From: an uncultured virus (IMG/VR IMGVR_UViG_3300015244_001911)
Lineage: Duplodnaviria > Heunggongvirae > Uroviricota > Caudoviricetes
Virus record (IMG/VR): IMGVR_UViG_3300015244_001911
Span: 1-64,000 of that record
Length of the DNA stretch: 64,000 nt
Direction: 5' to 3' (one strand)
Positions within the stretch are counted from its first letter, which is position 1. Each line of letters begins with the position of its first letter. Positions 1 through 64,000 of the stretch are shown one piece after another. Made by a program: the position numbers and the translations under genes. The notes below the pieces were generated by a model that did not search any database, was not told the origin of the DNA, and saw only the letters and a list, made by a program, of their open reading frames with translations.

Positions 1-816
1 AACAACGGATCTTCTGGAACATCGGGAGTTAATGGATCTCCAGGAAACAATGGTAACAACGGATCTTCTGGATCAGCAGGATCATCAGGAACAAGAGGAT
101 CTTCTGGAACATCGGGAGTTAATGGATCTCCAGGAAACAATGGTAACAACGGATCTTCTGGATCAGCAGGATCATCAGGAACAAGAGGATCTTCTGGAAC
201 ATCGGGAGTTAATGGATCTCCAGGAAACAATGGTAACAACGGATCTTCTGGAACATCAGGAACATCATTTAGTGTCACCGCTACCACTACCAATTCAACG
301 TTCTATCCTGTTTTCGTTCTTGGTACTGGTGTACAGACACCTAATATTAGAACGACAGCGTCGGCACTCCGATTTAACGCTTCCACCTCCGAATTAGCCG
401 CAGGTAGTTTAGTAAGTGACGGGGATGTTTATGCAGTAAGATCTCTAGGGGTTGGTATGGGTCCATCGGCTGTAACCGGACAAATAGATGCAGCAGCTGA
501 TATTATTGCATTCTCTACATCGGACATCAGATTAAAGGATGGAATTAGTCCAATAGAGAACAGTTTAGAAAAACTTTCAGCCATCTCGGGGGTCAATTAT
601 AAATGGAAGCCGGAGTTCAATGATATCCACGGGTACAAAGATAAACAAGATGTCGGAGTTATCGCTCAGGAGGTATTAAGTATTCTACCCGAAGCTGTTA
701 GACAAAACGCAACTGGATACTACTCGGTTAGATACGAAAGAATAATTCCTTTGCTAATTGAAGCAATCAAGGAGCAACAAAAACAAATAGATGAACTAAA
801 ATCTAAATTAAAGTAA
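1..816 (+). CDS. Collagen-like (G-X-Y, Ser/Asn/Thr-rich) tail fibre with C-terminal intramolecular chaperone (peptidase S74); 5' end outside window
   Basis: Frame 1 is open from base 1 (NNGSSGTSGVNGSPGNNGNNGSSGSAG...) through the 457..816 ORF, which has the S74 pattern SDIRLKD...GVIAQEV...VRYERIIPLLIEAIKEQQKQI. Confidence 0.85.
   Translation, partial: NNGSSGTSGVNGSPGNNGNNGSSGSAGSSGTRGSSGTSGVNGSPGNNGNNGSSGSAGSSGTRGSSGTSGVNGSPGNNGNNGSSGTSGTSFSVTATTTNSTFYPVFVLGTGVQTPNIRTTASALRFNASTSELAAGSLVSDGDVYAVRSLGVGMGPSAVTGQIDAAADIIAFSTSDIRLKDGISPIENSLEKLSAISGVNYKWKPEFNDIHGYKDKQDVGVIAQEVLSILPEAVRQNATGYYSVRYERIIPLLIEAIKEQQKQIDELKSKLK
7..252 (+). repeat. Perfect 90-bp tandem repeat (about 2.7 copies) encoding 30-aa G-X-Y units
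   Basis: Units start at 7, 97 and 187; identity runs to 252. Confidence 0.95.
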
Positions 817-817
817 A

Positions 818-1348
818 ATGGGATTCGTAGTAAACAAAGAAATAACAACAGATAATGGCAGAGCCTTTTCCAGTTTTTACGTGAGAATAGACAGTTATAT
901 TATTAATAAGATCACCGGATTTCTGGCTGTTAGTGCGGGACATTATTCAGATAAAGAAGCTGCAGCTCAGTCGTATGTGGAGGATGGAATAAATTCCAGT
1001 GGCAGAATAAGCTATAATATATCGTATGACGATATCTTGAATTCACAGTTTTCACACGTAAGAAGATATCCGCTGACTGAAACAGTAACAGTTCCGATAC
1101 AAGTTAGAAAATCTGACTGGTCACATGAGTTGATAGAGTATATCGACTTCGACGAGAATGGAAATGAGGTAGTAAAAGAAAGACGCGAATGGACTGAAAT
1201 TGTCACGTATGAAACTGAGAATCAGACGAGAACCAGGATAAATATAGATCTTGTAAATGATAACGTGTATCAATATGCATATAATCGATTAATAGAGGAA
1301 TATGGGGATATATTCGGAAGCGCAAATATTATAAACGAAACGATTTAA
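818..1348 (+). CDS. Hypothetical protein (tail-fibre-associated by position)
   Basis: 176-aa ORF starting right after the fibre stop. Confidence 0.6.
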   Translation: MGFVVNKEITTDNGRAFSSFYVRIDSYIINKITGFLAVSAGHYSDKEAAAQSYVEDGINSSGRISYNISYDDILNSQFSHVRRYPLTETVTVPIQVRKSDWSHELIEYIDFDENGNEVVKERREWTEIVTYETENQTRTRINIDLVNDNVYQYAYNRLIEEYGDIFGSANIINETI

Positions 1349-1350
1349 CT

Positions 1351-1824
1351 ATGGGTGTATTATATCTTCCATCTGCTACCGACATTAATGTCCCTACATA
1401 TTTTACAGCATTAATAGGTGTTTCCTCCTCTGATGTTAGTTTTAAAAATGTACTTGAAGACACTGATCCACAAATCAATCTCACTACCAATCTTGCACTT
1501 AACTATTATACCGGTATAGCTGGTGGGTATGCCCTTTTTAACTTAGCGATAAAATCCAGTAACGGGTCACGAGGTTATGTTGAGGTTACTTATCCATGGT
1601 CGCAGCAATCGACAGGTGTCACCACCATCGGTAACACTAAACAGGCGTACGAGTATTATGGTAGTACTATAGATATAAATGCAATTGGAATATACCCCTT
1701 TACTTTTTCCTATTGGTATGAATCTAGTTCTGCTACCTTTTACTACACCAGCAATTTATCATTTTCCGCGTTAAGTGGGGAAACACAGGATCCTTTTGCT
1801 TTATTTACTGCTTATTTTGCATAA
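1351..1824 (+). CDS. Hypothetical protein, Ser/Thr/Tyr-rich, possibly virion-associated
   Basis: 157-aa ORF; composition and operon position. Confidence 0.55.
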   Translation: MGVLYLPSATDINVPTYFTALIGVSSSDVSFKNVLEDTDPQINLTTNLALNYYTGIAGGYALFNLAIKSSNGSRGYVEVTYPWSQQSTGVTTIGNTKQAYEYYGSTIDINAIGIYPFTFSYWYESSSATFYYTSNLSFSALSGETQDPFALFTAYFA

Positions 1825-1862
1825 AATTATAAACCAAATTAGTAACCATTAAATGCTTAAAT

Positions 1863-2750
1863 ATGGAAACCCTATGGGTATTAGAGAATGTAAAAAAAGA
1901 CCTTAGTTTTTATAGCAGACTGCAAATATGGCTGCTAGTGGCTTCGGTGTCACTATGGAGAAAATATCATCCCCATCACAAAACTGTCTTTTATGCTGAT
2001 GATATTACACTAGAGCATCTCAAAAATTTTAATATTTTTCACCTATGGCATGATGTTAGACCTCTTTGTTATCCGGAGAAGATTAATAGGGAGATATTTT
2101 GGTCCTCTCCGAAGACTAAAATTATATCCGAAACTGAAATACCATTATTGCTGGTTGATCATGATTTTTTAATCTTTCGTAGTATCGACGAGCATCTCGC
2201 GGATAAACTCATTTATAGTTATGATGAAAGAGCAGATAACTGGTACCCCCCCGAGAATGATGTTTATAATGGTAGATTAACAACACCAATTACCAGAATC
2301 AATGACTTAGCAGCTAATGTGAGCTTTTTTTATTTGCCTGATCCCAAATTTTCCAGGAAATATGGTAGACAGGTTCTTAAAAATCATGAGGAGTTTACCG
2401 CTATGAATTCTCCTTATGTAACTACGAATCACATGATATTATCGGAGCAGCTGATGCTAAAACAGTGGCTATGTTCGGAGAGCATACCGCATCAATGTCT
2501 ATCTAAAAACATTTGGGATTGCAAGAAGGCTGACTTTTATGATGTATTGGCTGAATCTGGAATTTGGGATCTTAAAGAAACACGAAGATCATATAAGCAC
2601 TATGGGGTAGAGGAAATGAGAATTAGAGAACATCGGACGGGTTATAACTATAATGAAACCATCGAATTTTTAAAAAGGTGCGTTACTGCAGGTAAGCTCA
2701 TGGATGTTACTGAATTAGAGAACAATATCAATACCATATTAAACGCATGA
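1863..2750 (+). CDS. DUF6734-like putative GT-A-fold transferase
   Basis: FYAD, FWSSPK and LLVDHD (DxD) motifs; resembles the next gene. Confidence 0.55.
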   Translation: METLWVLENVKKDLSFYSRLQIWLLVASVSLWRKYHPHHKTVFYADDITLEHLKNFNIFHLWHDVRPLCYPEKINREIFWSSPKTKIISETEIPLLLVDHDFLIFRSIDEHLADKLIYSYDERADNWYPPENDVYNGRLTTPITRINDLAANVSFFYLPDPKFSRKYGRQVLKNHEEFTAMNSPYVTTNHMILSEQLMLKQWLCSESIPHQCLSKNIWDCKKADFYDVLAESGIWDLKETRRSYKHYGVEEMRIREHRTGYNYNETIEFLKRCVTAGKLMDVTELENNINTILNA

Positions 2751-3736
2751 GAGCAATACACGTAAATTGGACCAAGCCATTCTTTCATAGAGACCGTTTA
2801 AGAGGTCATGGATTTAACACAACCAGAGAATTAAAATCTGAGACCTATGATCAGCCGGACTATCAGATATTATACACCATGCTTTCTGCTATCCACTGGA
2901 AACGATTAAACGGCCCAATTAAGCTTTACACTGATTCTGTTGGCTTAGCATTTTATCAGCAATTCAGAATACCTGAACTTTATGACGGGATCGATATTAA
3001 TTTTTTAAATGGTTATTCCAAGACAGATGTAGATCCTGCACATTTTTGGACCAGCGGAAAAATAAAATGTTTAGCTAACCAGACATCTCCATTCGTTTTC
3101 CTTGATGAGGATATGATCATCAGAAGTAAGCTTCCTGATAGCATATTAAAATCGGATTTAACAGTTACACACTGGGAAATACCTCGGGGCTATTATTATT
3201 TTAGTGAGGATGATTGGAAAAAAGACATCTCGCATATAGAATTCCCTGAGGGATACCAATGTTTAGACTGGTCACCAAACACATCATTTCTAGTTTTTAA
3301 TAATCTAAAGATATTAAGGGAGTATCACGATTGGCATAGAAAGCTAGTGGATACTAACGGTGCGGATACTCCCGAATGGTTTTGGCTTTTAACTGACCAG
3401 GGAATACTTGGACATATCATTAGGCAGGGAGATTATAAAACCAATACTTTAACCGATAAGATATATTTGGCCGATAGTAACTATGGAAACGAATCTACCA
3501 GATACAAGGGTCAGGCTGAAAATTGGTATTATCCGATGAATCCCGATTATACCAAAGAGAACATAAGTTGGGAACACGTCTGGATAGATAAGATTCATTA
3601 CGGATGGCTTCCTGATTATAAAGAAAAACAGACACAGAGGTTCTTCGAGGAACTTATATTTTTAGGGTATTCCGAATATCTACAACATGCAAGATTTGCA
3701 AAATACTGGAATGAATACAGAAGTAAAAATAGTTAG
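2747..3736 (+). CDS. DUF6734-like putative GT-A-fold transferase
   Basis: LYTD, FWTSGKIK and PFVFLDED (DxD) motifs; ATGA overlap with the previous gene. Confidence 0.6.
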   Translation: MRAIHVNWTKPFFHRDRLRGHGFNTTRELKSETYDQPDYQILYTMLSAIHWKRLNGPIKLYTDSVGLAFYQQFRIPELYDGIDINFLNGYSKTDVDPAHFWTSGKIKCLANQTSPFVFLDEDMIIRSKLPDSILKSDLTVTHWEIPRGYYYFSEDDWKKDISHIEFPEGYQCLDWSPNTSFLVFNNLKILREYHDWHRKLVDTNGADTPEWFWLLTDQGILGHIIRQGDYKTNTLTDKIYLADSNYGNESTRYKGQAENWYYPMNPDYTKENISWEHVWIDKIHYGWLPDYKEKQTQRFFEELIFLGYSEYLQHARFAKYWNEYRSKNS

Positions 3737-4478
3737 AGCATACTGGGGTGAAAGTGATAAACTTAGAGAAGAAATCCCTCCTGTCCCAATCTATACAAAT
3801 CAGATAGTTTTTGTTTGGGGTTCGACAAATGAGTCTTTTTTAAGATCCAGAGGATTCGATACTTTTTTAATGTCTGATGATATACCCGAATCTTATCTTT
3901 CATATAATGGACAGTTCTATCGGAAATTGTTAGCACTTGATATGGCACTAAGTATGTTTGACGAGGTGATTCTTCTGGATTGGGATTGTTATATATTAAG
4001 AGAATTTGATGACGATTTCTATGAATTTCTTAGAGAAAAACCAATTCAATGTCCATTATACGGTCAATATGAAAAAATAGATGAGTCATGGAGAGAAGCA
4101 CTACAACCGGAGAATTCTAACAGAGAGGAATGGTATTCAATATGCAACGATACCTTTCCCAAATACACATGGAAACTTGGAACAACATTAGTAAGTCCAA
4201 ATTTCTGCTTTGTTTATAGTAGAGACCGGTCCTTGGGTAAGAAACTGATTGACATAGCAAATAAGCACGGATTGTCCGGATGCATAGAGGAGCACGCAAT
4301 GTATCTGTATGCTAATTGCTCTCTTGATGATTACATAAAGAAATACCAGCCGAGATTTTTATATGGTGTTTCTAATGATGAATCAGGGAGCGACTTTTTA
4401 GTAAATAAATCGAAGAAGCTAGTAAATGAATATCTGGAGAATTCTATTAAAATGACACATTATCTTAAACACATATAA
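3711..4478 (+). CDS. Putative DxD glycosyltransferase-like protein (paralog A)
   Basis: RAYWG, RKLLAL and ILLDWDC motifs; start moved to 3711 to match paralog B. Confidence 0.55.
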   Translation: MNTEVKIVRAYWGESDKLREEIPPVPIYTNQIVFVWGSTNESFLRSRGFDTFLMSDDIPESYLSYNGQFYRKLLALDMALSMFDEVILLDWDCYILREFDDDFYEFLREKPIQCPLYGQYEKIDESWREALQPENSNREEWYSICNDTFPKYTWKLGTTLVSPNFCFVYSRDRSLGKKLIDIANKHGLSGCIEEHAMYLYANCSLDDYIKKYQPRFLYGVSNDESGSDFLVNKSKKLVNEYLENSIKMTHYLKHI

Positions 4479-5242
4479 TGAAATCCGATATAAAAATAAT
4501 CAGAGCATACTGGGGGGATTCGAAAAAGCTCCGAGATGAAATACCTCCCTTTCCGATATATGACAATCAGATTGTATATGTATGGGGCGAGAATAATGAT
4601 AAATTTTTAAGAGATAGAGGATTCGAAACCAGGATAGTAGCCGAGGAAGATCCTTGTAAAATAGACCATAAAAATTCATTGATCAGAAAACTTATAGCTA
4701 TAAAAATGTCGTTGGAGGAATTCCACGAGATAATGTTCATAGATTGGGATTGCTACATATTGAGAGAGCTGGATGACTCATTTTATAAGTACATCTCAGA
4801 TAAACCCACTCAGATACCTCTGTATGCACACCTTAGTAATCCTATTGATGGTATAGAGGAGTTTTACGTTAATCGTGAAACCGAGCATGTTGAATTTAAG
4901 AATGAAACGAATAAGTATATTCTGAAATACAGCTGGAAATGTGATGATATGTGCATTCTACCCAACTTTGGATTTTTTTATAGTAGAGAAATCCACATAG
5001 GAAGGGAGCTTCTCCGGATAGCTTTAGAGAATGATCTTAAAGGATGTGCTGACGAGGCCGCGATGTTCATATATGCTAATTGCGATCTCACAGAGTATAT
5101 AGAAAGATATCATCCAAATTTCGTTAACGGGGTTTCCGATATCATGACATCAACAAATTTTAAAATATCAGAAATACAGAAAAGATTCAATAATAGGATT
5201 AAGGATATTCTAAATATGGATCTATATCTGGAACACATGTAA
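4478..5242 (+). CDS. Putative DxD glycosyltransferase-like protein (paralog B)
   Basis: RAYWG, RKLIAI and MFIDWDC motifs; colinear with paralog A. Confidence 0.55.
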   Translation: MKSDIKIIRAYWGDSKKLRDEIPPFPIYDNQIVYVWGENNDKFLRDRGFETRIVAEEDPCKIDHKNSLIRKLIAIKMSLEEFHEIMFIDWDCYILRELDDSFYKYISDKPTQIPLYAHLSNPIDGIEEFYVNRETEHVEFKNETNKYILKYSWKCDDMCILPNFGFFYSREIHIGRELLRIALENDLKGCADEAAMFIYANCDLTEYIERYHPNFVNGVSDIMTSTNFKISEIQKRFNNRIKDILNMDLYLEHM

Positions 5243-5246
5243 ATAT

Positions 5247-6281
5247 ATGAAAGCATACTGCAGTTTACCATTTGATAGAATGAAAATAGATTCTGACGGG
5301 TCTTACCAATCTTGCTGTCACCAAACAACTTACTATGGCAACATTTTAACAGATAATACAACGATAGAAGAGGCCTTTAAGGGGAAAACATTGGTTTCGG
5401 TAAAGAACTCCGTAATGGGCTCTAAAATGCATCCTGGCTGCAACAACACTAAGTGTCCGCTATACTTCACATCATTAGAAAGAAATGTTGATGTTGCTCT
5501 GTCGAAATATCCTAAACAAATTGAACTTTCCCTGCCCTCCTCGTGGTGTAATATCGGTGGTTTGAACCCAACCCCTGACACTGCATGTATAATGTGTCCA
5601 AGATCTAGCGAAAGCTACATCACAAATTTTGTTAATTTGCCAGATAATACTAATCTGTTACTTGACATTATAAAACCCGCAATTCCACATCTGGAAACAT
5701 TCACACTCTTGGGAATAGCTGAGCCTTTTTACAAAGGAAGATTGTTTGAAGTTTTTGATAGAATAGAATTTAAAAAATATAAGGACACGATATTATTCTG
5801 GACTTTTTGCAATGGATCTTTATTTGGAGAAAAATATCAGGACATGTTCGTTGATGAATATACTAGCAAATCATGCATAGGATTTTCTATTGATGCTGCA
5901 ACACCGGAGACCTATATAAAGATAAGAAGACTTGATTACTATGCAACTATACAGAAAAATCTGGAAAGATATTTTAACAAGGTGAATAATTTGGGCTATA
6001 AAAGAGATTGGTCATTTACAGCATATAATATCAATATGTTGAACCTTCATGAAATGGAAGATATGCTCAGATTCGGAAACAATATAGGGTCTAATAAAGT
6101 ACAATATACATTAACTTACGTCAGCGATCCTGGAATGAAAATTGACAGAAGATTATTATGTAATGATAAAAACTGGAATCTGTTTTGGGAAAAACAGCAA
6201 AGAATAGAACAATTAGCCGCTGAATTGAACCAGAAAGTTGAGTTTTATGTCCCGTTCCATGGCGGATATTTAAAAGAATAG
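5247..6281 (+). CDS. Radical SAM protein with N-terminal SPASM/twitch-like domain
   Basis: N-terminal CSLPF...DG...CC...YGNI...C; core CX12CX2C, GIAEPF, NGS and SIDAATPETY..IR motifs. Confidence 0.75.
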   Translation: MKAYCSLPFDRMKIDSDGSYQSCCHQTTYYGNILTDNTTIEEAFKGKTLVSVKNSVMGSKMHPGCNNTKCPLYFTSLERNVDVALSKYPKQIELSLPSSWCNIGGLNPTPDTACIMCPRSSESYITNFVNLPDNTNLLLDIIKPAIPHLETFTLLGIAEPFYKGRLFEVFDRIEFKKYKDTILFWTFCNGSLFGEKYQDMFVDEYTSKSCIGFSIDAATPETYIKIRRLDYYATIQKNLERYFNKVNNLGYKRDWSFTAYNINMLNLHEMEDMLRFGNNIGSNKVQYTLTYVSDPGMKIDRRLLCNDKNWNLFWEKQQRIEQLAAELNQKVEFYVPFHGGYLKE

Positions 6282-6283
6282 GT

Positions 6284-6991
6284 ATGATATTTAAAAAACC
6301 ACTAATACCAACGGAGGACCAATATGTTTTTCAGCTAGCTCCTATACCTTTATATCAAAGGATTTACGACGATAAGATCTCAGATATAGCTTACGATCTG
6401 GGCAAAAGAATCTTAACTGATAAACAGAAGTTAATGGGGCAGGAGCTACCTAACTTATATGATTCAGACCGTCAATCTAATTACGAGATAAATTACGAAA
6501 GACATGATGAATGGGTAGAAGACCACGAATTTCCTCCCATAGGAAGTCGTTTTTGGAGTCCACCTAACGACTTTTTAGATACTGATAACGAAACAGTAAA
6601 AACGATAAGAAGAAGAATATTTAATGGATTTTATCACCTATTAAAATCGCTGGGTATTGAAAAGGATGGTGAAGCTACTATAACGGAGAGTTGGCTTCAA
6701 TACTATGATCCATATTCAGGAAGAGGTCATAATGCTCATAATCATTGTCGTTGGAATCACGGGGAAGTTAAACCAATAATGTTTTCGGGAGGATACTATC
6801 TCTGTGACGGTGATCCGGTATCGGATCATCCCTATAGCGGTGTTTTCTCTTTCCATGTTCGTGGTATGAAATATTACATAAGACCAAAAAAAGGAATGTT
6901 AATGATATGGCCATATGATATAATCCATTCAGTTGAACCCTTCTATGGTAGTAAGGAAAGAGCAGTTATAAACTTTAATATACAAATATAG
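6284..6991 (+). CDS. Putative 2OG-Fe(II) oxygenase (TIGR02466-like)
   Basis: HNAHNH, FSGGYY, WP...HSVEPF and RAVINFN motifs. Confidence 0.75.
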   Translation: MIFKKPLIPTEDQYVFQLAPIPLYQRIYDDKISDIAYDLGKRILTDKQKLMGQELPNLYDSDRQSNYEINYERHDEWVEDHEFPPIGSRFWSPPNDFLDTDNETVKTIRRRIFNGFYHLLKSLGIEKDGEATITESWLQYYDPYSGRGHNAHNHCRWNHGEVKPIMFSGGYYLCDGDPVSDHPYSGVFSFHVRGMKYYIRPKKGMLMIWPYDIIHSVEPFYGSKERAVINFNIQI

Positions 6992-6994
6992 CAT

Positions 6995-7582
6995 ATGAAC
7001 TTCAATCAACCGTACAACGACCCTCAGAATTACTATTGGTTCCAGCACGGATTCAGTAAGGAGGAGCTTGATAAAATCTATAACGATGTTACAGAACTCC
7101 CTTTCGATCCCGCAACAATTGACACCGGAAATTCTCTTGATGAGAATAAACAAATAAGGAGTTCTTCCATAAAATGGATACCGAAGAATGAAAAGTGGAA
7201 TTGGTTGTATGAAAAATTAATGTCACAAGCTACAGGAGCTAACAATGCACTATGGAATTTTAATCTAGTGTCCGCTCCCGAGCTTATTCAATATACGGAA
7301 TATTATGCAACCGAGGGAGGTCATTATGACTGGCATCAGGACATAGGTGCGGGTGGAGCAAGCCATCGCAAAGTTTCTATAACAGTTCAGTTATCTGACC
7401 CTGATGAGTATGATGGCGGAGACCTTGAATTATGGCAAGGTGCAACTTCTATACAAAAAGCTCATAGAGGAGCTGGTGTTGTTTTTGTATTCCCAAGTTA
7501 TATGATGCATAGAGTCACCAAAGTTACCCGAGGTGTTAGAAGAAGCTTCGTTTTATGGGTTGGAGGATGTACTTATAAATAA
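6995..7582 (+). CDS. 2OG-Fe(II) oxygenase, prolyl-4-hydroxylase/PKHD-like
   Basis: YDWHQD, RKVSITVQLS..EYDGGDL and FPSYMMHRVTKVTRGVRRS motifs. Confidence 0.85.
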   Translation: MNFNQPYNDPQNYYWFQHGFSKEELDKIYNDVTELPFDPATIDTGNSLDENKQIRSSSIKWIPKNEKWNWLYEKLMSQATGANNALWNFNLVSAPELIQYTEYYATEGGHYDWHQDIGAGGASHRKVSITVQLSDPDEYDGGDLELWQGATSIQKAHRGAGVVFVFPSYMMHRVTKVTRGVRRSFVLWVGGCTYK

Positions 7583-7592
7583 ATGGTTTTTT

Positions 7593-7620
7593 GAAACTAT
7601 TGGACATAAAACAACTAAAA
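7593..7620 (+). promoter_or_regulatory. Putative ECF-type middle promoter GAAAC-N17-CTAAAA
   Basis: One of 8 mostly intergenic copies with a 17-nt spacer. Confidence 0.65.
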
Positions 7621-7636
7621 ATAGTAAATTTTAAAT

Positions 7637-7909
7637 ATGAGCGAACAAATTAAATTGCCAGAGGAACTTCTATTAGAAATTCAGGCATTAAAGGATGAAT
7701 TAACCGAGAATGTTATTAGAATCGGAAGATTAAATGTACAGAAATCTTTTTACGAGAAGGACCTTAGAATGTTAGACCTAGAACTTGATGCACTTTATGG
7801 CCAAGCGGAGGTTATTTCTAAGAAAGAGGATGATCTTCAGATAAAGGTTGTCGGCCAATATGGTAGCGGGAAATTAGATTTCGAGAGCGGTATTTTTTCA
7901 AAGGAGTAA
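7637..7909 (+). CDS. Small coiled-coil hypothetical protein
   Basis: 90-aa ORF with heptad pattern. Confidence 0.6.
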   Translation: MSEQIKLPEELLLEIQALKDELTENVIRIGRLNVQKSFYEKDLRMLDLELDALYGQAEVISKKEDDLQIKVVGQYGSGKLDFESGIFSKE

Positions 7910-7915
7910 TTTTTC

Positions 7916-8896
7916 GTGATGGTATCTGAGCACAACCAAGAGATTCCTAGAATCTTATACGTCTCCCCACACCTTTCCACTGGTGGTCTCCCTCAGTATC
8001 TTTGGAAGAAAATAGAATCTTTCAATGATGTTGCAGAGGTTTACTGTGTGGAATACAGTTATTTGGGAGATGCTTATGTTGTCCAGAGAAATAGAATATC
8101 TAATCTACTTGGCGAAAGGTTCATACCTATATTTAATGATGCCAATCGATTACTGGAGATTATATCTGATATAAATCCAGATATTGTGCACTTTGAGGAA
8201 TTCTGCGAAAGTTTTGTTGATGATGCTGTTTTACAAAAGATTTTTTCTGATGATAGAAAATATCTAATATGTGAAACATGTCACAGTTCTGTCACATCGG
8301 TTCAGAGCAAAATCTATCGTCCCGATAGATTTGTCATGGTTTCTAAATGGATAGACCAGAAGTTTAGCAATCTGGGTGTACCCTCCGAGATATTGGAATA
8401 TCCGATAGAAGATTTAATACCAAATAAATCCAAGACCATGGAGTTGCTTGGTATGGACCCGAATTACAAGCATATAGTAAATATTGGACTTTTTACCCCT
8501 GGAAAAAATCAGGGTGAAATTTTTGAATATGCTAATGAAACATTAAAAAGGGATCTACCAATTAGATATCATTTTATTGGAAACACCGCTGATAATTTTA
8601 AGGATTATTGGGGTCCTTTATTAGAGAACAAACCAGATAATTGTTATATCTGGGGAGAAAGAAATGATGTTGATCTTTTCTATCAGGCTGCGGATCTTTT
8701 TTTGTTTACCTCCAACTTCGAATTAAACCCACTTTCGATAAAAGAAGCTTTATCGTGGAAAATTCCTTCGGTTTTTAAAAGATTGGATACTTATCTGGAC
8801 ACTTATGATGATATGGAGAATGTATTTTATATTACTAACAACAGGGAGTCTAATCTTTCTTTAATACTAAATATACTAAATCCAGAATGGAAATAA
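7916..8896 (+). CDS. Glycosyltransferase, GT-B fold (GT4-like)
   Basis: PHLSTGGLPQY, IGLFTPGKNQ and ADLFLFTS..ELNPLSIKEAL motifs. Confidence 0.85.
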   Translation: MMVSEHNQEIPRILYVSPHLSTGGLPQYLWKKIESFNDVAEVYCVEYSYLGDAYVVQRNRISNLLGERFIPIFNDANRLLEIISDINPDIVHFEEFCESFVDDAVLQKIFSDDRKYLICETCHSSVTSVQSKIYRPDRFVMVSKWIDQKFSNLGVPSEILEYPIEDLIPNKSKTMELLGMDPNYKHIVNIGLFTPGKNQGEIFEYANETLKRDLPIRYHFIGNTADNFKDYWGPLLENKPDNCYIWGERNDVDLFYQAADLFLFTSNFELNPLSIKEALSWKIPSVFKRLDTYLDTYDDMENVFYITNNRESNLSLILNILNPEWK

Positions 8897-10092
8897 GCAA
8901 AAATTCTATATCGGTTTATTCAGGAATAAACAAAGCTGGTTCAATGTACATCGAATCAAATGTTGAACCCAAGGTTCATATGTGGTTTGATTATTACCCT
9001 AAGATATCCGTTTCCGGTAAAAATATCGAGGGAGGATCTAATAGATTTACGACCATTATAAGAGATGGGTCTGATATCATCTACACGGCAGAAATTCACA
9101 CTGGAATGTTTTCTAATGCTTTTAAAAGAGGAGTATTTGATTGTACGATGGAAGCATACGATGAGAAGGGGATTTTAGTTGATCGATTCTCCATGCTGGA
9201 GTATTTTAAATCTGGAAAGGTTTGTGTTTCTATCGATAGTGCATCTTTGGGTGATAATATAGCTTGGGTACCTTACATAGAGGAGTTTAGGAAAAAATAC
9301 GAAATTCAAAATCTAATAGTTACCACTTTTTATAACGATCTTTTTGATGGCCAATATGAGAATATCACATTCAGACCTCCTGGGTACAGAGAGGATGGTA
9401 TGTCTGTCATTATTGGTGTTGGGTGGTACCAGGAGGAAGATAGGAATATGCATAAGATCGATCCGAGAACAATACCTTTGCAAAAGGTAAGTAGTGACAT
9501 TCTCGATGTTGAGTACTCCGGCGAAATTAGACCACTAATTAATAAAAAAATAAATCCAAGACCCACTAATAAGAAATACGTTTGCATTGCAACCGAATCC
9601 ACTGCAGGTGCTAAATATTGGCACTATCCTGGTGGGTGGCAAAGATTAGTAAATCTGTTAAAAAGTGTTGGTTATGAGGTGGTACTTATCCAAAAAGAAG
9701 CCAATTCACTGAACGGTGTTTTGGATCTAAGCGGGGATATTCCAATTGGGGACAGAGTAAGTGACCTACTTCAATGCGAGTTTTTCATCGGATTAAGCTC
9801 CGGATTATCATGGCTTTCGTGGGCTTTAGGAGTACCAACAGTCGTTATCTCTGGATTTACTGATCCTTTTCTTGAATTCTCTGACAGATGTCTTCGTATT
9901 ATAAATCGTGATGTTTGCCATGGATGCTTTACTAAAACCGAGTATAAATTCGATAGAGGAGATTGGTGGTGGTGTCCGGTTCACAAGGGAACCGATAGAT
10001 ATTTTGAATGTACGAAAACAATAAAGCCCGAAGACGTCTTTATTTCTATATTGGATTGGATCGAATCCGATTATACAAAGGGATCCAACTAA
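8887..10092 (+). CDS. Aah/TibC-type (autotransporter strand-loop-strand) protein O-heptosyltransferase, GT9-related
   Basis: SLGDNIAW catalytic segment, KKYVCIATEST..AKYW..PGGW, FFIGLSSGLSWLSWA, ISGFT and four-Cys iron finger CHGC...CP...C. Confidence 0.8.
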   Translation: MEISKNSISVYSGINKAGSMYIESNVEPKVHMWFDYYPKISVSGKNIEGGSNRFTTIIRDGSDIIYTAEIHTGMFSNAFKRGVFDCTMEAYDEKGILVDRFSMLEYFKSGKVCVSIDSASLGDNIAWVPYIEEFRKKYEIQNLIVTTFYNDLFDGQYENITFRPPGYREDGMSVIIGVGWYQEEDRNMHKIDPRTIPLQKVSSDILDVEYSGEIRPLINKKINPRPTNKKYVCIATESTAGAKYWHYPGGWQRLVNLLKSVGYEVVLIQKEANSLNGVLDLSGDIPIGDRVSDLLQCEFFIGLSSGLSWLSWALGVPTVVISGFTDPFLEFSDRCLRIINRDVCHGCFTKTEYKFDRGDWWWCPVHKGTDRYFECTKTIKPEDVFISILDWIESDYTKGSN

Positions 10093-10106
10093 CCTTTTTA
10101 ATAGCG

Positions 10107-10114
10107 GATATATA
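10107..10114 (+). promoter_or_regulatory. Putative late promoter GATATATA
   Basis: Motif recurs upstream of structural genes. Confidence 0.7.
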
Positions 10115-10134
10115 ATAAAAGTATCTAGCTATAA

Positions 10135-12624
10135 ATGAATTTTTACCCAGAAGATAAATTTCCGAAAAAAGGAACACCTGTTACCGACGGTAACGGTGAA
10201 CAATATGACCTATCCGAACAGAGGTATAATTATCATGATGATTTACAGAACACATCAAAGATAAAAGAATCCTCTGTTGACAACATATATTCTACACCAG
10301 GAGCCGCTTCTGCAAGGGCTCAGCAAATAGGATGTGGTGGATATCATGAGGTCACTATAAACGGAAACACCTACTACAAACCTTGTGAATCTTCTTCGTA
10401 TTATGACATAAGGATAGAGCAACTGGAGAGTGCTCTAAACTTCACGTACATCGGAAGTTACCGTGTACTTACCTGGGATAAGCCTTTCGAATATGTTACT
10501 AAATTCAATGGATGGATTATAGATGCTTCCAATAGTAGTAACTCCGGATCCGCGATAGATGCAAATGATATTTCTATAGACTTCAGATATAGTATTGATG
10601 GAAAAACATGGTCGCTTTGGACAAACGTAGGAACAGCACTAGGTGGACTTACTAACGAATTTTCGGATCTTTTCGAAATCACATTGGATCCTAATAATAA
10701 ATTCTATCCCGAATTTAGATTCACTTCGGTTCTTGTAAATGATGATGGCACCATAGTTTATAATACCAACGAGCCAATAGATCCATCAATAGTTATTGTT
10801 AGTTTCGAATTGGATCTTGATTATGCTCCTACTCCGGAAGTTGTAATCTATAAACCGGCAGCAATATGCTCAAACGAGATATCGAACAGACCGGTCGTTT
10901 TTTCTGATTGTAAATTCACATTTAATCCTTATGCTGTAAATAGAGCATTAAATCTATATCAGGATCTGAGTCTGATGGTTAATAATGTATTTGGATTGGA
11001 AGCTAATTATTATTCAGTACAGCCACAAGCCAGAGGTAAGGATGTTATTTTAAGGGAGTATACGATATTTAATGTTGTTGACGAAAAATGTGTTAAGCTA
11101 TTGGTTCCTCAGAATCAATTTCCTGATAACAAGATTAACTTCGACCCATTTGGACTTCAATTCGAGGAGCCTTTTGAGATACAGATTGATAAAAGATATT
11201 TTGAAGGAATATTTGGAAAGGGATCTCAGCCTAGAAAGAGAGATATTATATACTTTCCTATAACTAATAGAATCTATGAGATAAATTCAACGTATTTATT
11301 TAGAGATTTTATGAATGCTCCGGTATATTTTAAGATAGAGCTTAAGAAATATAATCCTAAAAGTAATACTTATTTTCAAGATCCAGCATACAAGGAGGAG
11401 TTGGATGGAATATCTCTAACCACTGAGGATCTATTTGGTGATGATGTTAGAGCTGAAGAACTTAAGGCTGCTAAACCGCAACAATATGCTACCACGATAA
11501 CTCAAATGTCTCAAGATCCTATCAGATCTTATGTTTATAAGGATCTTTCTATTATAGGATATGATCTTAATAATAACTGGACTATAGTTTTAAATCATTA
11601 TTATGACCTTTACGAGGCTTTCGCTGATGATTCAGAATTTGGATATGATCCTAATAGATATAGAAATGCCATAAGATATAAGATACTACCTGAACTTGCT
11701 TCAGCCGGTGAACTTGCGTATACATGTTGGTTTACACTTAAGGATTTCTATGATAACCAGCAAATGCTAAGAAGACCCTATCCAGTACTGAACTTAACAT
11801 TAGAATCTTCCGATTCGAATTACCTTTATTTTAATAGCTATCCTAAGAGACATAGATTATCCAGATGGGAATCCTATGCTTCTAATCCGGAGGGATATGT
11901 TGCTATACAGGGGGATAAACTTCACTCTGGAGGATATGAAGTTGTTGAGGTTATAGACGAATATAGGTTCACCATAAAGAATAATTCAACAACATTTTCT
12001 GATGGAACCATCATATGGAAAATGCAAAAGGCACAAAGCAGAAACCTAATAAGCGGATTATATTTAACGGAGAATGACGATATAAAGGGACTTAGAATTG
12101 ACCTGATACATTCTGGTGTTACTGACGAAACATCAAACCCTTTCTTAGGACAGGGAAGTTTAGTGATAAGATTAAATGACACCGTTATAAATTCACCTCT
12201 ACAATTCACCCCAGAATACGGAAGCTGGTATGGTGTTGTTGTAAATGTATCTAACGTTTATAAACAAATCGCTGCTAACATCTGGGAAATGTCATATGAT
12301 CCTACAAATCCTGCTGAACAGTCTAGTAAGCTTGATAAAGTCCACGAAGAAGTTAGAATGTTTACCACACCAATAACTTTCAAAGCACCATCAGATAAAG
12401 TTACCGATACCTCTAGTCCTTATTATGGAACCGATAATAATTCATATAAGGTATTTACTGGACCAATTTATTTAAGCAATGTGAGATTATTTAAAAATAT
12501 GATAGATATAGATACACAATCAACAGTACTGAACCAAAACATCGTGCGTGACGCGCAGCTCGCACACATCATTGATAACGCCAAACCTCTATTGAACATG
12601 CCTAAGTTTGCACGAAATAGATAA
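10135..12624 (+). CDS. Large virion protein containing a T4 gp14-like neck domain
   Basis: FGLQFEEPFEIQIDKRYFE...PRKRDIIYFPITNRIYEI segment; lies before the terminases. Confidence 0.6.
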   Translation: MNFYPEDKFPKKGTPVTDGNGEQYDLSEQRYNYHDDLQNTSKIKESSVDNIYSTPGAASARAQQIGCGGYHEVTINGNTYYKPCESSSYYDIRIEQLESALNFTYIGSYRVLTWDKPFEYVTKFNGWIIDASNSSNSGSAIDANDISIDFRYSIDGKTWSLWTNVGTALGGLTNEFSDLFEITLDPNNKFYPEFRFTSVLVNDDGTIVYNTNEPIDPSIVIVSFELDLDYAPTPEVVIYKPAAICSNEISNRPVVFSDCKFTFNPYAVNRALNLYQDLSLMVNNVFGLEANYYSVQPQARGKDVILREYTIFNVVDEKCVKLLVPQNQFPDNKINFDPFGLQFEEPFEIQIDKRYFEGIFGKGSQPRKRDIIYFPITNRIYEINSTYLFRDFMNAPVYFKIELKKYNPKSNTYFQDPAYKEELDGISLTTEDLFGDDVRAEELKAAKPQQYATTITQMSQDPIRSYVYKDLSIIGYDLNNNWTIVLNHYYDLYEAFADDSEFGYDPNRYRNAIRYKILPELASAGELAYTCWFTLKDFYDNQQMLRRPYPVLNLTLESSDSNYLYFNSYPKRHRLSRWESYASNPEGYVAIQGDKLHSGGYEVVEVIDEYRFTIKNNSTTFSDGTIIWKMQKAQSRNLISGLYLTENDDIKGLRIDLIHSGVTDETSNPFLGQGSLVIRLNDTVINSPLQFTPEYGSWYGVVVNVSNVYKQIAANIWEMSYDPTNPAEQSSKLDKVHEEVRMFTTPITFKAPSDKVTDTSSPYYGTDNNSYKVFTGPIYLSNVRLFKNMIDIDTQSTVLNQNIVRDAQLAHIIDNAKPLLNMPKFARNR

Positions 12625-12627
12625 GAT

Positions 12628-13410
12628 ATGCCAAGAAGAAAACCAAAACCTGAAAAGGTCGTACAGGAAAAAATAAAAGAAAGTTTAGACTCCATCATAA
12701 TGGAGGAGGCACTAGATAACATACTTTCTGATACCGATGAACTTCCCAGATTAAAAACCACTGAGATGATGGATTTTGCTGGTGAGAAGTCCACTGCTTT
12801 GTCCGAAGCCAAAGCATTATTGGATTCCATTACTAAATTTTATGTCGATTTAGATCAAACAGAATCCCACGTGGAGTTTAAGAAAAAAGCGGACACGATG
12901 AATCTCTCCGCTATGATGTTTCAACTAAAATCAGCTCAACATGCCATTACTAAAATATTAGAGGAGATAGATTTAGGTAATATGCATCCCAGACTCTTCG
13001 AGGTCTTAGCTCAGCTACAATCTCAGATAATGCAGATGCCCAAGGATTATCAGGCATATCTGGAAAAGATGGAGCAGAATTACAAGAAGACAAAGATAGA
13101 GATAGAGGAGAAAAGACATTCCGGTGGGATGGTGCTAGATCAGGTTCCTGGATCTGATGGTGTTTATCTTTCAACAGGTAACCAAAGTGACAGCGGGCTA
13201 AGATCAAGGGGAACCAGAGGTATAATGGAGGGACTCCGGGATATTATAGGTTCTGAGATTATTGACGTTAAACCGGAGGTCATAGATCCTAATGCGGTTG
13301 TTAATGCTAGAGACAAAAAAAGGATCGACGCACAAAATCCGATGAGACAGGATTCCGATACCTATGAGGATCCAGATGAATATGAAATCGAGGATGATAT
13401 ACTAGAATAA
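12628..13410 (+). CDS. Probable terminase small subunit
   Basis: Helical protein directly upstream of TerL; PRLFEVLAQL segment. Confidence 0.45.
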   Translation: MPRRKPKPEKVVQEKIKESLDSIIMEEALDNILSDTDELPRLKTTEMMDFAGEKSTALSEAKALLDSITKFYVDLDQTESHVEFKKKADTMNLSAMMFQLKSAQHAITKILEEIDLGNMHPRLFEVLAQLQSQIMQMPKDYQAYLEKMEQNYKKTKIEIEEKRHSGGMVLDQVPGSDGVYLSTGNQSDSGLRSRGTRGIMEGLRDIIGSEIIDVKPEVIDPNAVVNARDKKRIDAQNPMRQDSDTYEDPDEYEIEDDILE

Positions 13411-13411
13411 T

Positions 13412-15235
13412 ATGGAGGATTTATTAGAAAATGGAGTCCAGCAGGAAACATCCTATTGGACAACAGCCAGAATAGATGAGCTATTAAGGAGAGTTGATGG
13501 GGAAGGTCTAGATTATAAAAGTGTAGAAAATCCATTTCATGACAATAATCCGGATCTCAAAAGAGCCAACGTTCTCTGGGAGTACACCAAAGATGAGATA
13601 CTTGAAATGAAAAAATGCGCGGAGGACGTGACATATTTTGCCAAGTATTGTAAGGTAATGACCGATACTGGATTGGATTATATCAGACTGAGAGATTACC
13701 AGGATTCAGTTCTTAGGGAATATCAGGGTAGCAGATTTAATATCTTTCTTGCACCGAGACAGGTTGGTAAATCGATCACCTCTTCTATAATTCTTGTTTG
13801 GTACCTACTTTTTAACCATGATAAAAATGCAATGATCCTGGCCAACGTCGGTGACACTGCGGAGGAATTAATGGACAAGATTAAATCTATTATTAAGGGG
13901 CTACCATTCTTTTTAAAGCCAGGTATAATGGTAAACAACGTTATGTCAATGCGTTTTGATAACGGATGTAGAGTTTTAGCAAAGACTACAACTAAAACTT
14001 CCGGTATTGGTTTTACAATTCATTTCTTATACATGGATGAGTTTGCCCACATTAACCCCAATTTTATCGAGGCTTTCTTTAGATCCACATATCCAACAGT
14101 TTCCTCGTCCAAGGTCTCCCGGATCATAATCACATCGACACCTAATGGAATGAATAAATTCTATGAAATTTATCAGGGTGCTCTCGACGGTGAAAACAGT
14201 TTTAATCCAATCAGGGTGGATTGGTGGCAGGTTCCCGGCAGAGACGAAGCTTGGAAACAGAGGGAGATAGGTAACTTAGGAAGTGAAGAGCTATTCAATC
14301 AGGAATACGGTAACCAATTTTTAAGTTCATCAAGTTTACTTTTGGGATCCAATGAGCTTAAAAAAATAAGAAAAAATGAAGTTGAATATTCCTGGAAAGA
14401 AATCAGTTGTCTTCATGATAACGGTGTTAACTACGAGAATCTAATATGGCACCCTAAGTTCGACCTGGATAAATGCGACGGCCCGGGTAAGAAATTTGTG
14501 TTATCTATAGATTTGAGTGCTGGCGGAAAGGGAGACTTTACGGTTATTAATATATTTAAGGTTACTCCTTTACCTAAGACAGTGATTGATAGAATAGAGG
14601 AATTTGAGGACGAGGCTGATTTTTTTGGACTCGTCCAGGTCGGCGTATTTAGAGATAATGAAATTAAGCTTGAGGAGTTTACTAAACTTGTACAACTTCT
14701 CTGCAGCGACCTCTTTACTGTGGATAGGGTTAAGATCGCATTAGAGATGAACTTTAAGGGCGAGATATTATATGACAAACTCACCGTCAGAGATGATTTT
14801 TACGATGAGATGTTTCTGTTTACTAAACACAGCGAAAGTGCCAGAGTACTAAAACCGGGTATAAAATACAACGAGAAAAACAAGATGAAGTATTGTGAAT
14901 TGCTCAGAAGCCTGGTTAAGAGCGATAAAATCTTAGTAAATGAGAAGAAATGGACTATACCCGAGCTTTTCACTTTCGGGTTAAATTCGAGAGGAACTTA
15001 CTCGAGCCAGAGCGGACATGATGATGTTGCAATGACCCTAGTTAATTTACCAGGTTTATTCGATGGATATGACTTTAATCAGATAGTTGGTGACGTCTTT
15101 GATGAGCTTACGGAAAATCCATATAAGGACATAATAATCAGAAAAATTGAGGGTGGACAAATATTAGACGAGAATCAGAGAGGACCTAGTACCAAGGATG
15201 GAAGAAGCTACGGGGATTTTAGTAAACTCATGTAA
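13412..15235 (+). CDS. gp17: Terminase large subunit (T4 gp17-like)
   Basis: LRDYQ, APRQVGKS, YMDEFAH, ITSTPNG, SIDLSAG and HDDVAM motifs. Confidence 0.95.
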   Translation: MEDLLENGVQQETSYWTTARIDELLRRVDGEGLDYKSVENPFHDNNPDLKRANVLWEYTKDEILEMKKCAEDVTYFAKYCKVMTDTGLDYIRLRDYQDSVLREYQGSRFNIFLAPRQVGKSITSSIILVWYLLFNHDKNAMILANVGDTAEELMDKIKSIIKGLPFFLKPGIMVNNVMSMRFDNGCRVLAKTTTKTSGIGFTIHFLYMDEFAHINPNFIEAFFRSTYPTVSSSKVSRIIITSTPNGMNKFYEIYQGALDGENSFNPIRVDWWQVPGRDEAWKQREIGNLGSEELFNQEYGNQFLSSSSLLLGSNELKKIRKNEVEYSWKEISCLHDNGVNYENLIWHPKFDLDKCDGPGKKFVLSIDLSAGGKGDFTVINIFKVTPLPKTVIDRIEEFEDEADFFGLVQVGVFRDNEIKLEEFTKLVQLLCSDLFTVDRVKIALEMNFKGEILYDKLTVRDDFYDEMFLFTKHSESARVLKPGIKYNEKNKMKYCELLRSLVKSDKILVNEKKWTIPELFTFGLNSRGTYSSQSGHDDVAMTLVNLPGLFDGYDFNQIVGDVFDELTENPYKDIIIRKIEGGQILDENQRGPSTKDGRSYGDFSKLM

Positions 15236-15282
15236 TAATGGTTATTTAAATATCCTTTATCAATAATTCCTGTTTCTTTTTT

Positions 15283-15290
15283 GATATATA
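15283..15290 (+). promoter_or_regulatory. Putative late promoter GATATATA
   Basis: Upstream of the sheath gene. Confidence 0.7.
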
Positions 15291-15319
15291 GTCTAGAAGC
15301 AAAAATATCTTGAAAAATA

Positions 15320-18300
15320 ATGGCAAATAAGGTAAAAATAGACTACTCACAGTTTAGAGCATCTGGAGTTTATACATTAGAATTTGACGCGTCACAAAAC
15401 GTCATTCTAACGTCTCAGACTATTAGATTGGTTGTAGGTTTCTCTAACAAGGGGCCTTTCAATACCCCAGTCTATATCCCGGATGTAACAACTCTTATAT
15501 CTATTTTTGGTGACGTAGACAGATCACTAGAAAATAAAGGATCTTTTTTCCAAAGATCCATCTTAACATGTTTAAATACTGGACCGGTCTTTGCGTTGAA
15601 TCTATTAAGATTAAATGACGACGTAGATACTGCAGATCCGGACGAAGCAACTTATCAGGCTTATTCTGTTGACACCGAGGAATATAACGGTGTTATCACT
15701 AGCAAACTATATTCATCCTACTATAACAAGGAGAGATTCTGGTTTGCTGATCCTAATTATTTCCTTGCAACACTAAGTGTTGCCGATCAAGGAAAACTTT
15801 TCAGCTTAACCAATCTTGGAAAAACTCCTATGAGTATAATAGTTAGAAAATCTACGGATTCTTCTAAGCCTCTTAAGGGTTTTGATATTTTCGCAATCGA
15901 TTGGTATGGAGCAAATAACGTTCCGACGTTTATGCACCCTTACGATTACATCTCGGATTATTTCATAGATGTTATTGCAATTTATGGTAACTGGACAAAT
16001 TATCAAGCTCTTGCAATCGATCCTAAATGGACCACATATTTCACTAATAATGGATTCATCAAGAGCAGAATAGACTCTTTCCTTGCTGAACCTGACGTTT
16101 CGATCGTGACTACAATAACTGGATGTATCATACCGGACTTCGTTGATCTTAACGGAGTTAACCAGTATATACAAACATTAGTTAACAACGGAACACCTTC
16201 AACAGGTTTATTCTGTGCTATCGACGAACAAGCATTTGATGATATCTGCGATAATTCATCCAGGATAGATCTAGTAGGAAATCACCTAATCGACGAATTA
16301 AGTGGAGATAGAGATTTAGCTACACCTAAAATTAACTTCTTAAGTTACGATCAGGTGTTAGTTGCCGATTACCTATACAATCAAAATGTAGTTGGAGTTA
16401 CCGGTGCTACTGGTTTCAATAGTGCTACTGGTGCTACTGTTTACACGACAGGTGCTAACGTTGGTACATTATTCACTCTAACCGGTGCTACTGGTTCAAC
16501 CGCAGGTGTTGTTTACCAATCATTTAATACATACGATCCTTCAGCATATGACGGAGGTTTACACTATCTTCAAACATCAGGAGCATACGGTGTGACCGGA
16601 GGTTATATGGCAAATTCTACTGACGTAACGGAGCTTAAGAGTTTCCTAAGTGTTAGCTCATCAAACGATCAGAAATTCATTTTAGGTGTGGTGACTGGTT
16701 ACACTGGAGGTTTAACTGGAGGTTTAATTAATCAATTCTCTGAAGCTAACCTAGTTAAACTTAAAGTAACTGGAACTAAAGACGTTTCGGGAGCTCTTAG
16801 AATATTCTTTACCCACCCATTGGATACATCTTTCTATAGATCTCAAGGTATAATTGTTAAACCTACTTACAACCTAACATCTTATAATACCGGTGCCTCT
16901 GGAAGTAACCAACCTTTCTATACGGATGCTTATCAGTTTGGTAATTCTGATTATTTAAATATCGAAAGCGTAGCAACACCAGAAGGTGTTACTGGACCTG
17001 GTGCTCCTTTTGGAGTTTCTAATACCATCGTAGCCTACAATGCTTCTGATCTATATCAGGATAATAAATATGCAGAAGTAACTGACGGAGATTTGGCATG
17101 GACAAACTCAGCAGGAACCCAACTTAAATACTTAGGGTTTGAGGAAACAGTTGATAGAGACCAATTCAATCTGGTTTATACAAGAGCATTTTCTAGCGTT
17201 GATCTAGACACTGTAACAATCGCTAATGTACCTGGATTTGGTACAACATACGCTTCGGATAACATTGGTAATCCAGTAAGTGCACAAAGTTTTGATATAG
17301 TTTCTCAGGAAGGCTCAATCAACCAATTCGTAGATTGTACAAGAATAGACGTTACCACATTCACTGTAACTTTGGATGCTAACGGTAATTCTCCATTCTC
17401 TGTTGGTGATTTGGTTGTATCGACAGATCTTGATATCTGCGAGCCTGCAACAGGAAATAGACAGAATAGATTAGCTAAGATCACTTCAGTTTCTCGTACA
17501 ACTACAGCGGGAGTATACAGAGTGGTAGCTGCAAGACCAGTTTACTACTATTCTACAACAAACGGAGTTAGAGTTCAAAAATTCTTATCTATAGCTCAAT
17601 TCACTAGATCTTTTGATTTATCATATCTTTCAGGATTTGTAATGACTGATTGGCATAGACCTAACGGAAGTGATGCTAGACTAACTGAGATTTTGGACGT
17701 TATGTATGACACCAATATAGCTAAAACATTAGCTTCTAAGGACGTTATTTCATTCAGATACATCGTAGATACATTCTCTGGACAAATCCTACCTAATTCT
17801 AAATATCAGCTTAGTAAGCTTGCTAAATTGAGACAACAAGCACTTGCTATTATTAACGCGCCTTCAATGGCTCAATTTAGAGCTAGTACGGATCCTAGAT
17901 TTACCGATGCTCCAACAGCAGCTAATCCTTATCCTAAATTGAACACTGCTTATATCGCAGACGGAGGTAACTTATCACTTAATCCTTCATACACATTCAG
18001 TCTACCGACTGAAGATGATGGAGCTAAATTCTGCGGTTTCTACTCACCTTATATTACGGTCAGAGAATCAAACAGAAACGTTGAAGTACCACCAGCAGCT
18101 TATGTTTCTAATAATTTCCTTAGAAAATTTGCTAACGGAGAACCTTACGCAATTATAGCAGGTCAAAAAAGAGGGGTAATAAGCGGATCAAGCGTGGTAG
18201 GAGTTGAATATGACTTTACTGATGAGGACAGAGGAAATCTTGAACCATTCGGAATTAACCCGATCATCAAGAGAAGAGGAATTGGTGTGGTTATCTTCGG

Positions 18301-18673
18301 TAACCAAACAGCTTACCAACAAGTTAACTCTGCATTTAATTTAGTTCACGTAAGAGATCTTTTAATTAGTATAGAATCTGACGTTCAGGAAATCCTATCT
18401 AATTACTTATTTGATTTCAATGACGATTCAATCAGACTTGAAATAAAAACATTGGTTGATAACTACTTAGACGGTGTAAGAGCAGGTGGAGGTATTTATG
18501 CTTACCAAACTATCATGGATGCTTCTAATAACACTCCAGCAATTATCGACATGAACATGGGTATAATTGATGTTATTATCGAACCTGCTAGAGGAATTCA
18601 GAAATTCATTAATAGAATTACTGTTACTAGAACTGGCGGAATCGCAGCAGGTGGATTTATACAATTCGTATAA
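15320..18673 (+). CDS. gp18: Tail sheath protein (gp18-like) with a large central insertion
   Basis: SGVYTLEFDAS, GFSNKGPFNTP, VPPAAYV, INPI, VRDLL and MDASNNTPAIID motifs. Confidence 0.92.
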   Translation: MANKVKIDYSQFRASGVYTLEFDASQNVILTSQTIRLVVGFSNKGPFNTPVYIPDVTTLISIFGDVDRSLENKGSFFQRSILTCLNTGPVFALNLLRLNDDVDTADPDEATYQAYSVDTEEYNGVITSKLYSSYYNKERFWFADPNYFLATLSVADQGKLFSLTNLGKTPMSIIVRKSTDSSKPLKGFDIFAIDWYGANNVPTFMHPYDYISDYFIDVIAIYGNWTNYQALAIDPKWTTYFTNNGFIKSRIDSFLAEPDVSIVTTITGCIIPDFVDLNGVNQYIQTLVNNGTPSTGLFCAIDEQAFDDICDNSSRIDLVGNHLIDELSGDRDLATPKINFLSYDQVLVADYLYNQNVVGVTGATGFNSATGATVYTTGANVGTLFTLTGATGSTAGVVYQSFNTYDPSAYDGGLHYLQTSGAYGVTGGYMANSTDVTELKSFLSVSSSNDQKFILGVVTGYTGGLTGGLINQFSEANLVKLKVTGTKDVSGALRIFFTHPLDTSFYRSQGIIVKPTYNLTSYNTGASGSNQPFYTDAYQFGNSDYLNIESVATPEGVTGPGAPFGVSNTIVAYNASDLYQDNKYAEVTDGDLAWTNSAGTQLKYLGFEETVDRDQFNLVYTRAFSSVDLDTVTIANVPGFGTTYASDNIGNPVSAQSFDIVSQEGSINQFVDCTRIDVTTFTVTLDANGNSPFSVGDLVVSTDLDICEPATGNRQNRLAKITSVSRTTTAGVYRVVAARPVYYYSTTNGVRVQKFLSIAQFTRSFDLSYLSGFVMTDWHRPNGSDARLTEILDVMYDTNIAKTLASKDVISFRYIVDTFSGQILPNSKYQLSKLAKLRQQALAIINAPSMAQFRASTDPRFTDAPTAANPYPKLNTAYIADGGNLSLNPSYTFSLPTEDDGAKFCGFYSPYITVRESNRNVEVPPAAYVSNNFLRKFANGEPYAIIAGQKRGVISGSSVVGVEYDFTDEDRGNLEPFGINPIIKRRGIGVVIFGNQTAYQQVNSAFNLVHVRDLLISIESDVQEILSNYLFDFNDDSIRLEIKTLVDNYLDGVRAGGGIYAYQTIMDASNNTPAIIDMNMGIIDVIIEPARGIQKFINRITVTRTGGIAAGGFIQFV

Positions 18674-18717
18674 TGATATTTACTGATTTTAGAGGCAAAA
18701 GATAAATATAACTAACT

Positions 18718-19272
18718 ATGGCAGGATTATCACATTTTCAAAATTCACTTTCAGGAATAAACAAATTCGAACCTGTTTATCTGAACCAGTTTGAGGTAAC
18801 AATTATACCTCCTGGTGCTGTAGCTGGTGGTGAAATAATGCTTCAGCACGTAAGTAAAGTTAGTGGACTTTCACTCGATAAAAATCCAGGTATAACTAGT
18901 CAGAAGTATAAATTTGCTAAAAGAAACTATGCTGGTGCTAAACCTGAAACCACCTATATGGACGTTAGTTTAAGTTTCAGCGTCAATTTAAATGATGCTA
19001 ATTCGATGTATGTCTTTAAAACACTAAGACAATGGTCGGATCTTATCTATAATCCATTAACGGGTGCAATGGGGCTTAAAAATGATTATACCGGTACTAT
19101 CGTTATCTCTATATTCAATAAACAAGGAGACGTTTTCAGAAGAATAACCTGTAAAGATTGTTTTCCTACTAAGCCAATCTCTCCAATGAATTTAAGTTAT
19201 CTTTCGACTGATCTATATAAGATAGATGATATGACTTGGGCGGTTGATTACTGGGAAGATTTATTCTTATAA
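18718..19272 (+). CDS. gp19: Tail tube protein 1 (gp19-like)
   Basis: Follows the sheath; FEPVYLNQFEV...WSDLIYNPLTGAMG...DYWED. Confidence 0.8.
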   Translation: MAGLSHFQNSLSGINKFEPVYLNQFEVTIIPPGAVAGGEIMLQHVSKVSGLSLDKNPGITSQKYKFAKRNYAGAKPETTYMDVSLSFSVNLNDANSMYVFKTLRQWSDLIYNPLTGAMGLKNDYTGTIVISIFNKQGDVFRRITCKDCFPTKPISPMNLSYLSTDLYKIDDMTWAVDYWEDLFL

Positions 19273-19286
19273 AATAAAAAATAGAA

Positions 19287-19862
19287 ATGGCAGGATTACC
19301 ACATTTTACAAATTCTAAAGCGGGAATAAACTACTTCGAACCTGTTTATTTAAACCAGTTTGAGGTTTTAATAAATCCTCCATCTGGGATTGTTGCTGCA
19401 TCAACCACCTTTAAAGGTGAAAGTATATTGGCACAGCAGGTTAAATCAATAAGTGGATTAACAGTTGACATCGCTCCAGCACAAACTATTAACCAGCAGT
19501 ACAAGTTTGCTACAAGAAGATATGCTGGAGGTGAGCCTTCCCAGAGTGATATGACTTTAACTATGGAATTCGAGGTCAACTTAAATGATGCTAATTCCAT
19601 GTCGGTTTACAAGATTCTTAGACAGTGGTCAGATTTGATCTATAATCCACTAACTGGGGCAATGGGCATAAAATCTGATTATGTGGGATCTATGTCTATA
19701 TCAATATTCAACAAAAGAGGGGATGTTTTCAGACGAATAAGAATACCTTCTTGCTTCCTAAGTGAAGCTATAAATGCGATGGATCTTGATTATGAGCAGT
19801 CAACAATCTATAGTGTAACGACTAGCTGGGTATGTGATTATTGGGAAGATCTATTCCTTTAA
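19287..19862 (+). CDS. gp19: Tail tube protein 2 (gp19-like paralog)
   Basis: Colinear paralog of the previous gene. Confidence 0.8.
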   Translation: MAGLPHFTNSKAGINYFEPVYLNQFEVLINPPSGIVAASTTFKGESILAQQVKSISGLTVDIAPAQTINQQYKFATRRYAGGEPSQSDMTLTMEFEVNLNDANSMSVYKILRQWSDLIYNPLTGAMGIKSDYVGSMSISIFNKRGDVFRRIRIPSCFLSEAINAMDLDYEQSTIYSVTTSWVCDYWEDLFL

Positions 19863-19891
19863 TAACTAATAATAAAAAATATTTAAAATTT

Positions 19892-19916
19892 GAGGCCTAT
19901 TTTGGCCTCTTTTTTT
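19892..19916 (+). terminator. Rho-independent terminator
   Basis: GAGGCC-TATTTT-GGCCTC followed by T7. Confidence 0.75.
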
Positions 19917-19952
19917 GTTTTGTGTTATATAATAGATAAAATCAAAATTATT

Positions 19953-21047
19953 ATGGATAACATATCACCAGAAGAGATTCTAAGAAGAAAGGAGCTATCC
20001 GGAGGGGTAGTTTACGACGATCCAATTCAGGAAGAACCAAAATTACCAGATGGTGAAGTTTTAACTTCATCTACAAGCTCTGTGAAGAACACCGAAGCTG
20101 AGATTCCCGTAAAAGAGTCTGCAGCAATTTCGACCGAAGCACCTAAGAATGTGTACGAGAGCGAGCAACCAGCAAATAGCTTCGGAAAAGCCCAATCTGT
20201 CTCACCTGCATTTGATACCGGTTGGAAAAACCTACCCGTTCAGATAATACCGTCTAAGGGCATGTTTTATCCAGAGGGAACAAAACTTGCAATAAGAGCT
20301 GCTGAGGTAAGAGAGATTAGACATTTTTCCACCATCGACGATGATGACAGATTGGATATAGAGGATAAGCTGAGTTATATTCTTGACAGATGTTTAAGAA
20401 TAGATTTTCCAGGAGAGGGCGTAGTTTCATATCTTGACCTAAAACAAGAGGATAGGTTCTTTATAATAATGGCAGTTCGAGATCTAACTTTCGTAAGAGG
20501 TGAGAATTCGATAATACTACAATTGACTAAGTCATGTAAAGAAACACCTGACTGCCCATATAAGGATGGCATTGAGCTAAGGACTGGTGTTTTAAGCTCG
20601 TACGAGCTCGATGATAGAATCATTAAGTATTATGATGCTGAAACACGAACGTTCGTCTTTGACGTTAAAAAGATAGGAAAAAGGATAGAGATGAGCGTAC
20701 CTAGTATAGGCGTTACTAAAGCAATTTCTAAATTTGTTTCCGATGTTTCGAGAAGAGGTTCTGATGTTGATGAGGGATTCCTTAAGATTGCACCTTTCCT
20801 ATTTAATGAGTGGAGAGATTTGACAACAGATAAGATCTCACTGAGAATGAGAGAAACCGATTACTGGACTAAGGAGGAATACAGCTTATATTTTGAGCTC
20901 TCTGAAAAGATAAGACTCGGGACTGAACTAAAAGTTAAACAAAAATGCCCAGCTTGCGGTGATGAGGAGGTCACCGCTGATATCAACTTTCCCAGCGGGA
21001 TCAGATCTCTTTTCGTTATTTCAGATATCTTTGGAGAACTTCTTTGA
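19953..21047 (+). CDS. Baseplate hub / tail assembly protein (gp26-like)
   Basis: IPSKGMFYP, DRFFIIMAVRDLT and CPACG motifs; ATG at 19953 preferred. Confidence 0.65.
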   Translation: MDNISPEEILRRKELSGGVVYDDPIQEEPKLPDGEVLTSSTSSVKNTEAEIPVKESAAISTEAPKNVYESEQPANSFGKAQSVSPAFDTGWKNLPVQIIPSKGMFYPEGTKLAIRAAEVREIRHFSTIDDDDRLDIEDKLSYILDRCLRIDFPGEGVVSYLDLKQEDRFFIIMAVRDLTFVRGENSIILQLTKSCKETPDCPYKDGIELRTGVLSSYELDDRIIKYYDAETRTFVFDVKKIGKRIEMSVPSIGVTKAISKFVSDVSRRGSDVDEGFLKIAPFLFNEWRDLTTDKISLRMRETDYWTKEEYSLYFELSEKIRLGTELKVKQKCPACGDEEVTADINFPSGIRSLFVISDIFGELL

Positions 21048-21219
21048 TATCAAATTTAGACTATGGCATGAACATAAGATAGATCCAAATTGGTTGGAAT
21101 CTTTGCCTTTCTATGAGTACCAGATCTGGCTCGACAAACTCAATGCTGCAATTGAGCAAGAAAATGCAGCAAAACAAACGGAGGAAGGTGTTAAACAATT
21201 ATTTAACCTAACTAGATAA
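21031..21219 (+). CDS. gp51-like baseplate hub assembly / tail chaperone peptide; start uncertain (TTG 21031 or frameshift fusion)
   Basis: SLENFFDIKFRLWHEHK...LESLPFYEYQIW...EQEN resembles the small ORF that follows gp26 in T4-like phages. Confidence 0.6.
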   Translation: MENFFDIKFRLWHEHKIDPNWLESLPFYEYQIWLDKLNAAIEQENAAKQTEEGVKQLFNLTR

Positions 21220-21236
21220 AAAGAAATATATACAGC

Positions 21237-22751
21237 ATGGCTACAGATCCTAAACTTATTTCCTCTTTATTAGACTTATCTAGAAATGTAGATAAGCTTT
21301 CCGGTGACATCAAAAAGAACACCGCCACCACATCCGATTTGGTTGAGGTGCAGGAAAAAAGCACGGAGGGAACTAAGGATCTTGGTAAGGTTGCAGACAG
21401 TATAAAAGGTCTGGATCTTAATAGTCTAAAAGGCGAATTCTCTCAGCTCACCAAGAGTATAGGTGGTCTCGACTTCAAAAGTCTTTCTACGGACCTTAAA
21501 TCACTTGATTTTAAAAGCCTATCTAAGGATCTTAAATCTTTAGATTTTAAGGGATTGACCGAGGGGATAAAGGGACTGGATTTTAAGGGTATTGGCGATA
21601 TGGCCAAAGGTCTAGATATAAAGAGTCTTGCTGGTGGATTAAAAGAAGGCGGTGGTATAAAAGACGTTGTCTCTGGATCTCTTGGAGGTTTATTAAAGGG
21701 TGGTAAGGGACTTTTAGGTGCATTCGAGAAAGGTGGACCCGTTAATCAAACCGGACAATACCTTGTTGGTGAGAAGGGACCAGAAATAGTTAAGCTACAA
21801 CAAGGATCCGCTGTTATACCCAATGATATATTAAAAGCAAGACAAGATATTCTAAAAAAGCTAGGACCCGATGCTCCTAGTGAAAAAGAAATATCTAGGA
21901 AAAGAAATGAATTACTTACAGCAGATCCCGTGTATTATGACGGTGAACCGGATTGGCTAGAGGAGGACATTAATTCATATCTGGAGGGACTCCAGGGGAA
22001 AGTAACATCAGAATTTACTCAGGATGATCTAAAGAAACTAACCAAACCTGTAAATAATAAAGCTGAGGAGGTTGTAAACCCACCCGCGCCTACAGATAAG
22101 AAGGAAAAAAAATCGGAAGAAAAGGAAGCTAAGCTAAAAGAAAAGAAAGAGGGACTATTCTCAAGAATATTCGGGAAGAAAGATAAGGAAAATGATGGCA
22201 AAGCCGAAGGCGATAAAAACAAATCTGATATCTTTGCTAAAGGCAAGGACCTTCTTAAGGACGTCGATAAAACAAAACTACTATCTTCAGGATCGGATCT
22301 TCTGAAAGGAGCTAGCGGGATGTTTGGAGATAAGCTTGGTGGAAAACTAGGTACTGCTGGCAATATACTCGGGGTAGGATCTGAGTTAAGTAAACAAGTA
22401 AAACTACCATCACTAGCAAAAAAAGCACCCGAGCTTAAGACACCCGAGCTCAAAACAGATATTAAGAAGCTATCTACACCTCCAGCACCTAAAGCCCAAC
22501 CAAAGCCTGCTGCAGCAAAAGAGGAAGTTAGTGAGGGGAAAAAATCTCCAACCGAAGCGGTAAGCACAGAAAGCAAGACTTCGGATAAGCCAGCCGAAGC
22601 TAAATCTGAAAAAATGGGAGATAGCGGAATGACATCTAATGATATACAGGAGATGAAATCTGCTCTTGTTAGGATAGCATCCCTTCTCGAGGGACCATTA
22701 AATGTTTCACCTATGTCAGGTCCATATAGACCCGATTCAAGGAGGGTTTAA
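21237..22751 (+). CDS. Tape-measure-like tail protein
   Basis: 11-aa LDFKxL repeats; FEKGGPV...LVGEKGPEIV motif; follows the chaperone pair. Confidence 0.5.
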   Translation: MATDPKLISSLLDLSRNVDKLSGDIKKNTATTSDLVEVQEKSTEGTKDLGKVADSIKGLDLNSLKGEFSQLTKSIGGLDFKSLSTDLKSLDFKSLSKDLKSLDFKGLTEGIKGLDFKGIGDMAKGLDIKSLAGGLKEGGGIKDVVSGSLGGLLKGGKGLLGAFEKGGPVNQTGQYLVGEKGPEIVKLQQGSAVIPNDILKARQDILKKLGPDAPSEKEISRKRNELLTADPVYYDGEPDWLEEDINSYLEGLQGKVTSEFTQDDLKKLTKPVNNKAEEVVNPPAPTDKKEKKSEEKEAKLKEKKEGLFSRIFGKKDKENDGKAEGDKNKSDIFAKGKDLLKDVDKTKLLSSGSDLLKGASGMFGDKLGGKLGTAGNILGVGSELSKQVKLPSLAKKAPELKTPELKTDIKKLSTPPAPKAQPKPAAAKEEVSEGKKSPTEAVSTESKTSDKPAEAKSEKMGDSGMTSNDIQEMKSALVRIASLLEGPLNVSPMSGPYRPDSRRV

Positions 22752-22791
22752 AAAATACCGTTAAATATTTTTTTATTCCGAGATTTTATAT

Positions 22792-22799
22792 TACATTTG
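22792..22799 (+). promoter_or_regulatory. Bacteroidota-type -7 element TAnnTTTG (early promoter)
   Basis: TACATTTG upstream of the dCMP deaminase and sigma genes. Confidence 0.6.
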
Positions 22800-22827
22800 T
22801 AAAAATCAAATTTGAATAAACTCTCAG

Positions 22828-23394
22828 ATGCAATTACCATACAAAGTCAACGACAAAACATACGACGATACATCTTTTATAACATGGGATTTTTTGAATC
22901 TTTCCATGTGGAGGATCAAAAAAAATAGTGAGGGAAAATACGATGTATCCTCGATGGAATTCCATCCCGAAAATATTAAGGCCGATCAGAGAGATCTGAT
23001 TTATTTAGAAATGGCATCAGTGTGGGCAAAGAACTCATACTGTAAAAGAATGCAGGTTGGGTGTTTGATCGTAAAGGATAAATCTATTATATCGGATGGA
23101 TATAACGGATCACCTACCGGATTTCCTAATATATGTGAGATTGATGATGTTACCCTACCTCAAGTATTACATGCGGAGGCTAATGCAATTACAAAATTGG
23201 CCAAAAGCACACAGGGATCCGATGGATCAACTCTATATGTAACACTGTCCCCCTGTTTTGAATGTTCTAAACTCATTATACAGTCGGGAATAAAGAAGGT
23301 CGTTTTTTCCGAAGTTTATAGAAAACCTGAATCTCTCTCTTTCCTAGCCGAAGCTGGAATCGAAATTCTAAAAATAGACAAACTAACAAATTAA
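22828..23394 (+). CDS. dCMP deaminase
   Basis: HAEANAI and SPCFEC zinc motifs. Confidence 0.92.
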   Translation: MQLPYKVNDKTYDDTSFITWDFLNLSMWRIKKNSEGKYDVSSMEFHPENIKADQRDLIYLEMASVWAKNSYCKRMQVGCLIVKDKSIISDGYNGSPTGFPNICEIDDVTLPQVLHAEANAITKLAKSTQGSDGSTLYVTLSPCFECSKLIIQSGIKKVVFSEVYRKPESLSFLAEAGIEILKIDKLTN

Positions 23395-23407
23395 ATCAAA
23401 TTAACAC

Positions 23408-24016
23408 ATGCAACAAAAAGAGAAGAATATCCAGAAGCTAGCAGAAGATTTTATTACGGGAAGGGATGATAAGAGTTTTAAGGTATTATTTGAGAGACTC
23501 CGTCCAGGAATACTCAATCACTGTTACCTAATTTTAAAAGACCAGGAACTTGCTGAGGATGCTTTTCTTAACACAATGTCGAAGATATGGTTAAAGATAG
23601 AACAATATAATAATGAAAGAGGTAACTTTTCAACCTGGTGCTATAACATAGCGAGAAATGAATCGTTATTGTTAATGAAGTCAAGAAAAAGATACTACAG
23701 CCACACCGATTCCGAATTAGAATTTCTTTCATCCAAGAATACAATTGGTGATATTGGAGGACAATATAATTTAGAGGATGACCCTACTTATGCTTTCTTT
23801 AATGAGGGATCCAATCTTGACGAGGTCTACGAATCAGTTTTAGATGAGATCCGGGACCTTCCCGAGCTATATCGTGATATTATGATAGATCGAGAGATCA
23901 ACCATATGAAATATAAGGATATAGCAGAGAAGTATGGTATTAAGAAAAGGTCTATTGCCACCAGAATCAGAAGAGCAAGGGGTAAGATCAGAAAGAAGAT
24001 AGACGGGAAACAATAA
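23408..24016 (+). CDS. ECF-like RNA polymerase sigma factor
   Basis: AEDAF...FSTWCYNIARN (region 2); YKDIAEKYGI...IATRIRRAR (region 4). Confidence 0.85.
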   Translation: MQQKEKNIQKLAEDFITGRDDKSFKVLFERLRPGILNHCYLILKDQELAEDAFLNTMSKIWLKIEQYNNERGNFSTWCYNIARNESLLLMKSRKRYYSHTDSELEFLSSKNTIGDIGGQYNLEDDPTYAFFNEGSNLDEVYESVLDEIRDLPELYRDIMIDREINHMKYKDIAEKYGIKKRSIATRIRRARGKIRKKIDGKQ

Positions 24017-24034
24017 CCTGAAATTGGAGTATAA
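24007..24034 (+). promoter_or_regulatory. Putative middle promoter GAAAC-N17-GTATAA
   Basis: Conserved 17-nt spacer. Confidence 0.6.
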
Positions 24035-24048
24035 AAAAGTAAAGTCCT

Positions 24049-24492
24049 ATGTTTAGACTATTTAAAGTAATAAAAGAAATATCACTTTACCGTGAATATG
24101 TGGGAGTCATAAAGAAGGAGGAAAAAGATTCTCCCCTCTGGGCAAGAAGAAGACTCAGAAGGGATTATCTAAACCGAATCTATACGGTGATAAATTTACC
24201 ACCACAGATTTTGCTTTCCCAGGATCTTCCTAGAGACGCTAGACCTTCTTTCGTTGTTAATGACCTTAAACCAACAAACGAATATTTAAAATCTCTTAAC
24301 CTTGAGGAGTTACTGACCATGTGGATAGAGCCCGTTAAAAACACTGACGAGGAGTCATATCTTGTGGTTTATCAATTTTTCTTTAGACACATTACTTGGT
24401 TATGGGTTCTTAGATTTATTGCAGAGGTGACGGCAATTATTTTATTGATAGCTAAATGGGATTGGATATTAAAAACCCTACACCTATCATAA
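24049..24492 (+). CDS. Hypothetical protein with C-terminal hydrophobic helix
   Basis: 147-aa ORF. Confidence 0.6.
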   Translation: MFRLFKVIKEISLYREYVGVIKKEEKDSPLWARRRLRRDYLNRIYTVINLPPQILLSQDLPRDARPSFVVNDLKPTNEYLKSLNLEELLTMWIEPVKNTDEESYLVVYQFFFRHITWLWVLRFIAEVTAIILLIAKWDWILKTLHLS

Positions 24493-25310
24493 TGAGGGAA
24501 GAGGTACTGATACTGAAGAATGAAATAGAGAGGAAGCTTGAATTTTTTACTAATGATAATAAATTTAGCTTCCACGAGGAATCCCACGTTTACAGATACG
24601 ATGGAATTAAATATGATTCCGTAACAACATACCTTAAAAATTTCAAGGTTCCTTTCGATCGTGAATACTGGTCGAAAAGGAAGGCACAGGAGAGAGGAGT
24701 GGATGTTTCACTAGTACTTAACGAGTGGCAATATAAAGCCGATGTTGCTAATGATCTTGGAACCAGGGTTCATAAATTCATTGAGGATTTTTGGAGCGGA
24801 TTAAATCCCGATGTACCAGAGTATAATGCTGAGGAGGAGTATTCCAAGAGAGTCCATAAATTTCTGGATCTCTATGAAAGAAAGTTAAAGGTACTTATCC
24901 CCCTGAAATCTGAGCTACGTATATTTTCAAGAAAATGGAGATTAGCGGGAACTATAGATCAGCCATTACTTTTTTGGGACGAGAAAATGCAGAAGGTTTT
25001 TCTTATTATAGGGGACTGGAAAACTAATGGTGACTTTAAGCATGACGATCACCCAAAGGGTAAGTACAAGAAACTGCTTAGACCATTTTCTCATTTATGG
25101 GAAAACCAACACAATGAATATTCAATTCAGATAAGTCTATATAGGCTCATACTTGAAGATGAGGTTGGTATAGACACAGAAAGCGGATTTCTATGTCACA
25201 TTGGACCAGACTCGGACCCTAAGATATATCCTGCAAAGGATCTCAGAGAACCTTTAAGAGCATATCTCGATCAAAATAGGAATAGTCTGGATATTTTTGA
25301 GCTTGAATAG
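24492..25310 (+). CDS. PD-(D/E)XK exonuclease (Cas4/RecB-like)
   Basis: SVTT, GTRVHKFIE, AGTID, IGDWKT and YSIQISLY motifs. Confidence 0.85.
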   Translation: MREEVLILKNEIERKLEFFTNDNKFSFHEESHVYRYDGIKYDSVTTYLKNFKVPFDREYWSKRKAQERGVDVSLVLNEWQYKADVANDLGTRVHKFIEDFWSGLNPDVPEYNAEEEYSKRVHKFLDLYERKLKVLIPLKSELRIFSRKWRLAGTIDQPLLFWDEKMQKVFLIIGDWKTNGDFKHDDHPKGKYKKLLRPFSHLWENQHNEYSIQISLYRLILEDEVGIDTESGFLCHIGPDSDPKIYPAKDLREPLRAYLDQNRNSLDIFELE

Positions 25311-25337
25311 AAACAAAAATCAACCACAATAGTAAAA
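25310..25337 (+). promoter_or_regulatory. Putative middle promoter GAAAC-N17-GTAAAA
   Basis: Conserved 17-nt spacer. Confidence 0.65.
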
Positions 25338-25353
25338 ATATAAAACAAAAAAT

Positions 25354-25893
25354 ATGGCATCAAGTAAAAAGCAAGCAGAACAAATTTCTATGGAAGTTGA
25401 ATTACCAGGAGGATCCAATGAGATCGACTTTGGCACTTTGAATACTCAGGGTGATTTAGGGATTGGATACGATCAGGAGAAAGTGGACGAGATTCAAGCG
25501 ACCATCGACGCTAAAAAGGACGAAATCAGATCTAAGGTATACGCAGTATCTTGTAATGATGTACTTTTCACTCAATATGAAACATTTATGCAGGAAAAAG
25601 CTGAATGGAATTCTACTGAAGCTCTCGGTATCGTTGAAGTAAACAGACACATCAAGAAGATCAGAAAAGATGGAATAAAGGACAACGTTATTTATCTAGG
25701 GGCTTTACCTTTAGAGGCTACCCACTATTTCTTATCTAAATCTAAAGGGACCGGACTTAAAAGTGCGGAAGATTTCATTAAACTATTTAAAGCTTTCGAT
25801 CAGGCTTTATCCGATGCTAAAGAGGATGCTGCCACAGTAAAGGAGCTAGAAAAACAATTAGCTGCGGCTATGCAGGGGATTTCATTGGGATAA
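25354..25893 (+). CDS. Hypothetical protein
   Basis: 179-aa ORF between a promoter and a terminator. Confidence 0.7.
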   Translation: MASSKKQAEQISMEVELPGGSNEIDFGTLNTQGDLGIGYDQEKVDEIQATIDAKKDEIRSKVYAVSCNDVLFTQYETFMQEKAEWNSTEALGIVEVNRHIKKIRKDGIKDNVIYLGALPLEATHYFLSKSKGTGLKSAEDFIKLFKAFDQALSDAKEDAATVKELEKQLAAAMQGISLG

Positions 25894-25907
25894 TCCCTAT
25901 AAAACAC

Positions 25908-25941
25908 AAAAAAAGCCAGTTTTAATAAGCTGGCTTTTTTT
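25908..25941 (+). terminator. Rho-independent terminator
   Basis: AAAAGCCAG...CTGGCTTTTTTT. Confidence 0.75.
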
Positions 25942-25986
25942 GTGCAAACCTTTTGGAGATATATAAAAAAAATAAAAAAATTAGTT

Positions 25987-26289
25987 ATGAAAGTACTAGA
26001 CAAAATTAAAGCTAACTTCCAAGTTATTGCACTTTGCTTATTATTGCTTATTTTCCTTAGACAATGTGGAGCAAATAGTGATATTAATAGATTATCAAAA
26101 CAATCTAAGACACAGAGTGCCATTTTAGATTCTATTTGCACCAGGGAGGAACTTGGAATTCTCCTTGAAATTGAAGGGCTAAAGGCTGAAAAAAGAATGA
26201 TCCAGTCAACTGACAGAAAGATCATGGACGTGAATCGCCAGAGTGAAATTGATCTAGAGATCAAAAAATTGGAAAAAAATAAAAAATAA
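25987..26289 (+). CDS. Membrane-anchored coiled-coil protein (spanin/lysis candidate)
   Basis: N-terminal hydrophobic helix ending in RQCG; late promoter at 25958. Confidence 0.5.
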   Translation: MKVLDKIKANFQVIALCLLLLIFLRQCGANSDINRLSKQSKTQSAILDSICTREELGILLEIEGLKAEKRMIQSTDRKIMDVNRQSEIDLEIKKLEKNKK

Positions 26290-26291
26290 AG

Positions 26292-26969
26292 ATGAGTAAA
26301 AAATCAGTTAGTTACTTTATTATAGGCACATTCGTGAGCCTGTACTTAATGGTTTCTGTGATTTCCACTATTCACGTTATAGACTTTTTCAAATTATCCA
26401 ATCCCACTTGGTTGGCTGTTAGCTTAGCCATTGCATTTGAGGTTGGTGCTGCTGCTTCGTTAGCATCACTAATCTCGCTTGATAAAATGAACAAGGGGAT
26501 GGTGTGGGGTCTTTTTATAATATTAACTCTTATGCAAGCAATGGGTAATACCTATTATGCATATACGCACTTGCAGAACTTTCAGGGATGGATTGAACTG
26601 TTCGGATTGGTTGAAGAGGAGCTAATATACCAGAAGAGAATATTGTCGATTATAAGCGGTGCAGTTTTACCTGTGGTTGCGCTAGGATTTATCAAATCCC
26701 TGGTTGACTATATAAAGCCTGAGGATGATAAGAATGTGACCGTGGAGGAAATTCTAGTCACCGAATCACAAGTTTCCGAAGTGGTTCATGAGGAGATAGC
26801 TCAGGAATTGGTGGTTGAAGATGTCGCATCTTCTGAACCGGATGAGATTGTTTTGGATTTGGCAACTTCCGAAAATTCAGATTCTTTCGATGATGGTTAT
26901 AACGAGAGTACTATTACAACAGCTAATAGGAATAGAATTCCTATTATGGTTGATCCAACTAAATTATAA
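26292..26969 (+). CDS. Multi-pass membrane protein with acidic tail
   Basis: About four hydrophobic segments. Confidence 0.65.
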   Translation: MSKKSVSYFIIGTFVSLYLMVSVISTIHVIDFFKLSNPTWLAVSLAIAFEVGAAASLASLISLDKMNKGMVWGLFIILTLMQAMGNTYYAYTHLQNFQGWIELFGLVEEELIYQKRILSIISGAVLPVVALGFIKSLVDYIKPEDDKNVTVEEILVTESQVSEVVHEEIAQELVVEDVASSEPDEIVLDLATSENSDSFDDGYNESTITTANRNRIPIMVDPTKL

Positions 26970-26984
26970 AAATAAAACACATAA

Positions 26985-27659
26985 GTGGCAGATTCTGAAA
27001 TATTAAACACCGATAATTTTGACGGAGGCAGCTCGCTACAAACTGGCGAAACCCTTGTAGTTGGTGGTAGCGCTGGGTTTGCTATAACACCATCGGGAGC
27101 CACTGCTGGATTCGAAATAGAATACCTCAATATAGCAAGACAACTGGATGAGCTGGAGATAATAGAAGCTACATTCCAAAGATTCAACGATCCCAATGAA
27201 ATTGAATTTATAAAGGAATCTTTTGATGTTGTACACCAATCTAAGACACTTGATACGTTAAATGTGGTGGACTTTTTTCACCCGCTTCAAAGTTTTTCAA
27301 ATTACCAAAAACAGACCTTTGTTATACTACCAAGAACATCTGCTAATTTAGACCCATCCTCATTTACTAGCACTAATGGGGAGGTTTCGATGCTGATAGC
27401 TAGAGCCAATTATTTGCCAGGAACCCCTAGGGAAGAAAAGGTTATCTTCTGGGATTATAAAGGATCACAAAGAAATATAATGGGCGAGGTCATGATATTG
27501 ACCGGAGCTATAAAGGAAGATATCCCCTGGAAAGGATGGGATGTTGATCCATTTTCAACATATGGGCACACGGGTCCAGCCAATAGCGCTAATGGTGGAT
27601 TTATTTTTACCAACCCAACCGACTCTGAGGTCCAATTAACAGTAATAACAGCAAATTAA
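26985..27659 (+). CDS. Hypothetical (probably virion) protein, paralog of next gene
   Basis: GTG start; shares WxYxG, MGExMxLxG, GW and NGGxxFxNP with the next ORF. Confidence 0.65.
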   Translation: MADSEILNTDNFDGGSSLQTGETLVVGGSAGFAITPSGATAGFEIEYLNIARQLDELEIIEATFQRFNDPNEIEFIKESFDVVHQSKTLDTLNVVDFFHPLQSFSNYQKQTFVILPRTSANLDPSSFTSTNGEVSMLIARANYLPGTPREEKVIFWDYKGSQRNIMGEVMILTGAIKEDIPWKGWDVDPFSTYGHTGPANSANGGFIFTNPTDSEVQLTVITAN

Positions 27660-27660
27660 G

Positions 27661-28158
27661 ATGGCAACTCAACCAATAACATGTCCGTATGATGTACTAG
27701 AAGGATTTAGATTCTATCGAGGTAATTTAGTGCTCGATAACGGTAACACATCAAATCCACCAAAATATCTTTCAATGAAGGATCTTAATATAGAGGTGGA
27801 TAGGTTTTCGAGAAGCAGAGTTACATTGAAGCCTGGTGCATACTCACTTTTGAGTCAGACTGACATTGGAGATCAATATGGCTACGTTTCTTTCATAGCG
27901 GTTAAAGCCATTTATCCAAGTTCCACTTTGGAGTCTAGAAAGTATATAAACTGGACATACCAGGGAAATACCAATTATATGGGTGAACTTATGGTTCTTT
28001 CTGGACAGAGAATATCCTCATCCGATTCGGAATTTGAAGGATGGAATTTATCAAAACCTGGAACATTAGCAAGTGATAGCGTGGGCAATGGCGGTATAGT
28101 TTTTCATAACCCCAGCACGGAAATCACGGTTAAGTTGGAAATATTAGTGTGTGAATGA
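27661..28158 (+). CDS. Hypothetical (probably virion) protein
   Basis: Paralog of 26985..27659. Confidence 0.65.
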   Translation: MATQPITCPYDVLEGFRFYRGNLVLDNGNTSNPPKYLSMKDLNIEVDRFSRSRVTLKPGAYSLLSQTDIGDQYGYVSFIAVKAIYPSSTLESRKYINWTYQGNTNYMGELMVLSGQRISSSDSEFEGWNLSKPGTLASDSVGNGGIVFHNPSTEITVKLEILVCE

Positions 28159-28241
28159 TAAAATGCTGTAATTACATTAAATATATAGTAAAAGTTTCTC
28201 GTCCTTAGTTGGATATATAATCAGTAAAAAAAAAGTAAACC

Positions 28242-30773
28242 ATGGACTTTATAAACCAAGTTAAAAAACTAAAAGAACTAACAAAATCACCGGAGGTAAA
28301 ATCTTTGTGTGAGGGCTTCCTTAACGGCGAATCCGTTTCTAAGGACGAATTGATAGCTTCTATCAACGAACATAATAATTCAGGAGCAATCCAGAACGAC
28401 GTACCAAACGTTGTTAATCACATAGAAGCAATAAGAAAAGAGGAGAGTGAAGTCTCTAAAAGAACTGCTGCTGCTTTGATGGAATCTTGGGGCGGACTAG
28501 GAGGTAGAACTTCTTCAAACTCTGGATCTTATGTTGATAAGAAAGAACAAGAGGAGAAAAAATCAGAGAATCTTTTCGAAAGCATCTCTAAATTGGACAC
28601 ATCTGATCCCGTAACGGTTTCTTTCATTGAGGCACAAGGAGTTAAAAATCTTGGCATCATGGAGGCAATCTCTAAGATAAAGGAATCTTCTATCTACTCA
28701 TACCCTAAAGCTAAAATCGTATGTGAGCAATATCAGAATCTTTTATCTGCTAAAAGATTACCGGAATTTACTGTTATTCATAATTTTATTGCAGAACTAG
28801 AATCTTTCAGCTGGGACAATTCAGTTACCCCTATTGCTGAAGAGCTTAAAGCTAAAGCTAAAAAATATTCGAGAGAAATTGAAGTTGCTAAAGTTTTGGA
28901 AGCAATCAAAACTAGCGGTAGTTCTTCTTTCTACTCTGAACTTTCTGAAACTTTAAATACTTGGTTGGTTTCTGAAAGTAAGTCAAACGGTCTTTTGGTT
29001 AAAGATATTTCTAAATACGGTTTCAATCCGGTAGTTAGAAACTTGATCAACTTCTTGAATGTTAACGAAAACAAAGATACAAGAAAACTTGAAATTCCAG
29101 TAAATGCCCAAGGAGAATCTAGTGTATCTAAAGTATACTCTCCGGTTTTATTTGAAAACGGTAGAACATTCTTCTATATTGGAGGATCAATATTCGAAGC
29201 AACTGAGAAAGAATTGGTTAGATTATCAGAAAAACAAATTTCAAATCTTCCTGCTGATTATAGCAAATTAATAGAATCTTCTAGAAAATCACACGTTTCT
29301 ATTAACGAGAACGGAATCTCAATTAAATTTGGCAAGAAAATAGTTAAATTGGTAGAGGAAAACGAGAACGTTGAGGTTTATCTAGGTAAGGATAAACTTA
29401 AATTTGGTAACGTTGCAAGCTTAGCTAAAATATTAGGTCTAGAATCTGGATCTTATTTTGGAGTTAATGAATCTGAAGTTGTACATGATACGATGGTATT
29501 ATACACAAACTACTCTAACATCGTTGAACTAGATTTTGCTAAGAGCATAACTTCTAATATCTACGAGGGTGTTTCTGCGAATCTTTTCAAATGGAATGAT
29601 CAGATCTACGTTCAGAAGATCAATCAGGCTATGAATGAGAATTCAATTTATAAAGTGAATGGTACTCAGGCAGTTTCTATGGTTAAATCTTATTTAAGAT
29701 ATGACATATCTGAAGGTCTAACCGATTTCTTAGAAGGTGAGAATAAAATTAAATCTGTCATGGTAAATGACAGAACGAAGGTTCTTGAGAATATTACAAG
29801 AGTTGAAGGCGAGATTTCTAAGATCAATGCTTTAACCGAATCTAATAACCTTTACAGAGAATCTAAACAAATTTTAACAGCTAAATCAATTCTTGAAAAA
29901 GAATTAAGCATATTAAAAGAAAAATGGAATCAGATTAACTCCGAACTTTCTAGAATAGAGGAAGAAATTAAAATTTCTGATGAGATTAACGTTTCAGAGG
30001 ATGAAAAATTTAACATTGGTGATTTCATTAAAGTTAAAGAATCAGGAGAAACTGGAAAGATAATTTCGGTTGATGGTACATCTGGAAGATATACAATTCT
30101 TTTGGATAACGGAAAAACTTCGGATTTCTTAGTAAATGAGATTTCTGATCTTGAAGAAGCTTTAAGCCAAGCAGCAGAGAAAAACTCTGAAGAAGCTGAA
30201 GAAGAAGGCGAAGAGGAAGTTAAAGAATCAAACAATCTAAATAAATCTACTCTAAGCATAGAGGAGCAAAAAAATCTACTAAAAACTTTTGCTGATAATC
30301 ACGGATTTTCTAAAGCACCAAGAGGTGAAGGAGATAAGGATATAGCAATGGAACTTGATTCTCTTCATGGATACAACATCACAATGAACGAGGCTAAAGA
30401 CAAAAAAGAAAAGGGAGATTTAGCTAAAGCACCGGGTAACAATAAGAAAGAAAAAGGTAAAGTTGAAGGTGAGGATCTTTTAGCAGATGCTCCAGAAACT
30501 AAAGACAAAACCGATTTTGATGGTGAAGATGTTGACGGGGAAAAATACGAAATAGGATATAACCTTAGAGAAGGCGAAAATAAATTAGCGGAAGCACCAG
30601 ATGCTGAAGCAAAAAGCAACGCTTCTACCAAATTAACCGGAGACATTAAAAAAAGTATGAATCTAGCGGAAGCCCCTGGTAAAGAAGGTGATATCGATTT
30701 CGAAGGTGATTCTGACGATACTGGTTATAATTTGGACGAAGCAGATGAATCAGACGAAGTAAAAAAAAACTAA
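28242..30773 (+). CDS. Large acidic late protein (probable prohead core/head protein); possible -1 frameshift extension to 30934
   Basis: Late promoter at 28212; many (L/I)xE sites; LAxAP repeats near the C-terminus. Confidence 0.7.
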   Translation: MDFINQVKKLKELTKSPEVKSLCEGFLNGESVSKDELIASINEHNNSGAIQNDVPNVVNHIEAIRKEESEVSKRTAAALMESWGGLGGRTSSNSGSYVDKKEQEEKKSENLFESISKLDTSDPVTVSFIEAQGVKNLGIMEAISKIKESSIYSYPKAKIVCEQYQNLLSAKRLPEFTVIHNFIAELESFSWDNSVTPIAEELKAKAKKYSREIEVAKVLEAIKTSGSSSFYSELSETLNTWLVSESKSNGLLVKDISKYGFNPVVRNLINFLNVNENKDTRKLEIPVNAQGESSVSKVYSPVLFENGRTFFYIGGSIFEATEKELVRLSEKQISNLPADYSKLIESSRKSHVSINENGISIKFGKKIVKLVEENENVEVYLGKDKLKFGNVASLAKILGLESGSYFGVNESEVVHDTMVLYTNYSNIVELDFAKSITSNIYEGVSANLFKWNDQIYVQKINQAMNENSIYKVNGTQAVSMVKSYLRYDISEGLTDFLEGENKIKSVMVNDRTKVLENITRVEGEISKINALTESNNLYRESKQILTAKSILEKELSILKEKWNQINSELSRIEEEIKISDEINVSEDEKFNIGDFIKVKESGETGKIISVDGTSGRYTILLDNGKTSDFLVNEISDLEEALSQAAEKNSEEAEEEGEEEVKESNNLNKSTLSIEEQKNLLKTFADNHGFSKAPRGEGDKDIAMELDSLHGYNITMNEAKDKKEKGDLAKAPGNNKKEKGKVEGEDLLADAPETKDKTDFDGEDVDGEKYEIGYNLREGENKLAEAPDAEAKSNASTKLTGDIKKSMNLAEAPGKEGDIDFEGDSDDTGYNLDEADESDEVKKN

Positions 30774-30940
30774 GTCGCAACTTTTATTTCGCTCCTAAAG
30801 CTGAAAATCAGAACAAACCGGGCGAAAAATTCGTACAGTCATCCGAAGGAAAGCTAAGTAAAGCACCCGATGGTAAAAAGATAACAGATAACGAAGAGGA
30901 AGACTCTGACGATCCCGAAGATACTAAAGAATAAATCTAA

Positions 30941-30971
30941 AGAATGTAGCCAAAAGCTACATTCTTTTTTT
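30941..30971 (+). terminator. Rho-independent terminator
   Basis: AGAATGTAGC-CAAAA-GCTACATTCT followed by a T run. Confidence 0.8.
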
Positions 30972-30973
30972 AT

Positions 30974-31001
30974 GAAATCTTTCCTAGTTTTTTGACTAAA
31001 A
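30974..31001 (+). promoter_or_regulatory. Putative middle promoter variant GAAAT-N17-CTAAAA
   Basis: Directly upstream of the gp55-like gene. Confidence 0.55.
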
Positions 31002-31028
31002 CTATAAACCCAAATTAACCAATTATTA

Positions 31029-31388
31029 ATGGCAAAAGAATATGTTAAGAACAGTGAATTATTAGCCGCTGTAGTAGAATCAAAGAATGCGGGTAAGCTC
31101 ACTCCTGAAACCATAGCAATGTTTACATTGATGATATCGGGGATCGCCAAAAAGATGTCATATAAGGATCCAGAAGACAGAGAAGATTGCATGGCTTTTG
31201 CTATGGAAGATCTTTGTAAATATTGGAATCGATTTAATCCAGAAAAATCTAATAATCCTTTTGCATACTTTACACAGATAGCAAAGAATGGATTTGCTAA
31301 GGGGTGGAAAAAATTACATCCGCCAAAAAACCCAAAAACTATACCGTTTAGTTATATTACCGGGGATGATAACTCGTATAATGTTTAA
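31029..31388 (+). CDS. gp55: Late-transcription sigma factor (T4 gp55-like)
   Basis: YVKNSELL...DREDC...FNPEKSNNPFAYFTQIAKN. Confidence 0.8.
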   Translation: MAKEYVKNSELLAAVVESKNAGKLTPETIAMFTLMISGIAKKMSYKDPEDREDCMAFAMEDLCKYWNRFNPEKSNNPFAYFTQIAKNGFAKGWKKLHPPKNPKTIPFSYITGDDNSYNV

Positions 31389-31396
31389 TTAACATT

Positions 31397-31882
31397 ATGA
31401 CTGATATAAAGAAAGTAAAACCGAACGGGGAATATAGATCTGGAAAATATGAACCTAAGAACCCTGAAAAGTACATAGGGGATATCCATAATATAATATA
31501 TAGATCTTCTTGGGAGTACAGATTCTGTACATACTGTGACACTAACGATGCAATCGTTAAATGGAGCTCCGAACCGGTATCAATAGACTACTATAATCCA
31601 CTCGATAAGAAATCACATAAGTATCATGTTGATTTCTATATGAAGGTTATAAAGGACTCAGGCGAATCACAAGATTGGATTATAGAGATAAAACCGGAAA
31701 GCCAAACGAAGAAGCCACTATACGAAGGAACAATGACGGTTGCTAAGCTTAAATCCTACAATAGAAACATGCAAATCTGGATAACCAATCAAGCTAAATT
31801 TAAAGCAGCTAAGGAATGGGCAGAGAAAAGAGGATATAGATTTGGCGTGATTGATGAGAATTTTTTATTTAAAAGTAAATAA
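31397..31882 (+). CDS. gp4: Head completion nuclease (T4 gp4-like)
   Basis: PKNPEKYIGD..IIYRSSWE, WSSE, YHVDF and EIKP motifs. Confidence 0.9.
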   Translation: MTDIKKVKPNGEYRSGKYEPKNPEKYIGDIHNIIYRSSWEYRFCTYCDTNDAIVKWSSEPVSIDYYNPLDKKSHKYHVDFYMKVIKDSGESQDWIIEIKPESQTKKPLYEGTMTVAKLKSYNRNMQIWITNQAKFKAAKEWAEKRGYRFGVIDENFLFKSK

Positions 31883-32484
31883 TGTATAGAGATCTCGTAC
31901 TCGAATATAAGGATGATCCTGAAAATAAGGGGGATATTTTTTCCATAACTGACGAATTATTTTTAAATAAATATTTTAAAAATGCTAGTCCGGAGAAGAT
32001 ATTTTACCCACCCTTTGTTCCTGGAGAGATATACACGTTTAATTACCAGACCGATGCTAAAATATCCGAGGATAGGCCATTTATAGACAGAATGCCACTC
32101 GTACTCTGTACTAATGTGTTTGACACGAAGGAGTCAGGTACTATTGTAAAGGGGATAGACCTTATAACGGTTCCGCATAGAATTAGAATTGACATTATCG
32201 GTAAAATATATGATACTTTTACCGGTCAAATAAAAGATAACGAGGAATCTTATGATAAGGGTGGGGTAAAAAGTCCAGTGAACCTGAAAGATTCAAATTT
32301 AGCTATCTTATTAAAGAATACGGGATATAGGAATGCTCTCTTTGGATTTAAATATAAGTTCATAAGAGAACCTAAGGTTATTTCGGTTAGTGACTGGGCT
32401 AAAATACCATATTTGAGGGTAAATTCTATAGAGGGGTTACCTATACAGGGGATATATAAAGAATATCAATCGAAATTAATTTAA
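31882..32484 (+). CDS. DNA end protector protein (T4 gp2-like)
   Basis: PGEIYTFNY...DRMPLV...GIDL pattern; next to gp4. Confidence 0.6.
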   Translation: MYRDLVLEYKDDPENKGDIFSITDELFLNKYFKNASPEKIFYPPFVPGEIYTFNYQTDAKISEDRPFIDRMPLVLCTNVFDTKESGTIVKGIDLITVPHRIRIDIIGKIYDTFTGQIKDNEESYDKGGVKSPVNLKDSNLAILLKNTGYRNALFGFKYKFIREPKVISVSDWAKIPYLRVNSIEGLPIQGIYKEYQSKLI

Positions 32485-32518
32485 AAATATCGATAGAATG
32501 AATAAACTATTTGAATAA

Positions 32519-34129
32519 ATGGCTGGTTTTGTAGACAATAATAACCCATCTCAGACTCCTGTTGTACAGAGGATAAGGGATTCTGTGAGAAGGATTAGCA
32601 CTTTCGGAATGAAGTACGACGACATGGTTATTAGAAATTCCCAGGCAGTTGGGATAACCGAAGCGGCTTTTTTAAACAAAAATAAATCCAATGTCGAGGA
32701 TGAGAGTATGTTATGGACTCTTGCCAAACAGGACATCTCTACTAGACAGTTTATTGGATACTTCGACAAGGACTATAAGGGTAAACGTGACTTCCTGAGG
32801 AAGTTTTCACTTAATCCGGAAATTGAATGGGTGCTCGATACCGTGTGCGATGAGGCAATTTCTTATGACCCCTCCAACTTTTTTGCATATCCGGATTTTA
32901 TAGATCTTAGCGATATAAATGAAAAACTCAAGGATGATCTATATGAGACCTATAAAAGACTATATGATACCTGGGGATTCTCTGATGATATAACTGCTTG
33001 GCAATATTTCAGACAGTTTATTATTGATGGATTTTTAGCATTTGAGATCATCTATGATGATAAGGGCCAAAATATCATAGGATTTAAAGAACTGGATGCC
33101 GTTACACTTGTACCTAGTGTAGAAAAGCAGATAGATGGATCTTTTGTTAATACGTGGACACAATATCCGCAGGATCCCAAGAGAAAAAGAGTTCTTTACG
33201 ATCCTCAGATCATATACATATCATATGCTAAGGGTAATGCTATCTCAAGAATAAGTTATATTGAGAGATTAATCAGGCCTTATAACATCCTTAGGATAAT
33301 GGAGTACACCAGAGTTATCTGGTCAGTAATGAATGCTTCATTTAAATTAAAGATGACAGTTCCTATTGGATCAAAATCACCTCAAAAAGGTATGCAGACC
33401 CTTGGTGAGTTAATGAGCATCTATAAGGAGGATATTGAGCTTAATGACGAGAGCGGGGAGTTAACTATAGATGGTAGGCCAAAAATACAGTTCTATAAGA
33501 ATTATCTAATGCCTTCCGGTGTTAACGGTACTCCAACCATAGAGCCTTTAAACACTGAGGGACCAAATTTAAATGATCCACAGCCTCTAGCATACTTCTT
33601 CGATAAGTTCATATTGGAATCTAAGGTACCTCCTTCCAGATTTCATAATCCTGATGGTGGAAGTACATCACCTTATTCTAACGGAGCTGAGGGATTGGAC
33701 AAGGAGGAGATTAGATTCGCCAAGTTTATATCAAGACTTAGATCAACATTCCAGGAGATTATGGTTAAGCCACTTTGGATACAAATGGTTAAAAAATATC
33801 CTAAGCTTGAAGAGGATTTCTTGTTCAAGAGTCAATTGGGGCTTAATTATTTTTCTGATAATCCATTTAAGTTAAATCAAGAGATGGATATGATGAATAA
33901 GAAAAAAGAAGCCATCACAGCAATGGGAGGATTGGTTGGTGATGAGGATAAACCATATTTCTCTAATGCTTTCCTTATTGAAACCTTCCTGGGTATGTCC
34001 AAACAGGATATAGATGCAAACAAGGAAGCGATGGAGAGAAAAGAGAAAGAGAAGAAAAAAGCCGAAGAAAAAGGCGGTGAGGAAGAGAAAAAAGAGGGTG
34101 AAGAGGAAGCACCAGCAGTAACACTATAA
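32519..34129 (+). CDS. gp20: Portal protein 1 (gp20-like)
   Basis: PEIEWVLDTVCDEAI, IDG, SYIERLIRPYNILRIME, KVPPSRF and EEIRFAKFI motifs; late promoter at 32451. Confidence 0.88.
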   Translation: MAGFVDNNNPSQTPVVQRIRDSVRRISTFGMKYDDMVIRNSQAVGITEAAFLNKNKSNVEDESMLWTLAKQDISTRQFIGYFDKDYKGKRDFLRKFSLNPEIEWVLDTVCDEAISYDPSNFFAYPDFIDLSDINEKLKDDLYETYKRLYDTWGFSDDITAWQYFRQFIIDGFLAFEIIYDDKGQNIIGFKELDAVTLVPSVEKQIDGSFVNTWTQYPQDPKRKRVLYDPQIIYISYAKGNAISRISYIERLIRPYNILRIMEYTRVIWSVMNASFKLKMTVPIGSKSPQKGMQTLGELMSIYKEDIELNDESGELTIDGRPKIQFYKNYLMPSGVNGTPTIEPLNTEGPNLNDPQPLAYFFDKFILESKVPPSRFHNPDGGSTSPYSNGAEGLDKEEIRFAKFISRLRSTFQEIMVKPLWIQMVKKYPKLEEDFLFKSQLGLNYFSDNPFKLNQEMDMMNKKKEAITAMGGLVGDEDKPYFSNAFLIETFLGMSKQDIDANKEAMERKEKEKKKAEEKGGEEEKKEGEEEAPAVTL

Positions 34130-34133
34130 TAAA

Positions 34134-35756
34134 ATGGCAGGATTTTTAGATTATTTAAAACCCAATCAATCTGCTCTAGGTAACATTCTAAAAAACCTAG
34201 GCAACATATCAAAATTTGGTATGCAGTATGATGATATGGTTGTGAGAAATTCTCAAGCCATTGGTAAGACTGAGGGATATTTTTTCAATCAGGACGGTAC
34301 TGGTTTCACCCAAAATGATGCCTTTTATTGGACTGCTTCGTATCAGGACACTAAGGTAAGAAAATATATCGCTTACTTTGATAGGGATTATATCGAGAAA
34401 AGAAATTACCTTAGAAAATTTTCTCTTAACGGAGAGATTGAATTTATTATCGATACAGTTACCGATGAGTCAATAACTTATGATGATAGAAACTACTTCG
34501 CACAACCATCTTTTATAAATCTGGATCTTAAGGATAAGATTAAAGATGAGATGTCAACCAATTATAATAGGCTCTATAACGTATTCGGATTTCAGAATAG
34601 TGTACTAGCTTGGCAGTACTTTAAGCAATTCTTGATTGATGGATTTCTAGCTTTTGAAATTATCTATGATAACAAGGGTAAGGAAGTTATAGGATTTAAG
34701 GAATTAGACCCATCATCTCTTCAGCCCGTTGTTGAAAAAGTCGGTGAAAATGAATATAAACAATTCTGGATCCAGTACCCGCAGAATCCTCAAATGAGCA
34801 GGAAGCTTACAAATGAGCAGGTTATTTATATTTCATATGCTAAGGGTAATAGCGTTTCTAGAGTTAGTTATATCGAAAGACTAGTTAGATCTTATAACAT
34901 TTTAAGAATCATGGAAAATTCCAGAGTTATCTGGAATGTGATGAACGCTTCATATAGGCTTAAATTTATTATTCCGATTGGTAGTCAGTCACCTCAGAAA
35001 GCAATGCAAACACTCGGACAACTGATGTCGAATTACAAGGAGGATATTTCAATCAATGATGCTTCGGGTGAATTAACAATTAACGGTAGACCGAAGGTTC
35101 AATTTTATAAAAATTACCTGTTTCCTGAAAAGGATGGGCAATCACCAACTATCGAGTCTCTAAACCCAAGCGGTCCTGATTTTAATGTTATGGAGAATGT
35201 TTTATACTTCTTTAATAAACTTAAGATGGATTCAAAAATTCCTTATGCTAGATTTGCTTCCAAAAACGGAACACCAGCAAACTATCAGATTTCTATAGAT
35301 CAGTTAGAAAGGGACGAAATTAGATTTGAAAAGTTCCTTAGAAGGCTAAGATCAATATTCCAGGAAATACTCGTTAAACCACTTTATTTACAAATGTGTC
35401 TGGATCATCCGGAGCTATCTAGAGATAAAAGCTTTAAAGCAAATATCGGACTTAATTACTATCGTGATAGCGAATTTGAGGAGATGGTGGAGATGTCGGG
35501 CTTTACAAAAAGAAGCGAATTCATAAAAGGACTAGGCGAACTTAAAGTAAAAGCTGGCGAGGAAGAAAAAGCATATTTTGATAACGACTTCCTAATACAG
35601 AGATATCTGGGTATGAATCCTGATCAGATTAAAATGAATCAGAAGTACAAGGAAAAAGAAGCTAAAGCAGCAGAGAAAACTAAAGGCGGAGCGGAAGGTG
35701 AAGCCGGCGGAGAGGAAGCAGCAGGAGAAGAGGAAGCACCAGCAGTAACATTATAA
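34134..35756 (+). CDS. gp20: Portal protein 2 (gp20-like paralog)
   Basis: Full-length colinear paralog with KIPYARF and DEIRFEKFL. Confidence 0.88.
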   Translation: MAGFLDYLKPNQSALGNILKNLGNISKFGMQYDDMVVRNSQAIGKTEGYFFNQDGTGFTQNDAFYWTASYQDTKVRKYIAYFDRDYIEKRNYLRKFSLNGEIEFIIDTVTDESITYDDRNYFAQPSFINLDLKDKIKDEMSTNYNRLYNVFGFQNSVLAWQYFKQFLIDGFLAFEIIYDNKGKEVIGFKELDPSSLQPVVEKVGENEYKQFWIQYPQNPQMSRKLTNEQVIYISYAKGNSVSRVSYIERLVRSYNILRIMENSRVIWNVMNASYRLKFIIPIGSQSPQKAMQTLGQLMSNYKEDISINDASGELTINGRPKVQFYKNYLFPEKDGQSPTIESLNPSGPDFNVMENVLYFFNKLKMDSKIPYARFASKNGTPANYQISIDQLERDEIRFEKFLRRLRSIFQEILVKPLYLQMCLDHPELSRDKSFKANIGLNYYRDSEFEEMVEMSGFTKRSEFIKGLGELKVKAGEEEKAYFDNDFLIQRYLGMNPDQIKMNQKYKEKEAKAAEKTKGGAEGEAGGEEAAGEEEAPAVTL

Positions 35757-35775
35757 ACCCTTTAAATTCCTAATA

Positions 35776-36753
35776 ATGGAATTGGATCTACTTAAAAAAT
35801 TTTCTCGCAGTAAAATATTAATCGTCGGGGATGTTATGCTGGACCATTATGTGATGGGTTCAGTGACAAGAATTTCTCCGGAAGCACCAGTTCCTGTTCT
35901 TCTGAAAGAATCTGAACATTATTATCTGGGTGGAGCAGGAAATGTTTTTTCCAATATACATTCATTGGGTGGTAATGGTGATATTCTAACCGTTACTGGA
36001 AATGATTCAAACGGAGACCTAGTAAAAAACATGATAAAGGAAAAATCCTCCCTAAGTATCCTAGTTAAAACCGACAAGAGAAGAACCACTATTAAATCAA
36101 GATATCTTGGAAATTCGCATCAGCTTCTCAGAGTTGATGACGAAGATTGTGATGATATCGACAAGGAGACAGAGGATTATTTTATAGATCTGCTTGAATC
36201 TACTATTGAATTTTATGAGTGCGTTATTATCGAAGATTATAATAAAGGATTAATGACTCCCAGAATTATAAGAAGAACGATAGAACTTTGCAATGCTAAA
36301 AACAAACCAGTTATAGTTGATCCCAAAGTAAAGAATATAGATTTTTATAAAGGATGCACCGTACTTAAACCGAACTTCTCCGAATTTTGCACTATTGCGG
36401 GAAAGAAAATGTCTGCATCTGATTTTGATCAAATAACGGAGGAAGCCAGAAAAATTCTGGACAGTATGGAAATAAAGGGTATTCTGGTGACTCTTTCTGA
36501 TAAGGGCATGCTATATGTTACCCGATACGAATCTTATCACAGCCCAGGGTATCCAATAAACGTTTCTGATGTTTCCGGTGCCGGTGACACAGTAACAGCT
36601 ATGTTCTCTCTTTGTATATCATCTGGAGTTGATATCAAAAAGGCATTAAAGCTATGTAACATAGCAGGATCTATTGCCTGCTCACTAGTTGGAGCTGTCT
36701 CAGTTAGTCTTAACGAGATCACGGAGAGCAAATATTTCAGATCTAACCCATAG
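35776..36753 (+). CDS. rfaE1: D-glycero-D-manno-heptose-7-phosphate kinase (RfaE/HldE domain I, PfkB family)
   Basis: GDVMLDHY, RISPEAPVPV, GGAGNV, DYNKG, VDPK and DVSGAGDT motifs. Confidence 0.92.
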   Translation: MELDLLKKFSRSKILIVGDVMLDHYVMGSVTRISPEAPVPVLLKESEHYYLGGAGNVFSNIHSLGGNGDILTVTGNDSNGDLVKNMIKEKSSLSILVKTDKRRTTIKSRYLGNSHQLLRVDDEDCDDIDKETEDYFIDLLESTIEFYECVIIEDYNKGLMTPRIIRRTIELCNAKNKPVIVDPKVKNIDFYKGCTVLKPNFSEFCTIAGKKMSASDFDQITEEARKILDSMEIKGILVTLSDKGMLYVTRYESYHSPGYPINVSDVSGAGDTVTAMFSLCISSGVDIKKALKLCNIAGSIACSLVGAVSVSLNEITESKYFRSNP

Positions 36754-36781
36754 AATATTTTTTTTAGCCGAAATCCTTGTC

Positions 36782-36789
36782 TATATTTG
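36782..36789 (+). promoter_or_regulatory. Bacteroidota-type -7 element TATATTTG
   Basis: Upstream of the ligase gene. Confidence 0.6.
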
Positions 36790-36807
36790 TGAAAATTAAA
36801 AACAAAT

Positions 36808-38139
36808 ATGATACAGGAATTAAGACTATTTAAGACATTAGAAAATCTAACTGGAGAAGGATCACAGAAAGCCAAACAGATCATCATAGGCGATAATCTG
36901 AGTGATAGGTTCTCTTATATGTTGGATATTTGCTATAACCCATTCGTTACAACAAAACTTCATAAGATCTCTTTTAACGAGGCTTTATCTGACGCTAATC
37001 ATAATCATTGGGAAGATTTTAAAAAGCTAATAGAGGAGCTTAAAACGGCTCCTGCAGCAAACGATTTACTAAGAGGGAGAGCTCAGGATTTGGTTTCTCA
37101 AAAAATATCAGAAGACCCGCAGGAAGATCTTGAACTCAGAACAGTTCTTATGAAAATTCTAACCAAAAGAATGAATATTGGGATTGGAGCCAAGCTAATT
37201 AACAAGGCGGTTAAAAAAGAACTTATTCCGGATCCATCACTCATGTTAGCAACAGACGATCACGAAACCATAGAAAAATGGGACAAAATATACTGTGAGG
37301 AGAAATATGATGGTGTCAGAGTTATTGCACTTTACAAGAATGGGGAATTCTCATATTTCACCAGGGCGTTTAACGAATTAGACTCGAGTTGCTTTCCTAA
37401 GATTACTTTTGATCTTAAAACATGCCTTATAAACAGCGGATTAAAAGGCGATTGGTTTTTCGACGGTGAATTAACGGACCTCAATAGAAAATCAGTAAGT
37501 GGTAAAGTTACCCAGATATTGAGAGGAAAGGTTGATTCATCAATAGAGTCCGGTTTATTATTCAATGTGTTTGATTTTGAAGAGGCTTCATCACTAGAGA
37601 AAGGCTCCGGTGTTATAGATTACAAAACACGTAGAGACACTTTGGAAAAGATACTTCGTTATATCGGTTCCGATTCCCCAGTAAAACTGGCACAAATGTG
37701 GGAGCTTAGTGATCCTAGCGAGGTAACGGCTATTTATAAGAAAATAGTTGATTTAGGAGGTGAGGGCGTTATTTGCAAGGATAACGGAGTATATGAATGT
37801 AAAAGATCTAAATCTTGGGTTAAATTTAAAGAGGTTAGTGATTGCGATCTTGAAATAACTGGTTGGTATCCAGGAGAGGGCAAGAGGGAAGGATTTATCG
37901 GAGGATTCATTTTGACCGATAGCTCAAGAACACTAAATGTTAAGGTTGGAGCAGGATTTACTGATAATGATCTAAAGGCACTAAGCCAAGATCCCGACTC
38001 GCATATCGGAAAAATTGCTGCTATCCAATATAACGTGACTATCACGGACAAGCACGGAAATAGATCTTTATTTCTTCCACGTTTCATAGAGGTCAGAAGT
38101 GATAAAAATTCACCTGACGATTTTTCGGGAAAATTTTAA
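36808..38139 (+). CDS. ATP-dependent DNA ligase
   Basis: EKYDGVR, FDGEL, EGVICK and FLPRF..RSDK motifs. Confidence 0.95.
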   Translation: MIQELRLFKTLENLTGEGSQKAKQIIIGDNLSDRFSYMLDICYNPFVTTKLHKISFNEALSDANHNHWEDFKKLIEELKTAPAANDLLRGRAQDLVSQKISEDPQEDLELRTVLMKILTKRMNIGIGAKLINKAVKKELIPDPSLMLATDDHETIEKWDKIYCEEKYDGVRVIALYKNGEFSYFTRAFNELDSSCFPKITFDLKTCLINSGLKGDWFFDGELTDLNRKSVSGKVTQILRGKVDSSIESGLLFNVFDFEEASSLEKGSGVIDYKTRRDTLEKILRYIGSDSPVKLAQMWELSDPSEVTAIYKKIVDLGGEGVICKDNGVYECKRSKSWVKFKEVSDCDLEITGWYPGEGKREGFIGGFILTDSSRTLNVKVGAGFTDNDLKALSQDPDSHIGKIAAIQYNVTITDKHGNRSLFLPRFIEVRSDKNSPDDFSGKF

Positions 38140-38167
38140 GAAACAAGCTTCTAATTAACAACTAAAA
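38140..38167 (+). promoter_or_regulatory. Putative middle promoter GAAAC-N17-CTAAAA
   Basis: Conserved 17-nt spacer. Confidence 0.65.
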
Positions 38168-38172
38168 AGAAT

Positions 38173-39117
38173 ATGATACAAGAATTATTAACAGAGAAAC
38201 TTAGACCAAAAGAGCTAAGACATATGATTCTCCCTCAGAGAATCTCTAAGATATTTGAGAATGGATTAAATCAGAACGTTCTTTTAAGCGGTCCTCCAGG
38301 ATGTGGAAAAACAACTTTAGCAAAAATTTTAGCTGCTCCGTATCCGCATATTTTTATAAACGGATCCGATGAAAGCTCGGTTGAAACTATCAGAGTCAAG
38401 ATAAATGATTTCTGTTCAACTATATCAGTCCTAGATGGTAGATCGTCTAAGAAGGTTGTTATATTGGATGAGTTTGACGGGGTATCAGATCAGTTTCACA
38501 AAGCCCTCCGCGGAACTATTGAGAAGTTTGCTAGCAATACAAGATTCGTTGCAACCTGCAACTATATAAATAAGATTCCCGATGCAATCCAGAGTAGATT
38601 TGAGGTTATTGATTTTAATCCAGTTAGCAATGACGAGGAGGAATCATTAAAAGCAGAATGGAACAAGAGAGTAAGTCTTATATTATCAAAGCTTAATATC
38701 TCAATCGATGCAGACTCTCTATTGGAGTTCCAAAAGAACTACTACCCAGATTTCAGATCGGCATTGAATAAGATCCAAAGTTGGAACATCGAGAATGTGA
38801 CCGTGGTGGATTCTAAAAAAATGCAGGAGCTTGGATGGTCTTATGAATCTTTATATGATCTAATAGTAACATCTAAAGACCCGGTTAAAAATTATCAAAC
38901 AATAGTTGGTGAATATCAAGGTAAGGTTGATGATGTGATGTCTGCCCTTGGCGAGGAGTTTATTAAATGGATAATTGATAACAAACCAGAATTAAGAAAA
39001 ATAATCCCTGGTGTTATCATCCTTGTTGCAGATCACCAATCACAAAGAAACCAGGTGATTGACCCTATGGTTTCTCTTCTATCACTTGTTTATCAAATAC
39101 AGAAATTAGTAGAATAG
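38173..39117 (+). CDS. gp44: Clamp loader AAA+ subunit (gp44/RFC-like)
   Basis: EKLRP, GPPGCGKTT, ILDEFD, CNY and SRF motifs. Confidence 0.92.
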   Translation: MIQELLTEKLRPKELRHMILPQRISKIFENGLNQNVLLSGPPGCGKTTLAKILAAPYPHIFINGSDESSVETIRVKINDFCSTISVLDGRSSKKVVILDEFDGVSDQFHKALRGTIEKFASNTRFVATCNYINKIPDAIQSRFEVIDFNPVSNDEEESLKAEWNKRVSLILSKLNISIDADSLLEFQKNYYPDFRSALNKIQSWNIENVTVVDSKKMQELGWSYESLYDLIVTSKDPVKNYQTIVGEYQGKVDDVMSALGEEFIKWIIDNKPELRKIIPGVIILVADHQSQRNQVIDPMVSLLSLVYQIQKLVE

Positions 39118-39648
39118 ATGAGAAGAGTAATATTAGTTGGTAAGGGTGGTTCAGGAAAAGATCACGCAAGAAAGCTTTTAGAAGATAGAGGATTTAGATA
39201 TTGCGTTTCACACACGACAAGGCCTCCTAGAGAGGGTGAGATACAGGGAAAAGATTATCATTTTATAAGCAGAGATGCTGCTGCCCACGATTTTGAAGCG
39301 AAGGGACTTTTCTATGAATATGTTATATTTAATGGATGGGTATACGGAACCACGAAGGAGGAGTTCGTAAAATCAAATCTATTTATAATGACACCATCAG
39401 GGATAGCTAAACTCCTTCCTGAAGATAGAAAAGAATCATTAATAGTTTATTTAGATATAGACGAAGAAACAAGAAGACTGAGACTTTTAGGCCGGAGAGA
39501 TGCTGATAGCGTGGAGAGAAGATTAAAAGCTGACGACGACGATTTTGAAAACTTTAAAGATTTTGACCATAGAATAGTAGACCCTGAATTCTCAATTGAT
39601 GAGGAATGGGCTTCGGTTGAGAATTATAAAACGGAACAATTAAAATAA
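39118..39648 (+). CDS. gmk: Guanylate kinase-like protein
   Basis: GKGGSGKD, SHTTRPPREGE..GKDYHF and YGT motifs. Confidence 0.85.
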   Translation: MRRVILVGKGGSGKDHARKLLEDRGFRYCVSHTTRPPREGEIQGKDYHFISRDAAAHDFEAKGLFYEYVIFNGWVYGTTKEEFVKSNLFIMTPSGIAKLLPEDRKESLIVYLDIDEETRRLRLLGRRDADSVERRLKADDDDFENFKDFDHRIVDPEFSIDEEWASVENYKTEQLK

Positions 39649-39651
39649 AAT

Positions 39652-40800
39652 ATGGTTAATATACTGATAGACGGAAATTACATCTTTCATAAAACATTCG
39701 GAATATTCGGCGGTTACGGAAATGTCGATCCAGGTAAGATACTTAAGGATAAATCTGAACAAGCAGCTTTTATTAGAAAAGTATCAACTGATCTCTGTTC
39801 TTCCCTAAAGATGATACCTCAGGGTGGTAGATTAGTTTTCACCGCAGATAGCAGAAGTTGGAGAAAGGATATTGAAATAGAGGACGGTGGTTATAAATCA
39901 GGAAGAGTTAAGGACGAAGCCGTTGACTGGACTATCTTTTTTGAACTTATGCAATCATTTGGTTCTCATCTCGAAAAGATGGGATTTATTTTTTCTAAGG
40001 TCGAAGGAGCTGAAGGTGATGATCTTCTAATGTTTTGGTCGGATCACTTTAATAGCAAAAAAGAAAATTGTATAATCATAACGGGTGATAAAGATCTACA
40101 TCAGTTAGCAAAAATATCTGGAGGTTCATGGACTGCCATATGGAATAATAATTCGAAGAAGAATACCATATCTGTTCCGAGAGGATGGAAAGAATCATGG
40201 CTTGATAAGAACGAGTCAGTTAACATTTTTAATATGGCTTCAACAATCTCTCCCGAGAAGGAAAGATTTAAAGACTTCCTAAAGAAGGTTCAAATCGAAG
40301 AAATTGAGAGCAGACCTTTCATATTCAATAAGATACTCATTGGCGATAAAGGTGATTCTGTTCCTGGTGTATTCACTTACATGCAAAACAATAAACCAGT
40401 CAATTTTACACAGAAGAAATCGGATACCGTATACGAATCATTTTTAGAATCTGAATGGTGCGACGAATCTTTCGGAACATTAGTCAACTCATCGGAAAGT
40501 GGGGAATTTCTAAATTGGTTAAGTGGATTAGTAATTAGAACATCTAAGGGTGTTGATAGCTCCGAGAATAGAATTAAGGTAAAATCTAATATAATTAGAA
40601 ACTTTAAGCTCATGTGGTTAAATTCATCAATGATACCCGATTTTGTTACTAATGGATGTATGGATGAAATATCAAGAGGTATTTCGCTAGAAAAAAGATC
40701 GGTAACTCTAGATAGAATTAAAATATTAGAAGGAACCGAATGGGTTACCTCCGGATATCAACCTAGGGGATTCGATCCTTTTGAACATCTTATAAAATAA
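39652..40800 (+). CDS. 5'-3' exonuclease / T4 RNase H-like flap nuclease
   Basis: IDGN, SWRK, EGDD, TGDKDL.QL and GDKGD.VP motifs. Confidence 0.88.
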   Translation: MVNILIDGNYIFHKTFGIFGGYGNVDPGKILKDKSEQAAFIRKVSTDLCSSLKMIPQGGRLVFTADSRSWRKDIEIEDGGYKSGRVKDEAVDWTIFFELMQSFGSHLEKMGFIFSKVEGAEGDDLLMFWSDHFNSKKENCIIITGDKDLHQLAKISGGSWTAIWNNNSKKNTISVPRGWKESWLDKNESVNIFNMASTISPEKERFKDFLKKVQIEEIESRPFIFNKILIGDKGDSVPGVFTYMQNNKPVNFTQKKSDTVYESFLESEWCDESFGTLVNSSESGEFLNWLSGLVIRTSKGVDSSENRIKVKSNIIRNFKLMWLNSSMIPDFVTNGCMDEISRGISLEKRSVTLDRIKILEGTEWVTSGYQPRGFDPFEHLIK

Positions 40801-40806
40801 AAGATA

Positions 40807-41226
40807 ATGCAGCTTTTTGATATAGTTAAAAATATATTTTCGACAAACGACAAGAACTGGAAATCTGTGGGGAGGATCGATAAATCAAGGAATTTTTTCA
40901 TGGTTAATCGAATAATGTCTATACAGTTCCCCATCCAGGCGAACCAGTTCAATAAATTAAAAGTTACCCCTGCACCTGTTGTTGATTGGTGGAGAGACAC
41001 ACTATCGCATAGATTTAGCAAACCACCGGTCTGGATATACACCAAAACAAAAAAGGTGGAAAAGCAGGAGGAAACACAAATCAAGGAATCTCCTGAGGTT
41101 GAGTCCTTTATAAGGGATAAATACAAGATAACAAGAAGGGATCTTCTCCAGATAAAAGAATTCTATCCGGATAGATACCAAGCATGGCTATCCGATATAG
41201 CTGAACAAACCGGACTTCAAAAATAG
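40807..41226 (+). CDS. Hypothetical protein, possible gp62-like clamp loader small subunit
   Basis: FMVNRIMS...ANQFN resembles gp62; weak match. Confidence 0.4.
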   Translation: MQLFDIVKNIFSTNDKNWKSVGRIDKSRNFFMVNRIMSIQFPIQANQFNKLKVTPAPVVDWWRDTLSHRFSKPPVWIYTKTKKVEKQEETQIKESPEVESFIRDKYKITRRDLLQIKEFYPDRYQAWLSDIAEQTGLQK

Positions 41227-41240
41227 GAATATATAGAGGA

Positions 41241-41795
41241 ATGAAAAAAGGGAATAACAAATTAATCGACAAAGTTATCTCAAGTTTAGATTGGGATGCT
41301 ATTTACGAGGTGAACAAGTGCTTTAAGCATGGAGTAGGAGACGGAACTTCAGCTATACCTGGTGTTAAAAGAAAACCCTTTGCTGACGGGATAACTAAGA
41401 ATGACATAAAGAATGAACTAAAAAGTCTTCTTAAATATGTCATAGAGAATGATTTAGCTGAGGTTATTTATGGATACTGGATGATATTCTGGAATAATGC
41501 AGAATGGTCGGAAGAATCGATCAACCAACTAAGGGATCAGTATGACGAGGATGAAGAGGATGATGAAGATTTTGATGCCATCATATTGGATTCTACCCTG
41601 GAGGTCATATACTCACCTCAGAGAATTTGTGCTATTGAAAATACCCAATTAAAGGATATAAAAAGAGAAGATTCGGATATGAGTAATCTTGAATCTATGC
41701 TTAAAAAAGCTCTGTCTAGGGAACAATATGAACTGGCATCTAAAATAAGAGACGTGATTAAGCTACAAAATAGCTCTGAGCAATCGGATACATAG
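41241..41795 (+). CDS. Protein with C-terminal UVR (UvrB/C) domain
   Basis: LKKALSREQYELASKIRD. Confidence 0.65.
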   Translation: MKKGNNKLIDKVISSLDWDAIYEVNKCFKHGVGDGTSAIPGVKRKPFADGITKNDIKNELKSLLKYVIENDLAEVIYGYWMIFWNNAEWSEESINQLRDQYDEDEEDDEDFDAIILDSTLEVIYSPQRICAIENTQLKDIKREDSDMSNLESMLKKALSREQYELASKIRDVIKLQNSSEQSDT

Positions 41796-41799
41796 TCTA

Positions 41800-42279
41800 A
41801 TGAAACACATAATCCCAATAAACGAATTTGATAGTAATGCATTTGGCGACACCTATGGATATGGTGGAGCTAATGGTATATTTAAGATAAATTACAAGCC
41901 TTTCAGTGATCTTTCAGTTTCTGTTGGTCCTGATCCAAACGTGGAGCGTACGGTAAAGGGATCCGAATTCCAATTAGGTGACGTGATCATAGCACAACCA
42001 CTACAATCAAAGAAGGATGTTATTGGCGTAATAGTTAGAGCATTTAGAAATCCGGATAACCAACAATATAGGTATTTTATCCAAGTCTATAATAAGGGTA
42101 AGAAAACTGAAAGAGTCATCGAGGTAAAAAGTGATACCGTTAAATTTGCTGAAGGAGGAGACCACGGAAATATGGAAACCATTTCTAAATACAAAAATAA
42201 CGAAATCCCAAGCGCTGCATTCAATTCTAAAACAGTATACAGTTCCAGTGAATTGGGACTTGAGACTACTGGGGGATAA
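41800..42279 (+). CDS. Hypothetical protein, possibly internal head protein
   Basis: MKHIIPINEF N-terminus. Confidence 0.6.
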   Translation: MKHIIPINEFDSNAFGDTYGYGGANGIFKINYKPFSDLSVSVGPDPNVERTVKGSEFQLGDVIIAQPLQSKKDVIGVIVRAFRNPDNQQYRYFIQVYNKGKKTERVIEVKSDTVKFAEGGDHGNMETISKYKNNEIPSAAFNSKTVYSSSELGLETTGG

Positions 42280-42286
42280 AATAAAG

Positions 42287-42314
42287 GAAACTAATTCCAA
42301 TCCCACGGGTACAA
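42287..42314 (+). promoter_or_regulatory. Putative middle promoter GAAAC-N17-GTACAA
   Basis: Conserved 17-nt spacer. Confidence 0.6.
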
Positions 42315-42330
42315 AGAATAAAGACATTCG

Positions 42331-43233
42331 ATGGTATCCGGTAACAACCAACCAAATATTTCTTATATCGGGCTTCCCAAAAGAAGCATAAATGGAGAAT
42401 TTTCAATATCTTCATATGACGATATGCTTGCTCTCATTCTGGATATATGCCGCATAAATTCAGGTATAATGGCAAAGTCTGTTTGTCTCGATGTCAATGA
42501 GTTAGACATCAGCCAATCCTTCTTCGATGACACCATAGAAGAGGAAGATCCAGTGATATCCTCCAAGATCAATGAAATAAATTCCATCATCAATAAGAAT
42601 TCAATTAGAATTTGTTTTTTTGCTGGCAAGGAATATTTTTTGGGTAGCCAATTAGAACAGGTTAGAGACAATACGGTAAGACTATTTAACATACTTGGAT
42701 CAATATTGGATTTACTCGGTGTGGACTATCCATCGATAGTTGTTCGTGTTGGTTCTGCTTATGGAAACAGAAAAGCTACAATGAAATCTTTTTGCGAGCG
42801 TGTCTCACTGCTTGACAAATCAACAGCAGAAAAACTTTGTGTTACGAATGACGAAAAACCCAGTCTTTTTTCAATAACGGATCTTCTGTCCGGAGTTTAT
42901 TATGAATCTGGAATACCTTTATGTTTTCGATCGCTACCTCATCAATTTAATGATGGTGGACTTAGTATTAGAGAGGCACTATTCTTAGCTTCCTCAACGT
43001 GGAAAGCTGGTCAAAGACCTTTCTTTATACATGGTGAATCCGAGGACGTAAATGAATACGGGGTTTCCCTTTCTCCTGTCCCAGCAAGATCATTAAGCAG
43101 AAGAATACCAACATTTGGTTTGGAATGCGATATCGTAATAGATTCACCATCAGGGGAATCAGCTTATATCGAATATCTAAAGAATTATAAATCACTACCT
43201 CCCGTAGTGATAAACAAAGTTGCTAAGAAATAA
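42331..43233 (+). CDS. UV-damage endonuclease (UvsE)-like TIM barrel, metal ligands apparently substituted
   Basis: LGS...V, LDLLG, G.AYGN.K, ND.K, GIP and A.STW..P pattern of UvsE. Confidence 0.65.
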   Translation: MVSGNNQPNISYIGLPKRSINGEFSISSYDDMLALILDICRINSGIMAKSVCLDVNELDISQSFFDDTIEEEDPVISSKINEINSIINKNSIRICFFAGKEYFLGSQLEQVRDNTVRLFNILGSILDLLGVDYPSIVVRVGSAYGNRKATMKSFCERVSLLDKSTAEKLCVTNDEKPSLFSITDLLSGVYYESGIPLCFRSLPHQFNDGGLSIREALFLASSTWKAGQRPFFIHGESEDVNEYGVSLSPVPARSLSRRIPTFGLECDIVIDSPSGESAYIEYLKNYKSLPPVVINKVAKK

Positions 43234-43283
43234 TTTTTTTATTTCGAGTTTATTGTTTATATTTACAGAAATTTTAGAGACCC

Positions 43284-43985
43284 ATGTTTAAAAAAGAAGC
43301 AATACAGAATTTTTTATATTTTGACGTCGAGACCGCATGTGCGTACGAAGGATACGAAACGATGAGCGAGCTTAATCCTAGATTAGCTACACTTTGGTCT
43401 AAAAGAGCGAATTATTATAGAGGAGCAAATACGGAATTGGCAGGAGCTACCGACGGTGAGATATTTTTACAGAAAGGTTCACTAGAACCTGAATTTTCAA
43501 GAGTTGTTTGTGTTACCTTTGGTACATTCACAGAGGATGGTGAGAAAAAATTCATTTCTTTTGCAGGTCAGGATGAGATTGATATTCTTAATAAAACAAA
43601 CAAGGTTTTAAATAATGCCATGGCTAAGAACTGGAAGCTATGTGGACATAATATTAAAGGATTCGATGTGCCATGCCTAGGTAAAAGAATGGTCTTTAAT
43701 GGAATAAACCCCTCGGGTAATATTCAGATTTGGGACAAGAAGCCATGGGAAATACCCTATGTCGACACCTCAGATATTTTTGCTTTTGGAAGCTGGGTAC
43801 AACAAAAATATCTAAGTCTTGATCTATTGGCTTGTTCGCTTAATATACCATCACCAAAAGGTGATCTTGACGGATCTAAAGTTAATCACACCTATTGGAT
43901 AGAGAAGGATTATGATAAGATCTCCACCTACTGTGAAGCTGATGTGAAAACAGTAATGGACGTCATGGAGAAGGTCTGCTTCTAG
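43284..43985 (+). CDS. 3'-5' exonuclease (PolB exonuclease-like, DEDD)
   Basis: FDVET, GHNIKGFDVP, KPWE and YCEADV motifs. Confidence 0.88.
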   Translation: MFKKEAIQNFLYFDVETACAYEGYETMSELNPRLATLWSKRANYYRGANTELAGATDGEIFLQKGSLEPEFSRVVCVTFGTFTEDGEKKFISFAGQDEIDILNKTNKVLNNAMAKNWKLCGHNIKGFDVPCLGKRMVFNGINPSGNIQIWDKKPWEIPYVDTSDIFAFGSWVQQKYLSLDLLACSLNIPSPKGDLDGSKVNHTYWIEKDYDKISTYCEADVKTVMDVMEKVCF

Positions 43986-44010
43986 CAAATACAAAACCAC
44001 ACAATACCTT

Positions 44011-44046
44011 AAAAGCTTTTCTTGATATATAGAGAAAAGCTTTTTT
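44011..44046 (+). terminator. Inverted repeat / terminator whose loop holds a GATATATA late promoter
   Basis: AAAAGCTTTTC-ttGATATATAga-GAAAAGCTTTT followed by Ts. Confidence 0.6.
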
Positions 44047-44047
44047 A

Positions 44048-44863
44048 GTGGACGGAGTATTACATTTTATCGAATTCTTAAAAACCAAAGGGGTTTCTCT
44101 TAATGAAAGGGAGATAAACCCATTCTATCATGATGAATTAAACCCTGTCTTTTGGACTAAGAAAAAAGACAAGGAGAGGAATGAAAAATGGGTATTTGAT
44201 CAAAGGGTAAGAAGAAAGCTTCTCCGAATAGCCAAAGAATTCTTCCTTGATTTCGAGGATATCCTAAAGGAGAAGGATATAGTTGACATCCAACTTACCG
44301 GATCTCTCTCAAATTACAATTACACCGATTTTTCGGATCTTGATGTTCATATCATAGTAAATCTTAAGGGTATAGACGACGAGAACCCGCAAATTCTTAA
44401 AAGAGCCATAGATGGCATAAGGTTCGCTTGGAACCTTAGACATGATATTAGCATCAGAGGATATGATGTTGAACTATACGTGCAAGACGAGGACGAACCT
44501 CACACTGCTTCAGCCTTATTTTCCTTATTGAATAACGAGTGGATAAAGAAGCCCGTATACGATCCTCCTTCAATTGATGAGAGGGATGTTGAGAAGAAAT
44601 ATAATGGCATAGTTTCTGACATCGAGCAAATACATTCCAGATTAATGATTGACTCTGTACTCCCTACAAATGCAAGACAGCTATATAGGAGATGTATAAA
44701 GCTGAAAGTAAAGATCTTCAAAATGAGAAAGGAAGGGCTTGCAAAAGGAGGGGAAATGTCAATTGGTAATTTAGCTTTTAAAAAGCTCAGAAATGAAGGA
44801 TATATAGAAAAACTGATAAATATCATTTCCAAATCGTACGATAAAATTTACACAGAAAAATAA
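44048..44863 (+). CDS. Pol-beta-superfamily nucleotidyltransferase
   Basis: TGSLSNYNY..SDLDVHI and VELYVQD motifs; GTG start. Confidence 0.8.
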   Translation: MDGVLHFIEFLKTKGVSLNEREINPFYHDELNPVFWTKKKDKERNEKWVFDQRVRRKLLRIAKEFFLDFEDILKEKDIVDIQLTGSLSNYNYTDFSDLDVHIIVNLKGIDDENPQILKRAIDGIRFAWNLRHDISIRGYDVELYVQDEDEPHTASALFSLLNNEWIKKPVYDPPSIDERDVEKKYNGIVSDIEQIHSRLMIDSVLPTNARQLYRRCIKLKVKIFKMRKEGLAKGGEMSIGNLAFKKLRNEGYIEKLINIISKSYDKIYTEK

Positions 44864-44871
44864 TACAAAAG

Positions 44872-47484
44872 ATGGTTATATTATTACCCAAGAAAGCAGA
44901 ATATAAGATAGGAGATGATTTTCCTTTTCTAACTATTCCTTTGGACATGGAAGGTGCAGAAAGTGCATCATTTGAGGATTTTCAATGGTGGTCTACCTCG
45001 GAGAATTTCCAAAAGTGGCTTAAGAACAACCCTAGAGAATGGGTAGCTGATTCAGAAGACATGAGCAGATATAGCGGTAATATAACCGAATATTTGAAAG
45101 AGAATTATGGGTATGATTTCGATGACATTGACATCTCAATTGACGAATCCACTGGTGTTGCTTCGTTCACTCAATTTTCTAAACTGAATGAGGACAAAGG
45201 GGAAAAATCTCAGGATGATCCAACATACAGGGAATCTATTAAATTTCACTTTGCATATAATCAATTGAGATCTACTGGTAAGATAGACGAGACAATGAGT
45301 CCCGACGAAGTTACAGTGGGATCAGATAAAGCAATTTTCATTTCTGGTGAGGATCCCAATACTGGTGATAATATATTGGAGACACTAAAGGCAATTAGGG
45401 CAACTGGTTTTGTAAAAACCTCAGATGATTCTAAAATAATGCTTTTAAATGTTACCGAGATGGTTCCAGGAGGACCAATCGCGGAGGATGAGACTGCCGA
45501 GGGATTAACCCAGAAAATAGTACAGGATGCTACAATTCTTGCTGCTATGGGTGGAGCAGGAGTGGTTTTATACGGTGCTCTTAAAGTAGCAGGTAGTGCT
45601 TGGGCAGGTAATAAATTACTAAAAACTATATCTGGATTTAGTCCAGCTGCTAAAACTGCTGCTACCGGGGCTAAAACCGCAGGACTATTTAGTAAATTTA
45701 AAAGTTATACAGGAGCGGGTATTAAAAGCATCTGGGGAACAGCTAAATCGATGGCTCTTCTTAAAAACACCAGAATAGTAGGATCTGCCATAGCAAGAGG
45801 AGCAAGAGGAGCTAAAGCAGCATACACATTGGGTAAAGTTGGCGTCGGCGGTGCTATTAAAGCATTTGGAAGAGGACTTACGAGAGGTGCCAGTAAGGGT
45901 GGATTTAAAGCTATACCTTTCGTCGGTGAGGTTCTAATGGTTATTGATGCTGTTGGATCTACCTGGAATTGGTTTAGTGATAAACAGGCACCCAAATATA
46001 ACGAGGTAAAGGATTTTGCTCATAATGAGATGGATCCTAAGAAATTACCAATCGGTGTTCCCATCACTGTTTGTTGGGCTCAACCTGCTGGTGGTGGATG
46101 GGGAACTGCTGTAAGTTTTCTCTATAACAATGAAACAAGAACAACTGCAGAAATCATAAAGATCGGTGAAAAGAATAACTATTCAGTCTTTATTCTAACC
46201 CAGGTTAATTCAAAAGAAGTACAGAAACAATTGGCAGATCATGAACTGGTAATGATTGCTCTTGATAATAATGATCTTGTAAACGACCAGAGTGGATTTT
46301 TCAATACTGTTGCAAGAATTGTTGATAACGAGGATCTAGATTTTAAAATATCATATGTTGATGGTATTTCTAAACTTACATCGATTTTTAATTTTCAAGG
46401 AATGTGCGATTGGACTGTTTTCGAAGAGGCATTACAGAATTCTTCGGACCAGCTTATAGTATCTGATACTAGTGCACCCGAAACTTATGAATTCTATTAT
46501 GAAGACTCTGAGGAAAATGTTATCAACGTGGCAGGAAGATTAATGACTGACGATGAACTAAGATCAACAACAGATTCCGATCTGCAGAAGATATTCTTAC
46601 CTAAGGAGGATAAATCTGATTATGGAACTAGACCCGGAGAGAAAGCACCAGGGGCTAAAGAAAATGAGGAATATGCAGGATATGGATCCTTTATAAATGA
46701 ATCGGAAGTGATCACTAGCTTCTCTGCATTCAATAACAGAATGGATGGCATTAACGAGGACGATAAGGCTGCGGATGCTAAAGTTTCAGGAGGTAAAATA
46801 GAACTTTCTCAGGAACAACTTGCTGGACCTGCAAAAATCGCGATCTATTGGGTAACCGACAGAGAATATGCGGATCCCGATCTTAGAAAATATAAAGCTG
46901 GTCTATTCACCAACTTCACAATAAATCCCGATGATTATACAGCTAAGCCGGGTCAATCTATTGATGTTGAGCTCAATACCGTTAACGAGGACGTAGAGAA
47001 TCCAAAAAGAGGTGTCTATGTTTTCAAGAAGAAGAAAGAAGAAGAGGATAAGAAAGATGATGATAAAATCGTAGTGGTAACAAATCCTAAAGTTGAGGAT
47101 GACGATAAAAATGATGATGCAAAACCGGAGGATAATAAAACATCTGATGACTACTACATCAAGGTTGATCCTAAGGATGTTCAGATCAAGGACAGAAGAA
47201 GCTCAACAGTTATCAAAGATAACTCGGTAACTGGAGGGATAAATCTAATAGATAAATTCCTTACTGATAAGGATAAGGAAGTATTAGGAATCCAAAACTG
47301 GAAGGCAATTACTTTTGCAAAAGCACTACAGGATAACAGAGGAGACGTCGTAGAAGTTAAGCTTAAGAACAGATTTGCTGCATTTGGAGACAAAACTAGA
47401 AGGTATAGAGTTACTGACGGTGAATCTTTCCAAATAGGTAAAACATTTGCATCAGAGGTTGAGGACAGAATAAAATACGAATAA
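44872..47484 (+). CDS. Large late protein with Gly/Ala-rich hydrophobic helical region (possible ejection protein)
   Basis: GATATATA at 44799; ILAAMGGAGVVLYGAL and IPFVGEVLMVIDAV segments; LNE/INE sites. Confidence 0.65.
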   Translation: MVILLPKKAEYKIGDDFPFLTIPLDMEGAESASFEDFQWWSTSENFQKWLKNNPREWVADSEDMSRYSGNITEYLKENYGYDFDDIDISIDESTGVASFTQFSKLNEDKGEKSQDDPTYRESIKFHFAYNQLRSTGKIDETMSPDEVTVGSDKAIFISGEDPNTGDNILETLKAIRATGFVKTSDDSKIMLLNVTEMVPGGPIAEDETAEGLTQKIVQDATILAAMGGAGVVLYGALKVAGSAWAGNKLLKTISGFSPAAKTAATGAKTAGLFSKFKSYTGAGIKSIWGTAKSMALLKNTRIVGSAIARGARGAKAAYTLGKVGVGGAIKAFGRGLTRGASKGGFKAIPFVGEVLMVIDAVGSTWNWFSDKQAPKYNEVKDFAHNEMDPKKLPIGVPITVCWAQPAGGGWGTAVSFLYNNETRTTAEIIKIGEKNNYSVFILTQVNSKEVQKQLADHELVMIALDNNDLVNDQSGFFNTVARIVDNEDLDFKISYVDGISKLTSIFNFQGMCDWTVFEEALQNSSDQLIVSDTSAPETYEFYYEDSEENVINVAGRLMTDDELRSTTDSDLQKIFLPKEDKSDYGTRPGEKAPGAKENEEYAGYGSFINESEVITSFSAFNNRMDGINEDDKAADAKVSGGKIELSQEQLAGPAKIAIYWVTDREYADPDLRKYKAGLFTNFTINPDDYTAKPGQSIDVELNTVNEDVENPKRGVYVFKKKKEEEDKKDDDKIVVVTNPKVEDDDKNDDAKPEDNKTSDDYYIKVDPKDVQIKDRRSSTVIKDNSVTGGINLIDKFLTDKDKEVLGIQNWKAITFAKALQDNRGDVVEVKLKNRFAAFGDKTRRYRVTDGESFQIGKTFASEVEDRIKYE

Positions 47485-47553
47485 TCTCAAAAAATAGTAA
47501 AAAATACTGAAACCAGTATTGATATATAAGAAATACAAAAAGAAGATAGAAAA

Positions 47554-49503
47554 ATGCCAACAACTCAAAAATTGAACGAAGATTTGGTCTTTATCCTCGA
47601 AAGACAAAGTACAGTCCTTGAATCTAAAAAAACAGATTCGGATGATTATGTCTTAGAAGGTACTGCTGCTGTGTTTGGAAAAGAGAACAACAACAACAGA
47701 ATATATGAAGAGGCCGAATATCTTCCACACCTAAACTACCTTAAGGACAAAATAGCTCAAAAGAGGTTGGTTGGTGAATTGGATCACCCTGAGAAATTCG
47801 ATGTTTCTTTGAAAAACATTTCACACATCATCACTGATCTTAATCACGATAAAGCTAACAGAGAGATTAAGATTAAGGTAAGACTTTTAGATACCCCAGC
47901 AGGACAAATTGCTAAAAAGCTAGTAGATGCTGGAGTACCACTTTCAATATCGTCAAGAGCAGCTGGTGCAGTTGGTAACGATAAGAAAGTACAAATCAAG
48001 AAAATATTCACTTACGATTTAGTTGCCGATCCAGGATTTCAGGACGCACAATTAGAAAGAGTATACGAAAGCGCAGGCTATACATTTCAAGAATTCTTTG
48101 AAATGAGAAATAACAGCGTTTTATCCGATCTAGTTTGTATGAATGAATCATTAGGTCTAGAAAATGAATCTACAGTGAAGATATATAAAGTTGAAAATAA
48201 CGAAGAATTCAACAAACTCGTATCAAAATCAGACAAAAATAAAACAATCCTCATGGAGAATAATGAATTTGTTACTGCGGAAGAACTTAATCAATATTCA
48301 ATTTTCTTGAAAAAGGAAATGGATTCGATGAAGTCTACATTGGCAGAAATTAAAGAACAAAAAGAAAAATTAAGCGAATCCGCTGAAGAGTCTAACACTT
48401 CAGACTTGGAAGAGAGAGTAGCAAAACTTGAAAAGTACTCTGAGTATTTAGCTGAGAATTTGGACAGTGCTATTAAATACGGTGAGTATTTAGCAGAGAA
48501 TCTAGATTCAAGCATCAGCTACACTAAATACTTGGCTGAGAATTTGGACAAGAACATCTCTTACTCTAAGTATTTAGCAGAAAACGTAGACAAATCAATT
48601 TCTTACTCTGAGTATGTTGCAGAGAGCGTTGATAAATCTATCGAGTATTCTAAATATCTTGCTGAGAAGGTAGATCAAAATATCCAATATTCTGAGTACT
48701 TAGCAGAAAACGTAGACAAAGGTATTGCTTATAGCGAATATCTAGGTGAGAACCTTGACAAAGGTATTGCTTACACTGAATACGTTGCTGAGAAACTAAA
48801 TAATGGTATTGAATACTCTGAGTATCTAGGTGAGAATCTAAACAAATCAATTGAGTACTCTGATTATTTAGCAGAGAACGTTAACAGAGGTTTAGATTAT
48901 TCTGAGTACTTAGCAGAAAAAGTTAAAAGATCAATCTCTTATAGTGAATATATTGCTGAAAACGTTAATAACGGAACAATGAATAAAACAGAATCACTAA
49001 GAGAAAGCGTAGATCTTTCAGCTCAAGCAGGTTTAAATGAATCTGGATTTGCTGGAGATTACACTAATCTTTCATCACAAATTGATAATTTGATAGAATC
49101 AGTTAAAACACAAAAAACTGAGTCAAATATAAACGAAGCTTCTAGAAACGTAGAAGCACCAGCCGACACACAAAAGGCAGAAACTCTTAACGAAGAGGAG
49201 AACACCAACAAAACAGGTCTTAAGTTTATCGATGAGATGCCTGAAGAATACACTCAGGTTTGGGAATCACTTACAGAAAGTCACCAGCAATCTATTGTTG
49301 CTCAAAGTAACTTCTATAGGTTAGATACACCTTACCAGATTAAAAACTTCTGGTCAACACGTCAACTTGGAACTAAAACAGTTGGGGTTCAAAAACTAGA
49401 CGAGAGTGAAAACGTAGCTCAAACAAATGCAAACCAGGCTTATTCAAGTGATTACATGAATTACATAGCTTCTGCATTAGAGCAAAAATTCGCAAGAAGA
49501 TAA
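47554..49503 (+). CDS. gp21: Prohead protease (gp21-like) fused to scaffold/core domain
   Basis: NNNRIY, GELDHP, LDTPAG, ISSRAAG and YDLVADPG motifs followed by coiled-coil repeats; directly before MCP. Confidence 0.9.
   Translation: MPTTQKLNEDLVFILERQSTVLESKKTDSDDYVLEGTAAVFGKENNNNRIYEEAEYLPHLNYLKDKIAQKRLVGELDHPEKFDVSLKNISHIITDLNHDKANREIKIKVRLLDTPAGQIAKKLVDAGVPLSISSRAAGAVGNDKKVQIKKIFTYDLVADPGFQDAQLERVYESAGYTFQEFFEMRNNSVLSDLVCMNESLGLENESTVKIYKVENNEEFNKLVSKSDKNKTILMENNEFVTAEELNQYSIFLKKEMDSMKSTLAEIKEQKEKLSESAEESNTSDLEERVAKLEKYSEYLAENLDSAIKYGEYLAENLDSSISYTKYLAENLDKNISYSKYLAENVDKSISYSEYVAESVDKSIEYSKYLAEKVDQNIQYSEYLAENVDKGIAYSEYLGENLDKGIAYTEYVAEKLNNGIEYSEYLGENLNKSIEYSDYLAENVNRGLDYSEYLAEKVKRSISYSEYIAENVNNGTMNKTESLRESVDLSAQAGLNESGFAGDYTNLSSQIDNLIESVKTQKTESNINEASRNVEAPADTQKAETLNEEENTNKTGLKFIDEMPEEYTQVWESLTESHQQSIVAQSNFYRLDTPYQIKNFWSTRQLGTKTVGVQKLDESENVAQTNANQAYSSDYMNYIASALEQKFARR
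48430..48969 (+). repeat. 13 copies of a degenerate 42-bp / 14-aa repeat (IxYSEYLAENLDKx)
   Basis: Counted in the translation. Confidence 0.9.
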
Positions 49504-49532
49504 ATTAAAAAATAAAAAAAACAACTAAAATC

Positions 49533-51254
49533 ATGAAATTGATTAACGAACAAGAAATCTATGATACCTGGTCTCCGATTATCGAGAGCAAAGCAGGGAT
49601 CACTGATTCAAGCAAAAAAGAGTGGTTGACTAAATACTGTCACTACCATTCATTAAACGAAAGTGCCGGAGCGTATAACTCATTAGGAGTTGTAAACGGT
49701 ATGGGTGCAGTAGCTCCGCCATTATACCCTGGAATGAGTGCATTCACAGGTACAGCTAACGCTGGTTTCTACAACAGCACAAACCAAGGTTCAGGAGATA
49801 AATTCCCTTCATTGTTACCATTAGCTATTCAGGTAGCTGCTAAAACAATCGGATTTGATATCGTTCCTGTTATCCCTATGTCTGGTCCAACTGGTATCTT
49901 GTCTTACTTAGACTACGTATACGCAGGTGGTAAATTAGCTGGTACAACTGGTGCTGATGCTTCAGGTGCTGATGCTTTAGCTAAAGCTCCTGCATTGATT
50001 AAATTCCCAGTTTACCAAGGTTCATCTGCAGGTGCAACTGGTGCTACAGCTGGAACATTCACAGTAGGTACTGGTTATACAGTTACTTCTGCTGCTGGTG
50101 GTGTATTAACATTAAAATTCGTGGGTCTATCAAGAATTGATGGTTTCCCAATCTTCGAAGTTGAAGGTGTTACTGCAAACTACACTGTTGCATCTATCAT
50201 CAACGGTACTTCTGTACAAGTTGCTACTGCTACTGGTATGTACACTGGTACTTCTTCATCATCTAACGGTTATGTTGCTCAATTAGTTAAAGCTTTAGAA
50301 GATCACATCCAAGGATTCTCTGGTGCTGGTTTCAACAACACCAACGATTGGCAAGGTCCTTACGTTGATGGTACTAAAACTTACAACCCAATGTTAAGAG
50401 GTGTTGCTGAGTCTACTTACTACAACTCAATGGGTCTTTCTACTTTCACTAAGTTCGTAGAAGCTGAGACTTTCCAAGTTGCTGCTTCAGTTACAACTGA
50501 GCAAATTCAAGACCTTAACAAACAATTCGGTATCGACGTTATCTCAATGATCGAGAACGCATTGGTTAATGAGGTTTCTCAAGCAATTAACAAGCACATC
50601 CTTTCAAGAGCATTCGCTTTAGGTTGGTCTAACCACATTCAGTTCAACAATGTTGAAAACCAAAACTTGAACTTGAACCTAATCCTTAGCGGTGCTGCTG
50701 GTACTACATCAAACTACGTTAACAAATCTGATGTTAATGTAACTATGGCATTGCCTGCAGGTCCTGCATCAACTTCTTACGAGAACTTGTCAACTTTACA
50801 AAGAAGACTATTCTCTAGAATTCTTGCAGCTGCAAACGTAGTAGCTAACAGAGGTAGAAGAGGTCCTGCTAACTTCATCGTAACAAACGCTGCAGTTGCA
50901 AGTGCACTTCAAGACATCTCTCAGTTCACTTTCGCTCCATTCTCTAACACGTTGACTCAAAACAACGGTACTTTATACCCTGTAGGTTCGCTTGCTGGTA
51001 TGACAGTTTACGTTGATCAAAACATGAGCTACAGCGATACAAGAGTATTGGTTGGTAGAAAAGGTGGTGATGACGAACCAGGACTTAAATTCATGCCTTA
51101 CATGATGGCTGAGTCTATTCAGACAATCTCTGAAGGTACAATGTCACCTAAGATCGCAGTTAAATCTAGATACGCTCTAGTTGAAGCTGGTATGTTACCT
51201 GAAACAATGTACTTAACATTCTATGTTAACGTGCCTTCAGGTGGTTTAGCATAA
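49533..51254 (+). CDS. gp23: Major capsid protein (gp23-like)
   Basis: W.PI.E, PMSGPTG, EQIQDL, RRGPANF, FMPY and PKIAVKSRYAL motifs; strongly biased codon usage. Confidence 0.93.
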   Translation: MKLINEQEIYDTWSPIIESKAGITDSSKKEWLTKYCHYHSLNESAGAYNSLGVVNGMGAVAPPLYPGMSAFTGTANAGFYNSTNQGSGDKFPSLLPLAIQVAAKTIGFDIVPVIPMSGPTGILSYLDYVYAGGKLAGTTGADASGADALAKAPALIKFPVYQGSSAGATGATAGTFTVGTGYTVTSAAGGVLTLKFVGLSRIDGFPIFEVEGVTANYTVASIINGTSVQVATATGMYTGTSSSSNGYVAQLVKALEDHIQGFSGAGFNNTNDWQGPYVDGTKTYNPMLRGVAESTYYNSMGLSTFTKFVEAETFQVAASVTTEQIQDLNKQFGIDVISMIENALVNEVSQAINKHILSRAFALGWSNHIQFNNVENQNLNLNLILSGAAGTTSNYVNKSDVNVTMALPAGPASTSYENLSTLQRRLFSRILAAANVVANRGRRGPANFIVTNAAVASALQDISQFTFAPFSNTLTQNNGTLYPVGSLAGMTVYVDQNMSYSDTRVLVGRKGGDDEPGLKFMPYMMAESIQTISEGTMSPKIAVKSRYALVEAGMLPETMYLTFYVNVPSGGLA

Positions 51255-51273
51255 TCTTAAACACTTATAATTT

Positions 51274-51307
51274 AGAAACCCTAGGATTTATCCTAGGGTT
51301 TCTTTTT
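51274..51307 (+). terminator. Rho-independent terminator after MCP
   Basis: AGAAACCCTAGGA-TTTA-TCCTAGGGTTTCT followed by Ts. Confidence 0.88.
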
Positions 51308-51349
51308 GTGTGTGGGATATATAGAAGGTAAAAAACTAATTGTTCAGAT

Positions 51350-52501
51350 ATGAAAAATATACCGTCGTTTAACGAGTTTAAAAAATACGAAGATTTAATT
51401 GAGAAAGTGGACCCTAGATTGGTGCAGGAACTTAAATCTCTTGAGACTGCCGAACCTTACCACACAGTTAACGAAGGCCAGTTGATGAATGTTGTTAAAA
51501 ACAGTCTCTCCAAATTCTTTTTAGGTTCAATGTCAAGAGTTGGTATGATAGACCAGGCTAGAAAAATTATACTGGATCTTGAGCTTGATATAGTTGAAAA
51601 GAAAGATGAGTTCGAAAGATCCATAGAAAAACTTGACTCTCAAATAGATAGCCTAACAAAAATGGGTGACAAGGATAAGATTTTATCTGTTGAGAAGGAG
51701 AGAGAAACTAAAGCCAGAGAAATCGAGGCATATCTTAAAGCACAAAAACTTAAGATCAAAAAATCTAAAGATGTTGCTCTTAAATTAGTTGACGGAAACT
51801 CTAGAAGGAAGGAATATCTTGACGCTGGTTATTCTGAGGATGAGATTGCTATAGCTGAACTTGAATATAAACTTGCTCAGGAAAGAGCGGAAGATCAGAG
51901 CAAATTGAATGACTATAAGGAGAAGGTCGATGCAGCAAGAAAAGAAGCTGAGGAGAAAGCAAGGGATATCAATAACAAGACTGAGAAAGATAATGAGAAA
52001 AATGAGGCTCCACAGGAGGATCTTTCTGTTGACCCGGAGAAAGAAAAAAGAAAGATAGCAAGCAGAAAGGGAAAGGATCTTATCCAGAGAAAGAATGAGT
52101 TGGAGAAGGAAATAGCTGATCTAAGATCGTCGATTGAAAGAAAATTGAATCAACTAGAATCAAAAATCAGAAGAAACCCAAAGAGTTTAACAGGGAAATA
52201 TATGGAATCAGTAAAGATCGAGTTACTCGAGATTAGCTCAGCATTGGATTCTAAAGAGAATCTGCTTAGATTATTCAGAGGTTTAGGTAAAACCGAAACT
52301 GAAATTTCTCAAGTACTAAGCAAAGAATCAGATTTCACTAAAATTGCCAATAAAATAAACCAAGGTATTGTTGATGGCGAGGACGCTAATTCTGGAACTA
52401 AGAAGATTATTTCTGATCTTTTCTCTCAAGTTAGTTCTGGGAACGAGCAGACTATAAATCCTTCAGAAATTAAGAATGCTAAATCTAAATTAAATAATTA
52501 A
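51350..52501 (+). CDS. Coiled-coil putative internal head protein
   Basis: Late promoter at 51316; MKNIPSFNEF N-terminus. Confidence 0.65.
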   Translation: MKNIPSFNEFKKYEDLIEKVDPRLVQELKSLETAEPYHTVNEGQLMNVVKNSLSKFFLGSMSRVGMIDQARKIILDLELDIVEKKDEFERSIEKLDSQIDSLTKMGDKDKILSVEKERETKAREIEAYLKAQKLKIKKSKDVALKLVDGNSRRKEYLDAGYSEDEIAIAELEYKLAQERAEDQSKLNDYKEKVDAARKEAEEKARDINNKTEKDNEKNEAPQEDLSVDPEKEKRKIASRKGKDLIQRKNELEKEIADLRSSIERKLNQLESKIRRNPKSLTGKYMESVKIELLEISSALDSKENLLRLFRGLGKTETEISQVLSKESDFTKIANKINQGIVDGEDANSGTKKIISDLFSQVSSGNEQTINPSEIKNAKSKLNN

Positions 52502-52503
52502 TA

Positions 52504-53397
52504 ATGACTCTTAAATTTAAAGAATGGGAAGAGCTAAATGAAGCAAATCTTTTTGGTAAGATAAAGGATTGGTTCAGTAGTAATTTCGGAGGATCTCTTA
52601 GTAAAATTGAGGGTCTTCTATACGATTATAAAAAACTGGAATTGGAATTTGTCGACGAATGGCAGGAAATAGCTGTTGAAATAGACAAACTCGAATTGGA
52701 GAAAGGCCAAGCAAAGAATGATCCTGCTGCACTAAAAAAAGCGGAGAGATATATTCAGAGAAACAATGAGGTTTTAGTTAATGCTAAAAAAGCTCACGCT
52801 AAGAAGATAGATCACCTGATGAAGGTGGTCATGGATGTTATTGGTGATAGCAGAAAGCTTCAGAATTTTTGGGAGACCAATAAATCTAAGATTGATGCTG
52901 ATGTTGCTGAGGAGATGTATAAGAGATCGAAAGATCTAGCTGATACAACGGAATCAAGAGATCTTTATGACAAGTACAAAAAAGCGGTATTAGCAGCTAA
53001 GGAGAGGGACCTAGCATTCAGAAACAAATACGGGGATCTTATTAGCAGAGAGGATAAAAAAGAAGAGGCATCGAAATCTAAGGGTTCTGCGCCATCTACG
53101 GAAGCATCTGCTGATCTCTATATTACAATGTCTCTTGCTGATTTTACAAAAGCGGTATCTGATCTAACACCAGCTCAAGCTAAAAGTCTGGTATCTTTGT
53201 TAATAAAGCAAAGAAATGAGTTATATGTTCAGATGGACATGGAAAGAGAAGCTCTTAATGATCAGATTGCTAATAAAACGGGATCTGGCGCAACTCGTGA
53301 TGATGCAGCTAAGAAGATTAAAGAGATTAGAGAAAAATACATGGAAACCATCAGGGATCTTAGATCTAAAATAACGATAGCTAGAAAAAATGCTTAG
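52504..53397 (+). CDS. Coiled-coil putative internal head protein, likely distant paralog of previous gene
   Basis: MTLKFKEWEELNE N-terminus; F.GS.S motif shared. Confidence 0.65.
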   Translation: MTLKFKEWEELNEANLFGKIKDWFSSNFGGSLSKIEGLLYDYKKLELEFVDEWQEIAVEIDKLELEKGQAKNDPAALKKAERYIQRNNEVLVNAKKAHAKKIDHLMKVVMDVIGDSRKLQNFWETNKSKIDADVAEEMYKRSKDLADTTESRDLYDKYKKAVLAAKERDLAFRNKYGDLISREDKKEEASKSKGSAPSTEASADLYITMSLADFTKAVSDLTPAQAKSLVSLLIKQRNELYVQMDMEREALNDQIANKTGSGATRDDAAKKIKEIREKYMETIRDLRSKITIARKNA

Positions 53398-53647
53398 TTT
53401 TGATGAATTCAGATTAACCGAGGCTTCTAATAACACAAAAGCTCAAGAAATTAAACTTCAGATTTCCAAAAAATTCGACGAGATTTCTGATGCTAAGAAG
53501 GCTAAAAAATCTGGTGATCCAAATTCAGAAGCTGAGAGTATCGATAAACAGGCAGCTGCTTATTCTGAAATATCAACACTTATGAAATCACTTTCCGCCG
53601 AGATAAAATCAAATGCAGGCAAAGGCGATTCAACTAATATATACTAA
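53390..53647 (+). CDS. Small putative internal head protein
   Basis: MLSFDEFRLTE N-terminus. Confidence 0.6.
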   Translation: MLSFDEFRLTEASNNTKAQEIKLQISKKFDEISDAKKAKKSGDPNSEAESIDKQAAAYSEISTLMKSLSAEIKSNAGKGDSTNIY

Positions 53648-53648
53648 A

Positions 53649-56153
53649 ATGATGAACAAGAATCCATATTTAAATAATCTAGTAGCAAGATCCTTATTTG
53701 AGGGACACTACGATAAAATTTTCGAAAACGAGAAGGTAGATGCTTTGTTGAATAAGATTTCCGACAATGCATTGGATGCTTTCAAGATCTTAACATTCGA
53801 TCTTGCTCCAGCGAGAGATAGAAATCCTGATATCATGAGAGTTAAACTTTCCGATATCAGCAACTCTAAAAATGTTAAAGAGCTAACTGCAAAATTGCTA
53901 GATTATGCGGACGATAACGATCTATTAAATTCAAAGTACGCTGAAACTAAGAGACTTTATTTGGAAGCTTTAAAAAAGCTATCTGATGCACTTAATAGGG
54001 CAGCAGAAATAGGTAAGGATAAAGATGAGGTGATAATGAAATCATTTAGAAAATCCCCACTGAAACTCCAGAATTCCTTAGATAATATAGCTAAACAAGC
54101 TGAGGAGGAATTAAAGGCAAAGAAAGTTGATGAGTCAGCTGAATTTTTAGCCGACGCTGTGAATGAGTCAATCTTCACTGGATACAGAGGAAGAGTCGAG
54201 AATCTAAAAAAACTTCTTGCTAACTTAATTACTTCTTCTGAGGGTAAAGATCAGAGAAGTGGATATGGAAGAGATTGGAAAAGAACTTTTATCGATCTTG
54301 ACGAGAAAAGAAAAGTTCTGGACAACACTAGAGGCGGATTTGGTGAGAAGGATAAGAAAGCACTTGATGAATTAGAAAAACAAGTTGAAAAATTCCAGGA
54401 AGAATTTAACAAGGCAATCATTCAAGCTGCAAACAGATCTCTACAAAATTTAGAGGATGACGAGGAAGTTTACACATCATATTCTGATGTTACTGATCTA
54501 GCTAGTACTGCTTTGGATCTTTTAACTAGAGCTAAAGCACAATATGCTATAACAGCTAAGGAAATCAAAGAAGATCAGATCGCTGAAGAAAACACAGTTA
54601 TTAAATCAGTTTTCCCGCTTAAAAGAGGTGATACAGATTCTGATAAAAAGATTAAAGGAAGCGGATTAATATACGCACTTCAGAGTGCTTTGGTTAATGG
54701 CATTCCAGCCGCGAGTAAGCTTATAAAATCAAAAGGTGGACCTAACGGAAAATATGGACCAGCTACCACCGCAGTTGTATCCACCCTTCAGAAGATGGTT
54801 GGTAATAAAAATACCAGCGGTGAACTTGATAAGTCATTATTGGATGATATCGTTGCATCTGACTGGGTTTCTGAAAAGGATAAAAAAGCAATACAGAAAT
54901 CTTTGGAAATCGTTAGAAACAAAATGAATGAGAGCTCAAGTCCAATTATTAGTTTGTCAGATTTCAAAAAACTTTATGAGGGTAAGATTGTTATTAACAA
55001 CTCCGATTTCGAAAAAGAGCTAACCACACAATATAAAAATATAGGTGGAACAGTAGGGACTCGTTCGGCTAAGGGAGAGACTCACGAATCCCCAGGAAGA
55101 GGTGGCTCATCATCCGGTGTTAAATCACTGGCTAAAAATCTAAGATCAGCATATAACTTAAAGGTGGAGGATGACGATTTCGTTAAACAAGATGGATCAT
55201 TAAGATCTTCTTACAGTCCACAGTTTATCAAAGCTTGGAATACTAGTTTGGAAAAAGTTATGACTGGTAAGAAAGCTGATGAGTATTCATACTTCTTTTT
55301 CTCCGGCGGAGTTTATAATATAAACTTAGCATCAAGTTCATTAAAAACCCCATGTAACTGGAATAAATGGGCGGATGCCAGAGGAATTAAAACATTGGGT
55401 AACGATGACGCAACAGATTTTGTTGAGAATTATATCAAAGGCTGGACAACATTCGGTATGGTTAGACCAGGATATAGATATGACGGTATTAAGTCACTAT
55501 TAAGGGCTAATGCTCAGAATGACGATCTTGATCTAAGCACAGCTTATGAGATGATGGAAACTTCTGTTAAAAACAAGAGTGTACCTTTTATTGATTATGA
55601 TAATCTTAAGGGAGATATTGCTAAAGCATTTGGATTAGCACTACAAAGAGGAGAAAAAAGTCCAGATCTAGGAAAAGAGGAATTTGTTGCAATTAACAAT
55701 TTCCTAATTATGATCGCTAATGCAGTTTCTTTTGATGGAAGCAAATTTATCAGCTGTCTAAAATGGATACATGATAATATACTGGGTGAAGCAACTGCAA
55801 AAAGAGTAAAGAGAGATAACATATATGGACTTTCTAGAAATGCTGATGATGATGACTCGGGTAAATTACTAGGATTTCAGGGATCACAGATCATAATAGC
55901 AGGATCTCAAAAACTTGCAGATAAAAAATTAAATAAAAAAGGAGAGATTAGTGAGGATTTACCGGGTATAAAGGTTTTATCTGAAGATGATCGCGGGGGT
56001 ACTGATATACAAAAAGTGCTAGCTAAAAATTGCTATTACATAGGAGCGGATGTTTATCCTAGCATTAAGCTACATGTGAAAAGAATGAATGCTACGAACT
56101 TTGAACAGGTTCCTCAGTCTGCACCATTTAAATGCCAAGAATTTAAAGCTTAA
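53649..56153 (+). CDS. Large late protein with peptidoglycan-binding-like domain
   Basis: PLKRGD...ALQSAL...NGKYGPAT...LQ; start moved to 53649, after AATATATA at 53636. Confidence 0.6.
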   Translation: MMNKNPYLNNLVARSLFEGHYDKIFENEKVDALLNKISDNALDAFKILTFDLAPARDRNPDIMRVKLSDISNSKNVKELTAKLLDYADDNDLLNSKYAETKRLYLEALKKLSDALNRAAEIGKDKDEVIMKSFRKSPLKLQNSLDNIAKQAEEELKAKKVDESAEFLADAVNESIFTGYRGRVENLKKLLANLITSSEGKDQRSGYGRDWKRTFIDLDEKRKVLDNTRGGFGEKDKKALDELEKQVEKFQEEFNKAIIQAANRSLQNLEDDEEVYTSYSDVTDLASTALDLLTRAKAQYAITAKEIKEDQIAEENTVIKSVFPLKRGDTDSDKKIKGSGLIYALQSALVNGIPAASKLIKSKGGPNGKYGPATTAVVSTLQKMVGNKNTSGELDKSLLDDIVASDWVSEKDKKAIQKSLEIVRNKMNESSSPIISLSDFKKLYEGKIVINNSDFEKELTTQYKNIGGTVGTRSAKGETHESPGRGGSSSGVKSLAKNLRSAYNLKVEDDDFVKQDGSLRSSYSPQFIKAWNTSLEKVMTGKKADEYSYFFFSGGVYNINLASSSLKTPCNWNKWADARGIKTLGNDDATDFVENYIKGWTTFGMVRPGYRYDGIKSLLRANAQNDDLDLSTAYEMMETSVKNKSVPFIDYDNLKGDIAKAFGLALQRGEKSPDLGKEEFVAINNFLIMIANAVSFDGSKFISCLKWIHDNILGEATAKRVKRDNIYGLSRNADDDDSGKLLGFQGSQIIIAGSQKLADKKLNKKGEISEDLPGIKVLSEDDRGGTDIQKVLAKNCYYIGADVYPSIKLHVKRMNATNFEQVPQSAPFKCQEFKA

Positions 56154-56176
56154 TATCATATTTTTTTAATAACACT

Positions 56177-56205
56177 AAGGAGGGACCAAAAATCCCTCCT
56201 TTTTT
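56177..56205 (+). terminator. Rho-independent terminator
   Basis: AAGGAGGGA...TCCCTCCTT followed by Ts. Confidence 0.8.
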
Positions 56206-56230
56206 ATTTTTATTGTCCGGGATTTTGTGT

Positions 56231-56238
56231 TACTTTTG
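56231..56238 (+). promoter_or_regulatory. Bacteroidota-type -7 element TACTTTTG
   Basis: Upstream of the kinase/AsnB-like pair. Confidence 0.6.
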
Positions 56239-56279
56239 CATGATATGAAAACAAAATCCGAAAGGACAATATAATCTAC

Positions 56280-56861
56280 ATGGTATACGTATTTGAAGGA
56301 CCCAGAAATTCGGGTAAGACATTCCTCTCTAAATTTATAGCTGAGAAATTTGACATGCCAAGGTATCAGTTTGCCTTTGCGGATTATTTTTCTAAACTTA
56401 ATCTGGAAAGTAGAAATAGTAGGGAAGCCCATGCTTTTGCTATGGGTAAGGAACTTATGCTTATGCAACTTTTTAAAGATCTCGATCCTTGCAATTATTT
56501 AACAGATCCATTCTCTTTCGTACACGATCGCGGGATTCTTACTGTTCTTGCATGGGGAATAATGGAAGGTAGAATAACTGAAAGTGAAATGGAGGATCAA
56601 GTCAAGATGATTAATCAGATGGGTTTAATGGACGAAATTTCCATTATTTTCGTAACGGGTGACAATCCAGATAAGATGGAGAGAAATAAGGATCAGTGGG
56701 ATCACATAGATGGTGACAACAGGGAACTTGAAGCATACAATAAGGTTATTTCAAAATTCGAAGAGCATGGTATAGCAAAAATCTGGAAATTCACAAATCG
56801 CTTTGGTGACGAGTCACTTACAGATATTACATTAATGTTTGAAAATATATTATTTGATTAA
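56280..56861 (+). CDS. P-loop nucleotide kinase (thymidylate-kinase-like)
   Basis: FEGPRNSGKT and HDRG motifs. Confidence 0.7.
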   Translation: MVYVFEGPRNSGKTFLSKFIAEKFDMPRYQFAFADYFSKLNLESRNSREAHAFAMGKELMLMQLFKDLDPCNYLTDPFSFVHDRGILTVLAWGIMEGRITESEMEDQVKMINQMGLMDEISIIFVTGDNPDKMERNKDQWDHIDGDNRELEAYNKVISKFEEHGIAKIWKFTNRFGDESLTDITLMFENILFD

Positions 56862-56863
56862 AT

Positions 56864-58279
56864 ATGTGCGGAATACTATTAACAACTAGAGGTAAATCTA
56901 AGCCTGAAATATTAGATTCAATTAAGCATAGGGGAATAGAAAGCTCCAAGGAAACATTTCCTGGACCTACCGAAGTCACATTGTGCCACCACAGGCTACC
57001 CATACAGACACTCGATGGTGATGACTGGAATCAGCCGATCGAGCTATCCGAAGGGGTTTATCTGATGTTTAATGGTGAGATCTTTAATTATGACACCAAT
57101 CTATTTGAATCTGATACCGAATATCTCTGTAATTTATTTTCGAAATATCAGGGAGGAAATATAGAATTCTTTGCTGCAATGTATGTTCCCCATATTGTAA
57201 AATGGGATGGATTTTGGGCGATTGTAATCTATAACTCAAAAACTGGTGATGTTATCTCTTTCACGGATCCACTTGGAAAGAAATGCCTTTATCGAAATGA
57301 GCTTGGTGAGATCTGTTCTGAGATAAAGGGTCTTTATACTCAGCACTCCGATATAGATCAAAAGTTTATCAGCTCTGTTCGGAAATGGGGATATAACAAG
57401 GATAACAGAACAGCTTACACCAATATAAAAAGATTACTACCTAATAACATCTACTCTCATAATATAAATTCTCCGATGTTCGAGAGCATTTATCCCGAGT
57501 ATTACCGAGCATGGGATCTTCCAATCCCTGAATTGAAAGATGCTGATTATGAAGCACACATTAATTGGCTTTGGGATAAGATGTTCGAGAGTGTTGGAAA
57601 TAGATTGGTTTCTAGAAACTATCCCATCTCCATATTAGTATCTGGCGGACTTGATTCGTCTATTATAGCTGCCGTATTAAAAGAGATGGAAGCTAAAGTA
57701 AAATGGTTTAGTATAGAGAATGGAGAAACCCCCTTTATTAATGATTTAAGCGCTCATTTAGACACTCCTGTGACTTTCCTAGACTATGATATGGATTCGG
57801 AGAAAAACGGTCTTATATACGCTCTATGGAACGAAAGTCCGATAGATTTAGGTTCTGTTATACCCCAGTATCATCTTTTTGAAGCAATACGCAAAAATAC
57901 TGACTATAGGATAGTTATAAGTGGGGATGGATCGGATGAGCTTTTTGGTGGATATTCAAGGATCCATGAATATGATTCACAAAAATCTGATACATTTGAG
58001 GAGCTTCCATTCTATCATTTACCTAGATTGGACAAGATGTCAATGGCACACACTTTGGAGCTAAGGAGTCCTTTCCTAAATCTAGATATCGTTAGATTTG
58101 CTATGCACCTGCCTCTTGAATGGAGAAAAGATAAGAAAATACTAAAAGACACATTTGGTCCAATGCTTCCTGAGTCCATAGTTAATCGAAAAAAAGAGGC
58201 TCTTAAGAATCCTGAAATTAAAGAGGATAAACTGGCATATCGTCAGAAAGCGGTGGACCTTTTCTTATCTATTGCTTGA
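56864..58279 (+). CDS. Asparagine synthetase B-like glutamine amidotransferase
   Basis: MCGI, HRG, FNGEIFN, SDTE, SGGLDSS, SGDGSDELFGGY and ELRSPFL motifs. Confidence 0.9.
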   Translation: MCGILLTTRGKSKPEILDSIKHRGIESSKETFPGPTEVTLCHHRLPIQTLDGDDWNQPIELSEGVYLMFNGEIFNYDTNLFESDTEYLCNLFSKYQGGNIEFFAAMYVPHIVKWDGFWAIVIYNSKTGDVISFTDPLGKKCLYRNELGEICSEIKGLYTQHSDIDQKFISSVRKWGYNKDNRTAYTNIKRLLPNNIYSHNINSPMFESIYPEYYRAWDLPIPELKDADYEAHINWLWDKMFESVGNRLVSRNYPISILVSGGLDSSIIAAVLKEMEAKVKWFSIENGETPFINDLSAHLDTPVTFLDYDMDSEKNGLIYALWNESPIDLGSVIPQYHLFEAIRKNTDYRIVISGDGSDELFGGYSRIHEYDSQKSDTFEELPFYHLPRLDKMSMAHTLELRSPFLNLDIVRFAMHLPLEWRKDKKILKDTFGPMLPESIVNRKKEALKNPEIKEDKLAYRQKAVDLFLSIA

Positions 58280-58332
58280 TATTAGAATATTAAGATCTTC
58301 CTTGGATATATAGTTTAAATAATTTCATAGGA

Positions 58333-59001
58333 ATGTCAAAAATAAAAAAATTCGAAGATTTTTCATATGAGTCTGAACCTATCCAGGAGGGCTTCATGGA
58401 TGATGTCACTGGTGTAATTGGAAAAATGATCCCATTCCTAGGCACGGGGTTCATTAAGACTGTTAAACAGAAATTAGCAGCTACCCTGCTTGAAAAACTA
58501 GGTATCCTTGAAAATTCAGCAGCTTCTGTGATTGTGCAGGAATTAGTTGACTCGATAGAACTGAAAGAAATGCCAGGCCTATTGACAGGAGAAAATGCAA
58601 ATGCCGAATTTTTGGCACCAAGATTAGCTCAGGCTGTACAGGAATATATTCAAAGAAAAGGTTTCGATTCTCTATATGTTCCGTTTGGTATAGATCCTAA
58701 TGGATGGTTAGCTTCAACCATAAGAGAAAGCTTCCAAGAAGAGATTGGTAAGGAGAGATTAACTGCTTTCTTCCTAAGAGCACTTGGAGGTGAATCGGTA
58801 GGAAAGGATGTTTTAAATAAACTGGATCCTAAAAGCAAAGAGCAATTCAAAGACGCACTAACGCAGCAATTAGCTAAAGAATATCCAATTAAGGGCAAGG
58901 AAGGTTCAGGATCTTCTCAATCAGGAGGATTTATGGATACACTCGGAGCAATCTGGGATGGATTTGCAGGTGGAGCAAAAGAAGTAAAAGCTGGATCTTA
59001 A
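58333..59001 (+). CDS. Putative internal head protein
   Basis: Late promoter at 58305; MSKIKKFEDF...IQE N-terminus. Confidence 0.65.
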   Translation: MSKIKKFEDFSYESEPIQEGFMDDVTGVIGKMIPFLGTGFIKTVKQKLAATLLEKLGILENSAASVIVQELVDSIELKEMPGLLTGENANAEFLAPRLAQAVQEYIQRKGFDSLYVPFGIDPNGWLASTIRESFQEEIGKERLTAFFLRALGGESVGKDVLNKLDPKSKEQFKDALTQQLAKEYPIKGKEGSGSSQSGGFMDTLGAIWDGFAGGAKEVKAGS

Positions 59002-59016
59002 TAAAAAATTTTCAAT

Positions 59017-59355
59017 ATGAATCAACAAAACGTAGCAAAAAGAGAAATCTTAGATTATAAACAATTTTTAGGTAAGGTTCATGACGATACCTATAAACCA
59101 TTTTCTCCCGAGAATCAAACCCCTCAGCCAGAGAAAACTGGTCTTTCTAAGATAACAAGAGAGCCTGCATATGATTATGCTGGTTACGCAGATTCAGTAT
59201 TCGGCCAACAATCTAAAGTTGATGTACCTGGATACAGAATATCCATAGGTAATCAATCAGGAACAGTTGATGCCTCTGGTGCTGCTGGTATTTTTAATAT
59301 AGGAAGTGCTAACGAATCGGAGGAATTCGAAATTAAGAAATTGAGCGATTTCTAA
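59017..59355 (+). CDS. Hypothetical protein
   Basis: 112-aa ORF; ends NES...IKKLSDF. Confidence 0.6.
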   Translation: MNQQNVAKREILDYKQFLGKVHDDTYKPFSPENQTPQPEKTGLSKITREPAYDYAGYADSVFGQQSKVDVPGYRISIGNQSGTVDASGAAGIFNIGSANESEEFEIKKLSDF

Positions 59356-59375
59356 ATTGATATATTATTAAAAAG

Positions 59376-59403
59376 AAAAAGAGAGCATCCGCTCTCTTTT
59401 TTT
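59376..59403. terminator. Bidirectional terminator between convergent genes
   Basis: AAAAAGAGAGC-ATCC-GCTCTCTTTTTTT. Confidence 0.8.
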
Positions 59404-60127
59404 ATGTTATGGTCTCTATAAATTTTTCTTTTGCCAGTTTATAGATTTCTGAGTTTTCGTCGAAATTCTCGTATATCTCTATAACATGAAGCTCCGGAGA
59501 TATCCTCTTCTCCTTTGAAAATTCATCCAATATCTCATGGTAGATGTATTCGTAGTTTAGTGAGAAAGTTTGATTCTTGAGATAGATCTTCTTGAGTACA
59601 CAAATTTCTTTATCTCCCTCCGAAGTTTTGAGTGTGACTGATCCTTGCCAATAATATGATATGATCTTATCCGTGATCATATTTCTAACTATTAGGATTC
59701 CTGAATTGAGTCTCTCCTCTGAACTTGCGTTCAATTTTGATTTAACCTTGAATATACGGATTTTAGATTCCTCTTCCTTTAATATTTCCAGACAAACCTC
59801 AGAGTACCCATACAGAGTCTCCAGTGAGGATTCTATTATATGATTTAATGTTGATCTGTCATCATCCTCAAGATCTTCAAATTTAAATTTTTTGACATAT
59901 TCCTTTTCTTCCGACTTAAGTTGTCTTATGATGGATGGGTTGATGACCTTGGTGTCTTTAAATTCGTTTAGTGATTTTATAATCTGTGAAACGGCTCTTA
60001 ATGTGGAATAGCAATTCCCCGAATCCAGGTCTTTGCTTATTGATTTTAGATAATCTAATAAAACGTACTCTTTGTGCTCCGGGTCTATTGGATCTTTTAT
60101 GAACCAAATTGGGCTTATATTCTTCAT
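59402..60127 (-). CDS. Hypothetical protein (only convincing minus-strand gene)
   Basis: 241-aa ORF with no competing + ORF; convergent terminator. Confidence 0.75.
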   Translation of the reverse strand: MKNISPIWFIKDPIDPEHKEYVLLDYLKSISKDLDSGNCYSTLRAVSQIIKSLNEFKDTKVINPSIIRQLKSEEKEYVKKFKFEDLEDDDRSTLNHIIESSLETLYGYSEVCLEILKEEESKIRIFKVKSKLNASSEERLNSGILIVRNMITDKIISYYWQGSVTLKTSEGDKEICVLKKIYLKNQTFSLNYEYIYHEILDEFSKEKRISPELHVIEIYENFDENSEIYKLAKEKFIETIT

Positions 60128-60217
60128 ATTCCGACTTTTTTAAAAAAACATGCTTCTATTATATATTTGAAACATAAAAATGTTACAAAAGGATATATAG
60201 AATAAATAAAAAAATAA

Positions 60218-60667
60218 ATGTCAAGAATATACGATTATACTGCATTCTCAGGAAACTCCAGAAAGGGAGGTAATTCCAACGACTATTCATTCGGTATTGA
60301 TATGAAATATGTTGATATTGATATTTTTGGTAAACCCGAGGAATACGAGGAACTTTCCGATTGTAAGGCTTTTATAGAATACTCCGTTGATTTAATTGTG
60401 AAAAGGGGTGGTATAGATAGTCTAATATTCAATGTTAATTCAATAGAATTTGAGTTTTCTGTTGATGATTATCCTAACGGGTCTAAGGAGTTTGATATCG
60501 ATCTGATCCCGGGTAAGACTGTAGATTACAACCAGATAAAAACGGAAGTTCATGATAGTGCTATTCCAACATATCCGGACAAACTAGAGATCAATATGAA
60601 CAAATCAACTGACCCTAGAAACTTCGATATTACCGTGTATTTTGGTAACGACGTGAAATATAGATAA
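60218..60667 (+). CDS. Hypothetical late protein
   Basis: GATATATA at 60192. Confidence 0.65.
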   Translation: MSRIYDYTAFSGNSRKGGNSNDYSFGIDMKYVDIDIFGKPEEYEELSDCKAFIEYSVDLIVKRGGIDSLIFNVNSIEFEFSVDDYPNGSKEFDIDLIPGKTVDYNQIKTEVHDSAIPTYPDKLEINMNKSTDPRNFDITVYFGNDVKYR

Positions 60668-60669
60668 CT

Positions 60670-61626
60670 ATGAGAATTTTAAAATTTAATGAATTTTACA
60701 TAAATGAAAGCGAAAGCGAAGTAGTTGCATATGAAGTTCCCGATGTGAAAAACATCATGGATGACGGATATGAGATATCAGCTGAATCTTTTTTAGACAC
60801 TGAATCTACACCACCCACCGGTAAAATATTAGTGACAAAGGATGGAGATAACTCGATAACTATATCATTTTGCGATAGATTCGGAAAGATGGATAACCAG
60901 CTAAATATATCAAAGGATTCTGTAAAGATCACTAAAAATTCGGATGATGAATATACCATAAAGGTGGATCCGAATCTTAGATGGCTAAACACCGGAAACA
61001 ACCGTGACAATCTGGAGGATTTTATCGAGGAATTTGTTAATTGTAAAATGGACACTGAAACATATGGTACTAGACTTAAGGACGGTATTAAAGACGATGT
61101 ATATTTTATAATGGATGCCATGGGGATACCTTGTGAAGTTACTGAATTTCAAAAACTAGAGGACGATAACAAATACGAGGTCACATTGGATAATGGAATG
61201 GTAATAGATGCTAAAAAGAGAACATCGGATGACCTGGTTGGAAATTTTGACATCTACAAGAAGCATTCAGACATATACCCATCAGTTTCTATAAAGAGCG
61301 ACAGTGGAAAGATGCTGTTTACTTTTAAACCTGAAGAAATGGATCCCGTTGAAATAGAATCAAATATTACGGAGATAGGTAAGGACGATTACCTAAATTA
61401 TCTTCTTAAAAAATCTCTAGGTGTAGATAGCACCATTGACGAGGAGAGATTATACAATCACTTTGTTAAATCCATAGAGGATCATGGAGAATATTCCGAT
61501 GACGACGGCGATGAAATGCAGGAAAGAGGAAGAGCATCTGCTAAGCGGATAAAGGACCTTAAGAAATTGATATCCTCATTTCTTCCCGAGAGCAAAATAC
61601 GGGAGATATATCCAGATAAGAATTAA
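60670..61626 (+). CDS. Acidic putative internal head protein
   Basis: MRILKFNEFYINES N-terminus. Confidence 0.65.
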   Translation: MRILKFNEFYINESESEVVAYEVPDVKNIMDDGYEISAESFLDTESTPPTGKILVTKDGDNSITISFCDRFGKMDNQLNISKDSVKITKNSDDEYTIKVDPNLRWLNTGNNRDNLEDFIEEFVNCKMDTETYGTRLKDGIKDDVYFIMDAMGIPCEVTEFQKLEDDNKYEVTLDNGMVIDAKKRTSDDLVGNFDIYKKHSDIYPSVSIKSDSGKMLFTFKPEEMDPVEIESNITEIGKDDYLNYLLKKSLGVDSTIDEERLYNHFVKSIEDHGEYSDDDGDEMQERGRASAKRIKDLKKLISSFLPESKIREIYPDKN

Positions 61627-61648
61627 ATCGATACGCGACGAAACAAAG

Positions 61649-61682
61649 ACCATCCTAGATTCTACAATTTAGGATGGTTTTT
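61649..61682 (+). terminator. Probable terminator hairpin
   Basis: ACCATCCTAGAT...ATTTAGGATGGT followed by Ts. Confidence 0.6.
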
Positions 61683-61717
61683 AATGTGGGGTGCTGTCAA
61701 GTTTTTTAGTAAAACCA

Positions 61718-61745
61718 GAAACAATCCACTTTAAAAAATGTAAAA
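61718..61745 (+). promoter_or_regulatory. Putative middle promoter GAAAC-N17-GTAAAA
   Basis: Conserved 17-nt spacer. Confidence 0.65.
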
Positions 61746-61754
61746 TATATAAAG

Positions 61755-62423
61755 ATGCGTGATCTGATTGCTCTTTTATTTGGTAAAAACAAAAAAAGTA
61801 AAAAAATGGATATAACAGAAAAGAATCTGGATGAAGCTAGAGCTATGTATGCAGGTATGGACTTTCAATGGATTAAGGGTGACGATGCCCTTTCTATCGA
61901 GACCTTTAAATCGATGAGTTTAAATGGTGAGACTGCCTTTATAGAATTCACTAGCGGGAAGAGAATCAACCTTGATCTCTTGGAGGAGTTCATGACATAT
62001 TTCCCCTCACAACCCAAAGCTCCCGCACCGGTAGCAATTGAAACTGTGACCCATCAGGAGCCAAGAGTTTCCAGAGTTACTGAAGTTGTTTATCAGGATC
62101 ATTCATCGGGAATGGCTGATGTTGACTCACCGATATATAAGCTACTAAGAAAGCAAAAGAAGAACATCGTGGAAGTTTCGATTAAGATGAAGCTTAATCT
62201 TCCTCCCAAGGAACTTTATGGGGTTCTTTCCACTTCTTTCGAGGATGCCGATAATGAGATTATAAATTTTGTTTTGGATGGTGTTGACATTGACGATATT
62301 AAAGCGTCACTGGCAGAGTCCATTAAAAAATCATACTACTCAATCGGTAGCAAACAGGAACTAGAAAAAACTGTAAGCACTAAATCAAACAGAAAAAATT
62401 CTACAAGTAGCCATGAAGAATAA
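61755..62423 (+). CDS. Hypothetical protein (alternative start 61806)
   Basis: 222-aa ORF. Confidence 0.65.
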   Translation: MRDLIALLFGKNKKSKKMDITEKNLDEARAMYAGMDFQWIKGDDALSIETFKSMSLNGETAFIEFTSGKRINLDLLEEFMTYFPSQPKAPAPVAIETVTHQEPRVSRVTEVVYQDHSSGMADVDSPIYKLLRKQKKNIVEVSIKMKLNLPPKELYGVLSTSFEDADNEIINFVLDGVDIDDIKASLAESIKKSYYSIGSKQELEKTVSTKSNRKNSTSSHEE

Positions 62424-62997
62424 GGAAAAAGTTTTATTAAATACCCCAAAATTTAATGTGGTCGAGAGAGGCAATAAGGCAGGTATAGTTTCAAGTGTTG
62501 AAACCGTTATGCTTCTCCCTTTCATAGCCGATGATAATGGACTACCTTTAATGTTGGGAGTTCTGAAAGAAAGAAATCTTTTCAGGGAAGGCGGATATTG
62601 TCTAAGCCTAATCACGGGAACGTGCGAGGAGGAAGACCCAGATTATCTACAAACCGCAAAAAGGGAGCTGAAGGAGGAATCTGGGTATGACGTTCCTGAT
62701 AATACTAAGTGGTATTTTTTAGGAACAGTTACAGCTACCAAGTTTGTTGAAAAAGAATATCCATGCTTTGCTATTGATGTTACCGGTATCGAGAAGGGCG
62801 AACCTGAAACCGACGGGTCTGAACAGGAGGCATTATCATCTTTTCATTTTATACCCGCTAATGACGTTGTTAAATCCAAGGATGTTTTTATACCTGCTCT
62901 TTTTCTTAAACTTTTTAAGTTTGTTGTTGGTATGGATCTTTATAACAGAGACGATTCTGTTTTCTCTAAAACCAAAGGATTTACAGCAGATATCTAA
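62413..62997 (+). CDS. NUDIX hydrolase
   Basis: Nudix box GTCEEEDPDYLQTAKRELKEESG. Confidence 0.85.
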   Translation: MKNKEKVLLNTPKFNVVERGNKAGIVSSVETVMLLPFIADDNGLPLMLGVLKERNLFREGGYCLSLITGTCEEEDPDYLQTAKRELKEESGYDVPDNTKWYFLGTVTATKFVEKEYPCFAIDVTGIEKGEPETDGSEQEALSSFHFIPANDVVKSKDVFIPALFLKLFKFVVGMDLYNRDDSVFSKTKGFTADI

Positions 62998-63009
62998 TAT
63001 TTTTATTTT

Positions 63010-63309
63010 ATGAGTAACAGAAGAGAAAGAAGGCAGATTTTAAAAAAAATGGGGTTGCTTAGCGAGACCAAAATGAATGGGGCTTCATTAGGAGATTCCA
63101 TCGAAATGGGAAGAAATAAGCATCGTCAGCATCTACAAAGAGTAAAAAATGATCTAATTAAGCAGGAGAAGGAAAGATCAGGCCAGGAACAAGATACAAA
63201 TGAAGTTTTTTACTACAGAAACCAGTCAAACGAGTATTCTTCATTGCAATCTCTCCTGCTGAATAGAAATTGGAAAAACTTCGAATCTAACGAAGACAAT
63301 GCAGAGTAA
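63010..63309 (+). CDS. Hypothetical protein
   Basis: 99-aa ORF starting MSNRRERR. Confidence 0.6.
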   Translation: MSNRRERRQILKKMGLLSETKMNGASLGDSIEMGRNKHRQHLQRVKNDLIKQEKERSGQEQDTNEVFYYRNQSNEYSSLQSLLLNRNWKNFESNEDNAE

Positions 63310-63628
63310 GACTAAAATAAACTTCCACATATCGAGATACTCTCCGAAAGAAGCCAAAAAAAGAGCAATTGATGGGTGTGACTTCTATGTGGTCGACATC
63401 TCCAAAATTATAAGAGAATTGGGATATGAAACGGAGAACCTCTCAGATGAATCCGAATTTATAATAAACTACACTATTCGCAAGAAAATCCTACAAGGAA
63501 TATATAGTACAAAGTGTGACGGTATACTTGTGTGCTATAAGAGTCTATCCCAGGACTTTCTCGAAAATCTCGAAAATTTCTTGGAAGAACACTCGGAGGA
63601 ATTTGAGTATGCCATTCACAGTCTTTAA
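63299..63628 (+). CDS. Hypothetical protein
   Basis: 109-aa ORF coupled to the previous gene. Confidence 0.6.
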   Translation: MQSKTKINFHISRYSPKEAKKRAIDGCDFYVVDISKIIRELGYETENLSDESEFIINYTIRKKILQGIYSTKCDGILVCYKSLSQDFLENLENFLEEHSEEFEYAIHSL

Positions 63629-63647
63629 AAAAAAGATTGAATGGTAA

Positions 63648-64000
63648 ATGCCAAGTAACGGACCTAGTCAACAAGAGCTTCTCTTAAAACAGAACACATC
63701 CGATGTTGTAAATCGTAACAGTAACCTTGGATCTAATAATCCTTTTAAAGGTCCCACTGCGAGAAGCCTTTTCTATGAAGGTGCTAAAAGAAATCCTAGT
63801 AAATATGGACAGTACCTGTTCTATTCTCTGGGTAAGAACGACAACAACTTCGTTGACTCTTATTATAAATCAGAAAACGCTGACAATAATAGAAAAGTAT
63901 CATCTCTAAAATCTAAAAATCCTTCCGCTGGATATCTGGTGAGAGAAACAGCCGATCTTGAGGCTGTTAGCTCAGAAGCCGGACAGAGAATAGGAGGATT
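63648..64000 (+). CDS. Hypothetical protein, 3'-truncated by window end
   Basis: ATG at 63648 opens a frame (MPSNGPSQQELL...) with no stop before the end; missing from the ORF track. Confidence 0.7.
   Translation, partial: MPSNGPSQQELLLKQNTSDVVNRNSNLGSNNPFKGPTARSLFYEGAKRNPSKYGQYLFYSLGKNDNNFVDSYYKSENADNNRKVSSLKSKNPSAGYLVRETADLEAVSSEAGQRIGG

What the first reader, a model, noticed from the sequence alone, without database searches (positions are those of the whole stretch)
1..10092. Candidate phage-encoded virion heptosylation/glycosylation system
Seen: between the tail fibre and the neck/terminase genes lie four DxD proteins, a radical SAM enzyme, two 2OG-Fe(II) oxygenases, a GT4 and a protein with SLGD plus the four-Cys iron finger. 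A heptose-7-P kinase sits at 35776. Known: Aah/TibC-family enzymes transfer heptose from ADP-heptose to Ser residues of bacterial autotransporters, and RfaE/HldE makes the donor. Inference: the phage supplies part of the donor pathway and the transferase, modifies its own Ser/Thr-rich structural proteins, and extends or tailors the glycan. This could serve as a shield, in receptor binding, or for fibre stability. I know of no characterised phage protein-heptosylation system.
Basis: partly seen in the sequence, partly recalled or inferred. Interest (0 to 1): 0.85.

Follow-up and report, generated by a model that had tools for sequence, protein, structure and literature searches.

The report
Phage TibC-like enzyme beside serine fibres
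A large uncultured phage carries a true relative of the bacterial enzyme that coats adhesins with heptose sugar, plus part of the heptose supply line, and comparison across phages and bacteria suggests it sugar-coats the phage's own serine-rich collagen-like fibres, though no sugar has been observed.

Summary
Observation largely confirmed. 8887..10092 is a genuine Aah/TibC (BAHT) relative: above the TIGR04414 cut-off, predicted fold TM 0.81 to TibC versus 0.41-0.50 to WaaC/WaaF, catalytic Asp, donor-binding residues and four-Cys finger kept. It lacks the thumb hairpin that builds TibC's ring and has no autotransporter. Its likely acceptor is Gly-(Ser/Thr)-Ser tracts: 39 of 45 enzyme-bearing viral records carry them; 14 of 45 tract-bearing versus 0 of 42 Gly-Pro-Thr-collagen records carry the enzyme; in bacteria, 15 of 25 non-classical relatives versus 0 of 57 classical BAHTs neighbour such tracts. 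For heptose: the kinase at 35776 and a GmhA-like gene in a 99.99%-identical record occur in 4 of 7 near-complete enzyme-bearing lineage genomes and 0 of 2 lacking it; GmhB and adenylyltransferase were not found, so the host must finish the donor. The DxD, radical-SAM and 2OG genes are a swappable cassette of unproven function, not core. No experiment exists; DNA or host-surface targets are less likely. Our scan noted the same enzyme-plus-repeat pairing in at least 20 other genomes; I found no paper. New variant of a known kind.

The parts
1..816 (+). C-terminal end of a tail fibre: Gly-X-Y tract (13 of 29 triplets end in Ser) and Peptidase_S74 chaperone; proposed acceptor; cut by the contig start
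818..1348 (+). unknown protein, travels with this fibre cassette (76% in G091)
1351..1824 (+). unknown protein, travels with this fibre cassette (64% in G091)
1863..2750 (+). DUF6734-like DxD protein, putative GT-A glycosyltransferase; accessory, unproven
2747..3736 (+). DUF6734 protein with invariant D120, D122, H277; putative GT-A glycosyltransferase; accessory, unproven
3687..4478 (+). DWD-motif protein of an unnamed viral family; only sub-threshold hints of GT-A families; accessory
4478..5242 (+). paralogue of 3687..4478 (42% identical); accessory
5247..6281 (+). twitch/SPASM radical-SAM-like protein with a C-x12-C-x2-C motif; accessory
6284..6991 (+). 2OG-Fe(II) oxygenase (2OG-FeII_Oxy_5, phrog_81); accessory
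6995..7582 (+). 2OG-Fe(II) oxygenase (PKHD-like, phrog_61); accessory
7916..8896 (+). GT4 glycosyltransferase; usual partner (fused in 12, adjacent in 23, nearby in 10, not found in 15 of 60 phage enzyme groups); probably extends the first sugar
8887..10092 (+). Aah/TibC (BAHT)-family glycosyltransferase without the beta-hairpin thumb; core enzyme
35776..36753 (+). stand-alone HldE/RfaE-I type heptose-7-phosphate kinase, between portal and DNA ligase; donor supply

Best explanation
During infection the phage boosts the first two steps of the host's ADP-heptose pathway with its own GmhA-like isomerase and heptose-7-phosphate kinase (genes shown; flux inferred); host GmhB and adenylyltransferase finish the donor (inferred). 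The TibC-like enzyme 8887..10092 (family and fold shown) uses Asp123 to activate serine hydroxyls and transfers heptose onto the Ser of Gly-(Ser/Thr)-Ser triplets in the phage's own fibres in the cytoplasm (inferred from co-occurrence). Having no thumb hairpin (shown), it probably works as a small iron-finger oligomer on an extended chain, not as TibC's ring around a beta-helix (inferred). The GT4 extends the first sugar and a swappable cassette (here DxD, radical SAM, 2OG; elsewhere GT2, GT9, methyl- or sulfotransferases) diversifies the glycan (weakly inferred). Most likely purpose: a dense glycan that stabilises and shields a proline-poor collagen-like stalk and varies its surface.
For: TIGR04414 above cut-off; model pLDDT 89, Foldseek top hit TibC, E 5e-32, TM 0.81. 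TibC D110, T226, K230, R286, W305 and C339/342/358/370 (PMC4358343) align to D123, T239, K243, R290, W309, C344/347/363/375; the Asp, Lys, Trp and four Cys are invariant in 59 of 59 phage groups. Tracts in 39 of 45 enzyme-bearing records, 8 of 8 at least 90% complete. Enzyme in 14 of 45 tract-bearing versus 0 of 42 Gly-Pro-Thr records; 12 of 21 versus 0 of 11 for records of 50 kb or more. Within the lineage, slot-covering records: tracts 7 of 11 versus 0 of 6, kinase 6 of 11 versus 0 of 6; G154 has a Gly-Pro-Thr fibre in the same slot and no enzyme. Bacteria: 15 of 25 non-classical versus 0 of 57 classical rows neighbour a tract. Y position is 68% Ser and 5% Thr while X is 39% Thr and 38% Ser, matching TibC's use of Ser and not Thr. 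51 of 81 sampled genomes of the likely host phylum have the adenylyltransferase above cut-off.
Against: No adduct, activity or virion data. In TibC, thumb mutants are inactive dimers, so a thumbless enzyme must work differently. R286 is kept in only 37 of 59 phage groups and the stereoselectivity position is Gly in 35 of 59, so donors may vary in the family. A full-length kinase is in only 14 of 56 enzyme-bearing records and 1 of 12 near-complete ones, GmhA in 3 of 56; G094, G134 and G138 have enzyme and tracts without either. GmhB 0 of 5 in two searches, no clear adenylyltransferase in the lineage. Kinase and GmhA lie among replication genes, far from the cluster. 31 of 45 tract-bearing records show no enzyme, most being fragments, but 2 of 6 near-complete ones too. 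Some enzyme-adjacent fibres are GAQ/GTN-rich. Records are related, so the Fisher p values overstate independence; the six enzyme-free lineage records are about three clades. Host is unknown.
Confidence: 0.62

Rival explanations
1. Same acceptor, other sugar: the enzyme glycosylates the Gly-X-Ser tracts but with another nucleotide sugar; the kinase and GmhA serve something else.
For: Most enzyme-bearing phages lack kinase and GmhA; R286 and position 300 vary in the phage branch; identity to TibC is only about 29-35%.
Against: The window's own enzyme keeps all five donor/catalytic residues and has Ser at position 300, as AAH does; kinase and GmhA appear only in enzyme-bearing near-complete lineage genomes (4 of 7 versus 0 of 2); 5 of 5 bacteria with the enzyme-plus-tract pair have the adenylyltransferase above cut-off (weak, since such bacteria usually make heptose LPS).
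Confidence: 0.16
2. The enzyme modifies another virion protein (capsid, neck, sheath, fibre tip) or a small molecule; the link to the tracts is hitch-hiking in an exchanged fibre module.
For: The slot is a recombination cassette; some neighbouring fibres are Ser-poor; mycobacteriophage glycans sit on capsid and tail tube (as cited in PMC12619734).
Against: The pairing holds in bacterial chromosomes with no phage genes, where the tracts are tails of small lipoproteins, across opposite strands and at a distance in phages.
Confidence: 0.09
3. The genes alter the host surface (LPS core or host glycoproteins) or drain ADP-heptose for superinfection exclusion.
For: GT4, GT9, GT2 and GT25 neighbours resemble LPS enzymes; a huge-phage paper reads a heptosyltransferase as an LPS auxiliary gene (PMC10747093); the kinase is of a type common in the likely host phylum (52 of 81).
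Against: WaaC model 18 bits against a cut-off of 185; TM 0.41-0.50 to WaaC/WaaF; position inside the late structural block; absence wherever the tract fibre is absent.
Confidence: 0.09
4. DNA hypermodification: the heptose genes and DxD/2OG genes glycosylate phage DNA, as in the 5-heptosyl-methylcytosine pathway of Pyle et al.
For: Phage DNA heptosylation is shown in bioRxiv 10.1101/2023.12.21.572611. The lineage has a second thymidylate-synthase-like gene with a DUF6734 gene a few kb away. Kinase and GmhA lie in replication modules.
Against: That pathway uses a T4-BGT-like transferase, a C5-methylase and a TET-like oxygenase; C5-methylase 0 of 5 with a ringing control; TET and BGT 0 of 5 but with silent controls. 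The second ThyS-like gene is also in G131, which lacks enzyme, kinase and GmhA. This rival remains open for the DUF6734 genes, hardly for 8887..10092.
Confidence: 0.04

Closest known systems
TibC-TibA and AAH-AIDA-I, bacterial autotransporter heptosyltransferases (BAHT; TIGR04414; PDB 4RAP/4RB4; PMC4358343)
   Same: Fold (TM 0.81), N-terminal beta-barrel, catalytic Asp, ADP-heptose-binding residues, four-Cys finger, gene next to a repetitive Ser/Gly-rich surface protein.
   Different: No beta-hairpin thumb (9 residues shorter), so the dodecamer is unlikely; no autotransporter or AIDA repeats; neighbour is a Gly-X-Ser fibre; lies outside the 57-row classical clade; comes with GT4 and tailoring genes and a phage copy of donor enzymes.
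Mycobacteriophage virion glycosylation (Freeman et al. 2023; seen only as cited in PMC12619734)
   Same: Phage-encoded glycosyltransferases decorate virion proteins; shield function proposed.
   Different: There capsid and tail-tube C-termini are modified; no BAHT enzyme, heptose or repeat tract is named in the passage I saw.
Phage DNA heptosylation, contig 53 of Pyle et al. (bioRxiv 10.1101/2023.12.21.572611)
   Same: A phage uses heptose and encodes part of a heptose donor route.
   Different: Acceptor is 5-hydroxymethylcytosine; transferase is T4-BGT-like; needs C5-methylase and oxygenase, the methylase not found here.
Prophage collagen-like side-tail proteins EPclA/B of E. coli O157 (PMC3368898)
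   Same: Gly-X-Y trimeric phage fibres.
   Different: Those are Pro/charge-rich and recombinant EPclA was not glycosylated; these tracts are Ser/Thr-rich and Pro-poor. The paper names Thr glycosylation as another route to collagen stability.
LPS heptosyltransferases WaaC/WaaF (GT9)
   Same: GT-B fold, ADP-heptose donor.
   Different: Far weaker match (18 bits; TM 0.41-0.50); no barrel or iron finger; lipid acceptor.

Membership tests
BAHT (Aah/TibC) | TIGR04414 above curated cut-off | tested here: met
   236.7 bits versus 200
BAHT (Aah/TibC) | N-terminal beta-barrel plus GT-B-like catalytic domain | tested here: met
   Model pLDDT 89; Foldseek TibC E 5e-32, TM 0.81
BAHT (Aah/TibC) | Catalytic Asp110 and donor residues Thr226, Lys230, Arg286, Trp305 | tested here: met
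   D123, T239, K243, R290, W309
BAHT (Aah/TibC) | Four-Cys iron finger | tested here: met
   C344, C347, C363, C375; invariant in 59 of 59 phage groups; metal identity not testable
BAHT (Aah/TibC) | Beta-hairpin thumb that builds the dodecamer | tested here: not met
   9-residue deletion; span 16 versus 24-25 in the 57 classical rows; no hairpin in the model
BAHT (Aah/TibC) | Partner autotransporter with AIDA-type beta-helix repeats | tested here: not met
   None among the ORFs of the 72 kb record that I read or scanned; neighbour is a Gly-X-Ser fibre; the record is a fragment
BAHT (Aah/TibC) | Heptose transfer from ADP-heptose to Ser; oligomeric state | not testable with these tools
   Needs assay
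LPS heptosyltransferase WaaC/WaaF | Best sequence and structure match | tested here: not met
   TIGR02193 18.3 bits versus 185.3; TM 0.41-0.50
HldE/RfaE-I heptose-7-phosphate kinase | TIGR02198 above cut-off | tested here: inconclusive
   324 versus 345 bits, next unrelated family 72; three Bacteroidota-labelled genomes score 294-331; best PDB match 4E84
Complete ADP-heptose pathway | GmhA isomerase | tested here: inconclusive
   Not in the window; in G088 and G090 at 236 and 234 bits, cut-off 265, best family
Complete ADP-heptose pathway | GmhB phosphatase and heptose-1-phosphate adenylyltransferase | tested here: not met
   GmhB 0 of 5; TIGR02199 over cut-off in 1 of 56 records (G040, another phage), 56 bits in G090
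Radical SAM | CxxxCxxC motif (motif recalled) | tested here: not met
   C101-x12-C114-x2-C117; NF033640 50 bits versus 170
GT-A glycosyltransferases (four DxD proteins) | Conserved DxD motif | tested here: met
   Invariant in 53 of 53 and 57 of 57 rows
GT-A glycosyltransferases (four DxD proteins) | GT-A fold or family match | tested here: inconclusive
   No PDB match; sub-threshold Mannosyl_trans3 in 14 of 53 and DUF273 in 6 of 53; Glyco_transf_8 on 20% of one atlas cluster; no model obtained
Phage 5mC glycosylation (Pyle et al.) | C5 cytosine methylase | tested here: not met
   0 of 5 lineage records, control rings in 9 of 14
Phage 5mC glycosylation (Pyle et al.) | TET/JBP oxygenase and T4-BGT-like transferase | tested here: inconclusive
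   0 of 5 each, controls silent
Collagen-like phage fibre | Uninterrupted Gly-X-Y run with a fibre chaperone domain | tested here: met
   29 triplets, Collagen 57 bits, Peptidase_S74
Collagen-like phage fibre | Triple helix | not testable with these tools
   The bacterial tract proteins look like single tails, so a helix is not implied by the repeat

The most novel reading that the evidence does not exclude
The non-classical BAHT branch is a widespread, so far undescribed protein O-heptosylation system whose recognition signal is the bare Gly-(Ser/Thr)-Ser triplet. Large aquatic phages use it to build a second kind of collagen, in which hundreds of heptosylated serines replace proline as the stabiliser of fibres hundreds of triplets long, top up the host's ADP-heptose supply for it, and swap tailoring cassettes to vary the glycan like a serotype; bacteria use the same enzyme on lipoprotein tails.
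Probability: 0.3. Interest if true: 0.88.

Novelty: new variant of a known kind. Interest (0 to 1): 0.7.

Why it matters
BAHT enzymes are described only as ring-shaped partners of bacterial autotransporters. A thumbless branch with thousands of members (4334 clusters) acting on a simple triplet repeat would be a new acceptor class, a case of phage protein heptosylation for which I found no paper, and an explanation of why Pro-poor Gly-Ser-Ser fibres exist. It is directly testable with one gene and one short repeat in laboratory E. coli, and an isolate carries the pair (Microcystis phage Mel-JY01, where the repeat gene is annotated on the wrong strand). A compact Ser-heptosyltransferase with a portable tag would also be a glyco-engineering tool.

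Full report
Context. The window is the first 64 kb of a 72 kb virus record. It is a T4-like head-tail region: neck, terminase, sheath, two tube-like genes, two portal paralogues and a major capsid protein. The capsid protein is 45% identical to Lak phages and 32-37% to phages of Tenacibaculum, Flavobacterium and PAU, so a Bacteroidota host is likely but not shown. The 80 best of 200 IMG/VR relatives are 71-100% identical; near-complete ones are 250-434 kb. Record G088 is 99.995% identical to the window over 19.9 kb and extends the view to 127 kb.

The observation. The ORFs are as described (see observation check). Two qualifications: the radical-SAM-like protein has C-x12-C-x2-C and scores far below cut-off; the four DxD proteins are two families (DUF6734-like: 1863, 2747; an unnamed DWD family: 3687, 4478) whose motifs are invariant but whose fold I could not establish.

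The core enzyme. 8887..10092 passes TIGR04414 (236.7 versus 200 bits); its only significant PDB sequence matches are TibC (E 2e-50). From PMC4358343 (abstract, passages and part 3 of 10 of the main text): Asp110 is the base; Thr226, Lys230, Arg286 and Trp305 bind the donor; four Cys bind iron; residue 300 sets the stereoisomer (Ser in AAH accepts both); the thumb builds the dodecamer and thumb mutants are inactive dimers; Ser, not Thr, is modified. The phage protein has D123, T239, K243, R290, S304, W309 and all four Cys, but a 9-residue deletion removes the thumb. In 59 phage groups (80% identity) the Asp, Lys, Trp and four Cys are invariant, Arg is kept in 37; the thumb span is 15-16 residues in 36 and a different insert in the rest. 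A quick maximum-likelihood tree of 141 domains puts AAH, the Citrobacter enzyme and 55 other cellular rows in one clade (SH-aLRT 99) with a 24-25 residue span; all 59 phage rows and 25 cellular rows lie outside it (midpoint root, no bootstrap). So it works like a BAHT but fails two defining features (thumb, autotransporter): a sister branch. Databases already label such proteins automatically.

The acceptor. (a) Of 45 enzyme-bearing records (44 contigs of about 40 kb or more picked from the 85 viral loci, near-copies dropped by hand, plus Mel-JY01), 39 hold three Gly-(S/T)-(S/T)-type triplets in a row, 8 of 8 near-complete; the six misses are 7-27% complete; the reversed pattern gave 0 (the pattern also admits Arg, Cys, Trp). 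For records of 50 kb or more: 12 of 21 versus 0 of 11. (c) Within the lineage, of 40 records searched 17 cover the slot in front of the neck gene: 11 carry the enzyme (two only as the distant paralogue), 6 do not; a strict four-triplet pattern is in 7 of 11 versus 0 of 6. Of the four misses, two end before the fibre, G140 has 190 GTS triplets that the strict pattern misses, and G162 has a GAQ/GTN fibre. G154 has a Gly-Pro-Thr fibre in that slot and no enzyme; the complete genomes G131 and G135 lack both. G143 has GST/GAT tracts and no enzyme but does not reach the slot. (d) Bacteria: 15 of 25 non-classical versus 0 of 57 classical rows have such a tract within 8 kb (14 of 18 versus 0 of 48 for loci of 8 kb or more). 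At least five of the 25 look like phage contigs inside bins, but in marine Gammaproteobacteria, Methylococcales, a Burkholderiaceae bin and a Bdellovibrionota bin the enzyme sits among housekeeping genes, flanked by small secreted or lipid-anchored proteins with GSS/GTS tails. That is independent of phage linkage and shows that the tract, not the fibre, is the common element. (e) In Gly-X-Y runs near 40 enzyme groups, Y is Ser 68% and Thr 5% while X is Thr 39% and Ser 38%; in 71 control loci Y is Ser 4% (the controls were chosen for Thr at Y). Related genomes are not independent, so p values (3e-10 to 0.035) are only indicative. G088 encodes a second tract protein with at least 76 triplets, 37 ending in Ser.

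The donor. The kinase (324 bits) scores like its counterparts in three Bacteroidota-labelled genomes (294-331). G088 and G090 carry a GmhA-like gene. Among nine near-complete lineage genomes, kinase plus GmhA are in G090, G132, G140 and G141 (all with the enzyme; the last two are near-copies), absent from G094, G134 and G138 (with enzyme) and from G131 and G135 (without); in slot-covering records the kinase is 6 of 11 versus 0 of 6. Six further kinase-bearing fragments do not reach the slot. GmhB was not found (0 of 5 twice), nor a convincing adenylyltransferase or HldD. In 81 genomes of the likely host phylum 52 have the kinase homologue (33-40% identity) and 51 the adenylyltransferase above cut-off, so a host can finish the donor. 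Against generality: only 1 of 12 near-complete enzyme-bearing phages of the wider set has a full-length kinase. The phage therefore supplements, not replaces, host ADP-heptose.

Accessory genes. A GT4 homologue is fused (12), adjacent (23), nearby (10) or not found (15) in 60 groups, and absent from the genuine bacterial loci, so the minimal system is enzyme plus tract. The slot between fibre and GT4 holds interchangeable sets: here DxD, radical SAM, 2OG (81-94% identical for the DxD and radical SAM genes in G091, whose transferase is only 64% identical); elsewhere GT2 pairs with DUF6445, sulfotransferase with APS kinase, GT9, GT25, FkbM methylases. Glycan tailoring is the simplest reading but is not shown; DUF6734 also occurs near a second thymidylate-synthase-like gene in enzyme-free G131, so it may act on DNA.

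Mechanism and rivals. Most likely (0.62): cytoplasmic O-heptosylation of tract serines on the phage's fibres, extended by GT4. Purpose is inferred: PMC3368898 (passages) attributes the stability of prophage collagens to Pro and charged residues and names Thr glycosylation as another route; these tracts have neither Pro nor charge. That Peptidase_S74 chaperones trimeric fibres is recalled knowledge. Rivals: other sugar (0.16), other virion acceptor (0.09), host surface (0.09), DNA (0.04; phage DNA heptosylation is real, bioRxiv 10.1101/2023.12.21.572611, passages and section 7, but its C5-methylase is 0 of 5 here).

Novelty. Eight searches for phage BAHT, phage protein heptosylation or Mel-JY01 gave no relevant paper (listings only, plus passages of PMC10747093, which reads such a gene as an LPS enzyme). 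Virion glycosylation as such is known (Freeman et al., seen only as cited in PMC12619734, passages and part of section 11). The scan's own notes hold 23 findings on the same pairing in at least 20 other genomes; I saw them after my co-occurrence tests and they are not independent support. What this window adds is a stand-alone thumbless enzyme, the donor genes and natural negative controls within one lineage. Verdict: real feature, new variant of a known kind, experimentally untested, interest 0.70.

Noticed in passing
L509-L515, L552, L528, L534, L542, L521 (bacterial genome loci): Non-classical BAHT genes flanked by small secreted or lipid-anchored proteins ending in GSS/GTS tracts and often an acidic tail; in L510 a DUF6502 gene precedes the enzyme. 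Looks like an undescribed bacterial O-glycosylation module.
   Followed up: partly
L608:15391-19667 (G090), L609 (G132), L507 (G134): A second, divergent GT4/FkbM plus TibC-like gene pair far from the structural block, present beside the main copy in G090 and G132, as sole copy found in G134, G136, G138, absent in G140 and G131.
   Followed up: partly
L608:7748-8539 and 4074-4997 (G090); equivalents in G132, G140, G131: Second thymidylate-synthase-like gene (with an intein in G131) near a DUF6734 gene; the lineage may carry a modified DNA base.
   Followed up: partly
window 5247-6281: Radical-SAM-like protein with C-x12-C-x2-C and an N-terminal twitch/SPASM domain; 93% identical copy in G091.
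   Followed up: partly
window 32519-35756 and 18718-19862: Tandem paralogues of the T4-like portal gene and of a tail-tube-like gene, conserved in relatives.
   Followed up: no
L007:2-3052 (Microcystis phage Mel-JY01, PP395634.1): The GTS/GSS repeat gene (about 200 triplets) is annotated as two hypothetical proteins on the opposite strand; the TibC-like domain is hidden in a gene labelled FkbM methyltransferase.
   Followed up: yes
L500, L505, L506 (G140, G134, G138): Sulfotransferase, APS kinase and a cytidylyltransferase-like gene directly behind the Gly-X-Ser fibre: possible sulfation of a virion glycan.
   Followed up: partly
L613:1339-2148 (end of G088): A second tract protein of this phage, at least 76 triplets, cut by the contig end; many contigs of the lineage break inside these repeats.
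   Followed up: yes
window 42331-43233, 44048-44863, 56864-58279: By eye from the translations: UV-endonuclease-like, nucleotidyltransferase-like and asparagine-synthase-like genes; labels recalled, not tested.
   Followed up: no
window 67695 onwards in G000 (outside the window): A 768-residue ORF with about a dozen proline-rich 18-residue repeats in the baseplate region.
   Followed up: no

Follow-up and report, generated by a model that had tools for sequence, protein, structure and literature searches.

Two intact, full-length portal genes of the T4 gp20 family, termed A (copy 1) and B (copy 2), were found in tandem in the DNA analyzed here, from an uncultured giant freshwater phage (the window, 64 kb of a 72 kb linear virus record), and these twin portals are a real, conserved and surprising observation. 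Both open reading frames lie on the plus strand and are spaced by 4 bases (Table 1). The Portal_T4 model (PF07230), whose curated cut-off of 22.9 bits was exceeded by both copies, was matched by A over positions 9-432 of 433 (E 7e-58; 197 bits) and by B over positions 4-433 of 433 (E 9e-67; 226 bits). PHROG 213 and T4 gp20 in the PDB were also matched by both, and in sequence alignments to 3JA7, 6UZC and 9LU6 the wing, stem, clip and crown of each copy were colinear with those of T4 gp20. Family, full model and domain order are common to A, B and T4 gp20 (PF07230, PHROG 213; PDB 3JA7, 6UZC, 9MKB, 9LU6). A and B are colinear with one another at 53% identity over 506 residues, and synonymous sites between them are saturated. 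The initial annotation had described two intact, full-length, colinear and diverged gp20-like genes in tandem, a description confirmed by the PF07230, PHROG 213 and PDB matches and by the level of identity. AlphaFold2 monomers of A and B (32-sequence alignments) gave mean pLDDT values of 48 and 51 and were set aside as too poor.

Table 1. Features of the window bearing on the twin portal genes
Feature	Coordinates	Strand	Remarks
Single gp14-containing neck protein	10135-12624	+	Portal partner
Single large terminase	13412-15235	+	Portal partner
Two tandem tail-tube genes, 184 and 191 aa, 56% identical	18718..19862	+	
gp55-type late sigma factor, gp4-type head completion protein, gp2-type DNA end protector	31029..32484	+	Upstream of A
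GATATATA, late-promoter-like motif ahead of A, none between A and B	32451..32458	+	Putative function, from position and strand bias
Portal copy 1 (A), T4 gp20 family, 536 aa	32519..34129	+	Pfam, PHROG, PDB matches
Inner clip loop of A, residues 331-338, uncharged, without the ancestral K..GE pattern	33509..33532	+	Loop per T4 gp20 (passages of PMC4493910)
Tunnel loop core of A, residues 376-390, net acidic or neutral	33644..33688	+	
3' end of A, encodes EEEAPAVTL	34100..34129	+	29/30 bases same as 3' end of B
Portal copy 2 (B), T4 gp20 family, 540 aa	34134..35756	+	Pfam, PHROG, PDB matches
Inner clip loop of B, residues 330-337, near ancestral state	35121..35144	+	
Tunnel loop core of B, residues 375-388, net basic (derived)	35256..35297	+	
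3' end of B, also encodes EEEAPAVTL	35727..35756	+	
Prohead protease and major capsid protein	47554..51254	+	

A contig of an independent public freshwater run covered window positions 32488-34527, across the A/B junction, with 0 differences, which ruled out the assembly artefact that had been named at the outset as a possible refutation. A collapsed repeat is excluded by the divergence of A from B, both in identity and at saturated synonymous sites. More than half of the words of the locus were contained in 14 river, lake or freshwater runs (DNA recorded or guessed). Contigs of RNA runs also touch A and B; contigs cannot show expression.

Relatives were collected by five viral-contig scans, each giving at most the best 80 of up to ∼550 confirmed stretches, together with four annotated records. 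This gave 300 loci in all, many of them one contig fetched repeatedly. Among the 245 twin-type loci of subclade 1 (redundant), 239 carried A then B; the remaining six (three A only, three B only) all stop at a contig edge. The subclade reduces to 76 distinct A+B pairs, one of which (L070) has A truncated at its 5' end, and, at 95% identity, to 45 representatives. A deeper A-like protein, P0122, came out of a profile search among cluster representatives, and a scan with this protein revealed subclade 2, where two tandem portals were present in 79 of the best 80 loci listed and the remaining locus was cut by the contig end (40 distinct pairs, 19 representatives). Distinct pairs total 116 in two deep subclades, the intergenic gap is 1-23 bases in all 116, and no lone copy with room for a second on its contig was seen in the twin-clade loci sampled. 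Exactly two portals were counted in each of three genomes that are complete and have terminal repeats (430, 373 and 434 kb), so that the gp20-family expectation of one portal gene per genome fails in 3/3. By sequence and context, A and B are gp20-family proteins that depart from the family only in the one-gene rule.

Single portals characterize the relatives outside these subclades. The nearest sister group had one portal in 42/42 viral loci (some with short flanks), confirmed record-wide in 5/5 records including a complete 374 kb genome. Four further pairs came from the metagenome scan, along with 75 single portals of sister types and a B fragment lying at the start of a contig. In INPHARED, 2219 records matched B at 2221 places and no second full-length portal was found; both extra places fall in the same 735 kb genome and are a 62-residue fragment, so this phage was rejected as a second twin-portal case. 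By portal sequence, the sister clade around L330 and G009 is nearest (about 45-54% identity), followed by LR756500.1 (43-46%; gp55-gp4-gp2-portal order in common) and the Lak phages (Mahaphage clade, proposed order Grandevirales; 33-36%), the last two likewise with a single portal. The nearest named relatives (LR756500.1, Lak, PAU and PTm1) are all single-portal huge phages. A requirement of large genomes for two portals was considered and rejected, as only a single portal is present in G009 (374 kb, complete) and in LR756500.1 (462 kb).

Lak phages read TAG as glutamine genome-wide (passages of PMC11165621), whereas the standard code fits the window, which is densely tiled by long open reading frames under table 11; the portal genes of several relatives terminate in TAG. 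A Bacteroidota host is a guess from named relatives (passages of PMC7162821) and from A-rich starts without a Shine-Dalgarno. Host assignment from genome-bin titles (Saprospirales, Pacearchaeota and others) was set aside, the bins having the look of mis-binned phage contigs.

Maximum-likelihood trees were calculated under LG+G4 from subsets of 34 and 40 rows. Copies grouped by copy across subclades, with support of 100/99 for the copy-1 clade of both subclades, 98/96-97 for the copy-2 clade and 98-99/96 for all twins, and every single portal fell outside the twin clade in both trees. From this topology the pair descends from one ancient tandem duplication that predates the split of the two subclades. 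No secondary portal loss was present in the sampled trees. That both clades persist across relatives, which the initial annotation had left to phylogeny, is borne out by these trees and by the loci above. The duplication step itself may have been neutral and need not be adaptive, since sister phages of equal genome size manage on one portal.

Within subclade 1 the distances of A and B correlate (r=0.95), with mean p-distances of 0.253 and 0.251. dN/dS was calculated by the Nei-Gojobori method from unsaturated comparisons only (18/2850 in subclade 1, 27/780 in subclade 2). Medians in subclade 1 were 0.013 for copy 1 and 0.013 for copy 2 (10 disjoint pairs, Wilcoxon p=0.43), and those in subclade 2 were 0.011 and 0.018. 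Purifying selection acts strongly on both copies (dN/dS 0.01-0.02), and neither shows the decay that would have undone the initial reading. Copy 1 sits on a slightly longer stem branch than copy 2 (0.13-0.14 vs 0.11). Gene conversion between A and B was not detected in the core, where same-genome minus cross-genome identity stayed within 0.02 in all 40-residue windows to position 520, and of the 176 columns with conservation in all four groups, 134 have the same residue in both paralogues.

The motif GATATATA occurs 13 times in the window, on the plus strand only, against a chance mean of 5.4, and 13 was reached in 0/100 shuffles. It precedes each of the neck, sheath, protease and portal A genes and does not precede portal B. 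Read as a gp55-type late promoter, it would place A and B on one transcript. The single late operon of the initial annotation is upheld to this extent, in that a motif precedes A and the stretch from A to B contains none, and has motif evidence only; a scan for sigma-70 promoters and terminators was at chance level. The gp2 gene stands immediately upstream of the portals in 35/43 and 19/19 representative loci with room. T4-type late genes in the window comprise the gp14-containing neck, terminase, sheath, tubes, gp55, gp4, gp2, protease and capsid, so that A and B are encoded together with partners of the T4 gp55, gp4, gp2, gp14, gp17, gp18, gp19, gp21 and gp23 families.

The partners of the portal are single. 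A gp13-like adaptor and a gp14-type protein are present once per genome in 3/3 complete genomes, as are a full-length terminase (accompanied in two of these genomes by a short ATPase-like paralogue of 263 aa) and a full-length major capsid gene (with weak distant paralogues present). gp15 was not detected in the three complete genomes. The tail tube is doubled along with the portal: two tube genes were found in the window and in 7/7 twin-portal records, and one in 8/8 single-portal records (several of them fragments). Single-portal huge phages, a complete 374 kb genome among them, have one portal and one tail-tube gene, whereas the twin clade doubles both. The 16 twin tubes form one clade (98/96), with an internal order that fits either one or two doubling events. 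Tube doubling in the same clade also fits two particle types and in that respect counts against a mixed ring.

Positions at which A and B differ were compared across 64 copy 1 and 64 copy 2 representatives and 38 sister-group single portals (the viral scan supplied 33 and genome bins five, three of these five distant), with T4 domain limits and loop roles taken from passages of PMC4493910 and PMC12929629. Sites fixed differently between the copies in both subclades were enriched in the clip, stem alpha7 and tunnel (12/76 vs 10/201 conserved columns; Fisher p=0.005, the domain grouping having been chosen after the data were seen); the 64 representatives are kin, and each fixed difference may equal one event. 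The fixed differences lie in the inner clip loop, the channel loop and alpha7, the tunnel loop and the R-D-E motif. In T4 the clip holds an inter-subunit beta-sheet and the tunnel loops contact neighbours (passages of PMC4493910).

Against the sister clade the fixed changes appear reciprocal, each copy having lost different ancestral residues. Arg at the position of T4 R398 is present in 0/64 copy 1, 64/64 copy 2 and 38/38 single portals. Copy 1 is mostly changed at K77, N318, G336 and E337, carries no charge in its inner clip loop and has Pro at the T4 T349 position, and copy 2 has replaced D353, L357 and D394. Loss of an invariant Thr at T349 in copy 1 was dropped as a further case, the nearest single portals having V (21) or T (14) of 38. 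The net charge of the tunnel loop is +1 or more in 64/64 copy 2 proteins, and 0 or less in 64/64 copy 1 proteins and 38/38 single portals. A basic clip tip, the terminase-binding site in T4, is retained in both copies. The differing DNA-facing loops fit two homomeric rings equally well, which counts against a mixed ring.

Both proteins of the window end in the same nine residues (Table 1), and the base match between the two 3' ends may be due to codon bias or to local conversion. A hydrophobic C-terminal motif (VTL/FTL/FKL type) is carried by both copies, by B only or by A only, according to lineage. It is missing from both copies in 5/64 representatives under a strict pattern, four of these five ending in close variants. 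The pattern fits a shared task that either subunit can supply. Concerted evolution of the motif is striking by eye, but was not significant with close relatives paired (11 vs 5, p=0.21), and concerted C-terminal change in subclade 2 gave p=0.07-0.69.

On this evidence we think it somewhat probable that A and B co-assemble into one mixed dodecamer, which would probably be an alternating 6+6 ring, in line with the heteromeric portal suggested by the initial annotation. The mixed dodecamer is favoured because A and B are both full length and under equal constraint and neither was lost in the sample, because their partners are single and the two genes appear to be co-transcribed, and because the reciprocal losses fall in regions of T4 subunit and DNA contact and two subunit types fit a 12-fold ring. 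According to passages of a review, duplicated ring homomers typically share one ring (PMC9548406), and T4 portals accept GFP-fusion subunits at about half of positions (passages of PMC9958956). Counting against a mixed ring, about 55% of duplicated homomers in E. coli remain separate homomers (passages of PMC7480870).

In the proposed sequence of events, one ancient tandem duplication would have given two intact, selected portal genes, and co-transcription from one late promoter would supply A and B protein in near-equal amounts. The two proteins would then share a single ring of 12 subunits, most simply in alternation, and this mixed ring would serve the one terminase and the one neck. As each copy lost different ancestral residues, only the mixed ring would continue to work, with a channel lined by six acidic and six basic tunnel loops. 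Put at its fullest, the proposal is that an obligate alternating (AB)6 portal characterizes a large group of related freshwater jumbo phages, with acidic tunnel loops alternating with basic ones along the DNA channel. It would be the first portal of a tailed phage or herpesvirus to have two genes and six-fold symmetry and, together with a two-protein tail tube doubled in this lineage, would make much of the DNA conduit heteromeric. We hold this full version only tentatively and consider it possible but doubtful.

Of the other readings, the one that survives best has A and B forming separate homomeric rings, either in two particle types or at two portal vertices of a head; capsid, terminase and neck would be common to both rings, each of which would perhaps have its own tube protein. 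The co-occurrence of portal and tube doubling (7/7 twin and 8/8 single records, plus the window), the different charge of the DNA-facing loops and the tendency of bacterial paralogues to stay homomeric (passages of PMC7480870) agree with it. We nevertheless regard it as unlikely: the adaptor, gp14, terminase and capsid genes are single; neither copy has been dropped in any lineage of the 116 distinct pairs, though two viable particle types would allow loss; and copy 1 is without the Arg that is invariant in 38/38 sister single portals, which is hard to square with a stand-alone ring. The specialised form of this reading given in the initial annotation, with one vertex for packaging and one for tail attachment, found no genomic support, as the basic clip tip is on both copies and adaptor, gp14 and terminase are single in 3/3 complete genomes. 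Single partner genes would still formally allow two specialised vertices.

Free mixing of A and B in variable ratios, with either protein ring-competent alone and the pair kept for dosage or tuning, ranks next and appears improbable. T4 portals do take mixed subunits (passages of PMC9958956), most of the columns conserved in all four groups (134/176) are identical across the paralogues, and A and B lie in one apparent transcription unit. However, copies that are redundant or kept for dosage should homogenise or vanish, whereas about half of the residues differ, with no core gene conversion, and the differences have been fixed since before the subclade split with no loss seen.

Still less probable is the reading in which one copy is the true portal and the other a portal-derived assembly factor (a transient nucleating ring, a chaperone or a stacked second ring) outside the mature dodecamer. 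Copy 1 would be the candidate, as it departs from more ancestral invariants (K77, N318, G336, E337 and R395; unique P343) and has the slightly longer stem branch, but all four domains are full length in both copies, rates and dN/dS are equal, and both have the basic clip tip. An assembly artefact or a recent, decaying duplication can be dismissed, since the single in-frame TAG in copy 1 of L432, which may be an error, a variant or recoding, stands against 53% identity with saturated dS, the independent junction contig, 116 pairs and dN/dS of ∼0.01-0.02.

Tailed phages and herpesviruses are, to our knowledge, all taken to have a homododecameric portal encoded by a single gene. The portals of T4, phi29, SPP1 and P22 are described as single-gene homododecamers in passages of PMC4493910; in T4 one gene gives the homododecamer, and here two full-length genes have been retained. 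No report of twin portal genes was found in the literature searched; subscription papers and the supplements of huge-phage surveys, outside this scope, could list them. The passages of PMC7824862, PMC13573597, PMC10914622, PMC13037316, PMC7162821 and PMC11165621 mention no twin portal genes. Duplicated cyclic homomers with both paralogues retained are likewise described for the V-ATPase V0 ring, CCT, the exosome PH ring, Sm/Lsm and the proteasome, and two paralogues fit a 12-fold ring (passages of PMC9548406). Those transitions from homomer to heteromer concern eukaryotic cellular rings with proven co-assembly, whereas the present case is a phage DNA portal with proposed co-assembly.

Portal-based phylogenies of huge phages must separate the two paralogues. 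If A and B do share a ring, a natural two-subunit portal would break the single-gene portal rule and would be a phage instance of the homo-to-hetero ring transition, with living single-gene sisters available for comparison. It would then become possible to alter half of the subunits independently of the rest, which homomers do not permit. Such a portal would let one ask how many clip tips are needed by the pentameric motor, how DNA is gated by the tunnel loops, and what accommodates the 12:5 and 12:6 mismatches.

Doubling in the twin-portal clade, whose members carry the gp20-type portal genes A and B in tandem, was also found at the tail tube. Two tail-tube genes were present in all seven twin-portal records checked, whereas each of the eight single-portal records checked had one. 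The products of a second tandem pair, which is unannotated, share 30% identity over 118 residues and are possibly a further duplicated structural protein. The neck protein of the window has large extra regions on both sides of its gp14-like core and is longer than its 650 aa homologue in the single-portal relative LR756500.1.

Features of the window and of related twin-portal genomes (window positions unless a genome is named)
Feature	Position	Remarks
Tail-tube genes, tandem pair	18718-19272; 19287-19862	56% identity to each other
Unannotated genes, tandem pair	26985-27659; 27661-28158	distant paralogues
Neck protein, 829 aa	10135-12624	gp14-like core at ~residues 330-410
Acidic protein, 843 aa	28242-30773	behind late-promoter-like motif
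Metabolic and replication gene block	35776-47484	between portals and protease/capsid genes
Terminase ATPase-domain paralogue, stand-alone, 263 aa	G001:173589-174230; G003:196553-197164	minus strand
Portal copy 1 of a second-subclade locus	L432:1542-3164	A-type
Hairpin, 12-13 bp	30939-30967	T-runs on both strands; precedes gp55 gene
Motif GATATATA	10107, 15283, 25958, 28212, 32451, 44024, 44799, 47521, 48180, 51316, 58305, 60192, 62132	coding strand only

In distant single-portal loci the protease gene lies no more than 2.5 kb downstream of the portal gene (19 of the 19 with room); in the window a block encoding a PfkB-family kinase, DNA ligase, clamp loader, guanylate kinase and exonucleases intervenes. 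The terminase paralogue was present in two of the three complete twin-portal genomes (G001 and G003), and in LR756500.1 a similar 272-aa frame adjoins the terminase. The acidic protein gave no match in Pfam or PHROG, carries short repeats toward its C-terminal part and is a candidate internal head or scaffold protein.

In one twin-portal locus of the second subclade (L432), the part of portal copy 1 that encodes the inner clip loop contains a single in-frame TAG. Under code 15 this reading frame is uninterrupted; the adjoining genes need no recoding. Jumbo-phage contigs of the sister and twin-portal clades were also found in prokaryote genome bins, L508 (425 kb) in a Pacearchaeota bin and L507 in a Saprospirales bin; both were probably mis-binned.

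The hairpin is a candidate bidirectional terminator. The T4 late promoter motif is TATAAATA; GATATATA, found at 13 window sites and 5' of several late genes, is likely the gp55-type late promoter of the twin-portal clade.
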